Source of the DNA: an uncultured Gemmatimonadales bacterium
Lineage (GTDB): Bacteria; Gemmatimonadota; Gemmatimonadetes; Gemmatimonadales; Gemmatimonadaceae
Assembly: GCA_963851265.1 (NCBI GenBank)
Contig: CAWKNZ010000008.1
Coordinates: 128,001 to 192,000 of the forward strand
DNA: 64,000 nucleotides
Direction of reading: 5' to 3'
Below the pieces are notes generated by a model, which saw only the letters and a program-made list of their open reading frames with translations, was not told the origin of the DNA and did not search any database. Below are positions 1 to 64,000 of the stretch, piece by piece. Positions within the stretch are counted from its first letter, which is position 1. Every line of letters begins with the position of its first letter. The translations under genes were made by a program, and so were the position numbers.

Positions 1-194
1 CCCTCGAGCGTCACCCACCACCGCGCGTCGGCGCGCGCCGCGCCGCAAGGTCGGAACCAAATGTCGCCGGACCCACTCGTGTAGTGCCCGCGATACTCGC
101 GCGCGGGCAGCGCGGCCACGGACGGGCGACCATGTGTGCATCCGGCGAGAGCGAGAACCGCGGCAAGTGCGAACAGCGGGTGAGCGTCCCTCAT
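1..194 (-). CDS. Putative lipoprotein, integron cassette gene (runs off the window edge)
   Basis: Hand translation MRDAHPLFALAAVLALAGC-THGRPSVAALPAREYRGHYTSGSGDIWFRPCG...; signal peptide with LAGC lipobox; not in the ORF track because truncated. Confidence 0.6.
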   Translation of the reverse strand, partial: MRDAHPLFALAAVLALAGCTHGRPSVAALPAREYRGHYTSGSGDIWFRPCGAARADARWWVTLE

Positions 195-218
195 GGGCGT
201 GTGGGCGAGGAGATTGGG

Positions 219-333
219 GGCGAACCGGCCGCGGCGCCGACCGGCCTGCTACGGGGCCGCAGCGCGCCGAGTGTTGACCGGGCCAAGAGCGACTGTGCAC
301 ACCGGTCAGCTTCAACGATTCGTTCGGTGACAC
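219..333 (-). mobile_element. attC-like site (degenerate right half)
   Basis: Minus strand R'' ACCGAAC (328-322), 5-nt spacer, L'' GTTGAAGC (316-309); candidate R' GTTCGCC at 225-219; no clear L' box. Confidence 0.55.
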
Positions 334-357
334 GCGCGGCGGCGGTCGCCCGCGCGT

Positions 358-750
358 TCAGGGCCTGCGACGCCACGCATCGAGCTTCTCCTCGCCGTCC
401 GGATCGCGCGGAGCCGTCCCCTGCGTCTTGGCCGCACGGCTGAGTTCCGCGCAAAACCCCACGCGTCGCCCGAACCCCACGTCGCCAGCGCCCGCGCTGA
501 CACCGGCCGGCCACCCGCCGGCAGGTGCCACTACGGAGACAAATTCTACCCCCTCGTACGCGCGAGCGAACCGGTCCACGACCGTGTCGACCGGGAGCGG
601 AGAGCGGTACACCGTCTACCACCAGTAGTCCTCGCTCGCGACGATCGCCGCGGGGCCGGGTGTCGGCACCGTCCGCGCGGGGGCACGGCAAGCCGCGGCC
701 ATGCCGGATACTGCGGCCAGCGCAGCACGCCCAACGAATCGGCACGGCAT
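358..750 (-). pseudogene. Cassette-borne lipoprotein-like gene with in-frame TAG
   Basis: MPCRFVGRAALAAVSGMAAAC-RAPART...EDYWW*TVYRSPLPVDTVVDRFARAY...; lipobox-like AAAC; the frame continues past the stop near 616-618 into ORF 358..612. Confidence 0.4.
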
Positions 751-781
751 GAGGATCGGGTTCGGACCGCGATTGGGTGTC

Positions 782-901
782 ACCGAAGGCCCCAGCTCAG
801 CTGCGGCGTCGTCCGAGCGCGACGCGGGTTGCGGGTGAGAGTGGCTGCGGAGGCGTCGGAGGGTCCCGGCGCACGCCGACCGCTGCAGCGCAACGTTAGG
901 C
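782..901 (-). mobile_element. attC recombination site
   Basis: Minus strand R'' GCCTAAC (901-895), 5 nt, L'' GCTGCAGC (889-882) ... L' GCTGAGC (801-795), 6 nt, R' cTTCGGT; lies directly after the hicB stop. Confidence 0.7.
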
Positions 902-916
902 GTCGGCTCGCCGGGC

Positions 917-1132
917 CTACGCCGCCACGTCCACGTACGCCGCCGCCGCGCTCGGGCGCGGGACGGGTTGTCCGTCCTCCCGCAGCCCGTCCAGGTGGAA
1001 CGCGATCGCCTCGCGCATCTCGCGCTCGACGTCCGCGCGCGAGCGACCCGTCGCCACGCACCCGGCCACGTCGGGCGAGTACGCCGAGAAGCCGGTCGCG
1101 GTCGGCTCGACGATGATCAGGTACCGGCTCAT
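917..1132 (-). CDS. hicB: HicB-family antitoxin
   Basis: MSRYLIIVEPTATGFSAYSPDVAGCVATGRSRADVEREMREAIAFHLDGL: typical HicB N-terminal domain; ATGA overlap with hicA. Confidence 0.9.
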   Translation of the reverse strand: MSRYLIIVEPTATGFSAYSPDVAGCVATGRSRADVEREMREAIAFHLDGLREDGQPVPRPSAAAAYVDVAA

Positions 1133-1335
1133 GGGTCCTCCGGGCCGGGCTCCTTCAGGCCGGCCTGCTTCAGGATGCTGTTGAGGGTGCCGGGCGCGAG
1201 GTCGTCGCCACCCGCCCCGGCCACCGTGACGAGCCCCGCCTTGCTCGGGTGCTTCTACTGGGCGTGGCTGCCCCGGGTCCGGGCGAGGTACCAGCCGTCG
1301 TCGGCCAGCAAGCGGAGCACGTCGCGCACCTCCAC
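1129..1335 (-). pseudogene. hicA: HicA-family toxin with a nonsense codon
   Basis: VEVRDVLRLLADDGWYLARTRGSHAQ*KHPSKAGLVTVAG...DLAPGTLNSILKQAGLK; GSH motif; TAG at 1255-1257 where Tyr/Phe is usual. Confidence 0.85.
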
Positions 1336-1442
1336 CGCCGAACGATGCCCCGGCGCCGGGCCGCGCGCAACAGCCCCGCCCGCCACTCCCCACAGCGCGC
1401 CGAGCGCGGGGAACGCAGGCTGCCGACGCGGTGACGATCGGA

Positions 1443-1500
1443 GACGCCTAACGCCGACCAAACAGGTCCGCGTACCAGCGCCAGCCCGGCGCGGCAGTCT
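1443..1500 (-). mobile_element. attI-like region / first cassette crossover core GTTAGGC
   Basis: GTTAGGCGTC (1452-1443) is complementary to GACGCCTAAC of the attC closing the hicAB cassette; lies between the intI remnant and the first cassette. Confidence 0.45.
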
Positions 1501-1728
1501 GCCTATCGTGCGCCGGCGCGAGTGTAACACCCGCCCTCCCGGGCAACCAGCACCCGGCGAAACCATTGCAGCATCCTCCCATCGCCGGCCACCGTCAGTG
1601 CCCACCGGGCGGGGCCGGACTGGAAAGCGCAGCCCCGCACATCGCGCGCCCGCCACGGCCGGCCACACCGCCGAGCCGACCGGCCCGAGTGGGCACTTCC
1701 GAGTGGGCCGGCAGATCGCTCGGGCTGA

Positions 1729-1884
1729 TCACGCCGCGCCCTCCCGGTTCAGCAGGTGCGTGTAGCTCATCGTCGTCCGCACGACCCGGTGCCAGAGCAG
1801 CGCCCGCACGGTCCGGATCTCGTTACCAACCTTCATCGCGTGCGTGAGGAACGAGTGCCGGAGCGCGTGGCGAGTGCGGCGCAT
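1729..1884 (-). pseudogene. intI: C-terminal remnant of an integron integrase (tyrosine recombinase)
   Basis: [43 protein letters not shown] matches the IntI C-terminus (HTLRHSFATHLL..GYDIRTVQELLGH.DV.TTMIYTHVLNR); the rest of the gene is missing. Confidence 0.75.
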
Positions 1885-2058
1885 CGAGCGCGACTTGGGA
1901 GCGGAACAGGAGACCGGCCCGTTGGGGGCACGCCTAACAGATCCGCGTGACGCGGGCGCGGCGGCCCCGGCGGGCCGCGGGGCGCCGGCCCTGGCACTCT
2001 CGGCGCGATGCTCTACCCTTCCTGAAGTACGGCCACCTCCCCCGTTTTCCCCCGCCGC

Positions 2059-4785
<2,727 letters not shown>

Positions 4786-4873
4786 GCGCGGGAACGGCGG
4801 GGCAGACCTTCACAGGCCGGTCCCGCCCCCCCGGCCGGGCGGCGATCCCGGAACGCTCAGCGCACGAGCACCG

Positions 4874-5221
4874 CTACCACTTCGCGGCGGGGTTGTCGTC
4901 GACCCACTGCGAGTCGCCCTGCCCCGGGATCCACCCCGCGCCGCCCGCGACCGTCTCGAGCGCGGCGTCGTCCAGCTCGCCGTCCGTGCTCGCCGCCGGG
5001 CGCGCCGCCATCGGCAGCACGATCAGCGCGTCGGTATCGGCCCCGCGCTCGACGAACTTGATGCGGAAGCTGGTCGGGATCTCGACCCCGAACGTGTCGC
5101 GGATGGCCGCGTGCGGCGCGGCGAGAAGCCACTGGCGGAACTGCGCGTCGGTGGTGGCCCGGTCGAGCACCTGCTGCAGGCGCGGGTCGCGGGCGGGCTG
5201 GGCGTCGAAGGACTGGCTCAT
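4874..5221 (-). CDS. NHLP-leader RiPP precursor (core AGWIPGQGDSQWVDDNPAAKW)
   Basis: RATTDAQFRQWLLAAP...IKFVE...LIVLP...ELDDAALETVAGG nitrile-hydratase-like leader with GG cleavage site. Confidence 0.88.
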   Translation of the reverse strand: MSQSFDAQPARDPRLQQVLDRATTDAQFRQWLLAAPHAAIRDTFGVEIPTSFRIKFVERGADTDALIVLPMAARPAASTDGELDDAALETVAGGAGWIPGQGDSQWVDDNPAAKW

Positions 5222-5335
5222 GGTCGAACCTCTCGGGGACGAGGGGTGGTGGACGCGGCGGCGGTCGCCGCCGCGGGGAACACGGAGCCCGGTGCGGCTC
5301 CCGTGGTAGGCACGGACGGTCAGGTCGTTAGGCGG

Positions 5336-6568
5336 TCAGCCCGGGTGCAGCCCGGCGCGAGCCAGCTCGCGCCGGGCCGCGGCGTGCGCGGCGAGCAGGC
5401 GCCGCGGCGCGTCGACGGTGGTGAGCAGTTCGACGGGCGTGCGCGCGAGCGCGACGAGCACGTCGAGGCCGTCGCGCATCGGGTCGGCGGCGCGCGGGCG
5501 GGCGCGGTCGTACGCCTCGATCGCGCCCGCCGCGCGCGCGGCGGCGCGCGCCAGCACGGCGAACGCCGCGTCGGAGAGCGGCGGGGCACCGCGGTACGTG
5601 TGCAGCCGGCCGTCGGGGCGCACCGCGTCGCCTTCGAGCCCGAAGAAGCGGAGCGCCCACCCGGCGCGGTACGGCGCGCGCGCGCGCCCGTCGCCGGCGG
5701 TCATGCCGAGGTAGTCGGCGATGAGCTCGTCGTGGAGCGCGTTGCGCATCGTGCCGAACAGGCGCTTCGTCGCGTAGTGCGCACATTCGTGCTCCAACCG
5801 GATGCGCAGCGACCGGGACCGCCAGGCCGCGTCGTCGAGCCCGAACGCCGCCGCCGCGACGCCGCTGTACGGGCCGTCGCTCAGCAGGACGAAGCGGTCC
5901 TGGTACCGCTCGCGCTCGGCCACGAGCGCGGCGAACGCCGCGCGCCACCCCGCCTCGTCGTCGGCGCCGCGGGCCGCGGCCCAACGGCGTCGCTCCTCGC
6001 GCACGCGGCCCCAGTTGTTGTAGCCGGCGACCATGCACGCGCCCATCGCGGGCGCGATGACGTCGGGCTCGTTGCGGCGCGTGAGCGACCGGACGAGCCG
6101 TTCGAAGTCGGCGCGGGCGCCGGCGACCACGACGGGGAGCGGGCCGACCACGGTCTGGTGCACGAACAGGTGCACGCGCGCGGAGTCCGCGAACGCGGGC
6201 GCACGGTCGGGCGCGGGCGCGGCGCTTTCGTCACCGCGCCGCGTGGCCGCCAGGTACGCGGCACCCTCGCTCGCCCCCGCGGCGACCGGGAACCGCAGCT
6301 GCACCAGGTGGCGCGTGAGGCACGCGGCCGCGCCAGTCGCGTCTGCCTCGGCCGCGTACCCGGCCCACACCGCGGCCGAGGGTTCCGCGGCCAGCGGTAG
6401 CGCGGGCAGCGGCGCCGTGCCGAGCGGGCTGTTGTTGTAGGCGAGCAGCTCGGCGACGGTCGCGTCGTCGGCGCCGAGCGCCGCGAGGGCCGCGGCGCGC
6501 GCCGGCGTGTCGTCCGGCGCGGGCCTCCGCGCGGACGGGGTCGCGGTGGCCCCGGTGACGATCGGCAC
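5336..6568 (-). CDS. Uncharacterised HExxH-motif protein in the NHLM operon
   Basis: IRLEHECAHY...MRNALHDELIADYLG; starts 1 nt after the upstream stop, so probably co-transcribed. Confidence 0.7.
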   Translation of the reverse strand: MPIVTGATATPSARRPAPDDTPARAAALAALGADDATVAELLAYNNSPLGTAPLPALPLAAEPSAAVWAGYAAEADATGAAACLTRHLVQLRFPVAAGASEGAAYLAATRRGDESAAPAPDRAPAFADSARVHLFVHQTVVGPLPVVVAGARADFERLVRSLTRRNEPDVIAPAMGACMVAGYNNWGRVREERRRWAAARGADDEAGWRAAFAALVAERERYQDRFVLLSDGPYSGVAAAAFGLDDAAWRSRSLRIRLEHECAHYATKRLFGTMRNALHDELIADYLGMTAGDGRARAPYRAGWALRFFGLEGDAVRPDGRLHTYRGAPPLSDAAFAVLARAAARAAGAIEAYDRARPRAADPMRDGLDVLVALARTPVELLTTVDAPRRLLAAHAAARRELARAGLHPG

Positions 6569-6569
6569 G

Positions 6570-7811
6570 TCAGTGCGCCACGGCCACGGTGGTCACGCCC
6601 CGGCCGGGGCGCGACGCCGACAGGTACTCGAACTGCCCGTTGCGCACCTGCAGCCGCACGATCGGCTTCTCGACCGGGTCCCCGCTCGCGTCGAAGTGGA
6701 ACGACCCGGTCACGCCGGCGTAGTGCGTCGAATCGCGGAGCGCGCGGGCGACGTCGTTAGGCGCGGCAGAATGGGCGCGTCCCATCGCCGCGGCGAGCAC
6801 GTGCACCGCGTCGTAGCCGCTCGCGCTGAACATGTCGGGCTCCTGGCCGTAGCGCGCGCGGAACGCCGCGCTGAAGCGCTGGACTTCGGGGCGCGGGTCG
6901 TGCGGGTGGAACATCGACGCGACCACCGTCCCCTCGGCGGCGCGGCCGGCGACGCGCACGAGCGCGTCCGCGTGCATCGCGTCGCCGCCGAGGATGGGCG
7001 CGGTGATCCCCTGGCGGCGCGCCTCGGCGACGAGCGCCCCGGCCGCGGGCACCTCGCCCGCGACGAACAGCGCGTCGAGGTCGCGCGCCTTCCACTCCGA
7101 GAGCGTGCGCTCGAAAGCGCGCCCCGAGACCTCGTCGGTCGGGTCGTACGCCTCGCGCACCTCGACCCCCACGCCCAACGCCTGTGCGCGGTCCTCGAAG
7201 GCGTTGGCGAGGCCGCGCCCGTACGAGTTGCGGACGTAGTACACGCCGATGCGACGGTAGCCCCTCTCGGCCGCGTACTCGGCCATCTGCTTGCCCACCG
7301 CGTCCTGCGTGAACGTGCCGCGGAAGACGTGGTCGAGACCCTGCGACGTCAGCGCGGGGTCGGTGCTCACGGGCGCGAAGAGCAGGAGCCCGTTCTGGTC
7401 GTAGATCGGCGCGGCGGGGACGGTCACGTACGACTCGAGGTGGCCGATCACGGCGACCACGTTCGCGCTGTCGGCAAGGCGCTGTGCGACGAGGCGGCCC
7501 TCGTCGACGCTCTCGTGGTCGTCGACGCGGATCACGCGGAGCCGGCGGCCGCCGACGCCGCCGGCGCGGTTGACCTCGTCGACGGCGAGGTCGACGCCCG
7601 GGCCGTAGCGGAAGTCGGGGCGCTCGGCCCACGGCCAGACCGCCGCGACGACCACGTCCCCCCGGCCGCTGGACGCTCCCGCGATGCGACGCTCGGCCGG
7701 CGACTGGCGCTGGCACGCCGCGCCGGCGGCGAGCGCGGCGGCGGTGAAGAGTGCGGTCAGGGCGCGCAGGCGCGGGGCGGCGGCGCGGGCGGGCGTGGCG
7801 GGGTGGCGCAT
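6570..7811 (-). CDS. LivK-like (periplasmic binding protein type 1) substrate-binding lipoprotein
   Basis: Signal peptide with AAC lipobox; GVDLAVDEVNRAGGVGGR, VIGHLES, GYDAV, YAGVTGSFHFD. Confidence 0.85.
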   Translation of the reverse strand: MRHPATPARAAAPRLRALTALFTAAALAAGAACQRQSPAERRIAGASSGRGDVVVAAVWPWAERPDFRYGPGVDLAVDEVNRAGGVGGRRLRVIRVDDHESVDEGRLVAQRLADSANVVAVIGHLESYVTVPAAPIYDQNGLLLFAPVSTDPALTSQGLDHVFRGTFTQDAVGKQMAEYAAERGYRRIGVYYVRNSYGRGLANAFEDRAQALGVGVEVREAYDPTDEVSGRAFERTLSEWKARDLDALFVAGEVPAAGALVAEARRQGITAPILGGDAMHADALVRVAGRAAEGTVVASMFHPHDPRPEVQRFSAAFRARYGQEPDMFSASGYDAVHVLAAAMGRAHSAAPNDVARALRDSTHYAGVTGSFHFDASGDPVEKPIVRLQVRNGQFEYLSASRPGRGVTTVAVAH

Positions 7812-7859
7812 GGGGACGGGCCTCGGGTGGGCGGCTTGGGTGGTCGAAGCGGTCGGGCG

Positions 7860-10800
7860 TTAGGCGATCTGACGTCGGGCGAGCTCGGCGAAGAGGCCGG
7901 GCTGCGCCATGAGCTCGTCGTAGCGCCCCTGCTGGACGACGCGCCCGCGTTCGACGACCACGATCCGGTCGGCGTGTACGATGGTGCTCAGGCGGTGCGC
8001 GACGACGATGCGCGTCGCCTTGAGTCGGTCGAGGCTCTCGGTGACGACCGCCTGGGTCCGGTTGTCGAGCGCGCTCGTCGCCTCGTCGAAGAACATCAGA
8101 CGCGGGCGGTGGACGACGGCGCGGGCGATCATCAGGCGCTGGCGCTGGCCGCCGCTGAGGGTGCCGCCGCCCTCGCTCACCACGGTGTGCATGCCCATCG
8201 GCATCGCCTTCACGTCGGCGTCGAAGCCGGCCATGCGGGCCGCCTCCCACGCGTCGTCGAGCGAGGCGGGGGACGAGCCGGCGATGTTGGTGAAGATGTC
8301 GCCCGACATGAGCTGGCCGTTCTGGAGCACGACACCGATCTGGCGCCGCACCTCCTGCACGTCGAGCTGTTCCAGCTCCTGGCCGTCGTAGAGTACCGTG
8401 CCGGTCTCCGCGCGCTCGAAGCCGAGTAGAAGTCGCAGGATGGTACTTTTCCCCGACCCCGACGGGCCGACGAAGGCGACGAACTCGCCGGGCTCGATGC
8501 GCAGCGACACGTCGCGCAGCACCGGCGCGCCCTCCGGGTTGTAGCGGAAGTACAGGTTGCGCAGCTCGATCGCGCCGGCGAGCGGCCCGGGGTCGCTCTT
8601 GGCCTCGTCCACCTCCGGCGCGGTGGCGAGGATGGGGCGCGCCTGCTCGTACAGCGGGACCGTGGCGAGCGTTTGGAGCAGTGCGGTGCACATGCTCAGC
8701 AGCGCGCCCTGGCAGGCGGCGTACGCCGACAGGAAGGCGAGGAAGTCGCCGGTGGTGAGGCGCGGGCTCGAGGCGTCGCCGGCCTCGTTGGCACTGCCGA
8801 GCAGGCCTAACGCCGCCCAGAAGATCACCATGTTGGCGACCACCGGGAACGCGGACTGGATCGCCGACACGCCGCCCCCGACGCGCTCGGCGCGGAACTG
8901 CAGGCGGCGCTGCTCGCCGAAGCGGGTCGCCCAGCGCGTGAAGGCGCGCGCCTCAGCGCCCGCCACGCGCAGCTTGGTCACGCCCGTCAGCAGCTGCAGC
9001 ACGAGCCCCGACACGCGCGCCTGGACTTCGGCCACGCGGCGGTTCTGGCGCAGCTGCAGCCAGCTGCCGACGCTCGCGATGCCGACCGCGACGGCGATCA
9101 GCAGCGTGGCCCACCACGCCATGCGCGGGCTGTACGAGAACATCAGCGCGAAGTTGACGAGCGAGAACAGCCCGCCGAGGAGCGCCGTGACGGTCACGCC
9201 CGAGACCACCTGGCGGATGCCGTCGATGCCCATCGCGCGCACGGCGAGGTCGCCGGCCGAGTAGGGGCGGAAGAAGGGCATCGGGAGCGCGAGCAGCCGG
9301 TCCCACACCGCCGCCTGGACGGCGGCGCCCATCCGCCCCTCGACGCGCAGCAGGGCGACCGCGCGGGTGACGTTGAAGAGCGCGGTGGCGAGCGCGCAGA
9401 CGAGCAGCACGACGGCCAGTTGGACGAGCTGCGGGCGCTGGGCGCCCGGGATCACGGTGCTGAACAGCGCCCCCGTGGCCATCGGTGGGACCAGGCCGAG
9501 CAGGGCGCCCGCCGCGCCCACCGCGGTCACGAGCGCAAGGTCGCGCCCGCAGCCGCGCAGCCCGAAGCGCGCCACGTCGGTGATCGAGAGGGCCCGCGCC
9601 GGAAACGGTCGGTAGAACGTGTGCGCGAACGGCTCGAGCAGCGCGCCCTCGGCTAGACCGACCGGGTAACCGCGCCCGGTGAACGGGTCGTGCAGGGTGT
9701 AGCCCCGACCCCGTGCGGCCGGGATGAGCGCCACCGGGCGCGGGGTGGGCGCGTCGAGCAGCGGGTGGCGCGCGGGCGCGCTGCCGCCGGCGTCGCCGGC
9801 GCCCTCGGGCGCGGCCGCGGGGGCCGCAACGCGGGCGAGCAGCGGCCCGTGGTCGTGCGCCCACCACGCGTCGCGCAGCACCACCTGCCGGGTGCGCAGG
9901 CGCGAGGCGCGGGCGATCGCGGCGAGCGGGTCGCGGGGCGGCGCGATGCCATCGCCGCGCACGTACGGCCGCACGGTGACGCCGGCTGCCTCGCCCACGC
10001 GCTGGCACACCGCGAGCAGCGCGTCCTCGTAGCCCGCGACAGCGTGTTCGCCGGCGGCCGCGCGCAACGTGACCGCGAGCGTGGTCGCGTCGGCGCTGCC
10101 CACGCGGGGGTCGAGCGTGTCGGCGAGGCGGGCGCAGGCGCCCTGGAGCGCGCGCCGGTCGGCCGCTGCGCGGCGCGCGAGCCGCTCGTGGGCCGCGGCC
10201 GCGCCGCGCCCGACCGCCACCGCCGTGCCGCGCAGCACGAGCGCGTGCAGCCGCGCCACGCCCGCCCAGAGGGCGTCGGGGTCGTTGATCGCGAGCCCCT
10301 CGACGAGGAGGACCTCGCCGGGCTCGCGCGCCTCGAGCCACGCGCGGTGCGACACCGGCGTAAAGCCGACGCCGTTGACGGCCAGCTCGTCGACGCCTAA
10401 CAGGTGCGAGTGCCCCGCGAGGTGCCGCACCCAGGCCACCCCCGCGGTCGGCCGCGCGCTGGTGCCCGCGTCGAAGCGCGCCGGCGCGCCGTCCGGGGTG
10501 CAGCCGATCGCGCGGCAGTCGCGCGGCGCCGCGTGCCGCCCGTGGGCGCCGCCGCTCGCGCGGGCGAGCGCCTCGCCCAGGCCGGCGTAGAGCGCCTCGG
10601 CCCACCCCTCGACCGCGGCGACCACGTCGCGCGCGCCGTCGACGGTCTCGCCGTGTGCGCGTAGGGCGCCGAGCGGCACGCGCCGGAGCAGCGTACCCGA
10701 CGCGCCGACGGCCAGCAGGCCGCGCTCGGCGAGGTCGCGCTCGGCGAGGTCGCGCTCGGCGAGGTCGCGCTCGGCGGCGGCGGATGTGTTCGGCGCGTCG

Positions 10801-11081
10801 GCGTGCGGGTGCGCGTGCGGATGCGCGTGCGCGTCGTCCACGGCGAAGAGCACGGCGCCGGGTCCGGCGCGGAGGAGGTGCGCGCGGGCGCCGACGGGCT
10901 CGTGCGCCCGCAGCTCGACGGCGAACACGTCGACGGTGCCCTCGACCACCTGCCAGGCCTGGCCACCGGCGAGGAGGAACGGGGTGCCCGCGCCGACCGG
11001 CTGCGGCTCCCCGAGCCGGGCGAAGACGTCGAGCGCCGGCGCCAGCGTGTCGGGGATCGTCTCCATCGTGTCCATGGTCAC
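7860..11081 (-). CDS. NHLP/NHLM bacteriocin export ABC transporter, permease/ATPase subunit
   Basis: N-terminal WQVVEGTVDVFAV domain, WWAHDHGPLL, TM domain, GPSGSGKST, LSGGQRQRL, FDEATSALD; start GTG 11081 (GTGA overlap) or ATG 11075. Confidence 0.92.
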   Translation of the reverse strand: MTMDTMETIPDTLAPALDVFARLGEPQPVGAGTPFLLAGGQAWQVVEGTVDVFAVELRAHEPVGARAHLLRAGPGAVLFAVDDAHAHPHAHPHADAPNTSAAAERDLAERDLAERDLAERGLLAVGASGTLLRRVPLGALRAHGETVDGARDVVAAVEGWAEALYAGLGEALARASGGAHGRHAAPRDCRAIGCTPDGAPARFDAGTSARPTAGVAWVRHLAGHSHLLGVDELAVNGVGFTPVSHRAWLEAREPGEVLLVEGLAINDPDALWAGVARLHALVLRGTAVAVGRGAAAAHERLARRAAADRRALQGACARLADTLDPRVGSADATTLAVTLRAAAGEHAVAGYEDALLAVCQRVGEAAGVTVRPYVRGDGIAPPRDPLAAIARASRLRTRQVVLRDAWWAHDHGPLLARVAAPAAAPEGAGDAGGSAPARHPLLDAPTPRPVALIPAARGRGYTLHDPFTGRGYPVGLAEGALLEPFAHTFYRPFPARALSITDVARFGLRGCGRDLALVTAVGAAGALLGLVPPMATGALFSTVIPGAQRPQLVQLAVVLLVCALATALFNVTRAVALLRVEGRMGAAVQAAVWDRLLALPMPFFRPYSAGDLAVRAMGIDGIRQVVSGVTVTALLGGLFSLVNFALMFSYSPRMAWWATLLIAVAVGIASVGSWLQLRQNRRVAEVQARVSGLVLQLLTGVTKLRVAGAEARAFTRWATRFGEQRRLQFRAERVGGGVSAIQSAFPVVANMVIFWAALGLLGSANEAGDASSPRLTTGDFLAFLSAYAACQGALLSMCTALLQTLATVPLYEQARPILATAPEVDEAKSDPGPLAGAIELRNLYFRYNPEGAPVLRDVSLRIEPGEFVAFVGPSGSGKSTILRLLLGFERAETGTVLYDGQELEQLDVQEVRRQIGVVLQNGQLMSGDIFTNIAGSSPASLDDAWEAARMAGFDADVKAMPMGMHTVVSEGGGTLSGGQRQRLMIARAVVHRPRLMFFDEATSALDNRTQAVVTESLDRLKATRIVVAHRLSTIVHADRIVVVERGRVVQQGRYDELMAQPGLFAELARRQIA
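10721..10776. repeat. 15-bp in-frame tandem repeat (AERDL x3-4) in the ABC subunit
   Basis: cgcgctcggcgaggt repeated about 3.7 times. Confidence 0.85.
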
Positions 11082-13408
11082 TCCGCGGCGATGAGGGTGC
11101 GGTACGGCCCGGGTACGGCGGCCATGGCCTCGTGCGTGCCGCGCTGGATGACGCGCCCGTGTTCGAGCACGAGGATCTCGTCGCAGTCGCGGATGGTGCT
11201 CAGCCGGTGCGCGACGATGAGGCACGTGCAGCCGCGGCGGCGCAGATGGTCGTCGATGCGCTGCTCGGTCGCGGGGTCGAGCGCGCTGGTCGCCTCGTCG
11301 AGCACGAGCATCGTGGGGTTACCGGCGAGGGCGCGCGCGATCTCGAGGCGCTGGCGCTGGCCACCGCTGAAGTTGCGGCCCCCCTCTTCGAGCACGGCCG
11401 CGTATCCGCCCGGGCGCGCCGCGACGTCGTCGTGGATGCACGCATCGCGCGCCGCCTGCACCAGCTCGGTCTCCGACACCGTATCGTCCCAGAGGGCGAT
11501 GTTCTCGGCGACGGTGCCTTCGAAGATGCTCACGTCCTGGTCGACCACCGCGACCGACGCGGTGATCGTGGCACGCGGGTAGTCGCCGCGCGGCCGGCCG
11601 TCGAACAGCACTTCGCCGCCCCACGGCGCGTAGAGTCCCGAAACGACCTTGGCGATCGTGCTCTTGCCACACCCCGAACCGCCGACGAGGGCGACGCGGC
11701 TACCCGGGCGCAGCACGAGGTTGAGGTCCTGCACGAGCGGCGGGTCGAGCGGGCTGTAGCCGAAGCTCACGTTCCGGAGCTCGAGGTGCCCGGAGAGTTT
11801 GGCCGGCGCGGCGTGGACGCCGTCGCGGGCGGGCTCGCCCGGCCGGTCGTCCCCGAGCTGCGGGTCGCGTCGCGCGCGCAGGACGTCGTCGAGCCGCGCG
11901 AGGTCGCCTTTCACGTCCTGCGCCGAGCCGGCGAGCTGGACGAGCCCGTTGACCGGCGCCATGAAGGCGAACATCAGCGCCTGGAACGCGATGAGCGAAC
12001 CCATGCTCAGCCGCCCGTCCATCACGCGCACGCCGCCCACGCCGAGCACGAGCGCGCTCGTGGCCGCCACGAGCAGCGGGGGCACGGCCGAGAGCAGCGC
12101 GCCGCCGAATTGCTGCTGTTGGTATCCGTTCGACACTTTGGCGTGGTAGCCCGCCCAGCGCGCGAAGAAGTCCGACTCCGAGCCCGTCGCCTTGAGCGTC
12201 TCGATCACCTGGAGCCCGTTCATCGCCGCGCCCATCATCTTGCCGCGGTCCTGCAGCAGCCGCCGGCTCGAGTCCTCGCGGCGGCGCGCGACGAGGCGCG
12301 TAACCGTCACGTTGGCCGCGGCGGCCGCGACGCCGATGAGCGTGAGCACCACGTCGTACTGGAGGAGCAGCGCGGCGTAGAACACGACTACAACCGCGTT
12401 GAGGGCGGCCGTCGCGAGGTCGCCGGCGACGAGGCGCGCCACGCGGTCGTTGACGGCCACGCGCGCGCCCACGTCTCCGGCGAAGCGCTGGGCGAAGAAC
12501 TGCGCGGGCAGCCGCAGGACGTGCCAGAGGAACTTCCCCGACGTCTCGACGGCGAGCTTGGTCTGCAGCCGCAGCAGGTAATGCTGCTGCAGCCAGACGA
12601 GCGCACCCTGGACGAGGGCGCCGACGCCCATGAACCAGAGCAGCGGCCGGACCCACTCCGTGAGGCCGCCGACGAGCACGTTGTCGACGAACACCTTCTG
12701 GAAGGCCGGCGCCACCACGCCCGGCACGACCAGCGCGAGCCCGGCGAGCAGCACGTACGCGATGGCGACCTGCGAGCCGGGGAGCCGTTGACGCACCGAG
12801 CGCACGAGGCTCGGCGCCTGGCCGCCCGCGGCGAACTCGGGCCCGCGCTCGAAGGTGAGCGCCACGCCGGTGAACGCCTGATCGAACTCGGCCTCGCTCA
12901 GCGCGGTGGGGCCGCTGCCCGGGTCGTTGATGTACGCCTTCCCCTTGCGGAACCCTTCGAAGACCACGAAGTGGTTGAAGTTCCAGTGCAGGATCATCGG
13001 CCCGGGCATCGCGCGCAGATCGGCCGGCTCGCGCTTGAAGCCCTTGGCGACGAGCCCGTACTGGCGCGCGGCCTTGAGCACGTTGCTCGCCTTGGAGCCG
13101 TCGCGCGAGACGCCGCACGACACGCGCAGCTCCTCCAGCGGCACGCGGCGCCCGAAGTGGGCGAGCACCATCGCGAGCGAGGCGGCGCCGCACTCCACGG
13201 CCTCCATCTGGAGGATGGTGGGCGTGCGCACGCGCGGCGCGGGGCGCGCGGGCGCCGCGGGCGCCCCCGACGCGGCGTTAGGCGTCGGGGCCGGCGCGGG
13301 GGGGCGCGCCGCCGGCCGCGCGGCCGCACGCACGCGGTCCCACGCGCGGCGGACCCGCGCGGGGCGGGCGCCCGCGTCCGGGGGCGGGCTCGCGACGCCG
13401 GCGCTCAC
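11078..13408 (-). CDS. NHLP-family export ABC transporter with C39 peptidase domain
   Basis: TPTILQMEAVECGAASL (catalytic Cys), HWNFNHFVV, INDP, GGSGCGKST, FSGGQRQRLEIARAL. Confidence 0.95.
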   Translation of the reverse strand: MSAGVASPPPDAGARPARVRRAWDRVRAAARPAARPPAPAPTPNAASGAPAAPARPAPRVRTPTILQMEAVECGAASLAMVLAHFGRRVPLEELRVSCGVSRDGSKASNVLKAARQYGLVAKGFKREPADLRAMPGPMILHWNFNHFVVFEGFRKGKAYINDPGSGPTALSEAEFDQAFTGVALTFERGPEFAAGGQAPSLVRSVRQRLPGSQVAIAYVLLAGLALVVPGVVAPAFQKVFVDNVLVGGLTEWVRPLLWFMGVGALVQGALVWLQQHYLLRLQTKLAVETSGKFLWHVLRLPAQFFAQRFAGDVGARVAVNDRVARLVAGDLATAALNAVVVVFYAALLLQYDVVLTLIGVAAAAANVTVTRLVARRREDSSRRLLQDRGKMMGAAMNGLQVIETLKATGSESDFFARWAGYHAKVSNGYQQQQFGGALLSAVPPLLVAATSALVLGVGGVRVMDGRLSMGSLIAFQALMFAFMAPVNGLVQLAGSAQDVKGDLARLDDVLRARRDPQLGDDRPGEPARDGVHAAPAKLSGHLELRNVSFGYSPLDPPLVQDLNLVLRPGSRVALVGGSGCGKSTIAKVVSGLYAPWGGEVLFDGRPRGDYPRATITASVAVVDQDVSIFEGTVAENIALWDDTVSETELVQAARDACIHDDVAARPGGYAAVLEEGGRNFSGGQRQRLEIARALAGNPTMLVLDEATSALDPATEQRIDDHLRRRGCTCLIVAHRLSTIRDCDEILVLEHGRVIQRGTHEAMAAVPGPYRTLIAAE

Positions 13409-14667
13409 AGCCCGACCGCCTGCTTGATCATCGGGACCACCATCTCGATGGGCCGGCGCGTGGCCACGGCGACGTTGGCCGAAGCGAGCGTCCCGCTCGC
13501 GACCTTGACCGGCGGACCGCCCGAGGACGTCCAGCGGTACTGGCTCACCGTGCGCGGGTCGACCACGAGGTCGGCGCGCACCTCGTAAGGCGCGTCCTGG
13601 CCGGAGAGCGACTGCACGAGGCGGTCGTTCTTCAGCACGCGCATCATGCCGCGCGCCGTGGCCGGGAACTCCGAGACGTAGGTGACCCGCGCGAGCATGA
13701 AGCCGTACTCCTCCTGCTTCACGGTCGTCGGCGCGATCTGGATGGTCATGCCGGGCTTGATGCGCTTGCCGTGCATCGAAGGCACGTAGACCACGGCCTC
13801 CAGTCCCTTGACCGCGCGCCCTTCGAGGTCGACGGTCAGCACCGGCTCGCCGGCGCCGACCATCGCGCCGCGGTCGGCGAGCACCTCGAGCACACGCCCG
13901 CTCGCGGGCGCGACGACGCGCGACGCCTCGCCGAGCTGGCGTTCGAGTTCCGCGACGTGCGCCGCCTGCTCGTCGACGTGCGCCTGGCTCGCGCGCGCGT
14001 CGCCGGCCGCGCCGAAGCGCGTGTCGGCCCCGCGGGCGTCGATCGAGGCGAGCTGGCTCTTCGCGTCGGCGATCTTTTCGCGGGTCGCGTCGAACGACTG
14101 GCGCGTCCCGAGGAGGCTGGAGCGCGTGAGCAGCCCCTTCGCGACCAGCTGCTGCTCGGCCTCGAGCTTCTCGCCTAACGACGCGAGCGCGTGTTCGTCG
14201 GCCTCGATCCCCTGGGTGAGGGCCAGGCGCTGGCGGTCCTGGAACTCGCCCTGCAGCCGGACGTTCTCGACGCCGCGGCGCAGCTGCTGCGCGTGCTGGT
14301 CACGCAGGGTGGCGAGCGTGGCCTTGGCCTGGTGCAGCTGGTTGGCGAGGTCGGGCTGCTCGATCCGCGCGACGACCTGCCCCTCGTGCACCTCGTCTCC
14401 GACGGCCACGGCGACGTCGGCCACGCGCCCCGGCGTCGCGGGCACCACCTGCGCCACGCCGCCGCTCTTGACGAGCATGCCGAGCCCGGCGACGGTCTCG
14501 GGGATGCTACCGAGGCAGCCCCACGCGATCCCGGTGACGAGCAGCGCGCCTAACGCGGCGAGGGCCACCCACCCGCGGCCGTCCGTGACGGTCATGAGCT
14601 GGTCGAGCTGCTCGGGCGACGCGAGGCGGTCGAGCGAGACTTTGCGGAACACGGACGACTGGCTCAC
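13405..14667 (-). CDS. NHLM bacteriocin secretion protein (HlyD-like membrane fusion protein)
   Basis: FRKVSLDRLASPEQLDQLM, GKRIKPGM, KQEEYGFM, YRWTSSGGPP. Confidence 0.93.
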   Translation of the reverse strand: MSQSSVFRKVSLDRLASPEQLDQLMTVTDGRGWVALAALGALLVTGIAWGCLGSIPETVAGLGMLVKSGGVAQVVPATPGRVADVAVAVGDEVHEGQVVARIEQPDLANQLHQAKATLATLRDQHAQQLRRGVENVRLQGEFQDRQRLALTQGIEADEHALASLGEKLEAEQQLVAKGLLTRSSLLGTRQSFDATREKIADAKSQLASIDARGADTRFGAAGDARASQAHVDEQAAHVAELERQLGEASRVVAPASGRVLEVLADRGAMVGAGEPVLTVDLEGRAVKGLEAVVYVPSMHGKRIKPGMTIQIAPTTVKQEEYGFMLARVTYVSEFPATARGMMRVLKNDRLVQSLSGQDAPYEVRADLVVDPRTVSQYRWTSSGGPPVKVASGTLASANVAVATRRPIEMVVPMIKQAVGL

Positions 14668-16559
14668 GGGGCTCTCCGGGGGGCGGCGCGGGTGGACGGG
14701 GCAACCGCGGGTGGCGCTGGCGGCGGCGCTGCTGCTGGCGCTGCGGGCGGCGCAGCCGGTGCGGCATCGGGGTACGGGTCGCGGGCGAGTACGGCGGCGA
14801 GGCTGACCGCGGCCGTCGCGGCGGCGCTCTCGGGCCCGCCCTGTGCGCCGGGGTCGACGGCCATGCTCGCTGCGCCGAGGTCGCCGGCGACGTAGCGCAG
14901 CGTGCCGACCGCGCCCGCGTAGGTGCGGCGTGCGCCGATCTCGGCGAGTTGCGCGTTCACCAGCCCGTCCTCGGCGTAGATGACGTCGATCTGCGTGCTG
15001 ACGCCGAGGCGGAACTTCTGCTTCTCGTTCTCGACGACCTCGCGCGCGAGGCGGACGGCGTCGCCGGCCTCGGCGAGGGCGCGGCGGCCGCGCTCGACGC
15101 CCGCGGCGGCCACGCCCATCGCGCTCTCGACCTGGCGCGCGAGGTCGCGTTCGCCGATGCGCGCCTGCTCGAGCGCGGCCTCGGCCTCCTCGGCGCGCCC
15201 GCGCGCGGCGAGGCGACGCGCGGGCAGCTCGTACTGCAGCTGCACGACGGTGTTGGTGCCGGGCAGCGTGCGGCCGAGCGGCGAGACGAAGCCGTTGAGC
15301 CCGAAGCCCTGCGTGAGGCCCGCGTAGCTGGCGCCCACGGTGAGGTCGACGCGCGGGCGCAGGTCGTGGTTGGCCGCGGCGAGGGCCTGGGACGCGGCCT
15401 CGCGCCGCGCGGCGGCGGCGAGGATGTCGGGGCGGCGGCCGAGCGCCGCCGCCGACACGGTGCGGGCCCAGGCCGCCGCGCGGCGCTCGTCGGCGGCGGC
15501 GGCGCGGTCACCCGGCGCGTCCGGCGCCACGTCGGACTTCGCGTTAGGCACGACGTTAGGCGAGGCGTTGGGCGCCGCGTCGAGCCGTGCGGGCGGGAGC
15601 GACGCGATCTGCTCGGCGGGCAGCCCGAGTACGACGCCGAGGCGCTGCCGGGATTCGGCGACGGCCTGCTCGGCGGTGATGCGCTGCGCGCGCTTCCCGG
15701 CGAGGCTGCCGCGGAACTGCCGCAGGTCGGCCGCCGGGCGCGCGTCGGCGCGCACCAGCTCGGCCGTCTCGTCGACGAGCACGCGGGCGCGCTGCTCGGA
15801 CGAGCGATAGGCGGCGAGGCGCTCGCCCGCGGCGGCGTAGTCCCAGTAGGCCACGGCCGCGTCGTAGCTCGCCTGGACCGCGGCCTGGCGCAGGTCGGCG
15901 CGCGCGGCGTCGAAGCCGGCGACCGCGGAGCGGCGCGCGGCAGCGAGCGCCGCGCCCATGCGGTTGCGGGCGAGCGGCACCGTGAGGTTGAGGCCGGCGG
16001 TGGCGCGGTTGGCCGGCGCGCTCGGCAGGCCGGCGACGGTCGCCTGCTGCACGTCGAGGGTGGGCGCGATCGAGAGGCCGTTGCTGAACTGCCGCCCGAC
16101 GCTCACCTGGTAGTCGAGCACGCGCTGGCGCGTGTTGATCACGGGGTTGGCGGCGAGCGCATCCGCCGGGGCGATCGCGCCGAACTCCAAGTCGCTCTGG
16201 GTGGTGTTCGCGACCGTGGTGCGGACGACGGGGTCGAGCGGCGACTCGGCGACGGCGACCGCGCCGCGGCCGGCGCGTACCTGCTGGCGCGCGGCGCGCA
16301 GCGCGGGGCTGAGGTCGAGCGCGGCGCGCAGGGCGTCGGCGAGGGAAAAGAGGGGGGCGGGCGCGGCGGCCGCGGTGTCGGCCGAGGGGGCCGGGCGCAC
16401 GGCGGGCGCGCCGGCAGGCGGGGCGCCCACGGCGGCGCGGGGCGCCGCGGCGTGCGGCTGCGCGCCGGCCGCGACGGCGACGGCCGTGCTGGCGAGCAGC
16501 GCGCCGGTACCGAACACGCCGGCGCGGGCGAGGGCGAGCAGTCGGGGGGACGGGGGCAC
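14664..16559 (-). CDS. TolC-family outer-membrane efflux protein
   Basis: Signal peptide, LSLADALRAAL, AYWDY, RRPDILAA, EKQKFRLGVSTQIDV; GTG start after an AGGAG RBS. Confidence 0.85.
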   Translation of the reverse strand: MPPSPRLLALARAGVFGTGALLASTAVAVAAGAQPHAAAPRAAVGAPPAGAPAVRPAPSADTAAAAPAPLFSLADALRAALDLSPALRAARQQVRAGRGAVAVAESPLDPVVRTTVANTTQSDLEFGAIAPADALAANPVINTRQRVLDYQVSVGRQFSNGLSIAPTLDVQQATVAGLPSAPANRATAGLNLTVPLARNRMGAALAAARRSAVAGFDAARADLRQAAVQASYDAAVAYWDYAAAGERLAAYRSSEQRARVLVDETAELVRADARPAADLRQFRGSLAGKRAQRITAEQAVAESRQRLGVVLGLPAEQIASLPPARLDAAPNASPNVVPNAKSDVAPDAPGDRAAAADERRAAAWARTVSAAALGRRPDILAAAARREAASQALAAANHDLRPRVDLTVGASYAGLTQGFGLNGFVSPLGRTLPGTNTVVQLQYELPARRLAARGRAEEAEAALEQARIGERDLARQVESAMGVAAAGVERGRRALAEAGDAVRLAREVVENEKQKFRLGVSTQIDVIYAEDGLVNAQLAEIGARRTYAGAVGTLRYVAGDLGAASMAVDPGAQGGPESAAATAAVSLAAVLARDPYPDAAPAAPPAAPAAAPPPAPPAVAPSTRAAPRRAP

Positions 16560-16593
16560 GGCGGGCTCCTGCGGCGCGGGCGGTGAGGACGCG

Positions 16594-16794
16594 TTAGGCC
16601 TGGTGGTGGTGGCCGGCGCGGAGCGCCTCGGTCCAGGTGCGGGCGAGGCCGCCGACGACGGCTTCGAGGTCGTCTTCCGAGAGCTCGTCGTCGGCGGATG
16701 CCGCGCGCGGGGTTGCCGGCGCGTGGGCGATCGGGGTGAAGGCGATCGGAGGGAGGGCGGCGGCGGGGCGCGCGGGGGTGGGCAGCAAAGACAT
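16594..16794 (-). CDS. Short double-glycine precursor peptide (core LARTWTEALRAGHHHQA)
   Basis: ELSEDDLEAVVGG motif; lies directly upstream of tolC. Confidence 0.75.
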   Translation of the reverse strand: MSLLPTPARPAAALPPIAFTPIAHAPATPRAASADDELSEDDLEAVVGGLARTWTEALRAGHHHQA

Positions 16795-17155
16795 GGGTCG
16801 GGGCCGGGAAGGGCGTGACACCGGGTCCGGTCGCGTGGGGCGCCGGGTGGGGGCGGTCTGACGCGCTGTCGAAGGGCAACCGCCGTTCCGACCTTGTCAC
16901 GAACGTAAGCGACGGCGTCGCAACGACTTGCGTTCGAAGCCGGGGCCGCGTTCCGGTCCGAATGCGCCACCCGCCACTATCTCGTAGAGCGCGGGGTCTA
17001 CGGGCGGCGGCGGACGTCGTGAGCGCCCGAGCAGCCGCGCGGTTGCCTAACGATCCGGACCCGTCTGAGGCGGCGTCGGGCGGCGCGAACGCACCGCGGG
17101 CCCCCGCCGTGGTGGCGGGGGCCCGCGCGCATCCACCCGCACAGGCGTCGAGCCG

Positions 17156-17350
17156 TCAGGCGGTCGTGTCGCCGAGGACCGTGCCGATCGTGGGCAGCAC
17201 GGGATCAAGGATGATGATCGGAGCGATGATCGGGCCGCCGATCGGGCCGAAGTGGCCGACGGACGCGCCGCCGGCGACCGACTCAAGGGCCTCGTCGCTC
17301 AGGGTTTGCTCGTCCGACGGCTTGACGTTCTGCTCGCTGTTGCTGGACAT
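17156..17350 (-). CDS. Short double-glycine precursor peptide (core ASVGHFGPIGGPIIAPIIILDPVLPTIGTVLGDTTA)
   Basis: MSSNSEQNVKPSDEQTLSDEALESVAGG; GAGG RBS. Confidence 0.8.
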   Translation of the reverse strand: MSSNSEQNVKPSDEQTLSDEALESVAGGASVGHFGPIGGPIIAPIIILDPVLPTIGTVLGDTTA

Positions 17351-18140
17351 CAGAATACCTCTCACGGTTGGGATTCGGCCCGGGGTGGGCGACCGCCCGA
17401 GGGGCAAGCGCGGGACCGGCCGGCGGGGTCGGCGCAAGTCGCACACGTGCAACACGTTAGGCTCGCGCGCGCGGCCGCGCCGCAGGCCCGGCCTGGCGCC
17501 CTGCCGCGACCGGCTAGAGCTGTGGCTCCACAGGCGGCGGCCCTCTACCGGGGGGCGCCTCGTGCGGCACGTCGCCGGTATCGAGGAGGAGCTCGACGCG
17601 CGAACGGTTCGCAGCAGCGCCGGTGCGCCGAACGGCGCGGTACGCGCGGTCGAAGCCGCGCGCGACCGCCGCACCCGGTTCGGGGACGACCTGCCCGAAA
17701 GATTCCGTTAGACGCTCGCGGCTACCCGCGATCCCGCCGTCGACCGACCCGCGCTCAGTCGCGTCGGCATACGCGCTCGGGAACAGACTTGTGCTGAGCA
17801 GCGTCGCGTCGTAGATCGCGCGGCGCGCTCACGCCCGCTGCGCCGTCGGGGTGAGCGCCGCCTCGAGGTCGAGGAGCAGCGGGTGCTCGCCGGACGGGAC
17901 GACGCTCTCGGATTGCGCTCTCCATCGCCGCCGTCGAGCGTCGACCGTCGAACATCCGAGAGACCGCGCGGAACGCCGAGAGCCTCCGGGCGGCAGCCGG
18001 GGTGGGAACGCTGCCCACTGGCGCGACACGCCGGCGGCCGACCACGGTCGGCCGCCGGTCGTCCAGCACCCGCGATGCCTAACACACGCGAGGGCGTCCG
18101 GCTGCTATCCGCCGGACGCCGCCCAACGTGCCACGCATCA

Positions 18141-18335
18141 CTACAGTTGTGGAAGCGTCGGGACGATCCACGGCGGCAGGCCTCCCGGGCCGCTGGTACC
18201 CATTTCGCAGCCGCCGGCGACGTTTTCCAGGGCCTCGTCGCTCAACTCCTCAACGGGCGGTTCGGTCGTGTCAATCTGGGACGCGCGCTGCGTGTTGTCC
18301 TGGGCGACCTTCTGCTGCTTGGTGTCGTCCTGCAT
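18141..18335 (-). CDS. Short double-glycine precursor peptide (core CEMGTSGPGGLPPWIVPTLPQL)
   Basis: EELSDEALENVAGG; GGAG RBS; lies just downstream of lanM1. Confidence 0.82.
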   Translation of the reverse strand: MQDDTKQQKVAQDNTQRASQIDTTEPPVEELSDEALENVAGGCEMGTSGPGGLPPWIVPTLPQL

Positions 18336-18505
18336 GTGAGCAATCTCCGTGAGGGGTGGTCGGTGCGTGTCACCGCGGCGGTACCGACGAGGGCAAGTAC
18401 ACGGCCGCCCACCCCTGGCCCGTAACTCGTTGAGCCGCTTGTGATTGCGGCTCGGATGTCACGGCACAGATAGACCTGGGGCTCTACGCGGTAGTACCGG
18501 GTCGC

Positions 18506-21499
18506 CTAACTACAGCACGCACGAGCGGGCAGGTCGGCTTGCAGCGGCGACGGGACGGCGCTCGGGTCGGATACGCGGAGGAGCGTGTACGCAACACCGG
18601 CGACGCCCCGCAGCAGCCCGGGCGAGAGCGATTCCGCGAGTGCCGGGTACGCGTAGCTCCGGCGGCGCCTCGCGCCCGCGACGACGCGCCCCGCGAGCAC
18701 GCGGGCGTTGTGGACGAACTCGGGCCGTCCAAGCGCCGCGGCCGCGGCGAGGTTGACCTCGACTCGCGCGAAGGCACCGCAGCAGAGCGTCCACGGTGCC
18801 CGGCCGTCCATCGCGGCGTCCGACGCCGCGCCAGCCAACGCGGAGCGCCACAGCGCCTGCTCGTCGCCCGTGCCGGCCTCCGCGGCGAGCGCCGCCGCGC
18901 ACGCAAGGCCCAATCCGGGCGTGCCGCGACACCAACCACGGATCGTCGACGGACCACGCCCGCACTCGCGGCCGTCCGCCGCAGCGGTCAACGCTGCGCG
19001 CACCTCCGGCGACGCGAACCGTTCGTCACCGGCGCGCGTGCCGAGCCGGAGGAGTGCGGCCACCACGCCGGGGGGCCCGTGACCGAACCCGGGCTCGCCA
19101 ACCCTCCACTCGCACCGCACTAGGAGCCACTCGCCCCAGGCCAGGGCGAGATCAAGGGCGTCGGCGTCACCCGTAACGCCGTGTACGGCGAGGGCCCCGA
19201 GTACGCCGCCCGCCGCGCCGGCGAAAACGTCCGCCAGCACGCGGGGACGCGGCGGGCCCATTCGCACGAGCGCCGCGCGTGCCGCTTCGAGTAAACCGGC
19301 GTCGCCGAGGAAAGCCGCCGCACTCGAGAGCGCATACGCGATGCCGCCCCACCCCACCGCCAGCCCGGGTCCGGACGACACGGTACGGCGCGCCGGCTGC
19401 CGCGCGGAGTCGCACACCGGGCGCAGCGCGCGGTACGCCCACTCAGTCGCCTCGTCCGCATCGATTCCGTGTCCGCGCAGCACGTACGCGTGTGCGGCGA
19501 AAAACAACCCGATCCCTGCCCGTCCCGCCTCCAACCCGTCGCCGGCGGCAGCGATCCACCGCTGACCCCCGCCGACATCCTGCGCGTACCAGCGCGCGCC
19601 GCCCCCGGGCGACGTCGCAGCGACCGACCGGAGCAACGCGGCGAGTTGCCCCGCCTCGGCGAGCGCCTGGTCCGGCGTCAGCGGAGCGCCGTCGACCGGC
19701 GCTGCGGCGTCATGATCGCTGTCCCTCCTGCGTCGATGCCGGTCGGCGGCTAACGCGATCTTGATGTGATGAAGTTGACGGCGAAGCCGCGCGTCGCTCA
19801 TCTGCGCGACCCCGCGCCGGACGCTCGCGTACCCCGACATGCTGGCGTACCCCGCGACGAGTACTTCGCCCCCGGGCCCACACAAGTCCGTGCCGTCGGC
19901 AGGGACGGTGAAGATGGGCACGTCCGACCGCTGCATGGCATCGCGCTCCGCGTCCAACGTGGGCCACAGCCCCGGCCGTTCAGCGGCGCGGAGGTACGGG
20001 CCGCGGAGGACGTCGAGCTCCGCCAGACGCTTGGCCTCCCCGCCGAGGAAGTCGGGGTGCGTCGTGCGGCGCAGCAGCACCAGATACACCGACGTCGCCC
20101 GCAATAACACGCGTGACGCTCCGCCCGCGAACGCGGCGAGCGGGCCGGTGCCGGAGAGGAGTTCGGCCCGGCGCGCGCCCAGAACCTGATACGTCCGCCG
20201 AAACCCGCGCTGCACGGCCGCCGCAGCCGCCGTCGCGTCATACCCCCGGACCGCGGTTCGCGGCTCACGGGCTTGCGCTTCCGATTGCGGGTCCGTTGGA
20301 AGGCGCGTACGCGAGCCCCAGTGCATGGCGTCCGTGTTGACCTGCGTCCACCACGGCCCGTCCTGCCCGGGCGCGGCGGCGCGGGCACTCGTGTCGAAGT
20401 TAGGCAATAGGATTCCGCCTTCTAGGTAGCCGACGCCGTTGCCGGCCACCCTCGCTTCGGGCAGCAACCCGGTGTCGAGCACGCTCGGCTCGAGCCCGTC
20501 GTGGGCGTGTGCTCCCTCCGACGGAACCGGCCGGCAAAGCACCTCCAAGTCGATCATCACGGGATGTTCACCGGCCGCCACCACGTTCTCGGAGTGCAAA
20601 TCGCTGCCGCGCAGCACGTGCGCGAGGCAGAGGACCGCGCCCATGCGCTCGAAGTAGCGCGCGGACGCTGCCTCGTCGGCACACGGCGACGCAGCCGCGT
20701 GCTCGGCCCACCCGTGCGTGCCGCGGTCCAAGACTCGCAGCGCACGTGGACGCGGGGTGCCAGGCGGTAAAGCCTTGTCTAGCCAGGCTACGAGTTCGGC
20801 GTACGCGACGTCGAACACCAGCGAACGCGGCTTGTAAACGACCGGGCCCCCATGCGGGGGGTGGAGGATGGCGACTTGTCGCGCGTGGGCGTGTGGGTCG
20901 GAAAGACCCGCCTCGACGCGCAGGATGCGCCCGACCTTCCCGCGCCCCAGCGCCGCCGCAACAGCACACGCGTCCGCGGCGAACCGGACGAGCAGCTCCG
21001 CCGTCGCGTCGACCCAGTCGGCGACTAACGTCGCGACGAGGCGCGCGAGCACGGGGTGGGCAGCGAACAGGTCGCCGAGCCCACCCGCGAGCTGCGCACG
21101 AACGAACGCGGCGTACGCGCCAGGGGGCCGGTCCGGGTACCCGGAGTTGTAAACCCGGTAGAGCGCGCGCGTCGACAGCTCGGAGACGCGGGCCAGCAGT
21201 ACCCGCTCAACCCCGGCGTGCGCGGCGCCGGTGAAGCACGCGTACGCCCGCCGTCCGGATGCACGGCGCACGCGCCGCCGCGCCACAACGAGCAGGGGCG
21301 CCCAGACGTGCTCGAAGGGGACCGGCGCCCCCGGCGTGAACGCGCGGTCGCGCGGCAGCACTGTGGCGCCGGGCGCAGCACGCGTCGCAATCCGGTATGA
21401 CGCGTGCCGCAGCTCCGTTAGGAGGGCCGCTCCGAGCCCGTCTTCCCTTGCGCCGTTCCCGCACCGCACGGACTCATTTCTGCGCGTCGTACCAGTCAT
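18506..21499 (-). CDS. lanM: Class II lanthipeptide synthetase LanM (copy 1)
   Basis: Dehydratase motifs VYKPR, SDLHSENVV, IDLE, RVLLRATSVY; cyclase motifs GFGHG, GWCRG, LCCG; the true start may lie slightly downstream. Confidence 0.9.
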   Translation of the reverse strand: MTGTTRRNESVRCGNGAREDGLGAALLTELRHASYRIATRAAPGATVLPRDRAFTPGAPVPFEHVWAPLLVVARRRVRRASGRRAYACFTGAAHAGVERVLLARVSELSTRALYRVYNSGYPDRPPGAYAAFVRAQLAGGLGDLFAAHPVLARLVATLVADWVDATAELLVRFAADACAVAAALGRGKVGRILRVEAGLSDPHAHARQVAILHPPHGGPVVYKPRSLVFDVAYAELVAWLDKALPPGTPRPRALRVLDRGTHGWAEHAAASPCADEAASARYFERMGAVLCLAHVLRGSDLHSENVVAAGEHPVMIDLEVLCRPVPSEGAHAHDGLEPSVLDTGLLPEARVAGNGVGYLEGGILLPNFDTSARAAAPGQDGPWWTQVNTDAMHWGSRTRLPTDPQSEAQAREPRTAVRGYDATAAAAAVQRGFRRTYQVLGARRAELLSGTGPLAAFAGGASRVLLRATSVYLVLLRRTTHPDFLGGEAKRLAELDVLRGPYLRAAERPGLWPTLDAERDAMQRSDVPIFTVPADGTDLCGPGGEVLVAGYASMSGYASVRRGVAQMSDARLRRQLHHIKIALAADRHRRRRDSDHDAAAPVDGAPLTPDQALAEAGQLAALLRSVAATSPGGGARWYAQDVGGGQRWIAAAGDGLEAGRAGIGLFFAAHAYVLRGHGIDADEATEWAYRALRPVCDSARQPARRTVSSGPGLAVGWGGIAYALSSAAAFLGDAGLLEAARAALVRMGPPRPRVLADVFAGAAGGVLGALAVHGVTGDADALDLALAWGEWLLVRCEWRVGEPGFGHGPPGVVAALLRLGTRAGDERFASPEVRAALTAAADGRECGRGPSTIRGWCRGTPGLGLACAAALAAEAGTGDEQALWRSALAGAASDAAMDGRAPWTLCCGAFARVEVNLAAAAALGRPEFVHNARVLAGRVVAGARRRRSYAYPALAESLSPGLLRGVAGVAYTLLRVSDPSAVPSPLQADLPARACCS

Positions 21500-21650
21500 T
21501 CATCTTCTGTATCACCCAATCGATCACGTCACCGCCGGCAACGGACTCGAGTTCGTCGTCGTTGAGCACCCCATCGGCGTCCTCACGTGCCGGGGCGGTC
21601 GCGGTATCAGGGGTAGGGGGGGTGCTCGGGGTCTGCTCGGAATCCGCCAT
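21474..21650 (-). CDS. Short double-glycine precursor peptide (core DVIDWVIQKMNDWYDAQK)
   Basis: MADSEQTP...VLNDDELESVAGG; GGAGG RBS; lies directly upstream of lanM1. Confidence 0.8.
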   Translation of the reverse strand: MADSEQTPSTPPTPDTATAPAREDADGVLNDDELESVAGGDVIDWVIQKMNDWYDAQK

Positions 21651-22135
21651 GGTGGTGTCCTCCGGTGTGCGAAGCAGTGTGCGATTCGCCGCGTACGGCC
21701 GCCTTCGACCGTGATTCGAGGGCAGACGGCGTGCACGGCCCGCGGCTTTGCGCAAATCGTTGGTGCCTTGGACTTGCACGTTTCGATCGGCACCGTCGCC
21801 GCACGCATGTTGCGCCCCCGTGCCGGCCCGTAGAGCCAGGGCGCTATCGCCGCCCTGGTGGCGCGTCCTGAACATCGGCGCCGAACACCGCACAGCGATG
21901 TCCGCGGGGAAGGCCGGCAGCAATGTCACCACTCACCGCGGTGAAGCCGTGCAGCGCCCAACGACGCCGAGGGCGCGGACGCACACCGCCATCAAGGGCC
22001 GGTGCCCGTCGACGTGCCGGCCGAGTGGATCACAGCCACGCGGCGTATCGCCTAATACGGCTACGGCGCTGGGGCGACTGGAGCGTCGTCGGCAGAATGT
22101 CGGCCACGGCGTCAGCGTTGCCCGTTCGAACTCCG

Positions 22136-23285
22136 TCACTCGTACGCGTACACCACCTTCCCGAAGCGCTCGCGGTCGTTGAATGTGCGATTGAGGAACG
22201 GCGCGACGTCGTCACCGGTGAATACGGAATCTGTCACCACGAGCAGCGCGCCCGCGGCATAGTCGCTCAATGCCCGCTCAAGTCCGTCGCTGAGGCCGAT
22301 GCAGTTGCCGACGATCGACAAGTTCTTCATGATCGCGGTCTGGAGGAGACTGGTCAGCCCGAACGGATTCCACACCGGCAGTGCGCGCCGCGTGAGGACT
22401 CTGGCCCGCGAAGCCGCACGTGATGTACGTCCCGAACGGCTGCCAGCAGCTCCAACGCGTCTTCCGCGACATGCAGGTCGAAGAACGGATCCAGCACAGC
22501 TTGGAAGCTGGAGGCCCGCCGCGGCCACGGCCGCCGCAAGCGCGCCGGCAGTCCCGGGCTCACGGGGTGCCCCAGCAGCCGCACGCGGCACGACGAGGAC
22601 CTCGGACACTCCGAGCGCCCGAATCTCGTCGGCGCGATCTTCCGACGTCGTCGACGCGTAAATCTCCGCGCTGCTGGACGCGGAGTGCCCCGATGAGCGC
22701 GAGCGACGTGTTGGAACTTCCCGCCGTCACCAGCACCCGCGTCCCCGGGCCGATGCCGGCGCGCCGAACCATGCTGTATGCGGTCTGTGCGTTCAGCGCG
22801 AACCCGGCGGCGACTGCGTCCGGCATGCACGCCGGGATCGCGGCGAGCTTCTGTTCCGGGATCACCTGCCACTCGCGCGACGCACGGTTACTGACGACCC
22901 CTTCCCGCACGCCGCCAGGCGGCGTGGCCGCACCCGTGTAGTGCTGGTCGGGGACCACGCGGTCGCCCGGGCGGAGCCCCGTCACCTCCCGCCCGACCGC
23001 GGCGACGACGCCGGTGAATTCTGAGCATATCGGAACGAAGCGGCGCGGCGGCACCGACGCCATCAGGCGGACGAAGGCGCGGTCACGGTAGTTGCACGAT
23101 GTGGCCGTGACTCGTACGAGCACCCGGCGCGCATCGTCCGCCCCCTGCGGGTCGAACCGCGGCGGCGACGTGTGAACGACGCCGCACCCGACGGTCGCGC
23201 CGTCTACGGTGACGGCCCGAGGGGCGCCGAGCCCAGCGGTGCTCAGCCGGCGCGCGCGGCCCCCAAATACGACGACGTTTCGCAT
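22136..23285 (-). pseudogene. lanJ: Zn-dependent MDR-family dehydrogenase, LanJ(A)-like dehydroalanine reductase; about four frameshifts
   Basis: TSCNYRD, SEFTGVV, GDRVVPD, AQTAYSMVRR, VLVTAGSSNTSL. It continues across frames as EIYASTTS, FQAVLDPFFDLH, PFGTYITCGF, NLSIVGNCIG, RFGKVVYAYE, with shifts near 22680, 22510, 22440 and 22365. Confidence 0.7.
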
Positions 23286-23322
23286 CAGCGTGAGGGGCAG
23301 GGTAGGTGGGGACCCCAGCGTG

Positions 23323-26300
23323 TTAGGCCCACAGGAGCACATTCGGGACGACGTCCGGCGCCGCCAGCCGCAGCAACTGGTAGCCGATCCCGGCGCTCCC
23401 CTGTGCAAGTCCTACCGCGATCGCCCCCCATCCGGTGTTGTACGCGCCGTCGACGCTGGCGCGCGCCATCACGTGGTCGGCGGCACCGCGGGCCTCGGCG
23501 ACGAGTTCGGGGCGGCGGAGGTGCCGCCCCGCACTCAGCAGAAGCTCGGTACGCCCCATGACGCCGCAGCACAGCGTGTCCGGGCCGGCGAGGAGCCGGT
23601 CCCGCGTGCGGCGCACGGCGGCATGCACCTCGGGTGAGACGTCCGGCCACGCGTCGGCTGCATCGGTCGCGGGACGGGTCACGGCCAGCCGGGCCAGACC
23701 GATGCCGCCCGCGCCGCGAGCCCACGCGGCCCGCGCGTCGTCGTCCCCCGAGAGCCCGCAGAGTTCTGGGCCCAGCACGGTGCGCTCGTACGCGAAGGCG
23801 TCCGCCGACGCCGACGCGAAGCGGGCCTCGCCGGTCGCTGTGGCCAGGCGGTGCAGCGCGTACGCGATCCCCGCATGCCCGTGCGCCATGCCAGTCTCGG
23901 GCTGGCCGCGCGGGCCGGGCCAGTACCCCGCCGCCGTCGCGCCGGCGCCTTCCCGCCGCCGCAGCAGGTGGTCGCCCAGCGCCACGGCGCGCTCCAGCGC
24001 CGCGCCGCCCGGCGCGTCGGCGAGCGCGAGCAGGCCGAGGATCGCGCCAGCCGACCCGGCCATCAGGTCACCACTGTCCCGTTCCTCGACGCACGCGACG
24101 TCGATCAGCGCGGCAACATCGGCGGCGGCGTGCATTGTCGCGGTGTCGTTAACGAGGGTACCCAGGCGGGCGAGGGCGTACGCCGTGGAGCCGAGGCCGG
24201 TGCCGGCGCCTACGTCCGTCCAGCGCCGCACGCGCACGGAGCGTCGCAGGTCGGGGAGGTGGGCGTGGAGCGGACGCAGTGACGCGAGCGCCTGGTCCGC
24301 GAACCGCCCGTCGCCTGTGACCCTGGCCAGCACCGCCAGGAAGAGGGCGAAGCCCACGTATCCGTCGAGCAGGTTCGCTGGCGCCGCGCCGAGCACGTAG
24401 CGTCGCGACGCCGCGTGGTACATGGGCGCGACCCACGCCCCCACCGCACACCGCCGCGCGCGCGACCGGGCGATCACGCGCTCCGCGATGGCGACGCCTG
24501 CGGCGAGCGCGCGGTCCGTGAAACCGTCGCCGGCCGCGGCGGCCGTGTCCGAGGGAATCGGCACCCCGGCGACCTTCGCGCGGCGGGCCCGCCGCTCCGC
24601 CGGCGGAGCGGCGGGCCCGCGCACGTCGTCCACGTCGACGGCCGCGAACGAGGCGCGGATGAGCTCGACCTGCGCCTCCTCGTCCTCGGGGCTGAGCGCG
24701 CGCATGCGCCGTACGGCCATGTCGAATGCCGAGGTCCGGAAGCACCCCTCGATCACGTCTCCGGTCGGAAGCACCAAGGCGGTGCTGTCCGCGTCGGCCG
24801 TGAACAGGGGAATGTCGAGCCGCTCGAGTGCTTCTTGCTCGGCGCGCAGGACGGGCCAGATCGTCGGCCGATCGGCGCGCGTCAGGAACGTGCGGCACAG
24901 CACGTCCAGCTCCACGCCGCGGCGCACGCCGTCGCGCAACAGGTTGGGGTGGTTGCAGCGCTCGAGCAGCGCCGCGTACAGGCTGGTGTTGCGCAGGATG
25001 AAGCGGACGCGCTGCCGCCGCATGCACGCGATCGGGCCACCCGGCGCCAACACCTCGTCGCGGCCGGCGAGGAGGGCGGCGTAGGTCCGCCGGAACCCCA
25101 CGACGAGCGCCTCCACGTGCTCACGCGCGGTAACCGCGCGGCCGTTCACCATCGGGAGGTTCGCGGGGTGCCGTTGGGCCGGCGCGCGCACTCGAACGGG
25201 CCGCATGGCCGCCGTATTCGCGGCAACCCACGTGCTGACCACCGAGTCGTCGGTGGGCTGCGCGCCCGCGCGAAACGCGCCCACCTCAACCGCCCCCCCC
25301 GAGTCGTCGACCTTGAGTTGTGGCAGCATGTGCAAGGCGAGCACGGAATCGAACAGGAAACGGCGGGCGGTTCCGTCGGCCATCGCCTGGTCGGGCGGCT
25401 CGTCGGTCGGCGCGAAGTCAGGGCTGAGCAGCGTCTCCAGATCGATGAGCACCGGCTGGTCGCCGGCAGCGATCAAGTTTTCGAAGTGGAAGTCCGATCC
25501 GTTGAGCGCGTACGCGATGCACAACAGCGCCCCGCACCGCTCGTAGAACCGGGCGACGTCGCCCTCGCGCGCGCACGGGGCGTGGGCGGCGAACTCCAGC
25601 CACCCGTGTGTCGGGCGCGCCACCACGCGCAACGGCGCCAGCGACAGCGCGGGCGCGCGGGCGTTGAGCCACCGCGCGAGGTCGCCGAAGCACTCCTCCA
25701 GCCCGACCGGGCGCGGCTTGTAGACCACCCGGTGGCCGCCGGCAAAGTGTAGGATCATCACGCCGCGGCCGCCCTCGTGCGGATCGGAGAGCGAGCACGA
25801 GAGGTCGACGACGGGGCCGAGCGGCTTCCCACCCGCCAGCACGTCGCGGATGCGCTCCGCGTCGTCGGCGAGGCGCGCGATCAGCTCCGCTGCGGCTTCA
25901 ACCCACAGGTCGACGATCGTCGCACACAGCCGAGCGGCCACGGGATACTCGACGAAGAACGCCCGCATGCCGCCGGCGCGCATGCCCGCGACGAAATCCG
26001 CGTACGCGTCGCCCGCCGTCGGCCCCATGCCCAGTGCCGCGTGCCGGCAGACCCGGTCGACCGAGAACGACACGAACAGCGCGCGCGCGCACGTCTGGCT
26101 GAGCCGCTGGAGGGCGGCTCCTTCCAGCGCGGCGTGCGCCTGCGGGGTCAGGAGGTCGTGCGCCGGCCCGACTCGCGCCCGTACGCGCTCGCGAGCGACC
26201 CGCATGAGCGGCGCGAATACGTCGCCGAACGCCACGGCAGCCGCGCCGCCGGCGGACGGCACCTCGACCGCTTCGGCGGCGGGCGCCGCTTGTAGCCGCG

Positions 26301-26610
26301 GCCCGTACGCGGCTGTGAGTGTGGCCGACCACCCGAGGTCGGCCGGCGTCGGGTCGGTGTCCCCCAGCATCCGCGCGACCACCGCGGGATCGAGCCCGTC
26401 CCACGTGAGGCGCCGATGAAGGCTGGGCCAGTCACCGCGGCTGAGGGTGGCGCACCACCCCTGCAGCTCGGGCGGTTGGACGCCCGCGTCGTGGCCCGCG
26501 TCGTGGCCCGCGCTACGCCGCCGCACACCATCGAGCCGAGACTGAAGTGTGGCGGCGCGCGTGAGCGAGAGCAGGACGGCGCCGTCGCGGGCGGTGTGAG
26601 CAAGCGTCAT
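23323..26610 (-). CDS. lanM: Class II lanthipeptide synthetase LanM (copy 2; cyclase WCxG changed to WARG)
   Basis: VYKPR, SDFHFENLI, IDLE, RFILRNTSLY; cyclase motifs GMAHG, AWARG, LCCG. Confidence 0.92.
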   Translation of the reverse strand: MTLAHTARDGAVLLSLTRAATLQSRLDGVRRRSAGHDAGHDAGVQPPELQGWCATLSRGDWPSLHRRLTWDGLDPAVVARMLGDTDPTPADLGWSATLTAAYGPRLQAAPAAEAVEVPSAGGAAAVAFGDVFAPLMRVARERVRARVGPAHDLLTPQAHAALEGAALQRLSQTCARALFVSFSVDRVCRHAALGMGPTAGDAYADFVAGMRAGGMRAFFVEYPVAARLCATIVDLWVEAAAELIARLADDAERIRDVLAGGKPLGPVVDLSCSLSDPHEGGRGVMILHFAGGHRVVYKPRPVGLEECFGDLARWLNARAPALSLAPLRVVARPTHGWLEFAAHAPCAREGDVARFYERCGALLCIAYALNGSDFHFENLIAAGDQPVLIDLETLLSPDFAPTDEPPDQAMADGTARRFLFDSVLALHMLPQLKVDDSGGAVEVGAFRAGAQPTDDSVVSTWVAANTAAMRPVRVRAPAQRHPANLPMVNGRAVTAREHVEALVVGFRRTYAALLAGRDEVLAPGGPIACMRRQRVRFILRNTSLYAALLERCNHPNLLRDGVRRGVELDVLCRTFLTRADRPTIWPVLRAEQEALERLDIPLFTADADSTALVLPTGDVIEGCFRTSAFDMAVRRMRALSPEDEEAQVELIRASFAAVDVDDVRGPAAPPAERRARRAKVAGVPIPSDTAAAAGDGFTDRALAAGVAIAERVIARSRARRCAVGAWVAPMYHAASRRYVLGAAPANLLDGYVGFALFLAVLARVTGDGRFADQALASLRPLHAHLPDLRRSVRVRRWTDVGAGTGLGSTAYALARLGTLVNDTATMHAAADVAALIDVACVEERDSGDLMAGSAGAILGLLALADAPGGAALERAVALGDHLLRRREGAGATAAGYWPGPRGQPETGMAHGHAGIAYALHRLATATGEARFASASADAFAYERTVLGPELCGLSGDDDARAAWARGAGGIGLARLAVTRPATDAADAWPDVSPEVHAAVRRTRDRLLAGPDTLCCGVMGRTELLLSAGRHLRRPELVAEARGAADHVMARASVDGAYNTGWGAIAVGLAQGSAGIGYQLLRLAAPDVVPNVLLWA

Positions 26611-26745
26611 GGTGCGGCGTCGGGCGTGGCGAGGGCGGTGACCGAGGACGTGGTGAACTCCTGCCGGCAGGCCGGCCCGAGGCGCGGGCAGCGGTGGTCG
26701 GCTGCCGCGCGCCCCGAACGTCGGCGTGGCGCCGGCGGGAGTGGG

Positions 26746-27126
26746 TCAGTGCGTGGCCAGGTAGACGTCGGCGCCGGCGAGCGCGCCGGCAAGCGCCCAG
26801 AGGGCGATGGCAGCTAGCGGCGGCGACCCGCCGGCGACGGCTTCCAACTCCTCGGCCGACAGCTCGACGTTCGGGTCGACGAAGTCCGGCAGCACGAGCG
26901 TCGCGTCGCCCTGGTTCTCGACGAACTTCACGTTCCACGTGGCGTGCAGCTCCTCGGCTGGGCGGCCGACGAACTCGGCGAGCGCGGCGCGCGGGTCGGC
27001 GATGAGCTTGGTGCGGAAGCCGCGGTCCGTGGCCGACCGGGAGAGCATCGACCGGATGGCATCTTCGGCCTGTTTGGCGAAGGCAGGATTCGTGGCGAAC
27101 AGTTCGGCAGTCTGGCGCGTGTCCAT
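26746..27126 (-). CDS. NHLP-leader precursor (core SPPLAAIALWALAGALAGADVYLATH)
   Basis: RSATDRGFRTKLIADP...VKFVENQGDATLVLPDFVDPNVELSAEELEAVAGG. Confidence 0.9.
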   Translation of the reverse strand: MDTRQTAELFATNPAFAKQAEDAIRSMLSRSATDRGFRTKLIADPRAALAEFVGRPAEELHATWNVKFVENQGDATLVLPDFVDPNVELSAEELEAVAGGSPPLAAIALWALAGALAGADVYLATH

Positions 27127-27164
27127 GACGGGGCCCTCTGGGGTGAAGGTGTTGGGTGGGAGCG

Positions 27165-27533
27165 CTACTTGGTGGCGGCCTGCGCCGCCCATGCGCCGAC
27201 GGCCATGCTACCGACGAAGATCATGAGCCCGATGGCGATCGGATCCGAGCCGCCGGAGACCGCCTCGAGCTCCGACTCCTGCAGCTCGGCGTCGGGGTCG
27301 ACGAACGGGGGAAGCACGAGGGTGGCGTCGGCCGTGTTCTCGACGAAGCGCACGTCCAGGCGCTCGGGGAACGCGGCGCCGAGCGCCTCGTGGAGGGCCG
27401 CACGGGGCTCGTCGAGGAGCTTGCGGCGGAAGTCGGCGTCGGTGGCGGAGCGCGTCAGCACGGAGCGGATTTGGGCGATCCCCTGCTCCGCGAGCTCGGG
27501 GTGCTGCTGGGCGATGGCGACGGTCGTGTTCAT
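27165..27533 (-). CDS. NHLP-leader precursor (core SDPIAIGLMIFVGSMAVGAWAAQAATK)
   Basis: RSATDADFRRKLLDEP...VRFVENTADATLVLPPFVDPDAELQESELEAVSGG. Confidence 0.9.
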   Translation of the reverse strand: MNTTVAIAQQHPELAEQGIAQIRSVLTRSATDADFRRKLLDEPRAALHEALGAAFPERLDVRFVENTADATLVLPPFVDPDAELQESELEAVSGGSDPIAIGLMIFVGSMAVGAWAAQAATK

Positions 27534-27633
27534 GAGAGTGGGTGGCGGTGGGTCAGGGTGGTGGGACGCGCGGGCTGGCGTCGGCGGACGTTAGGCGTTC
27601 GGGGGCGCCCCGCGGCGGGGGCACCGGCCGCCG

Positions 27634-28001
27634 CTACTTCATGTCCGAGATCATCTTGATCGCGGAGATGACCCCGAGGATGCTCGCGACGATCGAGCCG
27701 ATGCACGGGTCCGTTCCGCCGGCGATGGCCTCGAGCTCCGACTCTTGGAGCTCGGCCTCGGGATCGATGTAGTCCGGGAGCACGATCGTGGCGTCCGCCG
27801 TGTTCTCGACGAAGCGCAGGTCGAGGTCGCCGATGTCGCCGCCGGTCGCCTCCTGGAGCGTCTCGCGGGGCTGCGCGATCAGGCGCTGGCGGAACGCGTG
27901 GTCGGTGGCCGACCGGCTGAGCACGGTCCGGATCCTGTCGTGGTACTCGCGGACCTCCTCGGGCGGTCGGCGGCGATGCGCTCGATCGTTTCGACGTTCA
28001 T
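27634..28001 (-). CDS. NHLP-leader precursor (core TDPCIGSIVASILGVISAIKMISDMK); apparent 1-nt deletion near 27961
   Basis: CAGGAG RBS plus ATG at 28001 (MNVETIERIAADRP) joins EEVREYHDRIRTVLSRSATD...ELEAIAGG if one base is added to a short C run. Confidence 0.82.
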
Positions 28002-28355
28002 GGTGCGGCTCCTGTTGGGAGAAGGGTGATGGTAACGACATGCAACAAAATCGGGGTGCTGTCCGATCGGTCCTCTCGGAGGGCAACGCGCGTACCTCGC
28101 GCGGCGGTCACGTAAGCCGTTGGTGTACAACGACTCGCACGTACGCGCCGTCGCCGCGACCGGCGCCGCGGCGCGCCCGCGCTCTACGGCGTAGGGCCAC
28201 GGCTCCACCGCCGGGCGGCGGGTGGGTCGGGCGGCGAGCGCACCCGACGGAGGGCGCGGCAGGCGGGCGCGGGCGCACGGGTCTTGCACGCGCCGACGGC
28301 GTGCGCGGGGGCGCCCCGCGAGTCCGCGCCGCCACCATCTTCACATAAAAGCGTC

Positions 28356-28526
28356 ATGACAACAAACCAGCAGTACGGCGTCACGTACTTTGCCGTCGGC
28401 ACGGCGATGATCGCCTTCTACGGATTCACCTGGTACCGCCGACAGCCCCTCACGTTGATGCTCGTCATGGGGATCCTCTGCTTGGGGATGGGCGTGCTGC
28501 GCTACTTCGCCCGCGCACGCCCGTAA
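28356..28526 (+). CDS. Small two-TM membrane protein (56 aa)
   Basis: MTTNQQYGVTYFAVGTAMIAFYGFTWYRRQPLTLMLVMGILCLGMGVLRYFARARP; two hydrophobic stretches; composition unlike GC shadow ORFs. Confidence 0.65.
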   Translation: MTTNQQYGVTYFAVGTAMIAFYGFTWYRRQPLTLMLVMGILCLGMGVLRYFARARP

Positions 28527-29093
28527 TGCGGAGCCGTTAGACGCGCGCCCGTTCGGGGAGGAACGGGCGTGGCGCCGCGACGACGGCCGCCCGCGCGAGC
28601 AGGCCAGGGTGTGACCGGGAAGCACGGTAAGGCGCGCGCGACGTCCGCGGGCGTCCGCGGCGGCGGTGTACGAGCGCTTCCGGCGCTGGTCGCGGGCGGG
28701 CGTGTGCCGGGTCGTACGCTGGGGGGAGGCCGCCCGGCCGCATGCCGGCGCGCGACCGCGCCTCGTACCGCCGGTGCAACGTCGTCGGGCGCCTCGCGGC
28801 GCGGCGCACCGAGCGCCGCCCGCTGGTAGGCGCTGCGCGAAGCTCGTGCGACGCGACCTCGCCGTCGGGAAGCCCGCGAGGCTCGCGTGGCACCTCGCGC
28901 TCATCCGACCCGACATACCGCGCCCCGCTGCGCCAGCGTGGGGCGCCGCGGGGGTGAGTCAGTTACTTGCTGAACTGCGCGATCGCGGCCCGCGCGTCCT
29001 GCACGAACAGCTGGCGGAAATCAACCGCACGCCGATTTCCGCTTCGGTAGTACTCACGCGATTCGCGGTGAGGTGCCCCGTACTGGGCACACG

Positions 29094-30392
29094 TCACCGC
29101 TCGGTCGACGGCGCGCCCACCCGCGCACTGGCCGCGCCCGGTTTGAGGTCGTGGTGCCGCAGAAAGTCCATAAACTTCAAATAGTCCCCTTCCGCGATCG
29201 CAAACAGCCCGAGCACCCGCTTGTAACTCCCCCGCGTCGCCACGAGCCCCCGCTCCACCACCAGCCGCACCTCGGCGCGACTCAGCTCGCGCTCCATGTA
29301 CGGCCCGTGCACCAGCTCCCAGAACGTCCCCTCCCCCGCCAGCATCCGCGCGTACGGGTCCGCCCCCGCGGCACCGACGGCCCGCGTGCCGCCCGGCGGC
29401 GTCATCACCGGCACCCCCCGCAGCTCCTCGCTGCACGCCGCCCCCTCCAGCGCCTCGCCGAAGTCCCGGGCCTCGATGGTCGCCCCCTCGCACACGTAGT
29501 AACCCGTGTCGACGAGGCTCCGGAGCTCGCGCACGTTCCCGGGCCACGCGTACCGGCCTAACACCACGAGCGCGTGCGCCGAGAACCGCTTGCGCGACCC
29601 CTCCGCCTTCACCACCCGCTCCAGGTAGTGCTCCAGCACCAGCCGCCAGTCGTCGCCGCGCTCCCGGAGCGACGGCACGCGCACGTGCAGGTGCCGCAGC
29701 CGGTAGTAGAGGTCCGCGCGGAACCTCCCGCTCTCGACCATCGGCCGCAGGTCGCGGCTCGTCGCGGCGACCACCCGCACGTTGATCCGCTTGCTCTGCG
29801 TCGTCCCCACCGACAGGATCTCGCCCTCGCCCAACACGCGCAGCAGCATCGCCTGCGCCGTGACCGAGAGCTCGCCGACCTCGTCGAGGAACACCACCCC
29901 ACCGTCGGCCTCCTCGAACACGCCGCGGTGGTCACCGACGGCGCCCGTGAACGAGCCCTTGCGGTGCCCGAACAGCTCGCTCGCCAGCAGCTGGCCGTCG
30001 TGGTACTGCGCGCAGTTCACGGCGAGGAACGGCTTGCGGCTGCGGCGACTCAGCAGGTAGACCGCCCGGGCGAACAGCTCCTTGCCCGTGCCCGTCTCGC
30101 CCGTCACCAGCACCGGCCCGTCCGCCTCCGCGAAGCGCGCCGCGCGCTCCAGCGCCTGCGTGAGCGTCTCGTGCGACCCCACCACCGACACCTCGCGCGC
30201 CTCACCCCACCGTTCGCGCGACAGCTCGGCGATGCGCCGGCTGACGAACGACGCGGCGGGGGCGTCGGCCGCGCCGCGATCCGCCAACGTGTGCCCCAGT
30301 GCTCCACCGGCCGCCGGACTGTACGCGGCTCCTCCGGCCGTCCCGCCGAGCCCGCGCCGCGTGACGACCGACTGCTCCACCGCACTCATCAT
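29094..30392 (-). CDS. Sigma54-dependent enhancer-binding transcriptional activator (no receiver domain)
   Basis: GETGTGKELFA, AVNCA, SELFGHRKGSFTGA, FLDEVGEL, FRADLYYRL, WPGNVREL. Confidence 0.9.
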   Translation of the reverse strand: MMSAVEQSVVTRRGLGGTAGGAAYSPAAGGALGHTLADRGAADAPAASFVSRRIAELSRERWGEAREVSVVGSHETLTQALERAARFAEADGPVLVTGETGTGKELFARAVYLLSRRSRKPFLAVNCAQYHDGQLLASELFGHRKGSFTGAVGDHRGVFEEADGGVVFLDEVGELSVTAQAMLLRVLGEGEILSVGTTQSKRINVRVVAATSRDLRPMVESGRFRADLYYRLRHLHVRVPSLRERGDDWRLVLEHYLERVVKAEGSRKRFSAHALVVLGRYAWPGNVRELRSLVDTGYYVCEGATIEARDFGEALEGAACSEELRGVPVMTPPGGTRAVGAAGADPYARMLAGEGTFWELVHGPYMERELSRAEVRLVVERGLVATRGSYKRVLGLFAIAEGDYLKFMDFLRHHDLKPGAASARVGAPSTER

Positions 30393-30829
30393 GTGTCGCT
30401 CCGGATGCCCGCCCGTACGCCAGTGGTGCCGGCGAGCGGGGCCGCGCCGGCGCGTGAGCGGCGGGAGGCCCGCCCTCACGCCCCGACGGTATGGTCGGAC
30501 GCGCGGCCCGCGGACCTCTCCGGGACGAGCGGAGCGAACCGCGTGACGGACGGGGTCTGGCGCGTGACCAACGGGCGCGCGGCCCGCGGCGGGCGGTGTG
30601 CCGCCGCCCGAGCCCGGCTGCCGTCCGCTCGTCCGGCCCGGCCTCCGCTCGTCACGCCGCGGGGCGGGTTGGCACATGTGGGACGCGACACCGGCGCCGG
30701 GCGCACCTATCGTCTCGCCCGCCGGACGTCAGGCTACCGGCGCCGGAGCGGTCCCACGTCGCACGGCACCCCCCGAGACTCGCCCCCGCTCGACCCCCCT
30801 CCGACGACCGCCCCGGCGGCAGGTGTCAC

Positions 30830-30916
30830 ATGGAAACGATCCTCCACTGGCTCGGCATCCTGCACGGCGTCATCTCGCCCACACCGGTCCACGCCGACCC
30901 GCCGCCCTCCGCCTAA
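30830..30916 (+). CDS. Possible 28-aa peptide METILHWLGILHGVISPTPVHADPPPSA
   Basis: AGGTG upstream, GC3-rich codons, amphipathic N-terminus; very short, so uncertain. Confidence 0.4.
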   Translation: METILHWLGILHGVISPTPVHADPPPSA

Positions 30917-30997
30917 CCGACGACCCCGGCCGGCGTCCGCGCCGGCCCGCCCGCCGGCCCGAACGACGGCTACGTCGTGGCCGTCACCTCGTCGTCG

Positions 30998-31873
30998 TCA
31001 CGTCGTGAAGTAGAGCCGCTGCTCCAGGCGCTCGCGGTATCGCCGGCTGCACGCCACGCGCGTGCCGTCGTGCAACACCAGATCCACGTCGCCGTGGTCG
31101 CCCGGGTCCACGACCGCGACGCGCGACAGGTTGACGATCGTCGACCGGTGCACGCGCACGAACCGCGACGGGTCGAGCACCTCGCGCTCCAGCGTGGCGA
31201 GCGACTTCGAGACGAGCCGCGGCCGCTTCTGCACGTACACGCGCGAATAGTTGCCGTCCGCCTCGATCCAGTCGACGTCGGCCACGCGCACCACCGCGTA
31301 CTGCGCGCCCGCCCGGATCGCGAGCGCGTCGGGGTAGCGGGGCCGGCCGGGGTTCGCGACGAGCTCGAGCAGCAGCTGCATCCGGGGGTCGGCCGCGAGC
31401 GCGTCCCCGCGCGGCAGTTCCGGCGCGGGCGCCGCGGCGCCTGCCGAGGTCCGGTCGCCGGCCCGGTCCCGGCGCACGGCGAGCTCGCGGCGCACGCGCT
31501 CGAGCGCCTGCAGCAGCCGCCCCGCGTCGAACGGCTTCAGCACGTAGTCGATGGCGCACGCCTCGAACGCGCGCACCGCGAACTCGGAGTACGCCGACGT
31601 GAAGATCACCGGCGGCATGGCCTCCGCCCCGACGCGGCCCACCACCCCGAAACCGTCGAGCCCGGGCATTTGTACGTCGAGCAGCACTAAATCCGGGCGC
31701 GCGGCGCCGATCAGGGCGACCGCGGACTCGCCGTCGCCGCACTCGCCGACGATCTGCACGTCGGGACTCGCGTCGAGCACCTCGCGCGCGCGGCGTCGCG
31801 CGCCGGCGTCGTCGTCGACGATGAGGACGCGGAGGGTCACGTCGGGTCCTGCCGCGGGAAGGGGAGCGGACAC
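30998..31873 (-). CDS. LytTR-family response regulator
   Basis: VLIVDD, LLDVQMP, DYVLKP receiver motifs; WIEADGNY and FVRVHRSTIVN LytTR motifs. Confidence 0.93.
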   Translation of the reverse strand: MSAPLPAAGPDVTLRVLIVDDDAGARRRAREVLDASPDVQIVGECGDGESAVALIGAARPDLVLLDVQMPGLDGFGVVGRVGAEAMPPVIFTSAYSEFAVRAFEACAIDYVLKPFDAGRLLQALERVRRELAVRRDRAGDRTSAGAAAPAPELPRGDALAADPRMQLLLELVANPGRPRYPDALAIRAGAQYAVVRVADVDWIEADGNYSRVYVQKRPRLVSKSLATLEREVLDPSRFVRVHRSTIVNLSRVAVVDPGDHGDVDLVLHDGTRVACSRRYRERLEQRLYFTT

Positions 31874-31911
31874 GGGGGTGGGCGGAGGCGACGCGGGTGG
31901 CGGACGCGGGA

Positions 31912-34308
31912 TCAGCCGCCGGCCGCGGCCAGCAACGGCGTGGACGCGCCGGGCGGGGCGATGCGGTGATACGGAAGAGTTACGCGCGCGATCGTCCCGC
32001 CGCTCGGGTTGGGCTCGAGCACGCACCCCGCCCGCGCCCCGTACAACAGCGCGAGCCGCTGCCGTACGCCGCGCAGCCCCGCCCCGCTCCCCACGCCGCC
32101 GGTGCCTGGCTGCGCCGCCGGCTGCGCCGCCGGCTGGGCCGCGCCCCTCGGACCACCCGACCGCGACGCGGCCGGCGTCGCGGCGCAGACTCCCACGCCG
32201 TCGTCCGCCACGAGGAGTTCGAGTGCGGGGCCGGCGCGGCGCGCGCGGATCGCGAGCCGGCCGCCGCCTCCACGCGGCGCGATCCCGTGGCGCACCGCGT
32301 TCTCGACGAGCGGCTGCAACACGAGGTGCGGCACGGCGGCGTCCGCGACGTCGGGCGCGACGTCCCACACCACGGCGAGCGTGCCCCCCGACGCGCCGAG
32401 ACGGGCCCGCTCGAGCGCGAGGAACGGCTCGAGGCCCGCGACCTCCTCGTGCAGGCTCACCTCCTGCACGTCGACCCACGCGGCCGCCTCGCCGGCCAGC
32501 GCGGCCAACGCCGCGAGCAGTCGGCCCGCCGCCTCGGGAGCGCTCCCGACCAGCGCCGCAGCGGTATGCAGCGCGTTCCCGACGAAGTGCGGGTTCATCT
32601 CCGCCTTGAGTGCGCGCAACTCGCTGCGTCGGCGCCGGTCGGCGTGCGAGCGGTGCGCCGCTCGCGCTTCGGCCACGATCTGCGCCGTCCGCCTGTGCTC
32701 GCCGCTCAGTGTCACCACGCGTGCGATCGTCACGAAAATCGCGTAGAGCACGAACGCCGCCAGCACCCGCGAGATGAAGTCACCCGCCGTGATCGGCGCG
32801 ATTCCGGGCATCAGGGACGCCCGCACCGCTGCCCGGAGCGCGGTCGCCAGGGCCGAAATCCCGAGCCCGATTCCGACGGTGGTTGGGAGCGCGTGGGCGA
32901 CCCGATCGGCCGCGCCGAGCGGCCACCGGCGTGCCACCGTGACGGCCGCCGCGCAGATGAGCCCCTGCGTGATCGCGACGTTGCCGATGACGAGGAGCAC
33001 GACGCCCGAGGTCCATGCCATGCCGTAGTGCGACGCCGTGTAGGCCCACTGCAGCACGACGTACAGCGCGCACAACCCGGCCACGATCCCCGCATCCCAC
33101 GCGTCGCCCGACGCGGGAGGGGCGTGACCCGTGGTGGCCAGCACCCACTCCTCGAACACACGCTCGCGCGGGTCCGCCGGCGCCCCGCCGGGCGCGACCG
33201 GCTGTTCGTCGAGCAGAAGCGGGAGGCGAAGGCGGACGTGCGGATCACCTGCTGAACTCGCCGTGGTGGCGAACTGCCACCGCCCGGCGTCGCCGTAGAA
33301 ATGGTCGAGCAACCGACCGAGCGCCACCGCGGACCGGGGCGCGACCCCCGAGACGTCGAGTTCGAGCCACCGTTCGCCGTCGAGCGACACGGCCGTGCCG
33401 CGCAAACTCACCTCCCCCGCGCCGCGCACGCTGGCGAGCAGCGCGGGAACGACGAGATGCGGCACGAGCACCTCTCGGACGTCGTCGTCCACGACGTAGC
33501 GCACCGCGCCCGGGTTCATGGGTTCTGGCGCGCTCGGGCCGCCCCGCTCCTCGGCCCCGCGCTCGCGCGCCGCGTCGACCTCCTCACCCAGCGTGACGGC
33601 GTCGGCGGCCGCGCCGGCGACGGCTTCGCGCATCAGGAGTCCGAGCTCGACGACGACGCGTTCCGCGGAGGCCGGATCGGTGTGGACGAGCGCCTCCGCC
33701 GTCGTCAGCGCGTTCGCGATGAGCACCGGGTGGAGCTCGGTCTTCACCGCCCGCAGCTGCGCGGTCACCTGGTCGCGTCCGGCCCGCTCGACCGCGCGGA
33801 GCACGTGCAGGTGGACGGCACGCGCGCGGCGCACGCGCGTCGCGAAGACGCGCGCGTGCGCGACGACAGCCCACAACGCGTACCAGATCAGCCCCTCCGC
33901 CAGAAGGGTCGTCGCCTGCCGTGCACTCGGCCGCGCGACGAACGCCTCCGACGCGCCTTCGGCCGTCGCCGCCAGCAACGCCGCGACGGCGCCGACTCCC
34001 ACGTGCGCCCGCAGCCGCTCCTTCCAGCGCCGCCCCATGACGGGCCGGCGGTACGACGTGGTGAACGCCGCGAACACCGGCACGCCAAGGCTGACGCCCA
34101 GGAGCAGCGCGCGGAGTGCCTCGACCCATCCGAATGCGTGCCGCCCGGGCGGCATGCGGTCCCAGATCTCGGCGACGCCCACGAGCCCGGTCGCGCCGAA
34201 CAGCGCCGGCGCCCACGGCCCAGGGCGGCGGCGCGCTGCTGGTGCATTCGAGTGGGCCACGGCCGTAGGAGGTGGGGGTGACGGCGCGCAGTGGTCTGCG
34301 TGTAGCAC
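31912..34308 (-). CDS. LytS/YehU-family sensor histidine kinase with two tandem TM+kinase modules
   Basis: Module 1 TELHPVLIANAL...VTLGEEV...VPHLVVP (degenerate); module 2 EMNPHFVGNAL...VSLHEEV...VPHLVLQPLVENAVRHG...DDGVG...GAGLRGVRQRL. Confidence 0.85.
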   Translation of the reverse strand: MLHADHCAPSPPPPTAVAHSNAPAARRRPGPWAPALFGATGLVGVAEIWDRMPPGRHAFGWVEALRALLLGVSLGVPVFAAFTTSYRRPVMGRRWKERLRAHVGVGAVAALLAATAEGASEAFVARPSARQATTLLAEGLIWYALWAVVAHARVFATRVRRARAVHLHVLRAVERAGRDQVTAQLRAVKTELHPVLIANALTTAEALVHTDPASAERVVVELGLLMREAVAGAAADAVTLGEEVDAARERGAEERGGPSAPEPMNPGAVRYVVDDDVREVLVPHLVVPALLASVRGAGEVSLRGTAVSLDGERWLELDVSGVAPRSAVALGRLLDHFYGDAGRWQFATTASSAGDPHVRLRLPLLLDEQPVAPGGAPADPRERVFEEWVLATTGHAPPASGDAWDAGIVAGLCALYVVLQWAYTASHYGMAWTSGVVLLVIGNVAITQGLICAAAVTVARRWPLGAADRVAHALPTTVGIGLGISALATALRAAVRASLMPGIAPITAGDFISRVLAAFVLYAIFVTIARVVTLSGEHRRTAQIVAEARAAHRSHADRRRRSELRALKAEMNPHFVGNALHTAAALVGSAPEAAGRLLAALAALAGEAAAWVDVQEVSLHEEVAGLEPFLALERARLGASGGTLAVVWDVAPDVADAAVPHLVLQPLVENAVRHGIAPRGGGGRLAIRARRAGPALELLVADDGVGVCAATPAASRSGGPRGAAQPAAQPAAQPGTGGVGSGAGLRGVRQRLALLYGARAGCVLEPNPSGGTIARVTLPYHRIAPPGASTPLLAAAGG

Positions 34309-34585
34309 AACGGCGGTCGTAGGGTAATCGGTGCCCGGGCGATCGCGCGCGGGCAGTTGCCGCGCGAGCGCCAGCGCCGCCCGTCAGGACGCGTCGGAAC
34401 TGCTACCGTGAACCCGCACCTCCGCCCGCGCCGCGCACGCCTCCGGCGGTCTGGAGCGCGGGTGCGATCCCAAGACGCTTGCGCGATCCGGGCGTCGGCC
34501 CCACCGTCGCGCACGCCCGGGCCACGCCCGATGCGCAGAGCCGTGGCGCGACCCGAGATGTCCCCTTCACCCAGCGGAGTGTCCG

Positions 34586-34921
34586 ATGGCGGATTCAGAG
34601 CACGGCGGCCAAGGCGGCGACGCCGGGGGCCCGAAGAGCGTGGAAGCGCGGCTGACCGAGCTGGAAAACGCCGTGCGACAGATGACCGGTGGTGGCGCGG
34701 GTGGCGCTGCGGGCGCGGCGGCACCGGCCGCGCAGGGCGTGACCTGCAACACCTGTCACGTGTGCGCGATCGCGTGTCACGTGTGCGTCGTGTGCAGCGT
34801 GTGCCACGTGTGCCAGGTCTGCCAGGTGTGTCAGGTCTGTAGCGTGTGTCGGGTCTGCCACGTGTGCCAGGTATGCGCCGAATGCACCTGCGGACCGGCC
34901 AGCCCGCCGGGCGGGGCGTAG
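34586..34921 (+). CDS. Cys-Xaa-Xaa repeat TOMM precursor peptide (17 Cys)
   Basis: Leader SVEARLTELENAVRQM, Gly/Ala linker, core TCNTCHVCAIACHVCVVCSVCHVCQVCQVCQVCSVCRVCHVCQVCAECTCGP; GGAG RBS; first gene of the YcaO operon. Confidence 0.88.
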   Translation: MADSEHGGQGGDAGGPKSVEARLTELENAVRQMTGGGAGGAAGAAAPAAQGVTCNTCHVCAIACHVCVVCSVCHVCQVCQVCQVCSVCRVCHVCQVCAECTCGPASPPGGA

Positions 34922-34990
34922 TGGCGCCGTCGCTGCCGCGGGGGGCGCGCGGCGCGCCCCGCGGCACGCCCCTTCCCTCCGCCTAACGCC

Positions 34991-37435
34991 ATGGCGCGGG
35001 TCCGCATCAGTCGCGCGGTGGGCGTGACGTTCACGCCCGACGCGGCACTCCTGCGTTCCGACCTCGGCACCGTCGCCCTCGACGGCAGCGACGTCGTCCC
35101 GTTCCTCGCGCGCCTCGTCCCGCTGCTCGACGGGACGCGCGACCTCGACGGGATCGCGGACGCGCTCGCGCGCGAGTACACGCGCGCGAGCGTCGTCGGA
35201 CTCGTCGGGATGCTCGCGCGGCGGGGCCTCGTCGAGGACGTGCCCGACGCGGGCGACGCCGCCGCCGGTGGGGGCGAGGCGCGCTTCGCCGGGCAGCTCG
35301 ACTATTTCGCACAGTGGACCGACGACCCGGCGGCCCCCCTCCGCCGGCTGCGCGACGCGCACGTCGCCGTGGTCGGGCTCGAACCGTGGGGGGTCGGCGC
35401 GGCGGTCGAACTCGCGGCGTCCGGCGTGGGCGCGCTGCACCTGATGGACGACGCGCCGGTCACCGACGACGACCTGCTCGCGGCCCGCGCGCTCACGCCC
35501 GCGCACGTCGGCCGCCCGCGCGCCGCCGCGCTCGCCGCGGTGCTCGCCGAGGCCGCGCCGTGGACGCGCGTCACGCACGGCCCCATGGCGCTGAACGACG
35601 CGCACGAACTGGCGCTCCCCGCCGAGCCGTGGGCCCTGGTGCTCGCCGCCGCGGCGGTCGACGACCTGGCCTTGCTCGACGCGGTCGCGCGTGCGACCCA
35701 CGCGCGCGGCATTCCGTCGGTGTACGCGCACCTCGACCTGCTCGAGGCGGTGGTCGGGCCACTCGTGATTCCGGGCGAGACGGCCTGCTGGAACTGCACG
35801 CGGCTGCGGCACCTCGCGACGAGCGACACGGGCGCGCGCGCCCACCAGCTGCAGCACGCCCTGCTCCGGGCGCCGCTGCGCGCTCCGCCCGACGACCCGG
35901 CGCGGCCGCGGCGGCGCACCTACCTGGCGCCGATGGCGGGGCAGCTCGCCCACCTCGTCGCGCTCGAAGCGGTCAAGTTCCTGTCGGGCTACGTCGTGAG
36001 CACGCTCGTGGGGCGCGTACTCACGCAGGACCTGGTCCGCCTAACGACGAGCTGGCACACGGTCGTGCGCATGCCGTGGTGCCCGGTGTGCGGCGGCGCG
36101 GACGGCGCGGACGGCGCGGGAGCCGGGGGCGCCGCGCGTCCGCTCGACGACGCGGGCTCGCCCGAGGCGCTCCGCGAGCGCCTCGCCGGCTGGGTGGACG
36201 CGCGCGTGGGCGTCGTCCGGTCCCTGCACGTGAACGTGGCCGAGATCGACGAGCCCGAGCTGCCGATCACGACCACGGCCCTGCTCGCCGACTACACCGA
36301 GGGGGACTTCCGCGCGCGCGACCCCGAGCTGGGCTCGGGCAAGGGCCTCACCGCGGTGGAGGCGATGATCGGCGCCGTGGGCGAGGCCGTCGAACGCTAC
36401 TCGGCGGCGCGCGTCCCCCCCGGCCGCCTGCGCCGCGCGCGTGCCGCCGCGCTCGCCGGCGAGGCCGACGTGCTCGACCCCGCGCGCCTCGCGCACTACA
36501 GCGACGCGCAGTACGCGCACCCGGGGTTCCCGTTCGTGCGCCCCGACCCGGAGGGGCCGATCGACTGGACGCTCGGCCGCTGGCTGGGCGGCGACGCGCC
36601 GGTGTGGGTGCCGGCGTTCCCGACCTACTACAACCTGCACGTGCCGCGCGCGGAGCGCTTCTGTCAGGTCAGCTCCAACGGCCTCGCGGCGGGGGCGAGC
36701 CGAGCGGACGCCGCGATGCGCGCCACGATGGAGCTGGTGGAGCGCGACGCGTTCACGCTCACCTGGCTCGCGCAGCTGCCGGGCCGCCGCCTGCTGCCCG
36801 ACGACGCACTCGACGTCGGCGCGCGCGAGGTGCTGCGGCAACTCGAGCTCTGCGGCGCGCGCGTCGAACTCTACCTGCTCGACGCCACGCTCGGCGTGCC
36901 GGCGGTGCTCTGCCTCGCGCTCGGCGACGGCGTGCGGTGGCCCGGCGCGACGGTGGCGCTGTCCGCGCACCCCAACCCGCGCCACGCGGCGCGGAAGGCG
37001 TTGCTGGAGCAGGGCCACGTGGGGCCGTTCGTGCGGCGCCTGATGCGCGGCGGTACGCAGCGCGTGCCCGAGACGCCCGACGACGTCCGCTCGCTGATCG
37101 ACCACGCGATGTACTACGTGCCGCGCGAGCGCCAGGCGGCGTTCGACTTCCTGCGCCGGGGCGGCGGCGATCCCGTGCCGGTCGGCGACCTCGCCGTGCG
37201 CGACGCCCTCACCGAGGGCGAGTGCGCGGCGCTGTTCGCGCGCGAGGGCGTGCGGGTGGCGATCGCCGACGTGACGTCGCCCGACGTGGCGGCGGGGCCG
37301 TTCCGGGTCGCCCGCGCGTTAGGCGAGGACGTGCAGCCGATCCACTTCGGCCACGCGCTCGGGCAGGTCGCCAACCCGCGCCTCGCGCGCCGCCTGGCGC
37401 GCGGGCTGCACCCGCACCCGCACCCCCTGGCGTGA
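34991..37435 (+). CDS. Fused E1-like/leader-binding and YcaO cyclodehydratase
   Basis: GPLVIPGETACWNC and PWCPVC Zn motifs; YcaO motifs GSGKG, GEAVERYS, SSNGLAAG, ELVERD; C-terminal PHPHP. Confidence 0.93.
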   Translation: MARVRISRAVGVTFTPDAALLRSDLGTVALDGSDVVPFLARLVPLLDGTRDLDGIADALAREYTRASVVGLVGMLARRGLVEDVPDAGDAAAGGGEARFAGQLDYFAQWTDDPAAPLRRLRDAHVAVVGLEPWGVGAAVELAASGVGALHLMDDAPVTDDDLLAARALTPAHVGRPRAAALAAVLAEAAPWTRVTHGPMALNDAHELALPAEPWALVLAAAAVDDLALLDAVARATHARGIPSVYAHLDLLEAVVGPLVIPGETACWNCTRLRHLATSDTGARAHQLQHALLRAPLRAPPDDPARPRRRTYLAPMAGQLAHLVALEAVKFLSGYVVSTLVGRVLTQDLVRLTTSWHTVVRMPWCPVCGGADGADGAGAGGAARPLDDAGSPEALRERLAGWVDARVGVVRSLHVNVAEIDEPELPITTTALLADYTEGDFRARDPELGSGKGLTAVEAMIGAVGEAVERYSAARVPPGRLRRARAAALAGEADVLDPARLAHYSDAQYAHPGFPFVRPDPEGPIDWTLGRWLGGDAPVWVPAFPTYYNLHVPRAERFCQVSSNGLAAGASRADAAMRATMELVERDAFTLTWLAQLPGRRLLPDDALDVGAREVLRQLELCGARVELYLLDATLGVPAVLCLALGDGVRWPGATVALSAHPNPRHAARKALLEQGHVGPFVRRLMRGGTQRVPETPDDVRSLIDHAMYYVPRERQAAFDFLRRGGGDPVPVGDLAVRDALTEGECAALFAREGVRVAIADVTSPDVAAGPFRVARALGEDVQPIHFGHALGQVANPRLARRLARGLHPHPHPLA

Positions 37436-37446
37436 GGCGCGGCGCC

Positions 37447-38205
37447 ATGACGCACGACGACGACCCGGACGTCGCCCGCATCTTCCACCTGCACTCGTCC
37501 AACGTGCGGCAGCGCGTGGTGGAGCTCGCGCTCGACCACGACCGGCACCCGTTCCGGTTCCGCACGTACCCGGGCGCGCCGCGCGTCGCGCTCCCGGGGC
37601 GGGATTTCGACGGCCTCGACGTTCCGCTCGCCGAGCTGCTCCGCCGGCGCACGTCGTCGCGCGCGTTCTCGACCGCGGCCACGCTGCCCGTCGCGTCGCT
37701 CGGCCGCCTGCTGTACGCGAGCTACGGCCTCAACGGGCAGCGCGAGATCGACGGCCAGCGCCTCCACGCGCGCCCCGCGCCGTCGGCGGGCAGCCTCTAC
37801 CCCATCGAGCTCTACGTCGCGGTGCAGCGCGTGGACGGTGTGGACGACGGCCTGTACCACTACGACGCGCGGGCGCACGAGCTGGAGCTGCGCCGCCCGG
37901 GGCGCGTGCACGCGCAGCTCGCCGACATGACCATCGGCCAGACGATGCTCGCCGACGCGAACGTGGTCGTGTTGATGACGGCCGTGTTCGCGCGGACGAT
38001 GTGGAAGTACAAGCAGCGCGGCTACCGCTACGTGTGGCTCGACGCGGGCCACGTCGGCCAGAACCTCTACCTCGTGGCCGACGCCCTGGGGCTCGGGGCC
38101 GTGGCGGTGGGGGGGTTCTACGACCGCGAGCTTCACCGCCTGCTCGCGCTGCCGGACGCGGAGGAGGCGGTGGTGTATCTGGTGTGCGCGGGCGTGCGTG
38201 CCTAA
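37447..38205 (+). CDS. SagB/ThcOx-family FMN azoline dehydrogenase
   Basis: RRTSSRAF, RPAPSAGSLYPIELY, GLYHYD, WKYKQRGYRYVWLDAGHVGQN. Confidence 0.92.
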   Translation: MTHDDDPDVARIFHLHSSNVRQRVVELALDHDRHPFRFRTYPGAPRVALPGRDFDGLDVPLAELLRRRTSSRAFSTAATLPVASLGRLLYASYGLNGQREIDGQRLHARPAPSAGSLYPIELYVAVQRVDGVDDGLYHYDARAHELELRRPGRVHAQLADMTIGQTMLADANVVVLMTAVFARTMWKYKQRGYRYVWLDAGHVGQNLYLVADALGLGAVAVGGFYDRELHRLLALPDAEEAVVYLVCAGVRA

Positions 38206-38292
38206 CGCTGCGTCAGGCCACGGGCCGAGAGTTCGTGCCGGGGCGCGGCATGGAGCCTGGAGCCGCGCCCCTGCACGTGACCGTCGCGGCGC

Positions 38293-39831
38293 CTACCGCC
38301 CGGCGCGCGCCGCGGCCGCCGAGCCGCGGTAGCGCGCGTACGGGGCGGCGTAGGCGCGCGCCGCCGCCGCGTCGGGCGCCTCGGCGGCGCCGCGCGTGAG
38401 CGTGGCGCGCGTCGCGGTCGCGAGGTCCGGGTAGGCCCCCGCGCCCACGGCCGCGAGCAGCGCCGCCCCGTACGCCGGGCCCTCCTCGCGGTTCACCGTC
38501 CGCACCGGCACGCCGTACACGTCGCGCTGCAGGCCGCGCAGGAACGGACTCCGCGCGCCACCACCGGTCAGCAGCACCTCCGCCGGCGCGAGTCCCAACT
38601 CGCGCAGAATCTCGACGCTGTCGCGCAGCGCGAAGCACACGCCCTCGAGCACGGCCCGCGTCAGGTGCGCCCGCGTGTGCGCGAGACTCAGGCCGAGAAA
38701 CGCGCCGCGCAGGGCGGCGTCGCGGTGCGGCGTGCGCTCGCCCTGCAGGTACGGCAGGAACGTGACGCCGTCGGCGCCCGGGGCGACCCCGGCGGCCTCC
38801 GCGTCCAGGCGCGCGTCCGCGTCGGGCGCGCCGGCGAGGTCGCGCGCGAGCTGCGCACGGTACCACGCGAACGCGCCGCCCGCGGAGAGCACCACGCCCA
38901 TCACGTACCACACGCCGGGCGCGACGTGGCAGAACGTGTGCGCGCGCAGCGCCGGGTCCACGCGCGGCTCGGCCGTGGGCGCGAGCACCGTCCCCGAGGT
39001 CCCCCAGCTCGCCACGGCCTCGCCGGGCGCGACCACGCCTACTCCGGCCGCGCCGCACGCGTTGTCCGCGCCGCCGCCGACCACCGGCGTCCCCGCCCGC
39101 AGCCCCGTCGCCCGCGCCGCCTCGGCGGTCACGGCGCCCAGCACCTCGGCCGACCCGCCGACGTCGGGGAGCAGCGTGCGCGGCACGCCCACCGCGGCGA
39201 GGAGCTCGTCGCTCCAGCCGAGCCGCGCGGGGTCGAACATCAACGTCCCCGACGCGTCGGACGGCTCGGTGGCGAGCGCGCCCGTGAGGCGGAAGCGCAC
39301 GAAGTCCTTGGCGAGCAGCACCGTCGCGAGTCGCGCGTACGCCGCGGGCTCGTGCGCGCGGAGCCAGAGCACCTTGGGCAGCGTGAAGCCTTCGAGCGCG
39401 GGGTTCCGCACCCAGTCGCGCAGCCGCGCCTCGCCGCCCGCGGCGCGCGTGATCTCCGCGCACTCGGCCGTCGTCCGCCCGTCGCACCAGAGCAGCGCCG
39501 GGCGGATCACCTGCCCCGCCCGGTCGAGGAACACCGACGAGTGCATCTGCCCCGAGACGCCCACCGCCGCGACCCGCGCCGCCGCGTTGGGCACCTCCGC
39601 GAGCACCGCGCGCGTGGCCGCGGCCACGGCGTCCCACCACGCGTCCGGGTCCTGCTCGGCCCACCCCGGCTCGGGCGTCGCGAGCGCGAGCGGGACGGTG
39701 GCCGCCGCGCGCACGTCGCCGCCGCCCGCCCCGCTCCCGACCCCCACGAGGATCGCCTTCACGCCGCTCGTGCCGACGTCGAGGCCGAGCACGAGCGCGT
39801 CGGCCGTCCCGCCGCCCAACGCGTCCGCCAC
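38293..39831 (-). CDS. xylB: Xylulokinase
   Basis: LGLDVGTSGVK, SGQMHS, LWCDGRT, GGGADNA, LPYLQGERTP; adjacent to xylA. Confidence 0.93.
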   Translation of the reverse strand: MADALGGGTADALVLGLDVGTSGVKAILVGVGSGAGGGDVRAAATVPLALATPEPGWAEQDPDAWWDAVAAATRAVLAEVPNAAARVAAVGVSGQMHSSVFLDRAGQVIRPALLWCDGRTTAECAEITRAAGGEARLRDWVRNPALEGFTLPKVLWLRAHEPAAYARLATVLLAKDFVRFRLTGALATEPSDASGTLMFDPARLGWSDELLAAVGVPRTLLPDVGGSAEVLGAVTAEAARATGLRAGTPVVGGGADNACGAAGVGVVAPGEAVASWGTSGTVLAPTAEPRVDPALRAHTFCHVAPGVWYVMGVVLSAGGAFAWYRAQLARDLAGAPDADARLDAEAAGVAPGADGVTFLPYLQGERTPHRDAALRGAFLGLSLAHTRAHLTRAVLEGVCFALRDSVEILRELGLAPAEVLLTGGGARSPFLRGLQRDVYGVPVRTVNREEGPAYGAALLAAVGAGAYPDLATATRATLTRGAAEAPDAAAARAYAAPYARYRGSAAAARAGR

Positions 39832-41013
39832 CTAGCGCACCCCGAGCAGCACCTCGACCGTCAGCTGGTCGAGCCGCTCGTACGCGTAGCCGCTGGCGCG
39901 GATGGCCGGCAGGTCGAGCGCGCGCGCCTTGAGCGCGTCGGCCGCCTCGGGGCTGAAGCGCAGCGGCCCGGCGTCCGCGCCGCCGCGCGCGCGCAGCTCG
40001 CCCAGCAGGCCCTGGATCTCGGGGTCCGCGTTCCACCGCGCCGCCTTGTCCTTCAGGATGAGGTACGTGCGCATGCACCCGCGCGCGAAGTCCCACACGC
40101 CGTCGGCGTCCTCGGTGCGGTAGGCGTGGGCGTCGAAGTGGCGCATGCCGTCGTACCCGGCGTCCTCGAGCAGCTTGACGAGGAAGAACGCCCCCTTGAT
40201 GTCCTCCGCGCCGAACCGGTGATCCTGGTCGTAGCGCCCCGGCTTCTGCCCGTTGAGGTCGATGTGGAACAGCTTGCCGGCGTCGAGCGCCTGCGCCACG
40301 CCGTGCGCGAAGTTGAGGCCGGCGATCGTGTCGTGCGCCACCTCGGGGTTCACCCCCACCATGTCGGGGTGGGCGAGCGTCTGGATGAACGCCAGCGCGT
40401 GCCCGATGGTCGGCAGGTAGATGTCGCCGCGCGGCTCGTTGGGCTTGGGCTCGAGCGCGAAGCGGTAGCCGTAGCCCTGCGCCACGTTGTACTCGCACAG
40501 GAAGTCGAGCGCGTCGCGGAACCAGCCGAGCGCGTCGCGCGGGTCCTTGGCCCCGTCGGTCTCCGTGCCCTCGCGCCCGCCCCAGAACACGTACGTCTCG
40601 GCGCCGAACTCCTTGCCGAGGTCCATCGAGCGCATCGTCTTCTGCAGCGCGTAGCGGCGCACGCGGCCGTCGTTGCTCGTGAACGCGCCGTCGCGGAACG
40701 CCGGGTCGGTGAACAGGTTGGTCGTCGCCATCGGGACCTTGAGGCCCGTCTCGTCGAGTGCCGCCCGGAACTCGCGGACGATGCGGTCGCGCTCGGCGGG
40801 CGTCGCGTCGCGCGGCACGAGGTCCTCGTCGTGGAAGTTCACGCCGTAGGCGCCGAGCGGGGCGAGTGCGCGGACGATCGTGGGCGCGTCGAGGGGCGCA
40901 CGCACGGGCTCGCCGAACGGGTCGCGGCCGACGTTGCCCACGGTCCAGAGGCCGAAGGTGAAGTGGTGCTCCGGGCGCGGGGCGTAGGCGTCGGTCGGGG
41001 TCGTGTTAGGCAT
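39832..41013 (-). CDS. xylA: Xylose isomerase (class I)
   Basis: [53 protein letters not shown]. Confidence 0.96.
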
Positions 41014-41104
41014 GGTGGCGTTGGAGGTGGGGTGGCGTGCCGCGTTCGGCAGCAAGCGGCGCACCGGGACGGTCGTCACGCGCCGTGCGGTGGCGGTGCG
41101 CCGC

Positions 41105-43343
41105 TCAGGGCACCGCGTCGCAGCGCGGCTTCCGCGGGTCGGGCGGACAGCGCAGGCGTTCGTAGTAGTCCAGCGGGTGCGCCGCCGGTTCGAGCCCCGC
41201 CGGGAACGGGCGGCGGGAGAACTGCTGGAAATACTGCGTCGCCGCGTCGCGCCACCAGCGCGCCTCGCGCTCCTGGATCGCGAGGAACTGCTGGACGTCA
41301 CGGAAGCGCTCGGCGTCGACCCGGCCCTCGAGCGCGTTCCACGCCCGCTGCATGCCGCGGACCGTGTCGACCCCGGCCTGGTAGCGCAGGGCGAGCTCGT
41401 CCCAGAGCGTGCGCCCGCTCGCGAGCCGCGCGCCCCACGGCACGTGGTGGAACCACAACAGCAGCGAGTCGGGCGTCGTCGCCGGGTCCGCGAAGCGCCG
41501 CCGGAGCGGCTCCGCGTACTGGGCGACGGCGTCGCTCCCCGTCGCGGTCCGGTCGAACCCGAGCCCGAGCGTGTCGGCGCGGTGGTAGTAGCGCGGCGTC
41601 CAGTCGGGCCGGCCGGCGTCGGCCCACGGGCCCGGGCCGTAGTGGTGCCCGGTGGCCATGATGTGGGCGAGGCCTAACGGCGTCATGTAGTTCACCACGG
41701 CCTCGCGCGAGGCCATCATCATGCGCACGATCGGCGCGGCCACCGCGGTGTCGGGCGACCAGGTCATCCGCGCCCAGTCGTCGGCGATCGCGCGCGCGTC
41801 GGCCGCGGGGTCCCACGCCAGCCGTCCGAAGGCGTACCAGTTGGCCTGGTTGAACTGCGAGCCCGTCCAGTCGCGGTCGGTGCCGACGTTGGCGACGCCG
41901 GCGATCCCGGTGAGGCGGTGGCCGTCGAGCGACCCGTCGACGACGCGCGCGACGGTCGCCCCCGGGCCGCCGCGGTACGTGTCGGCGCGCAGCACCTCCG
42001 AGAAGTACGGGCCGAGGTAGACCGAGGTGGGTGTCCTGGCCGAGGTACTCCTTGGTGATCTGGAACTCGATCATCAGGGGCGTGTGCGGCATCGCCCCGA
42101 ACAGCGGGTGGAACGGCTCGCGCGGCTGGAAGTCGAGCGGCCCGCTCTTCACCTGCACGATCACGTTGCGGCGGAAGCGGCCGTCGAGCGGGACGAACTC
42201 GTCGTACGCCTGGCGCACGCGGTCGCGCGGCACCTCGTGGCTGTAGACGAAGGCGCGCCACATCACGATGCCGCCGTGCGGCGCGACCGCGTCGGCGAGG
42301 GCGTTGGCGCCGTCGGCGTGCGTGCGGCCGTAGTCCTGGGGGCCGGGCTGCCCCTCGGAGTTGGCCTTGACGAGGAAGCCGCCGAAGTCGGGGACCGCCG
42401 CGTAGACGGCGTCGGCCGTGGCCTTCCACCACGCGCGCACGCGCGGGTCGAGCGGGTCGGCCGTGGGCAGGCCGCCGACCTCGCGCGGCGCGCTGAAGCG
42501 CGCGGTCAGGTAGACGCGCACGCCGTAGGGCCGCAGCACGCCGGCCACCGCGGCCACCTTGGCGAGGTACGGCGGGGTGAGCGCGCGCGCGTCGGCGTTC
42601 ACGTTGGTGAGCACGGCGCCGTTGATGCCTAACGATGCCGCGGCGCGCGCGTAGTCGCGGTAGCGCGGCGAGAGCGCGGGCAGGCTGTCCCACGCCCAGA
42701 TCGACCGCCCCGCGTAGCCGCGCTCGACGGTGCGGTCGAGGTTGTCCCAGTGGTCCAGCATCCGGCGCTGCACGCGCGGCGCGTCCGCGACGGCCAGCCC
42801 CGCGAGCGGGCGCCCGGTCTGGACGAGGCGCAGCAGTCGGAACGCGCCGTAGAGCACGCCGACGTCGCGGTTGGCCGCGACGACGATCGCCGGGTGGCCG
42901 CCGAGGGTCGTCGAGCGGATGACGTAGCCCTCGTCGCCCGCCGCGCGCAGCGCCGTGCCGAGCCCGAGCGAGGCGACGAGCGGCGAACTCGCCGGCGTGC
43001 CGGCGACGAGCAGCGCCGCGTGTCCCGCGCCCGCCGCGCTCGCCACGGGAACGGGGCTCCCCAACAGTCCGCCGAGGGCGGTGACGAGCTCGTCGCGCGC
43101 GGCCTGCAGCGTGGGCGAGGTGCCCTGCACGACGATCGTGCCCACCGCCTCGCGGTCGCGGCGCCGGAGCGCCGTGTCGGGCAGGGGGCGGTACCGCAGC
43201 CAGAGGTCGTAGCCGTCGTCGGCGCGCGCGGCGCGCGCCGGGTATGCGCTCGCCGCGACCGTGAGGGCGAGCGCCAACGGCCGCAGCGCGCAGGTCAGGC
43301 GGCCGTTGACGTCGCGGACGGGGGGAAGCGCGCGGCGGGGCAC
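41105..43343 (-). pseudogene. aguA: GH67 alpha-glucuronidase, frameshifted near 42023 (possibly a sequencing error)
   Basis: DDGYDLWLRY, HWDNLDRTVERGYAG, VKANSEGQPGP, DFQPREP, EFQITKEYLGQDTHL; one extra G, then VYLGPYFSEVL...NWYAFGRLAWDP...GHHYGPGPW. Confidence 0.88.
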
Positions 43344-43374
43344 GAGAGGGGCGGGATGCAGTCTGAGCGCGGAC

Positions 43375-43479
43375 GGGACGGGCTCGCACGGGACGGGCCC
43401 GCACGGGACGGGCCCGCACGGGACGGGCCCGCACGGGACGGGCCCGCACGGGACGCGCCCGCACGGGACGCGCCCGCGC
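43375..43479. repeat. 15-bp tandem repeat x7 (GGGACGGGCCCGCAC)
   Basis: Seven near-identical units between the divergent GH67 and GH115 genes. Confidence 0.92.
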
Positions 43480-43537
43480 GCGGCGGGTCCGCACGGATGG
43501 CGGAGGTCACGACGCGGCTGGCGGACCGCTGCGTCAT

Positions 43538-43554
43538 CAATTCATCTTATCACT
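43538..43554. promoter_or_regulatory. Candidate operator CAATTCATCTTATCACT
   Basis: AT-rich island in a divergent promoter; 13/17 identical to 61000-61016. Confidence 0.45.
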
Positions 43555-43602
43555 CTGCACGTCAAGTGGGACCCGTCCGGCCGACCGCTCGCCCACCGCC
43601 CG

Positions 43603-46602
43603 ATGTCTCTTCGTTCACTGCGGCGCACGGCCCTCGCCGCGCGCCGTGCGCTCGCCGCGTCCGCGCGGACAGTCGTGCTCGCCGCGCTCGCGCTCGCCGC
43701 CCCGGCCGCGCGCCTCGCGGCGCAGGAGCCGACGCAGGAACCCTACGTCGCGGCCGCACCCGGCGCGGGGCGGTTTCCGCTCGCCGCGGCGGGGGGGGTG
43801 GCCCCGATCGTCGTCGGGGCCGACGACGAGCCGGGCGTCGCGCGCGCCGCCCGCGACCTCGCCGCGGACCTCGGCCGCGTGACCGGCACGCCCGCGGCGG
43901 TGACGACCGGCGCGCGCCCCGCCGGCGCCCGCACCCTCGTGATCGTCGGCACGTTAGGCCACAGCGCCCTCCTCGACTCGCTCGTGCGCGCGCGGGCGCT
44001 CGACGCGGCCGGGCTCGCCGGCAAGCGCGAGACGTTCGTCGTGCAGCCGGTGGAGCGCCCGCTGCCGGGCGTCGACCGGGCGCTCGTCGTCGCGGGGAGC
44101 GACCGACGCGGGACGATCTACGGGCTGTACGACGTGTCCGCGCAGGTCGGCGTGTCGCCGTGGGCGTGGTGGGCCGACGTTCCCGTTAGGCACCGGCCGG
44201 CCCTCTACGTGCTCCCGGGCCGTCACACGGCGGGCGAGCCCGCGGTGCGGTACCGCGGCTTCTTCATCAACGACGAGGCACCCGCGTTCTCGGGGTGGGC
44301 GCGCGAGAAGTTCGGCGGCGTCGACCACCGCGTCTACGCCCGCGTCTTCGAGCTCCTGCTCCGCCTCAAGGGCAACTACCTCTGGCCGGCGATGTGGGGC
44401 AACGCGTTCGCGGACGACGACTCGCTCACCGCGCCGCTCGCCGCCGAGTACGGGGTGGTGATGGGCACGTCGCACCACGAGCCGATGACGCGCGCGCAGC
44501 AGGAGTGGCGCCGCTACGGCCGCGGCCCGTGGAACTACGAGCAGAACGACTCGACGCTCCGCGCCTTCTGGCGCGCCGGCATCGCGCGCATGCGCGGCCG
44601 CGAGAACGTCGTGACCATCGGCATGCGCGGCGACGGCGACATGCCGATGACCGAGGGAAGCAACGTCGCCCTGCTCGAGCGCGTCGTCGCCGACCAGCGC
44701 CGGATCATCGCCGACGTGACCGGCCGGCCGGCCGCGGACACGCCGCAGCTCTGGGCGCTCTACAAGGAGGTGCAGGACTACTACGACCGCGGCATGCGCG
44801 TGCCCGACGACGTCACGCTGCTCTTCTCGGACGACAACTGGGGCAACCTGCGGCGCCTCCCCGGGGCCGGCGACCGCGCGCGCGCGGGCGGCTCCGGCGT
44901 CTACTACCACTTCGACTACGTCGGCGGGCCGCGCAATTACAAGTGGATCAACACCAATCCGATCGCGCGCGTCTGGGAGCAGATGCGGCTCGCGTACGAG
45001 GCGGGCGCGGACCGCATCTGGATGGTCAACGTCGGCGACATCAAGCCGATGGAGTTCCCGCTGCAGTTCTTCCTCGACTACGCGTGGAACCCGCGCGCGT
45101 GGCCGGCGTCCCGCCTCCCCGAGTACGCGCGCCGTTGGGCCGCGCAGCAGTTCGGCCCCGAGCACGCGGCCGAGATCGCCGACGTGGTCACCACCACGCT
45201 CCGGTACGACGCGCGCCGCAAGCCCGAACTGCTCGACACGGCCACGTACTCGCTCGTCAACTACCACGAGGCCGAGCGCGTCGTCGCGGACTGGCGCGCG
45301 CTCGAGGCGCGCGCCCGCGCGCTGTCGGCCGCGCTCCCCGCCGACGCGCGCGACGCGTACTACGAGCTGGTGCTGCACCCGGTCGAGGCGGCCGCCAACC
45401 TGCAGGACCTCTACGTCACGGTCGCGCGCAACCGCCTGTACGCGCGCGAGGGGCGTGCCGCGACCAACGCCCTCGCGGACCGGGCGCGCGCGCTGTTCGC
45501 GCGGGACGCCGCCATCTCGCGGTACTACAACGACTCGGTCGCGGGCGGGAAGTGGCGGCACATGATGGACCAGACGCACATCGGCTACACCTACTGGCAG
45601 GAGCCGCCGCGCAACGTGATGCCGCGCGTCGACGTCATCCAGGTGCCCGACGCGGCCGCGTTGGGCGTGGCGTGGGAGGGGCAGGCGCCGCCCGGGCCGC
45701 GAACCGCCGCGGGACCGCTCGGCGCGCCGCGCGCGCCCGAGCTGCCCGAGATGGACGGCTTCCGTCGCAACACGCGCACGATCGACGTCTACGACCGCGG
45801 CGCCGCGCCGCTCGCCTACCGCGTGGAGAGCGGCGCGCCGTGGCTGCACGTGACGCCGGCGGCGGGCACCGTCGCCGACGAACGGCGCCTCACGGTGAGC
45901 GTCGACTGGGACCGCGCGCCGGTCGGCCGCACGCGCGTGCCCGTGACGATCGTGGGGCCCGGCGGGGTGTCCGGTGGCGCGCCGGGCGGCGGCCGCGTGG
46001 CGGTGCAGGCGGTCGTGCGCAACCCGGCGCCGGCCGAGCGCGCCGCGGCCGTGGGGTTCGTCGAGGGCGACGGGTACGTCGCGATCGAGGCCGAGCACTA
46101 CGCGCGCGCGGTCGCCCCGCCCGGAGGCGCGTGGGAGCGCATTCCGGACCTCGGCCGCACGCTCTCGGGGATCACGGCCACGCCGGTGACGGGCCCGAGC
46201 CGCACGCCGGGGGGCGACGGACCGCGGCTGGAGTACCGGATGACGCTCGCCGACAGCGGCGAGGTCGCGGTCCAGGCGTACGTCTCGCCGACGCTGAACT
46301 TCGCCGGGCGGCGCGAGGGGCTGCGCTACGCCGTCTCGTTCGACGGCGAGGCCCCGCGGGTGGTGAACGTGCTCGCCGACAGCTCCAACGGGGCGTGGGA
46401 GCGCGGGGTGGCCGACAACGTCCGGGTGTCGAGCACCACGCACACGATCGCGCACCCGGGCGTACACACGCTGACGTTCTGGCTCGTGGACCCGGGGGTG
46501 GTGCTGCAGCGGATCGTCGTGGACGCGGGCGGCGTTAGGCCGAGCTACCTCGGGCCGCCGGAGAGCTGGCGCGCGGGGGCGGGGGCGACCGCGGCGCGGT
46601 GA
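43603..46602 (+). CDS. GH115 alpha-glucuronidase
   Basis: GSDRRGTIYG, GVSPWAWWADVP, YRGFFINDEAP, NYLWPAMW, GTSHHEPM, GMRGDGD, DDNWGN, YYHFDYVGGPRNYKW. Confidence 0.93.
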   Translation: MSLRSLRRTALAARRALAASARTVVLAALALAAPAARLAAQEPTQEPYVAAAPGAGRFPLAAAGGVAPIVVGADDEPGVARAARDLAADLGRVTGTPAAVTTGARPAGARTLVIVGTLGHSALLDSLVRARALDAAGLAGKRETFVVQPVERPLPGVDRALVVAGSDRRGTIYGLYDVSAQVGVSPWAWWADVPVRHRPALYVLPGRHTAGEPAVRYRGFFINDEAPAFSGWAREKFGGVDHRVYARVFELLLRLKGNYLWPAMWGNAFADDDSLTAPLAAEYGVVMGTSHHEPMTRAQQEWRRYGRGPWNYEQNDSTLRAFWRAGIARMRGRENVVTIGMRGDGDMPMTEGSNVALLERVVADQRRIIADVTGRPAADTPQLWALYKEVQDYYDRGMRVPDDVTLLFSDDNWGNLRRLPGAGDRARAGGSGVYYHFDYVGGPRNYKWINTNPIARVWEQMRLAYEAGADRIWMVNVGDIKPMEFPLQFFLDYAWNPRAWPASRLPEYARRWAAQQFGPEHAAEIADVVTTTLRYDARRKPELLDTATYSLVNYHEAERVVADWRALEARARALSAALPADARDAYYELVLHPVEAAANLQDLYVTVARNRLYAREGRAATNALADRARALFARDAAISRYYNDSVAGGKWRHMMDQTHIGYTYWQEPPRNVMPRVDVIQVPDAAALGVAWEGQAPPGPRTAAGPLGAPRAPELPEMDGFRRNTRTIDVYDRGAAPLAYRVESGAPWLHVTPAAGTVADERRLTVSVDWDRAPVGRTRVPVTIVGPGGVSGGAPGGGRVAVQAVVRNPAPAERAAAVGFVEGDGYVAIEAEHYARAVAPPGGAWERIPDLGRTLSGITATPVTGPSRTPGGDGPRLEYRMTLADSGEVAVQAYVSPTLNFAGRREGLRYAVSFDGEAPRVVNVLADSSNGAWERGVADNVRVSSTTHTIAHPGVHTLTFWLVDPGVVLQRIVVDAGGVRPSYLGPPESWRAGAGATAAR

Positions 46603-46608
46603 ACGGCC

Positions 46609-47349
46609 CTACCCGACCGGGTGCTCCTCCGGGTCCCACCGCGCGACCGCGTCGTACACCTCCTGCAGGTGCGCCCGCATCCGCTCCACCGCCAACCCCG
46701 GATCGCGCCGCTCCAGCGCGTCCAGGATCTCGAGATGTTCCTGGTGGTCCCGCTCGCGCGACCCGAAGATGCCGAGGATGAGGCGCTGCTCCTCGACGAA
46801 CAGCTCGCTCACGACCCCGAGCAGCTGCGCGAGGACGCTGTTCGCCGAGGCGATCCCGATCACGCGGTGGAAGTTCGTGTTGGTCGTGCTCAGGAGTTCG
46901 TCGTTGGCGAAGCTCTCGCCGGCCGTCGTCAGCAGACGCCGCATCTCGGCGAGCTGTTCGTCGGTCGCGTGGCGCGCGGCTTCGGCCACCGACTGTGCCT
47001 CGAGCGCCATGCGCGTCGACACGAGATCGAGCAGCAACTTCTTCGTGACGGTCCCCGCATAGTCCCGGCTCGCCAGCACGAGCACGTCCTCGCTGCGGCC
47101 CACGTAGACTCCGGACCCGTGCCGGATCTCGACCACGCCCACGGCCTCCAACTTCTTGAGCGCCTCGCGGATGGTCGGGTGGCCGACGCCGAAGCGCCTG
47201 GCCATTTCCATGATCGTCGGAAGCCGGCTCCCGGCCTGGTAGTCGCCACGCTGGATCATGCGGCGGATCTGCCGCGCGAGCCGGTCCGACAGACTTTCCT
47301 TGGTGACCGGGGTAAACGTGTCCTCCGAGGGCGCCGGTGTGGACGTCAT
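46609..47349 (-). CDS. FadR/GntR-family transcriptional regulator
   Basis: GSRLPT..MARRFGVGHPTIREALKKLE..GVVEIRHGSGVYV HTH; FCD domain with FH and EHLEIL. Confidence 0.92.
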   Translation of the reverse strand: MTSTPAPSEDTFTPVTKESLSDRLARQIRRMIQRGDYQAGSRLPTIMEMARRFGVGHPTIREALKKLEAVGVVEIRHGSGVYVGRSEDVLVLASRDYAGTVTKKLLLDLVSTRMALEAQSVAEAARHATDEQLAEMRRLLTTAGESFANDELLSTTNTNFHRVIGIASANSVLAQLLGVVSELFVEEQRLILGIFGSRERDHQEHLEILDALERRDPGLAVERMRAHLQEVYDAVARWDPEEHPVG

Positions 47350-47514
47350 GCCGGGACGTTATCTCCCCATCGTCCGGCGCGCGACCGCCCGCACCGGCTG
47401 GTCTGCGGTGTGCGGGAGAATGCAGCGACCCTCACCACCATCGGCGCGCCGTGGCGCGGCCCGCGCCGGCCGCACGCTCGCGCACGGATGGGACCCTCAC
47501 CGGGAGGTCACGCG

Positions 47515-48072
47515 ATGACCACCTCCTGTCTCCGTGGTTCCCGTACGCGCTCGCGTACGCGGTCGACGACGTTGCTGCTGGTCTCGGCGCTCGCGCCGGC
47601 GATGGGCACATCGCTGCCGGCGTGCGCCAGCGGCGGCCGGGCCGCCGCCGCAAACGCGACGACGCCCGTCGCGCGCCCGTCGCGCGACCTCACGCGCACG
47701 CAGATGGTCGACGCGGGCTACACGAGCCTCTACGCCGCGATCGAGGCGCTGCGCCACCACTGGCTCCTCACGCACGGCGTCGACAGCTTCGCCAACCCGG
47801 GGCAGGTGGTCGTGTACGTGGACGAGATGCGGGCCGGCGGGGTCGACGTGCTGCGCGCGATCCCGCCGGCCGCGGTCGCCTACGTGCGCCGCTACTCGGC
47901 CGTGGAGTCACAGTCGCGCTGGGGAGTCGGGCACACCCAGGGCGTGATCTTCGTCGCGCTGCTGAGCGACGAGGAGGTCGCGGGCACCCGCACGGGACGC
48001 GCGGCGCGCATGCCGCGCGCCGGCGCGGATTCCAACCGCTCGACTCCCTTCTCGGAGCAGGGCGCACCATGA
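47515..48072 (+). CDS. Hypothetical lipoprotein (plug-domain-like)
   Basis: GGGAGG RBS; LPAC lipobox; YAAIEALRHHWL...VVYVDE...SRWGVGHTQGVI. Confidence 0.6.
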   Translation: MTTSCLRGSRTRSRTRSTTLLLVSALAPAMGTSLPACASGGRAAAANATTPVARPSRDLTRTQMVDAGYTSLYAAIEALRHHWLLTHGVDSFANPGQVVVYVDEMRAGGVDVLRAIPPAAVAYVRRYSAVESQSRWGVGHTQGVIFVALLSDEEVAGTRTGRAARMPRAGADSNRSTPFSEQGAP

Positions 48073-48121
48073 CGCGGTTCCCATGACGCGGTTCCCATGA
48101 CGCGCCTCACATGACGCGGCC
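48066..48121. repeat. 14-bp tandem repeat CCATGACGCGGTTC (about 4 degenerate copies)
   Basis: Copies span the upstream stop codon and the CE15 start codon. Confidence 0.7.
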
Positions 48122-49685
48122 CACGACGCGGCGCACGCGGCGGTGCGTGCTCCCGCTCGCCCTGCTCGTCGCGGCGCGGGCCGCGGCCCAGGCACCCGCG
48201 GCGGCGCCGGCCGGGTGGACCGCCGAGCAGGACCACCAGCAGATGATGGACCAACTCGGCGTCCGGCGGCTGCGCCCGGGGCCGAGTGGTGACGAATCGG
48301 CGCCGAACCACGCCAACTACGACGAGGCCCGCGCCAACCCGCACCCCGCCCTCCCCGACGTGCTCACGCTGCGCGACGGGCGGCGCGTGACCACGCCCGC
48401 CGTGTGGTGGGCGCGGCGGCGCCCCGAGATCGTCGAGGACCTCGAGCGCGAGGTCTACGGGCGCGTGCCGCCTAACGTTCCGCGCGTGACGTGGACGGCG
48501 ACGGTCTCGGAGCGCGAGTTCGTCGGCTTCACCCCGGTGATCGCGCGGCGGCTCGTCGGGCACGTCGACAACAGCGCCTACCCGGCCGTCGCCGTCGACC
48601 TCGCGATGACCGTCGTCGTGCCCGCGAACGCGCGCGGCCCGGTGCCGCTGCTGATCATGTTCGGCCGAAGCGCGCTCCCGGCCCCGGTGCAGCCCACGCC
48701 CGAGGCGCTCGAGAAGATCAACGCGGCGCTCAAGCAGCTGCTGGTCGCGCGCGACTCGTCGCTCCGCGCCATCTTCGAGCAGTACCCGGCGTACGAGCCC
48801 GTCGGGCGCATGGCCGCCGCGCTCCCGCCGTTCGGCGCACCGGCGGCGACCGCGGGCGGCGATCCGCCGCCCGCGCAGCAGCTGATCGCCGCGGGATGGG
48901 GGTACGCGCTCCTCGACCCGACGAGCGTGCAGGCCGACGACGGCGCGGGGCTCCGGCGCGGCATCATCGGCCTCGTCAACCGGGGGCAGCCGCGCAAGCC
49001 CGACGACTGGGGCGCGCTCCGCGCGTGGGCGTGGGGCGCCGGGCGCGCGCTCGACTACCTCGAAACCGACCCGGCCGTCGACGCCCGGCGCGTCGGGATC
49101 GAGGGGGTCTCGCGCTACGGGAAGGCGGCGCTCGTCACGCTCGCGTTCGACCGGCGTTTCGCGGTCGGGCTCATCGGGTCGTCCGGCAAGGGCGGCACGA
49201 CGCTGCACCGGCGCGTGTGGGGCGAGGCGGTCGAGAGCCTCGCCTCCACGGGCGAGTACCACTGGATGGCCGGCAACTACCTCAAGTACGCCGCGGCCGA
49301 GGGGGCGTTCGGCAGCCGCGACGCCGGGGCGCTTCCGGTCGACTCGCACGAGCTGATCGCGCTCTGCGCGCCGCGCCCGGTCTTCATCAGCTACGGCGTC
49401 CCCGAGCACGGCGACGCGAAGTGGCTCGACCAGAAGGGCAGCTTCGTGGCCGCGGTCGCCGCGGGCCCGGCGTTCCGGCTCCTCGGCGCGCGCGACCTCG
49501 GCGTGCCCGACGACTACCGCACCGCGCAGCCGCCGCCGGTGAACGCCGGCCTGCTCGACGGGTCGCTCGCGTGGCGGCAGCACGACGGCGGGCACACCGA
49601 CGCGCCCAACTTCCGGTACTTCATCCCCTGGGCGGACCGGGCGTTGCACGCCGCGCCGCCCCCGCGAGGCACGGCGGATCGTTAG
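48111..49685 (+). CDS. CE15-like glucuronoyl esterase
   Basis: Signal peptide; ANYDE, WGALRAWAWG, GVSRYGKAAL nucleophile motif, LPVDSHELIAL. Confidence 0.8.
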   Translation: MTRPTTRRTRRCVLPLALLVAARAAAQAPAAAPAGWTAEQDHQQMMDQLGVRRLRPGPSGDESAPNHANYDEARANPHPALPDVLTLRDGRRVTTPAVWWARRRPEIVEDLEREVYGRVPPNVPRVTWTATVSEREFVGFTPVIARRLVGHVDNSAYPAVAVDLAMTVVVPANARGPVPLLIMFGRSALPAPVQPTPEALEKINAALKQLLVARDSSLRAIFEQYPAYEPVGRMAAALPPFGAPAATAGGDPPPAQQLIAAGWGYALLDPTSVQADDGAGLRRGIIGLVNRGQPRKPDDWGALRAWAWGAGRALDYLETDPAVDARRVGIEGVSRYGKAALVTLAFDRRFAVGLIGSSGKGGTTLHRRVWGEAVESLASTGEYHWMAGNYLKYAAAEGAFGSRDAGALPVDSHELIALCAPRPVFISYGVPEHGDAKWLDQKGSFVAAVAAGPAFRLLGARDLGVPDDYRTAQPPPVNAGLLDGSLAWRQHDGGHTDAPNFRYFIPWADRALHAAPPPRGTADR

Positions 49686-49715
49686 GCGCGCGGCGCGGCG
49701 CCCTCGCGCCTAACG
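49680..49715. terminator. Hairpin between convergent genes
   Basis: CGTTAGGCGCG...CGCGCCTAACG 11-bp inverted repeat containing both stop codons; no U-tract. Confidence 0.45.
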
Positions 49716-50915
49716 CGTGCCCGTCTCGCCGCGGCCCGCGACCGCGACCACCGCGTCGAACGCCGGCTTGGGCCGGCCCCGGCGGTCGAACAGCAGCGGG
49801 TAGCTCGTCCGCCCCCGCACCGGCCAGTCGTTGAGCCACGACTCGCGGTCGGTCACGTTCCAGAACGTCACCCGGTCGATCACGTCCCGGTGCTTCAGGA
49901 AGACCCCGAACAGCTCCGCGTAGCGGCGCGCGAGCGCCTGCTGCACCGAGTCGGGGAGCCCCGCGGCGTACGGGTCCAGCTCCGAGCGCCGCTCCGCCCG
50001 GAGCGTGACCTCGGCGCCCTGACTCCGCGTCGCGGCGGGCAGCACGTCGACGTCGAGTTCCGTCACGTTCACGCGCACCCCGGTCGCCGCGAGCGCGGTG
50101 ATCGTCGAGTCGACGGCCGCGACGGTCGGCCACACCATCTTGTCGTGCTCCTGCGTGCCGATCGCGTGGATCGGCACCCCGGCGGCCTTGAGGCGTTGGA
50201 CGAGCGCGACCGCGCCCGCGCGCTTGGGCGCGTTCTCGAGCGCGTAGTCGTTGTAGTAGAGCTGCGCGCTGGGGTCGGCCTCGTGCGCGAAGCGGAACGC
50301 GTACACGAGGAAGTCGTCGCCGATGATGCGCCGCCACGGGCTCTCGCGCAGCGTCCCGTCCTCGGCCAGCGCCTCGTTCACCACGTCCCACCCCTTGATC
50401 CGCCCGCGGTAGCGGCCGACCACGGTGCGGATGTGCTCGCGCATCCGCGCGAGCAGCGTGTCGCGCGACACGGGGCCGCCGGCCGCGTCCCGGAACACCC
50501 ACGGCGGCGTCTGGTTGTGCCAGACGAGGTTGTGCCCGATCACGAACATCCCGTTCCGCTCGCCGAACGCGACGTAGCGGTCGCCCGCGGCGAAGTCGTA
50601 CACGCCCGGGCGCGGGTGCACGACCTCCCACTTGAGCACGTTCTCGGGCGAGACGCTGTTGAACTGCGCGCGGACGATCCGCACCGCGGCCGTGTCGCGC
50701 CCCGCAGCCTGCGCGTCGTTGACCGCCACGCCGACGAGGAACGCGCCGCGGAAGACGTCCTTGAGCGCGGGCGCCGGCGCGGCGCGGCGGGGCACGTGAG
50801 GCGCGGCCGCGGTCGCACCCGCAACGGCGACGACGGCGCCGAGGACGGCGAGCGGGCGGAATGCGCGGCGGGCGGCGGAGCGCGCCGGGGCGGAACGCGG
50901 CTGGAGCTGCCTCAC
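49710..50915 (-). CDS. GH10 endo-1,4-beta-xylanase
   Basis: PENVLKW, GHNLVWHNQTP, WDVVNEA, LYYNDY, TELDVD, RVTFW. Confidence 0.93.
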   Translation of the reverse strand: MRQLQPRSAPARSAARRAFRPLAVLGAVVAVAGATAAAPHVPRRAAPAPALKDVFRGAFLVGVAVNDAQAAGRDTAAVRIVRAQFNSVSPENVLKWEVVHPRPGVYDFAAGDRYVAFGERNGMFVIGHNLVWHNQTPPWVFRDAAGGPVSRDTLLARMREHIRTVVGRYRGRIKGWDVVNEALAEDGTLRESPWRRIIGDDFLVYAFRFAHEADPSAQLYYNDYALENAPKRAGAVALVQRLKAAGVPIHAIGTQEHDKMVWPTVAAVDSTITALAATGVRVNVTELDVDVLPAATRSQGAEVTLRAERRSELDPYAAGLPDSVQQALARRYAELFGVFLKHRDVIDRVTFWNVTDRESWLNDWPVRGRTSYPLLFDRRGRPKPAFDAVVAVAGRGETGTR

Positions 50916-52384
50916 GGTGTGACCGGGACGGGGGTGTGCGTGAACTGCTCGCGCCGCGCGGCGAGCTCGCCGCTCATGCGGAACTCGGTCGCGCGGTCGA
51001 TCCTGTAGAACAGCAGGCAGAGCCCGCTCACGAGGAAGCCGAGCGCGGGGAAGAGGCTCACCGACAGGCGGATGCCGTCGAGCGCGTGGGCGCTCTGCGC
51101 GACGTTGGGCACGTAGCCGTAAGCCGACAGCACGTAGCCGCCGATCGCGCCGCCGACGCCGAGGCCCGCCTTGAGCGCGAAGACGATCGCGGAGAACACC
51201 ACGCCCGTCGCGCGGCGGTGGTTCTTCCACTCCGAGTAGTCGGCCACGTCGCCCATCATCGCCCAGAGCAGCGGGATGGTGAAGCCGTACGCGAACTGCC
51301 GCACCATCTCGGCCGCCATGATCGCGGGCACCGCCGTCGCCGGCAGCAGCGCGAACACCGCCGTGCACGCCGCCGTCGCGTACAGCCCGTACATGAACAG
51401 GTTGCGCTTGCCGAGGCGCACGGCGAGCGAGCGCGAGAGCAGCACGCCGACGATCGTCGACCCGGTGCCGAGCCCGTTGAAGAGGCTGAACAGGTCCTCG
51501 CGCCCGACGAGGTACTTGAAGTAGTAGAGCATCACGCCGCCGCGCAGCGCGAGCGTCACGAAGAGCACGAGCGTGAGCGCGAACATCGCGAGCCAGGGCC
51601 GGTTGCGCGTGAGGTCGCCGAAGTCCTGGCCGATCGTCGAGTGCTGGCCGGGCGCGGGACGGACGCGCTCCTTCGTCGTCGCGAAGGTGACGACGAAGAA
51701 CACGACGGCGAGCGCGCCGAACGTCGCCATCGTCAGCTGGTAACCCCGCGCGTTGTTGCCGCCGCCGAACGCGTGCACCATCGGCAGCGCGGCCGTCTGG
51801 ATGACGAACTGCGACAGCATCGCGAGCACGAAGCGGTACTGCGACAGGCTGGTGCGCTCGGCCATGTCCCCCGTCATCACGCCGCTCAGCGCGGAGTACG
51901 GCAGGTTGTTGGCGGAGTAGACCATCATCAGGCCGATGTAGGTCACGTACGCGTACGCCAGCTTGCCCGACGCGCCGAAGCTCGGCGTGGTGAAGGTGAG
52001 CACGGCCATAATCCCGTACGGGACCGCCGTCCACAGCACCCACGGGCGGAACTTGCCCCACCGCGTCTCGGTGCGGTCGGCCACCACGCCCATCATCGGG
52101 TCGAACACCGCGTCGAACACGCGGACGACGAGGAAGAGCGTGCCCGCCGCGACCGCGGTGATGCCGAACGTGTCGGTGTAGAAGGCGAGCTGGAAGATCA
52201 CCATCGTCTGGAAGACGAAGCCCGCGGCCGCGTCGCCCAGCCCGTAGCCGACCTTCTCCACCACGCTCAGTCGCTCGACCGGCGCGGTCGACCGCGACGC
52301 GACGGCCGCCGCCGGATCGCCCGTCGCGCCCGCCGCGGGGTTCAACGTCGCGCCGGCTCCGGCGCGTACGCTCGCGCCGCTCAC
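50912..52384 (-). CDS. GPH/MFS glycoside-pentoside:cation symporter
   Basis: EKVGYGLGD, DAVFDPMMG, RWGKFRPW, NLPYSAL, DVADYSEWK. Confidence 0.9.
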   Translation of the reverse strand: MSGASVRAGAGATLNPAAGATGDPAAAVASRSTAPVERLSVVEKVGYGLGDAAAGFVFQTMVIFQLAFYTDTFGITAVAAGTLFLVVRVFDAVFDPMMGVVADRTETRWGKFRPWVLWTAVPYGIMAVLTFTTPSFGASGKLAYAYVTYIGLMMVYSANNLPYSALSGVMTGDMAERTSLSQYRFVLAMLSQFVIQTAALPMVHAFGGGNNARGYQLTMATFGALAVVFFVVTFATTKERVRPAPGQHSTIGQDFGDLTRNRPWLAMFALTLVLFVTLALRGGVMLYYFKYLVGREDLFSLFNGLGTGSTIVGVLLSRSLAVRLGKRNLFMYGLYATAACTAVFALLPATAVPAIMAAEMVRQFAYGFTIPLLWAMMGDVADYSEWKNHRRATGVVFSAIVFALKAGLGVGGAIGGYVLSAYGYVPNVAQSAHALDGIRLSVSLFPALGFLVSGLCLLFYRIDRATEFRMSGELAARREQFTHTPVPVTP

Positions 52385-54750
52385 GGCGTCACCGTGAGCG
52401 TCAGGGTGGCCAGGTCCTCGTCGCGCGACGACGTGCCGACCATGATCGAGAACTCGCCCGGCTCGACGACGTACCGCATGTCGAGGTCGTGGAAGGCGAG
52501 CGCGTCGCGGCCGACGTCGAGCGCGACGGTCGTCGACTCGCCGGGCGCGAGCCACACCTTGCGGAACGCCTTCAGCTCCTTGACCGGCCGCGTCACGGAG
52601 CTGACCCGGTCGCGCACGTAGAGCTGCACGACCTCGGTACCAGCGCGCTTGCCGGTGTTGGTCACGGTCGCGAGCACGCGCGTCGCGCCGTCGCGGCCGA
52701 TGGACGCCTGCTCGAGCCGCACGTCGCGCACCGCGAACGTCGTGTAGCTCAGCCCGTAGCCGAACGCGTAGAGCGGCGAGGCGTCGGCCCACAGATACCC
52801 GCGCCTCGCCGACGGCTTGTGGTTGTAGTACGCGGGGATGTGACCCACGGACCGCGGCACCGAGATCGGCAGCTTCCCCCCGGGCGTGTGGTCGCCGAAC
52901 AGCACCTCGGCCACCGCGCGCCCGCACTCCTGGCCGAGGTACCAGCACTCCAGGATCGCGGGGACCTCCGCGTCGAGGTCCGTCACCGAGAGCGGCCGGC
53001 CGTTGAACAGCAGCGCGACGACGGGCCTCCCCGTGCCCAACATCGCGCGCACGAGTTCGTCCTGCCGGCCGACGAGGTCGAGCGTCGTGAGGTCGCCCAT
53101 GTGCGCGCGCGACCACGCCTCGCGCGACGTCTGCTCGTTGCCGCCGATGGCGAGCACGATCACGTCGGCGTCCTTCGCGACCTCGACGGCCTCGGCGATC
53201 TGCCGGCGGTCCTCGTCGGCGTCGGGCTGTTCGACCGGGTCCTCGTACCACGTGCCGCCGCGCGTGATCTTGCACCCCTCGGCCGTGACCACGCGCACCC
53301 CGTCGCCGAGGCGCGCGCGGATCCCTTCCAGCACCGTGACGTTGTACTTCGGCACGCCGCTGTAGCCGCCCAACAGCGCGCGGTCCGCGTTGGGCCCGAT
53401 CACGGCGACCGTCTTCAGCCCCGACGGGTCGAGCGGCAGCAGCCCGCCCTCGTTCTTGAGCAGCGTGATCGTCTCGCGCGCCGCCCGCAGGGCCAGCTCG
53501 CGGTTCGCGTCCGACGCCACGGTGCGCTCCGCCACCTCCGGGTCGACGTACGGGTCGTCGAACAGGCCTAACTGGAACTTGGCCGCGAGCATCGGCGCGA
53601 CGAGCGCGTCGAGGTCGGACTCGGCGAGCGTGCCGTCGCGCACGAGGTCGAGCAGGTGCGCGTAGCAGTCCGGCTCGGGCAGCTCGATGTTGACGCCCGC
53701 GCGCACGGCGAGCGCGCACGCCTCGCGCTTGTCGGCGGCCACGTGGTGCCCGTGCGTGTCGGGGCGGTCGTGCAGCTCCCAGATCGCGTAGTAGTCCGAG
53801 ACGACGAAGCCGCGGAAGCCCCAGTCGCGGCGCAGCACGTCGCGCAGCAGCCAGCGGTTGGCGTGCGAGGGCACGCCGTCGACCTCGTTGTACGAGGCCA
53901 TCACGCTCGCCGCGCCCGCCTCCTGCACGGCGGCCTTGAACGGCGGCAGGAACACCTCGTACAGCTCGCGCATCGACACGTTCACCGGCGCGCAGTTCTG
54001 CCCGCCCTCCGGCTGCCCGTGCGCGACGAAGTGCTTGAGCGTCGCGAGCACGCGCTTCTTGTCGGCGTACGTGTTGTCGCCCTGGAAGCCGCGCACGGCC
54101 GCGACGCCCAGCCGCGAGACGAGGTAGGGGTCCTCGCCGAAGGTCTCCTCGACGCGCCCCCAGCGCGGGTCGCGCGCCACGTCCACCACCGGCGTCAGCG
54201 CCTGGTGCGTGCCGCGCGACCGCGCCTCCTCGGCGACCATCGCGTACAGCGCCTCGACGAGGGCGGGGTCGAAGGTCGCCGCGAGCGCGATCGGCTGCCC
54301 GAAACTCGTGGCGTCGATCGCGGCCTGCCCGTGCAGGCACTCCTCGTGGAAGATCACCGGGATGCCTAACCGGCTCTCCTCGAGGAAGAAGCGCTGGATC
54401 GCGTTGGTCAGCTCCGCCTGCTCGCGCGCGTTGCGCCCCTTGTGGACCTGGATCCCGCCGCCCCCCGACCCGCTCCCGCCCGCGTCGCTCGGCCGCCCGA
54501 CCTGGCCCAGCCCGTGCCCGTCCTTGAACGCGGCGCGGGCCTTCTCGAGGTCGAACTGCCCGTCGTCGCCGACGAGCATCTGCGTCTTCAGCTGCCACAC
54601 GCCGACCATCTGCGCCGCCTTCTCCTCCAGCGTCATCCGCGCGAGGAGGTCGGCGACGCGTGCGTCGACGGAGCGCGAGGGGTCACGGTACGGCGGCGCG
54701 GCGGTCACCCCGCCGCCCGCGCGCGGGCCCGATTCGGACAGGATGGTCAT
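52381..54750 (-). CDS. GH3 beta-xylosidase/beta-glucosidase
   Basis: MTLEEKAAQ, HEECLHG, RDPRWGRVEETFGEDP, KHF, SDY; Fn3-like C-terminus. Confidence 0.93.
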   Translation of the reverse strand: MTILSESGPRAGGGVTAAPPYRDPSRSVDARVADLLARMTLEEKAAQMVGVWQLKTQMLVGDDGQFDLEKARAAFKDGHGLGQVGRPSDAGGSGSGGGGIQVHKGRNAREQAELTNAIQRFFLEESRLGIPVIFHEECLHGQAAIDATSFGQPIALAATFDPALVEALYAMVAEEARSRGTHQALTPVVDVARDPRWGRVEETFGEDPYLVSRLGVAAVRGFQGDNTYADKKRVLATLKHFVAHGQPEGGQNCAPVNVSMRELYEVFLPPFKAAVQEAGAASVMASYNEVDGVPSHANRWLLRDVLRRDWGFRGFVVSDYYAIWELHDRPDTHGHHVAADKREACALAVRAGVNIELPEPDCYAHLLDLVRDGTLAESDLDALVAPMLAAKFQLGLFDDPYVDPEVAERTVASDANRELALRAARETITLLKNEGGLLPLDPSGLKTVAVIGPNADRALLGGYSGVPKYNVTVLEGIRARLGDGVRVVTAEGCKITRGGTWYEDPVEQPDADEDRRQIAEAVEVAKDADVIVLAIGGNEQTSREAWSRAHMGDLTTLDLVGRQDELVRAMLGTGRPVVALLFNGRPLSVTDLDAEVPAILECWYLGQECGRAVAEVLFGDHTPGGKLPISVPRSVGHIPAYYNHKPSARRGYLWADASPLYAFGYGLSYTTFAVRDVRLEQASIGRDGATRVLATVTNTGKRAGTEVVQLYVRDRVSSVTRPVKELKAFRKVWLAPGESTTVALDVGRDALAFHDLDMRYVVEPGEFSIMVGTSSRDEDLATLTLTVTP

Positions 54751-54756
54751 CGCGTG

Positions 54757-56031
54757 CTACGGAGCCTGAGGGGTGAACAGCGCGAGGTCGATCGCGTCGG
54801 CCATGACGCGGTAGCCGGCCTCGTTGGGGTGCAGGTGGTCGCCGCCGTCGACCTCCGGCCGGAGCCGCTCCGGCCGCGCCGGGTCGCGCATGGCGGCGTC
54901 GAAGTCTATGACGGCGTCGAACGCGCGGCCGGTCCGGATCCAGGCGTTCACGGTCTGGCGCGCGCGCTCGTGGTCCGGCGTGTCGTACGCCGCGCCGCCG
55001 AACGGGAGCACGGTCGCGCCGTAGACGCGGAACCCGCGGTCGTGTGCTCGCGCGATCATCCGCCGGTACGCGGCGACGAGCGCGGCGGCCACCGAGTCCG
55101 ACGCGCCGGCCGTGCGCGCGCCGCCGATGTCGTTGACCCCCTCGCTCACGACCAGCCAGCGGGCCCCGGCCTGCGCGAGCACGTCACGGTCGAAGCGGTC
55201 GACCGCCGCGGGCCCGAGGCAGGCCCGCAGCACGCAGTTGCCGCCGATGCCCTGGTTGAGCACGGCGACCGGCGCCGTGCGCGAGTCGCCCTGCAGGCGG
55301 CGCGCGAGGTCGTCGGGCCAGCGGTTCTGCCGGTCCGTCCCCGAGCCACGGCCGTCGGCGATCGAGTTGCCGAGCACGACGACCGCCGCCCCGCCCGGGC
55401 GCGCGACGTCCACGCCCGAGACCAGGTACCAGTGCTCGACACGCGCGGCGGCGGGGAGGGAGTCGGCGGCGACCACGTCCCCGGCCTGCAGGTACGACGT
55501 CGTGCGCGAGCCCGGGTGCCCCGTCACCGCGGCCGGCGCGTCCGCGACGTGCACCGACAGCGCGAGGTCCGTCACGGGCGCGACGTCGTACGCGACGGCG
55601 TCCGACACGGCCGCGCCGCCGGCCGGGATGGTGATCCCCGGCCGGCCGGCGAAGGTGAGCGCCCGGTCGCTCCCGGTCGCGATCGCGCCGCCCCCGCGCG
55701 AGCGCGCGACGTGGGCCGCCGTGATCGTGAGCGGCCCGTCGCCGAACGCGTTGGACAGCCGCAGGCGGAGGCGCGAGCCGCCGAGCGAGACGTGGACGAT
55801 CTGCCGCAGGGTGCTGCCGGCGAGGCCGGGCGCGGGTGGCAGGTTGCGCGGTTCGGTGAGCTGCGGCGCGGCGGCCCAGGTGCCGACCCAGGTGAGAGCG
55901 CCCGCCGGCGGCGCGGCGGGCGCCGGCCGCGCCCGGCCCGCGCACGCCGCGACGCCGCCTAACGAAGCCGCGCCGAGCGCGCGCACGCCCACCGCGCGCG
56001 CGCGGGCGCGCCGCGGAACGCCGCCCGTCAC
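54757..56031 (-). CDS. SGNH/GDSL hydrolase (probable carbohydrate esterase), lipoprotein
   Basis: WVGTW, LGNSIADG, NQGIGGN, EGVNDI, DHLHPN. Confidence 0.85.
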   Translation of the reverse strand: MTGGVPRRARARAVGVRALGAASLGGVAACAGRARPAPAAPPAGALTWVGTWAAAPQLTEPRNLPPAPGLAGSTLRQIVHVSLGGSRLRLRLSNAFGDGPLTITAAHVARSRGGGAIATGSDRALTFAGRPGITIPAGGAAVSDAVAYDVAPVTDLALSVHVADAPAAVTGHPGSRTTSYLQAGDVVAADSLPAAARVEHWYLVSGVDVARPGGAAVVVLGNSIADGRGSGTDRQNRWPDDLARRLQGDSRTAPVAVLNQGIGGNCVLRACLGPAAVDRFDRDVLAQAGARWLVVSEGVNDIGGARTAGASDSVAAALVAAYRRMIARAHDRGFRVYGATVLPFGGAAYDTPDHERARQTVNAWIRTGRAFDAVIDFDAAMRDPARPERLRPEVDGGDHLHPNEAGYRVMADAIDLALFTPQAP

Positions 56032-56035
56032 GCGC

Positions 56036-57727
56036 TCAGTAGCCCGGGTTCTGCGGGAACGCGCCAGCGCCCCCGGTGGTGCGGTCGATCTGCTCCTGCG
56101 GGATCGGGCGCAGCGCGTGGTACGCCTTGACGTTCGGCGCGGCCGTCGGGTTGTACGCCTGGATCCGACTGAGGAAGTAGTTCTTGCCGCCCGCGTTGGT
56201 GAGGCGGGCCAGGGTGTACCAGCGCATCTCCTCCCCGGCCAGCTCGCGCTCGCGCTCGTCGAGCAGGAAGTCGATCGGCGAGCTGCCGAGCGACGCGAGC
56301 TCGGCGGTCGAGAGGTCGTTGACCTGCCCGGCTCTGGCCGCGCGTCGGCGCAGCACGTTGAAGTCCGGGATCGCCGCGCTCACGTTGCCGTTGCGGATGT
56401 TCGCCTCGGCGCGCATCAGGTACGCGTCGGCCAGGCGCCACACGAAGCGGTCGCGCCCGCCGACGATGCTCTGCACGCCGTTGCGCGTCTGGTCGAGCCA
56501 CTTGCGCAGCGTCGGGAACCGGTCGGCGGTGTAGTCGTTCTCCCCGAACGCCTTGTACCGCTTGCCCGTGAGGTATTGCGGGGGGACGGTGGCCGTGCCG
56601 GGGAGGAAGATCGCGGTGTCGCGCACCCCCGACGACGACGCCCACATCGTCTGGAAGCTCGCGTCGTAGCGCGAGTCGGTGGTGCGGTTCCACAGGTCGA
56701 GCAGGTGCCGCGTGGGCCGCAGCCGGCGGTACGGGCGGCCGTACTCCAGGGTGCGCGCGAGGCTGGGCCCGCCCTGGATGTCGTATCCCATCGTGTAGAA
56801 CAGGTGCAGCTGGTCGCCGTACTGGTCCGTGACCCCGTCGCCGTTGAACTGCACCGCCCAGACGAACTCCTTGTTCGTCTCGTTGGCGGGGTTGAAGTCG
56901 CAGGCCGAGATCACCACGCCGCTCACCCCGTCGGTGCGGTCGGGACCGCAGAACAGCGAGCGGAAGTCGGCGTTGAGGGTGAACGCCCCCGAGCCGATCA
57001 CGGCGGTGGTGAGCGCGACCGCCTGGTCGAGGTCGCCGGGGGCGCCGCGCGTCAGGTACACCTCCGCCAGCAGCATCTGGGCGGCGTACTTGGTGGCGCG
57101 CCCGACCTGCGACGCGGTGGTCGGCAGGTTGGCGACCGCGTACTGCAGGTCGGGGAGGACGAGGTTGGCGTAGACGTCCGCGGCCGGCGTGCGCGAGGCC
57201 GTGGTCGTCGGCGCCGTGGTCGGCGCGGTGTCGACCGCGACCGCGCCGTAGGTGCGCACGAGGTCGTGGTAGTACAGCGCGCGGAGGAAGCGCGCCTCGG
57301 CCGTGCGCGCCGCCCTGTCGGTGCTCGACAGCGGCGCCTGGGCGACGGCGGCGATGGCCGTGTTCGCGGTGTTCACGCCCGCGTACCAGGCCGCCCAGGT
57401 GTCGCGGTTCGTCGTGACGCTCATGTTCGCCGAGAGCACCGCGGAGTAGTCGCCGAACCCGGTGTTGTCGGTGGTGCCGTTGCCGCGGTCCCAGCTGTCG
57501 GTCCCGAGCTGCCCGAGCGAGATCTCGGGCTCGCGCCCGTAGAAGTTGCGCAGGTTGGAGTACGCGGCGGTCACGGCGGAGTTGGCGCCGTCGACGGTCT
57601 GGTAGTACTGGCCCGTCACGCCGGTGACCGGAACCTCCTTCAGGTCGGAGCAGCCGGCGCCGAGCAGGGCGCCGCCGAGGGCGAGGCCCGAGGTGGCGAG
57701 GGCGCGGACCGCGGTCGTGGTCGTCAT
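56036..57727 (-). CDS. SusD/RagB-family outer-membrane lipoprotein
   Basis: GAGC lipobox, AEARFLRALYY, RLADAYLMRAEA, LDERERELAGE..RW, PIPQEQID, QNPGY. Confidence 0.93.
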   Translation of the reverse strand: MTTTTAVRALATSGLALGGALLGAGCSDLKEVPVTGVTGQYYQTVDGANSAVTAAYSNLRNFYGREPEISLGQLGTDSWDRGNGTTDNTGFGDYSAVLSANMSVTTNRDTWAAWYAGVNTANTAIAAVAQAPLSSTDRAARTAEARFLRALYYHDLVRTYGAVAVDTAPTTAPTTTASRTPAADVYANLVLPDLQYAVANLPTTASQVGRATKYAAQMLLAEVYLTRGAPGDLDQAVALTTAVIGSGAFTLNADFRSLFCGPDRTDGVSGVVISACDFNPANETNKEFVWAVQFNGDGVTDQYGDQLHLFYTMGYDIQGGPSLARTLEYGRPYRRLRPTRHLLDLWNRTTDSRYDASFQTMWASSSGVRDTAIFLPGTATVPPQYLTGKRYKAFGENDYTADRFPTLRKWLDQTRNGVQSIVGGRDRFVWRLADAYLMRAEANIRNGNVSAAIPDFNVLRRRAARAGQVNDLSTAELASLGSSPIDFLLDERERELAGEEMRWYTLARLTNAGGKNYFLSRIQAYNPTAAPNVKAYHALRPIPQEQIDRTTGGAGAFPQNPGY

Positions 57728-57759
57728 CGGAAGTCTGTACCTCACGGGTGCGGTCCGGG

Positions 57760-60700
57760 TCAAAAGCCGAGGTCGAGGCCGAACAGGAACGTGCGGAACG
57801 CCGGGCCGCCGACGTCGAGCTGCGACGCCTGGCTGTTGCCGTTGTAGCCGGCGCCGCTCGGACCGCCGTTGAAGCCGGATTCGGGGTCCCAGCCGCGGAA
57901 CTTCGTGAAGATGAACGGGTCCTGGACCCGCCCGTAGAGGCGCGCCCGCGTGACGCCCGCTCGGCCGAACACGGCGGCCGGCATGGTGTAGCCGAGCGTG
58001 ATGTCGCGGACGCGCCAGTTGGAGGCGTCCTGCAGCGCCATCGCCGAGGCGTAGTTGCCGATGCCGTTGACGTTAGGCCGCGGGAAGTCGTTGCTCGGGT
58101 TCTCGGGCGTCCAGTAGTTGACGTTCAGGTTGTTGAACCGGCCCGCGAGGTTGTTGTACGCCGAGAGGAACGGGCTGTACACCGTGTAGCCGGCGCGCGC
58201 CGTGACCAGCACCGAGGCGTCGAGGCGGCGGAAGCGGAAGCGGTTGTTGAGGCTCCCCTGGAACTTCGGGAAGTTGAACGCGTTGCCGACGAACGTGCGG
58301 TCGTTGCCGTCGATCTTGCCGTCGCCGTTGATGTCGGCCACGCGGATGTCGCCGGGCTTGAAGCCGTACGACCGCGCGAGCGCCGAGTCGGCGGTCTGCC
58401 AGATCCCGACGAACTTGTAGTTGTAGTTGACGTTGATCGGCTGGCCGACGAACCGCGCGTTGGCGACGTCGGAGAGCGCGCCGCCGGCGAGGGCGACGAT
58501 GCGGTTGCTGTTGTGCGAGACGTTGACGTCGGTCGTCCACCCGAGCCCGCGCCGTCCGCCCTGGTCGCCGCGCAGGTTGACCGTCGAGACCGACAGCTCG
58601 ACGCCGGCGTTGCGCGTGGCGCCGACGTTCTGCAGGAAGCTGCCGTAGCCGGTGGTGTACGGCAGCGCCCGCGTGAGGAGCAGGTTGTTGGTGTTCTCGT
58701 GGTAGACGTCGACCGCGCCGCTGATGCGCTGGTCGAACACGCCGAAGTCGAGGCCGAGGTCGAATTTGTCGGTGGTCTCCCACTTCAGGTCCGGGTTGGG
58801 GATCGACCCGGGCCCGTAGCCGAGCACCGCCGGCGCCGAGCTGCCGTAGGTGTACCAGGCGGTGGCGAGCTGGCCTAACGTCTGGTACGGGCCGACGGCG
58901 GCGTTGCCGACGCGGCCGTAGCTCGCGCGCAGCTTCAGCTCGCTCAGCGCGGTGATGCCCTTGAAGAACGGCTCGTCGCCCAGCTGCCAGCCGAACGCGG
59001 CGGCCGGGAAGAACTCGTACTTCTTGCCCGGCGACAGCACGCTCGAGCCGTCCACGCGCCCGACGAGGTTGAGCGTGTAGCGGTCGTGGAACGTGTAGAC
59101 CGCGCGCGCCATGTACGACTGGAGCGTGTACTGCGAGAGCCGGCTGTTCAGGTTGTAGTTCTGCCCCGAGCCGAGGTTGTACCAGAGCTGCGACGGGTAG
59201 GGCAGGTTGGTCGCGTAGGTGCTGTCGAACGACGTGCGGAACTGGGCCAGCTCGTAGAGCAGCGTGCCCTGGAGGTGGTTCCCGGCGCCGAGCTGGCGGT
59301 CGTACGAGAGGTAGTTGCTGAACGTGTAGTTCGAGTTGCGCGCGTTGTCCTGCCCGGCCTCGGGCTGCACCGCGCCGCGGTTGAAGGCCGTGTTGGTGCC
59401 GACGAAGTAGCCGTCCTCGCTCAGCGTGAACTGCGGGCCGAACACCGAGTTGAAGCGCAGGCCCGGCGCGAGCGCCACCGCCGCGTTCAGCGTGCCGAGC
59501 ACGTTGGTGCGGCGGATGGTGTGGACGTTGTTCAGCGCGTTGAGCACCGGGTTGACGCGCAGCGCGTCGGCGGTGGGGAGCAGCTGCAGCTGACCGGTCG
59601 TGTCGTAGGGCGCGCCGAGCGGGCTGTTGTAGAGCGCCTCGTTCCAGATGTTCATGCCGGCGCCGCCGTCGCGCAGGCTCTGGTTGACGAGGGCGCTGGC
59701 CTGGATGTTCACGCGGCCCAGGTCGTGGGTCACGCTGAGCGTCCCCGACTTCTGGCCGTACCCCTGCGTGATCGCGACGCCGTTCTGCCCCACGTAGTTG
59801 AAGCTGGCGCGGAAGCGCGTGTTCTCGCCCCCGCCCGCGGCCGCGAACTCGTAGTTCTGCAGGTTGCCCGTGCGCGAGACCATCTTCTGCCAGTCGGTGT
59901 TGACGCCGCCGGCGAGTCCGGCCCGCATCTGCGGGTCGAGCGCGACGAGGTCGCAGGCCGCCGTGACCGAGGCGCTCGCCGTCGGGCTCCAGGTCGCACA
60001 CGCGCCCGCCGCCGTGCCCCCGGCCGCGCGGTACGACTCGCGCCGGAAGTTGGCGAACTGCGTGCCGTTCATCATGTCGACCTCGCGCGACAGGGCCGAC
60101 GCGCCGGCGGTCGTGTTGACCGTGTACTCCGTGCGCCCGGCGCGGCCGCGCTTGGTCGTGATGAGCAGCACGCCGTTGGCGCCGCGGCTGCCGTAGACCG
60201 CGGTGGCCGCCGCATCCTTGAGCACGTCGATGCGCTCGATGCTGTTCTGGTCGACGTCGCGCAGGTCCCCGGTGATCGGCACGCCGTCCACCACGAACAG
60301 CGGGTTGTTGTTCGCCGTGATCGAGCGCGCGCCGCGGATCTGGATGGTCGTCGCGGCGCCGGGCTCGAAGCTCGACGACGTCACGTCGACGCCGGGCAGG
60401 CGCCCCTTGAGCGCGTCGGCCGGGTTGGTCGTGGTGATCTGCGTGATGTCGGCGGCCCGGATGCTCGACACGGCGCCGGTGACCTCGCGCCGGGTCTGCG
60501 TGCCGTAGCCCACGGCCACCACCCCCGAGAGCTGCACCGCCTGCGCGGTGAGCTGGACGTTGAGCGACACCGCCTGCCCCGCGACCACGGTCACGGCCAG
60601 CGTGGTCGGCGCGAAGCCGATGCGCTGGGCCCGCACCTGCTGCGGGCCGGCAGGCACGTTGTTGAGCGTGAACCGGCCGTCGGGTCCGGTCGCGGCCCGC

Positions 60701-60849
60701 ACCGCCGTGCCGACCACGCTCAGGTTGACACCGGCCACCGGCTGCGAGCCGGGGCTCACGGTCACGATGCCCGTGACACGTCCCGTTTGCGCCCGCGCCG
60801 TGCCGGCCGCAGCGACGAGAAGTGCAGGGACGATCACCGCGCGTTGCAT
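57760..60849 (-). CDS. SusC/RagA TonB-dependent receptor
   Basis: VAVGYGTQ, PLFVVDG, LKDAAATAVYGSRGANGVLLITTKRG, NPDLKWE; terminal Phe. Confidence 0.95.
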   Translation of the reverse strand: MQRAVIVPALLVAAAGTARAQTGRVTGIVTVSPGSQPVAGVNLSVVGTAVRAATGPDGRFTLNNVPAGPQQVRAQRIGFAPTTLAVTVVAGQAVSLNVQLTAQAVQLSGVVAVGYGTQTRREVTGAVSSIRAADITQITTTNPADALKGRLPGVDVTSSSFEPGAATTIQIRGARSITANNNPLFVVDGVPITGDLRDVDQNSIERIDVLKDAAATAVYGSRGANGVLLITTKRGRAGRTEYTVNTTAGASALSREVDMMNGTQFANFRRESYRAAGGTAAGACATWSPTASASVTAACDLVALDPQMRAGLAGGVNTDWQKMVSRTGNLQNYEFAAAGGGENTRFRASFNYVGQNGVAITQGYGQKSGTLSVTHDLGRVNIQASALVNQSLRDGGAGMNIWNEALYNSPLGAPYDTTGQLQLLPTADALRVNPVLNALNNVHTIRRTNVLGTLNAAVALAPGLRFNSVFGPQFTLSEDGYFVGTNTAFNRGAVQPEAGQDNARNSNYTFSNYLSYDRQLGAGNHLQGTLLYELAQFRTSFDSTYATNLPYPSQLWYNLGSGQNYNLNSRLSQYTLQSYMARAVYTFHDRYTLNLVGRVDGSSVLSPGKKYEFFPAAAFGWQLGDEPFFKGITALSELKLRASYGRVGNAAVGPYQTLGQLATAWYTYGSSAPAVLGYGPGSIPNPDLKWETTDKFDLGLDFGVFDQRISGAVDVYHENTNNLLLTRALPYTTGYGSFLQNVGATRNAGVELSVSTVNLRGDQGGRRGLGWTTDVNVSHNSNRIVALAGGALSDVANARFVGQPINVNYNYKFVGIWQTADSALARSYGFKPGDIRVADINGDGKIDGNDRTFVGNAFNFPKFQGSLNNRFRFRRLDASVLVTARAGYTVYSPFLSAYNNLAGRFNNLNVNYWTPENPSNDFPRPNVNGIGNYASAMALQDASNWRVRDITLGYTMPAAVFGRAGVTRARLYGRVQDPFIFTKFRGWDPESGFNGGPSGAGYNGNSQASQLDVGGPAFRTFLFGLDLGF

Positions 60850-60999
60850 TCAGCCAACCCTCGGGTGCGGGCGTGAAGGAGCGGCCGGGTCGACGATGCG
60901 CGGGGGACCGCGGTCGCACGAGGCCGCATGGACGTGACGCGGACACGGGAGCGTGGTGTCCGGCCGGCGGGCACCGACCCTCGCGCCGGCGCGAGCAGT

Positions 61000-61054
61000 C
61001 AAGTGACCTTATGACTTGGCTGCCCGATGCTAATGCCGGGACCGGCCGTGTCAA
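61000..61054 (-). promoter_or_regulatory. Sigma70-type promoter and palindromic operator upstream of susC
   Basis: TTGACA (61054-61049), 16 nt, TAGCAT (61032-61027); imperfect palindrome CAAGTGACCTTATGACTTG at 61000-61018 just downstream. Confidence 0.65.
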
Positions 61055-61106
61055 GAGGCGTCACGAACCGGTACGACGCGGTTCGAGTCCCCGCGATCCG
61101 TTCGGC

Positions 61107-62915
61107 TCAGCGGTACGGGTACAGCGTGACGCGCTGCACGCCGAACGATTCGGCGCCCAATCGGATGTGCCGCCCCTGGTGCGTCTGATCGCCGTTGAGC
61201 CAGCGTCCGCCCACCCACCGACCGCCGGCGTAGTGCCCTTCCTGCGCACGCAGAATCCCGGCGCTCGGCGCGCCCGGCACGTTGGAGGCGAACGTCACCG
61301 TCAGCCCGCTCCCGGCGATCAGGAACTCGTTGGGCGCGAGTGCGACGACGATCCCGCCACCGGTGCGCGCCTGGATCCCCGCGCCCGCCCCGGGCGCTCC
61401 ACCGGTCCCAACACCGGCCGGTGCGCCGGTCGCGTTGAAGAAGATTGGCACCCCACCCGGCATCGACGCGCCGGGCGGTGCGCCGGGCGACGCCCCGGGC
61501 GGCGCGCCCGCCGGCGCCGGGGTGGCGCCCCGCGACGGCGTCTGGAACGTCACCGTGAACGTGTAGTCGCCCAGCCGAAGCACCTGGGCCGAGTCGTTCA
61601 CCACGCCGTCGAAGGCGACGGGCGGCAGGACGCCCGTCATCGTGCCACGCCCCTGGTGCGCGAGAATCACCGGCGCGAGCTGCGCGAGGAGCGCGTAGCT
61701 CTCTGCCAACGGCACCGCCGTCGGGTCCGCCGCCTCGATCGCGAACGGGCTGAAGCCGATCGCGTCGTGCCGCCCGAACGCGTAGAGCGCGTTCACGGCG
61801 GCCTGCGGGTTCAGAATCGCTTCCGGCACGAACAGCGGGTTGCCGGACCGCACGTACCGGCCCGTCCACTCGGCGAAGTTCGGGAAGTAGATGTCCGGCG
61901 CGATCAGGTCGAGCGACGGCGCCGCCGCGCGCCACACGTCGATCAGGTGCGGGAGCGGGCCGGCGCTCACGTACCGCCCCGGTTCGTAGCCGGGCCGGAT
62001 CAGCGCCGCGTTCGCGTACATCGGCAGTGGGTACTCCGCCTTGCCGGCCGCGGTCACGGCCTCGGTGAACCGGGCGAAGTGCCACGCCATGAACAGCTCC
62101 TCCGTCGCGGGACCCGGCCCGAACACCTCCTCCCAACTGCCGGCCGTCCGCCCGCCCCGCGCGCGCCACCGCGCGCGCAGTTCGGGCGCCAGGTGCTCGC
62201 GGTGGGCCTCGAGGTACGCCGTCAACGCGGCCGGCACCGGGCCGGCATACAGCGAGTCGGCGAGCGCGCTGTGGTCGCGCGCGGTGGGGATCATGCCGAC
62301 CTCGTTCTCCACCTGCACCATCAGCACCGTGTGCCGGGTTCCGTCCACCAGGCGCAGATGCCGCATGAGCGCGCGGAACGCCCGGGCGTCGACCTCGCGC
62401 GTCGCCGCCGCGTACGGCGCGAGGATCTCCTGTCCGGTACCACGGGTCGACTCGGTGCGCGGGTACCGCGCCTGGTTCGTCTTCACGTACGCCGGCGGGT
62501 AGGTCGACATGCTGTTCTTCCAGGTGCCGAACCAGAGCAGCACCAGGCGCATTCCGTTGGCGCGCGCGTCCCCGATCAGACTGTCGACGCTCGCGAACTC
62601 GAAGCGCCCCTCGGCCGGTTCGACCAGCTCCCAGTAGACGGGGGCGATCACCGTGTTGAGGTGCAGCGCGCGCAGCTTCGGCCAGATCGGCCGCATCTCC
62701 GCCGCGCTCGACGCGGTGGAGTTCCCGAGCTCCCCACCGAGGACGAGGAACGGCGCGCCGTCGACGACGAGCTGCGTGGCGGTGCCCTGCCGGCGCAGGT
62801 GCGGGATGCCCGCGTCGGGCACCTGCGCGCGCGCGACCGCGGCCAGGGCGGCCAGGGCCACCCCCGCGCCGCCGGCGCGCGCGGCGGTCAACGACGCGCG
62901 TCCGCCGACGACCAC
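61107..62915 (-). CDS. GH35-like beta-galactosidase with C-terminal beta-sandwich
   Basis: GGELGNS, WELVEPAEG, WFGTWKNS, MVQVENEVG, APDIY, LFVPE, LNGDQTHQG. Confidence 0.8.
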   Translation of the reverse strand: MVVGGRASLTAARAGGAGVALAALAAVARAQVPDAGIPHLRRQGTATQLVVDGAPFLVLGGELGNSTASSAAEMRPIWPKLRALHLNTVIAPVYWELVEPAEGRFEFASVDSLIGDARANGMRLVLLWFGTWKNSMSTYPPAYVKTNQARYPRTESTRGTGQEILAPYAAATREVDARAFRALMRHLRLVDGTRHTVLMVQVENEVGMIPTARDHSALADSLYAGPVPAALTAYLEAHREHLAPELRARWRARGGRTAGSWEEVFGPGPATEELFMAWHFARFTEAVTAAGKAEYPLPMYANAALIRPGYEPGRYVSAGPLPHLIDVWRAAAPSLDLIAPDIYFPNFAEWTGRYVRSGNPLFVPEAILNPQAAVNALYAFGRHDAIGFSPFAIEAADPTAVPLAESYALLAQLAPVILAHQGRGTMTGVLPPVAFDGVVNDSAQVLRLGDYTFTVTFQTPSRGATPAPAGAPPGASPGAPPGASMPGGVPIFFNATGAPAGVGTGGAPGAGAGIQARTGGGIVVALAPNEFLIAGSGLTVTFASNVPGAPSAGILRAQEGHYAGGRWVGGRWLNGDQTHQGRHIRLGAESFGVQRVTLYPYR

Positions 62916-64000
62916 CCCGGCGCGCGTCCGTTAGGCACGGGCGCGAGGCGCTCCACCGCCTGCATCGCCGCGCGCATGTACCCCAGGGCGTACGCCATCC
63001 CCGCGTGCCACGGCGCGCCGCACGTCATCTCGGGCGTGTGGTCGGGGATCAGCACCCCGTCGTACCCCACGTCATCGAGTGCGCGCACCACGCGGATCAT
63101 GTCGAGGTCGCCCTCGTCCACGAACACCTCCTCGTAGCGCGGCACCTTGCCGCGCACGTTGCGGAAGTGCACGTAGCCGATCTTGCCCTGCCGCCCGTAA
63201 TCGGCGATCGCGTCGTACACGGTCTCGTCCCCGGGCATCTCCTGCAGCGTGCCGAGGCAGAACTCGAGTGCGCTCGCGGGGCTCGGCACGAGGTCGAGCA
63301 TGCGCTGGTATTTGTGCGCCCGGTTCACGAGCCGGGCCGTCCCGCGCAGCCGCTCGGTCGGCGGGTCGTCGGGGTGCAGGGCCATGCGCACGCCGTTCTC
63401 CTCGGCCACGGGCAGGATCTCGCCGAGGAACCAGCGGAGGCGCTCCCACAGCTCGGCGTCCGAGACCGGCGGCACGATGCCCGGCGCGGCGTCCGGGTCG
63501 TACACCATGTTCCAGACCATGCCGTTAGGCATCGGCAGCTGCGGGTCGATGGCCGCCTCGTCGTAGACGAGCGCCTTCGCCCCGCCGCGCCCCCAGGGTC
63601 CCTTGGTCCACCCCCAAACCCCGGCGATCGAGAAGTTGTAGCCCATGATCGGGATCCCGGCGCGCCCCACGGCCTCGATCGTCCGTTTGAGCCCCTCCAT
63701 CTGCCGCCGCTTGGCGGGGCCGTCCAGGAGCACGTCCGACCAGTGCGACGGGTCGAAGTTCTCGATCGCCTCCCACGTCAGCCCGTTGGCCTCGATGTCG
63801 CGCTTGATCGCGGCCAGTTCCTCGTACGTCCAGGGCCGGTCCTGGTTGCGCGTCACCCCCCAGCCGAGCGTGGGCGGCCCGCTCGTGAGCGAGGGCTCCG
63901 CGCCGGCGAAGTAGTCGACGAGGTGCACGACGAGGTGGGTGACGCCTGCCTGCTTCGCGAACTGGTAGTTGTCGCGCGTGAGGAGCCCGCGATAGAGACC
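62888..64000 (-). CDS. uxuA: Mannonate dehydratase (start lies beyond the window)
   Basis: QAGVTH, GIPIMGYNF, PVAEENGVRMALHPDDPP, VHFRNV, FVDEGDLDM, PDHTP, AYALGYM. Confidence 0.9.
   Translation of the reverse strand, partial: GLYRGLLTRDNYQFAKQAGVTHLVVHLVDYFAGAEPSLTSGPPTLGWGVTRNQDRPWTYEELAAIKRDIEANGLTWEAIENFDPSHWSDVLLDGPAKRRQMEGLKRTIEAVGRAGIPIMGYNFSIAGVWGWTKGPWGRGGAKALVYDEAAIDPQLPMPNGMVWNMVYDPDAAPGIVPPVSDAELWERLRWFLGEILPVAEENGVRMALHPDDPPTERLRGTARLVNRAHKYQRMLDLVPSPASALEFCLGTLQEMPGDETVYDAIADYGRQGKIGYVHFRNVRGKVPRYEEVFVDEGDLDMIRVVRALDDVGYDGVLIPDHTPEMTCGAPWHAGMAYALGYMRAAMQAVERLAPVPNGRAPGWSSADARR

What the first reader, a model, noticed from the sequence alone, without database searches (positions are those of the whole stretch)
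22136..28001. LanM + LanJ-like reductase acting on Cys-poor hydrophobic NHLP cores: candidate D-amino-acid peptide pathway
Seen: three tandem NHLP precursors, then LanM2, then a Zn-MDR dehydrogenase, all on one strand. The cores (TDPCIGSIVASILGVISAIKMISDMK, SDPIAIGLMIFVGSMAVGAWAAQAATK, SPPLAAIALWALAGALAGADVYLATH) hold one Cys in total but ten Ser/Thr. LanM2 keeps its dehydratase motifs, while the cyclase WCxG Zn ligand reads WARG (~23713-23724). Known: LanJ(A) enzymes such as LtnJ and NpnJ are Zn-dependent dehydrogenases that reduce dehydroalanine to D-Ala. Inference: LanM2 acts mainly as a dehydratase, giving largely linear, membrane-active peptides with D-Ala/Dhb rather than classical lanthipeptides.
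Basis: partly seen in the sequence, partly recalled or inferred. Interest (0 to 1): 0.85.

Follow-up and report, generated by a model that had tools for sequence, protein, structure and literature searches.

The report
Npn-type D-alanine peptide gene cluster
A soil bacterium carries genes that most likely turn serines of three water-repelling peptides into mirror-image D-alanines instead of closing rings; this chemistry is already known from a cyanobacterium, and the key reductase gene looks broken in this assembly.

Summary
Observation confirmed: three NHLP precursors (1 Cys, 7 Ser, 3 Thr), LanM2 with all nine CylM dehydratase residues but Ala964 at the first Zn ligand, then an MDR gene. The MDR is LanJ(A)-family: LtnJ, SacJ and PenN nest in its clade, apart from 13 generic MDRs (SH-aLRT 100). 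As assembled it has four +1 frameshifts, all in its 3' half. An intact 380-aa version with an identical first 202 residues exists (P0001), and two low-depth contigs have the in-frame lengths, so a merged-allele assembly artefact is likelier than a dead gene (about 75:25). The chemistry is known from the Nostoc npn cluster, which this scan already met on other DNA (e1-2695260). Added here: in relatives 2 of 28 LanMs at LanJ loci keep the Zn triad (controls 6 of 7, 19 of 20), with at least four changes on the LanM tree, and 34 of 38 hydrophobic cores lack Cys. New member of a known kind; membrane activity untested.

The parts
27634..28001 (-). Precursor A1, NHLP leader, core at 27637-27714 (T1, C4, four Ser). 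One base short in the C run 27961-27963 as assembled.
   Evidence: AGGAG upstream of ATG 28001; no full-length copy among 16 hits
27165..27533 (-). Precursor A2, NHLP leader, Cys-free hydrophobic core (S1, S14, T26)
   Evidence: TIGR03793 55.5 bits; identical protein also listed from Logan
26746..27126 (-). Precursor A3, NHLP leader, Cys-free hydrophobic core (S1, T25)
   Evidence: TIGR03793 40 bits, under cut-off; identical protein also listed from Logan
23323..26610 (-). LanM2, 1095 aa: dehydratase residues D276 H278 K298 D373 H375 N378 D390 R536 T542 kept; cyclase Zn site A964/C1014/C1015
23713..23724 (-). WARG, where CylM Cys875 / LicM2 WCHG stands; Ala codon is two changes from a Cys codon
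22136..23285 (-). lanJ(A)-family MDR reductase gene; codons 1-202 identical in protein to intact P0001; 3' half with +1 shifts near 22679, 22507, 22440, 22350, a +3 insertion near 22460 and a +1/-1 pair at 22291/22283
21474..21650 (-). Short GG-leader ORF (58 aa); core has no Ser, Thr or Cys
   Evidence: no NCBIfam hit
18506..21499 (-). LanM1, 997 aa: dehydratase motifs and full cyclase site (GFGHG, WCRG, LCCG)
18141..18335 (-). Short GG-leader precursor with Cys1, Thr5, Ser6: likeliest LanM1 substrate (inference)
   Evidence: a Cys-bearing short precursor precedes the intact LanM in L003
17156..17350 (-). Short GG-leader precursor, Cys-free, Pro/Ile-rich core
16594..16821 (-). Short GG-leader ORF, start uncertain
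14664..16541 (-). TolC-type outer-membrane channel (start approximate)
   Evidence: PF02321
13405..14667 (-). NHLM secretion protein (HlyD type)
   Evidence: TIGR03794 355 bits
11078..13279 (-). NHLM ABC transporter with peptidase domain (removes GG leaders; inference from family)
   Evidence: TIGR03796 1083 bits
7860..11081 (-). Second NHLM ABC transporter subunit
   Evidence: TIGR03797 912 bits
29094..34215 (-). Sigma-54 activator, LytTR response regulator and histidine kinase upstream; same order upstream of the precursors in L006

Best explanation
An npn-type RiPP module inside a larger NHLM cluster of a Gemmatimonadota bacterium (taxon inferred from nearest homologues). LanM2 binds the NHLP leaders and dehydrates core Ser/Thr to Dha/Dhb by phosphorylation and elimination (residues shown, activity inferred). 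Its cyclase lacks one Zn ligand and is probably weak or off (inferred). The LanJ(A) reductase then hydrogenates Dha to D-Ala with NADPH, and Dhb mostly stays (family membership shown, reaction inferred from LtnJ/NpnJ). The NHLM ABC transporter cuts at GG and exports three hydrophobic 26-27-residue, mostly linear peptides; an unreduced residue 1 would become a pyruvyl or 2-oxobutyryl cap (recalled chemistry). The frameshifts in the 3' half of lanJ are most likely a consensus merged from two or more real alleles, not decay.
For: Family: tblastn of P0001 on 72,556 plasmids gave 20 records at E<=1e-10, including the MDR gene closing the lacticin 3147 cluster on pMRC01 (31% identity, E 2e-44) and its Staphylococcus and Pediococcus counterparts (the names LtnJ, SacJ, PenN are recalled, the records say only MDR). 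In IQ-TREE quick trees these three nest inside the 52-row family, apart from 14 (SH-aLRT 92) or 13 (100) generic MDRs of the same genome. Context: of 50 GTDB loci, 34 have a LanM hit, 5 more a LanB-type elimination domain and 3 a YcaO; 46 of 50 hold the MDR in one ORF. LanM2: the nine CylM catalytic residues (PMC4550811 passages) are kept and invariant in 18 LanJ-linked LanMs, where neither Cys ligand column is; its four closest relatives also lack the first Cys. Zn triad complete in 2 of 28 LanMs at LanJ loci, 6 of 7 in genomes where P0001 found nothing, 19 of 20 LanM1 homologues. 34 of 38 hydrophobic cores in 18 loci are Cys-free. Artefact: P0001 is intact and identical over residues 1-202; all 27 minimal edits fall in the 3' 541 of 1147 nt (p 1.5e-9); 8 bases inserted against 1 deleted; 17 tested substitutions are family-tolerated (mean -0.68 bits against -3.99 for random; 0 of 5000); background is 1 frame change and 1 stop in 138 orthologues; two X1 contigs cover 110 window bases with 106 letters (4 gaps) and 147 with 147 (2 gaps), the lengths an open frame needs.
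Against: No activity was measured. The gene as assembled cannot give a whole enzyme, and A1, which has four of the five internal Ser, is also frameshifted with no full-length copy found. The X1 contigs have depth 2.3-2.5, their gap places were not listed, four of their codon changes differ from both window and P0001, and X1 may be the source sample. P0001's DNA context could not be seen. LanM2 keeps two of three ligands and the His. 9 of 15 nearest A1 homologues (context unknown) contain Cys and the best keeps TDPCIG. One of four Cys shared by LtnJ/SacJ/PenN is Gln in P0001. Only 1 of 60 sampled relatives has the gene. NpnJ itself was not in the tree.
Confidence: 0.68

Rival explanations
1. 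lanJ is really dead in this strain: its 3' half came in by recombination from a diverged allele and then decayed, so the strain makes Dha/Dhb-rich peptides without D-Ala, or nothing.
For: Six indel events in about 400 nt of an assembly with otherwise about one per 150 kb, so ordinary read noise does not explain them; A1 is broken too; 3 of 50 related loci (L006, L048, L050) also have a split gene.
Against: Decay should also hit the 5' 606 nt, which has no edit; substitutions look selected; LanM2, LanM1 and the exporter are whole; the X1 contig lengths fit an open frame.
Confidence: 0.22
2. A mixed product set: A1 closes a Thr1-Cys4 methyllanthionine (residual LanM2 cyclase, LanM1 in trans, or substrate-driven), while A2 and A3 stay linear. 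Compatible with D-Ala formation; it alters only the 'not a lanthipeptide' claim.
For: TDPCIG is kept in P0163, and S/T-x-P-C or T-x-x-x-C starts occur in P0176, P0166, P0170; LanM2 keeps LCCG and the His; LanM1 has a full site.
Against: Zn-ligand mutants of LctM lose cyclisation but keep dehydration (second-hand, PMC11356792 passage); LanM1 lies among short non-NHLP leaders and falls in another LanM clade.
Confidence: 0.35
3. The MDR does other chemistry, such as reducing the N-terminal alpha-keto cap left by Ser1/Thr1, or is an unrelated enoyl/quinone reductase.
For: All three cores start with Ser or Thr; best PDB sequence and fold matches are generic ADH/quinone reductases (about 14-24% identity in the fold search); identity to LtnJ is only 30-31%.
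Against: No chain named as a LanJ appeared in those lists; generic MDRs score -2 to 88 bits on the family profile against 308 for LtnJ; only 14 of 38 related hydrophobic cores start with Ser/Thr.
Confidence: 0.07

Closest known systems
npn cluster of Nostoc punctiforme PCC 73102 (NpnA, NpnM, NpnJA)
   Same: LanM plus LanJ(A) beside Ser/Thr-rich precursors without Cys, proposed to give linear D-Ala peptides (PMC5808125 and PMC12328550 passages); natural products not yet detected (10.64898/2026.08.14.744816 passage).
   Different: Other phylum; reductase 36-39% identical to cyanobacterial family members; one core keeps a Cys; a second, intact LanM and short precursors share the exporter; LanM2 lost the Zn ligand in its own LanM clade. 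The primary npn papers were not held, so NpnM's Zn site and leader type were not seen.
Lacticin 3147 (LtnJ), staphylococcin C55 (SacJ), rodencin (RodJA)
   Same: Same reductase clade and motifs; reductase gene directly after a lanM.
   Different: LtnM1 and LtnM2 keep full Zn triads and the cores are Cys-rich ring formers with short leaders; RodJA also reduces Dhb (PMC11519912 passages).
Pseudanabaena galeata pPg_03 LanM cluster ('cyanotin' type)
   Same: LanM without Zn ligands and a Cys-free precursor, described in PMC11356792 (passages); a plasmid of the same strain encodes a P0001 homologue (H2).
   Different: Nif11 leader; the word 'dehydrogenase' does not occur in that paper's main text; all three ligands lost there, one here.
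Bicereucin (BsjJB)
   Same: Mixed linear and cyclic D-amino-acid peptides from one LanM (title seen; detail recalled).
   Different: Flavin-dependent LanJ(B), Bacillus, short leaders.

Membership tests
LanJ(A) dehydroalanine reductases | MDR fold / zinc-binding dehydrogenase family | tested here: met
   PF08240 over cut-off; AlphaFold model of P0001 pLDDT 92, Foldseek matches to MDRs
LanJ(A) dehydroalanine reductases | Clade with LtnJ/SacJ, apart from generic MDRs | tested here: met
   (quick trees, SH-aLRT 92 and 100; outgroup from this genome only; NpnJ not included)
LanJ(A) dehydroalanine reductases | Four conserved Cys (presumed Zn ligands, PMC11519912 supplement legend) | tested here: inconclusive
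   C64, C288, C326 match LtnJ C62, C271, C310; LtnJ C115 is Gln here and Cys in 3 of 52 rows. The figure was not visible, so which four is my inference
LanJ(A) dehydroalanine reductases | Encoded beside a Ser/Thr dehydratase and precursor | tested here: met
   Window; 34 of 50 loci LanM, 5 LanB-type
LanJ(A) dehydroalanine reductases | Open reading frame in this genome | tested here: inconclusive
   Broken as assembled; intact P0001 and X1 contig lengths point to artefact
LanJ(A) dehydroalanine reductases | NADPH-dependent Dha to D-Ala conversion | not testable with these tools
   Needs co-expression and chiral analysis
Class II lanthipeptide synthetase (LanM) | Dehydratase residues D252 H254 K274 D347 H349 N352 D364 R506 T512 (CylM numbering) | tested here: met
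   9 of 9 in LanM2
Class II lanthipeptide synthetase (LanM) | Cyclase Zn triad Cys875/Cys911/His912 (or Cys) | tested here: not met
   LanM2 A964/C1014/C1015; LanM1 meets it
Lanthipeptide precursors | Cys in the core | tested here: not met
   A2 and A3 none; A1 one
npn-type linear D-Ala RiPP | LanM + LanJ(A) + Ser/Thr-bearing cores lacking Cys | tested here: met
   Met for A2 and A3; A1 has one Cys
npn-type linear D-Ala RiPP | Direct orthology to NpnJ/NpnM | tested here: inconclusive
   NpnJ sequence not obtained; Nostoc member P0150 shares 7 of 88 words with a window noted as the npn locus (lead only)
NHLM (NHLP/Nif11) exported RiPP system | NHLP leader with GG motif plus TIGR03794/03796/03797 exporter | tested here: met
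   (exporter genes over cut-off; 1 of 3 leaders over cut-off)
Membrane-active multi-peptide bacteriocin | Antibacterial or membrane activity | not testable with these tools
   GRAVY 1.0-1.1, TIGR03949 just over cut-off for A2 and A3 but spanning the leader end; not cationic

The most novel reading that the evidence does not exclude
The locus is one example of a wide, cross-phylum class of linear D-amino-acid RiPPs (Gemmatimonadota, Cyanobacteriota, Alphaproteobacteria, Bacteroidota, Acidobacteriota) that arose several times: whenever a LanM lineage paired with LanJ(A), its cyclase lost the Zn site but was kept full length, perhaps for a new job, and the cores became Cys-free hydrophobic helices. 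Clusters whose detected cores have Thr but no Ser (L013, and single cores in L001, L014, L022, L046) predict LanJ(A) enzymes that make D-aminobutyrate. The 3' half of lanJ, which covers the cofactor domain and C-terminus, may also exist as several exchanged alleles within one population.
Probability: 0.3. Interest if true: 0.65.

Novelty: new member of a known kind. Interest (0 to 1): 0.4.

Why it matters
It extends LanJ(A) chemistry, characterised in Bacillota and one cyanobacterium according to the passages read, to Gemmatimonadota and supplies dozens of intact enzyme-substrate sets for making D-Ala (perhaps D-Abu) peptides, of use in peptide engineering where NpnJ is limited to Dha. The repeated loss of the cyclase Zn site beside LanJ gives a simple rule for spotting linear D-amino-acid RiPPs that lanthipeptide surveys discard for lacking Cys (PMC7268733 passage). 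The natural role of npn-type peptides is still open. This particular locus is a poor test object because two of its genes are frameshifted as assembled; L001, L003 and G135 (L082/L094) carry whole orthologues.

Tried and rejected
General long-read noise as cause of the frameshifts: rejected, background 1 frame change and 1 stop in 138 orthologues, 50,409 aa, drawn from 11 stretches of G001/G004. Random base errors in the 3' half: rejected by family tolerance (17 of 18 substitutions tested, residue 274 beside the insertion dropped). A second copy or template of the 3' half in the genome (paralogue, retroelement): tblastn found only the locus and distant generic MDRs. X1 variants as P0001's DNA: they do not match. 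Runs X2 and X3 held next to none of the words and gave only short pieces; no RNA holder listed. JGI metagenome scan with P0001: 229 pattern hits, none confirmed. Full-length A1 elsewhere: not among 16 hits of 22 candidates. Complex prediction LanM2 residues 695-1095 with P0001: verdict 'no answer', score 0.00. Sigma-70 promoter and terminator scan: nothing above shuffles; no sigma-54 pattern match in five intergenic stretches. Careful IQ-TREE runs did not finish, so no bootstrap. LanM-LanJ fusion in L006 (1489-aa frame): read as a frameshift effect. NpnJ sequence: not found by name in five cyanobacterial clusters. Primary papers on NpnJ, NpnM, LtnJ mutants, LctM Zn mutants and the 2017 review were not held; their texts and supplements may already state NpnM's Zn-site loss or a wider survey.
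Full report
What is there. The window is G000:C8:128001-192000 of a 4.6-Mb, 12-contig, 94% complete genome. Nearest homologues come from Gemmatimonadaceae and Longimicrobiaceae, so Gemmatimonadota is inferred. On the minus strand lie a histidine kinase, LytTR regulator and sigma-54 activator, precursors A1-A3, LanM2, the MDR gene, a short GG-leader ORF, LanM1, three more short GG-leader ORFs, TolC, HlyD and two NHLM ABC subunits. The cores are as quoted: 1 Cys, 7 Ser, 3 Thr, GRAVY 1.0-1.1, net charge 0, 0, -1. Three of the ten Ser/Thr are core residue 1.

LanM2. Against CylM and LicM2 it keeps all nine residues that PMC4550811 names for phosphorylation and elimination (passages). The Zn ligands Cys875/Cys911/His912 correspond to A964/C1014/C1015. 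The Ala codon is two changes from Cys, and the four nearest relatives (L001, L003, L005, L082; FastTree support 99) have Gly or Ser there, so it is no sequencing slip. LanM1 has the full site and belongs to another clade. That loss of one ligand impairs cyclisation rests on a second-hand statement about LctM (PMC11356792 passage).

The reductase. A search with residues 1-203 gave 166 proteins among 7180 candidates, nearly all of the 120 listed being 320-395 aa; the best, P0001 (380 aa, Logan only), is identical over residues 1-202. With P0001, 20 of 72,556 plasmids match at E<=1e-10, among them the MDR gene that follows the second lanM of the lacticin 3147 cluster. I call these LtnJ, SacJ and PenN from memory; the records name only the family. 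They share the family's motifs at 29-33% identity and score 308-375 bits on a family profile where generic MDRs of this genome score -2 to 88. Quick ML trees place them inside the family, apart from 14 generic MDRs (SH-aLRT 92; 3 of 17 outgroup loci dropped for low score) or 13 after removing one long branch (100). Three of four Cys shared by the three named proteins are kept; the fourth is Cys in only 3 of 52 rows. NpnJ itself was not available.

Is the gene dead? The least edit from window DNA to P0001 is 18 substitutions, 8 inserted and 1 deleted base, all in the 3' 541 of 1147 nt. Background in this assembly is 1 frame change and 1 stop in 138 orthologues. The substitutions are tolerated by the family (0 of 5000 random sets as good), so the 3' half derives from a real, selected allele. 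In run X1 three contigs match the window exactly elsewhere (90, 220, 159 nt), while two low-depth contigs in the 3' half have 106 letters for 110 window bases and 147 for 147 with two gaps, as an open frame would need; gap places were not listed and their substitutions differ from P0001. A sharp border, an insertion bias and several alleles fit a consensus that merged haplotypes; I put this at about 75%. Against: the X1 depth is under 5, X1 may be the source sample, and A1 is also one base short with no whole copy found.

Relatives. One GTDB scan with a single peptide pattern gave 50 loci across at least eight phyla (L020 and L021 are near copies). 46 of 50 have the gene in one ORF, one is cut by a contig end and three are split. 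34 of 50 have a LanM hit, partial hits included. Of the other 16, five have a LanB-type elimination domain and three a YcaO (I scanned 50 of 147 picked ORFs, from 14 loci). L003, L005, L006 and G135 share the precursors-LanM-reductase order. The gene is patchy: 1 of 60 sampled relatives. Among LanMs with a readable C-terminus, the Zn triad is complete in 2 of 28 at LanJ loci (one is the distal second LanM of L003), 6 of 7 in genomes where P0001 found no match (the seventh lacks the domain), and 19 of 20 LanM1 homologues of unknown context. Dropped before that count: truncated, split or duplicate LanMs of L006, L011, L012, L019, L021, L031, L034, L045, L048 and L052. On a 57-row FastTree of dehydratase domains the state changes 7 times, at least 4 forced by well-supported branches (two rows left out); kin are not independent, so this is a pattern, not a test. 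A leader pattern found 51 cores in 18 loci, 43 without Cys; 34 of 38 hydrophobic ones lack Cys and 8 of 38 lack Ser. Against full linearity, 9 of the 15 nearest A1 homologues contain Cys and the best keeps TDPCIG.

Mechanism. Shown: gene content, catalytic residues, family placement, covariation. Inferred: leader-guided dehydration by LanM2; NADPH-dependent Dha to D-Ala by LanJ(A), with Dhb mostly left (RodJA is the stated exception; PMC11519912 passages); cleavage at GG and export by the NHLM transporter. A1 could carry four D-Ala and perhaps one small ring, A2 up to two, A3 one. Biological role is untested; a multi-peptide membrane-acting bacteriocin is plausible from hydrophobicity alone, and covalent oligomer formation through free dehydro residues has been proposed for related cyanobacterial peptides (10.64898/2026.08.14.744816 passage).

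Known or new. The npn cluster already shows LanM plus LanJ(A) on Cys-free precursors (passages in PMC5808125 and PMC12328550), and a Zn-less LanM with a Cys-free precursor is described for Pseudanabaena. Nine searches of the held library listed no paper whose title or abstract start describes a Gemmatimonadota LanJ or repeated cyclase loss beside LanJ, but key subscription papers were not held. I saw passages only of eleven papers and one supplement legend. Verdict: new member of a known kind; interest 0.4.

Noticed in passing
window 34586-38205 (+): Separate azole-RiPP (TOMM-type) set: a 111-aa ORF with a long run of C-x-V-C repeats, a ThiF-YcaO fusion and a SagB dehydrogenase.
   Followed up: no
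window 4874-7814 (-): A fourth NHLP precursor (TIGR03793 52.9 bits; one Ser, no Cys), DUF7005 and a periplasmic binding protein behind the exporter; DUF7005 recurs in 8 of 50 LanJ loci.
   Followed up: partly
window 16594-21650 (-): Four short GG-leader ORFs around LanM1, one with no Ser, Thr or Cys in its core; similar short precursors occur in L003, L005, L006 and L020.
   Followed up: partly
L036, L039, L040, L047, L049: LanJ(A)-family gene beside LanB-type elimination domains (TIGR03891), suggesting D-amino acids in class I-type or split-LanB RiPPs.
   Followed up: partly
L033:5908-8904; L041:3078-4847; L042:3042-4817: LanJ(A)-family gene beside YcaO, with TfuA in L033; no Ser/Thr dehydratase recognised among the ORFs scanned.
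   Followed up: partly
L013:4654-5301; L014:2094-3289; L022:389-772; L046:3002-3370: Hydrophobic cores with Thr but no Ser next to an intact LanJ(A)-family gene: candidates for D-aminobutyrate formation.
   Followed up: no
L009:6644-9964: The only LanM directly beside a family gene that keeps the full Zn triad.
   Followed up: no
window 28353-28526 (+): 57-aa hydrophobic ORF between the precursors and the sigma-54 activator, no Pfam or NCBIfam hit; possible immunity or membrane protein.
   Followed up: no
window 18506-23285: LanM1 and the reductase gene have lower third-position GC (0.84, 0.86) than the A2 and exporter genes (0.95), hinting at later acquisition.
   Followed up: no
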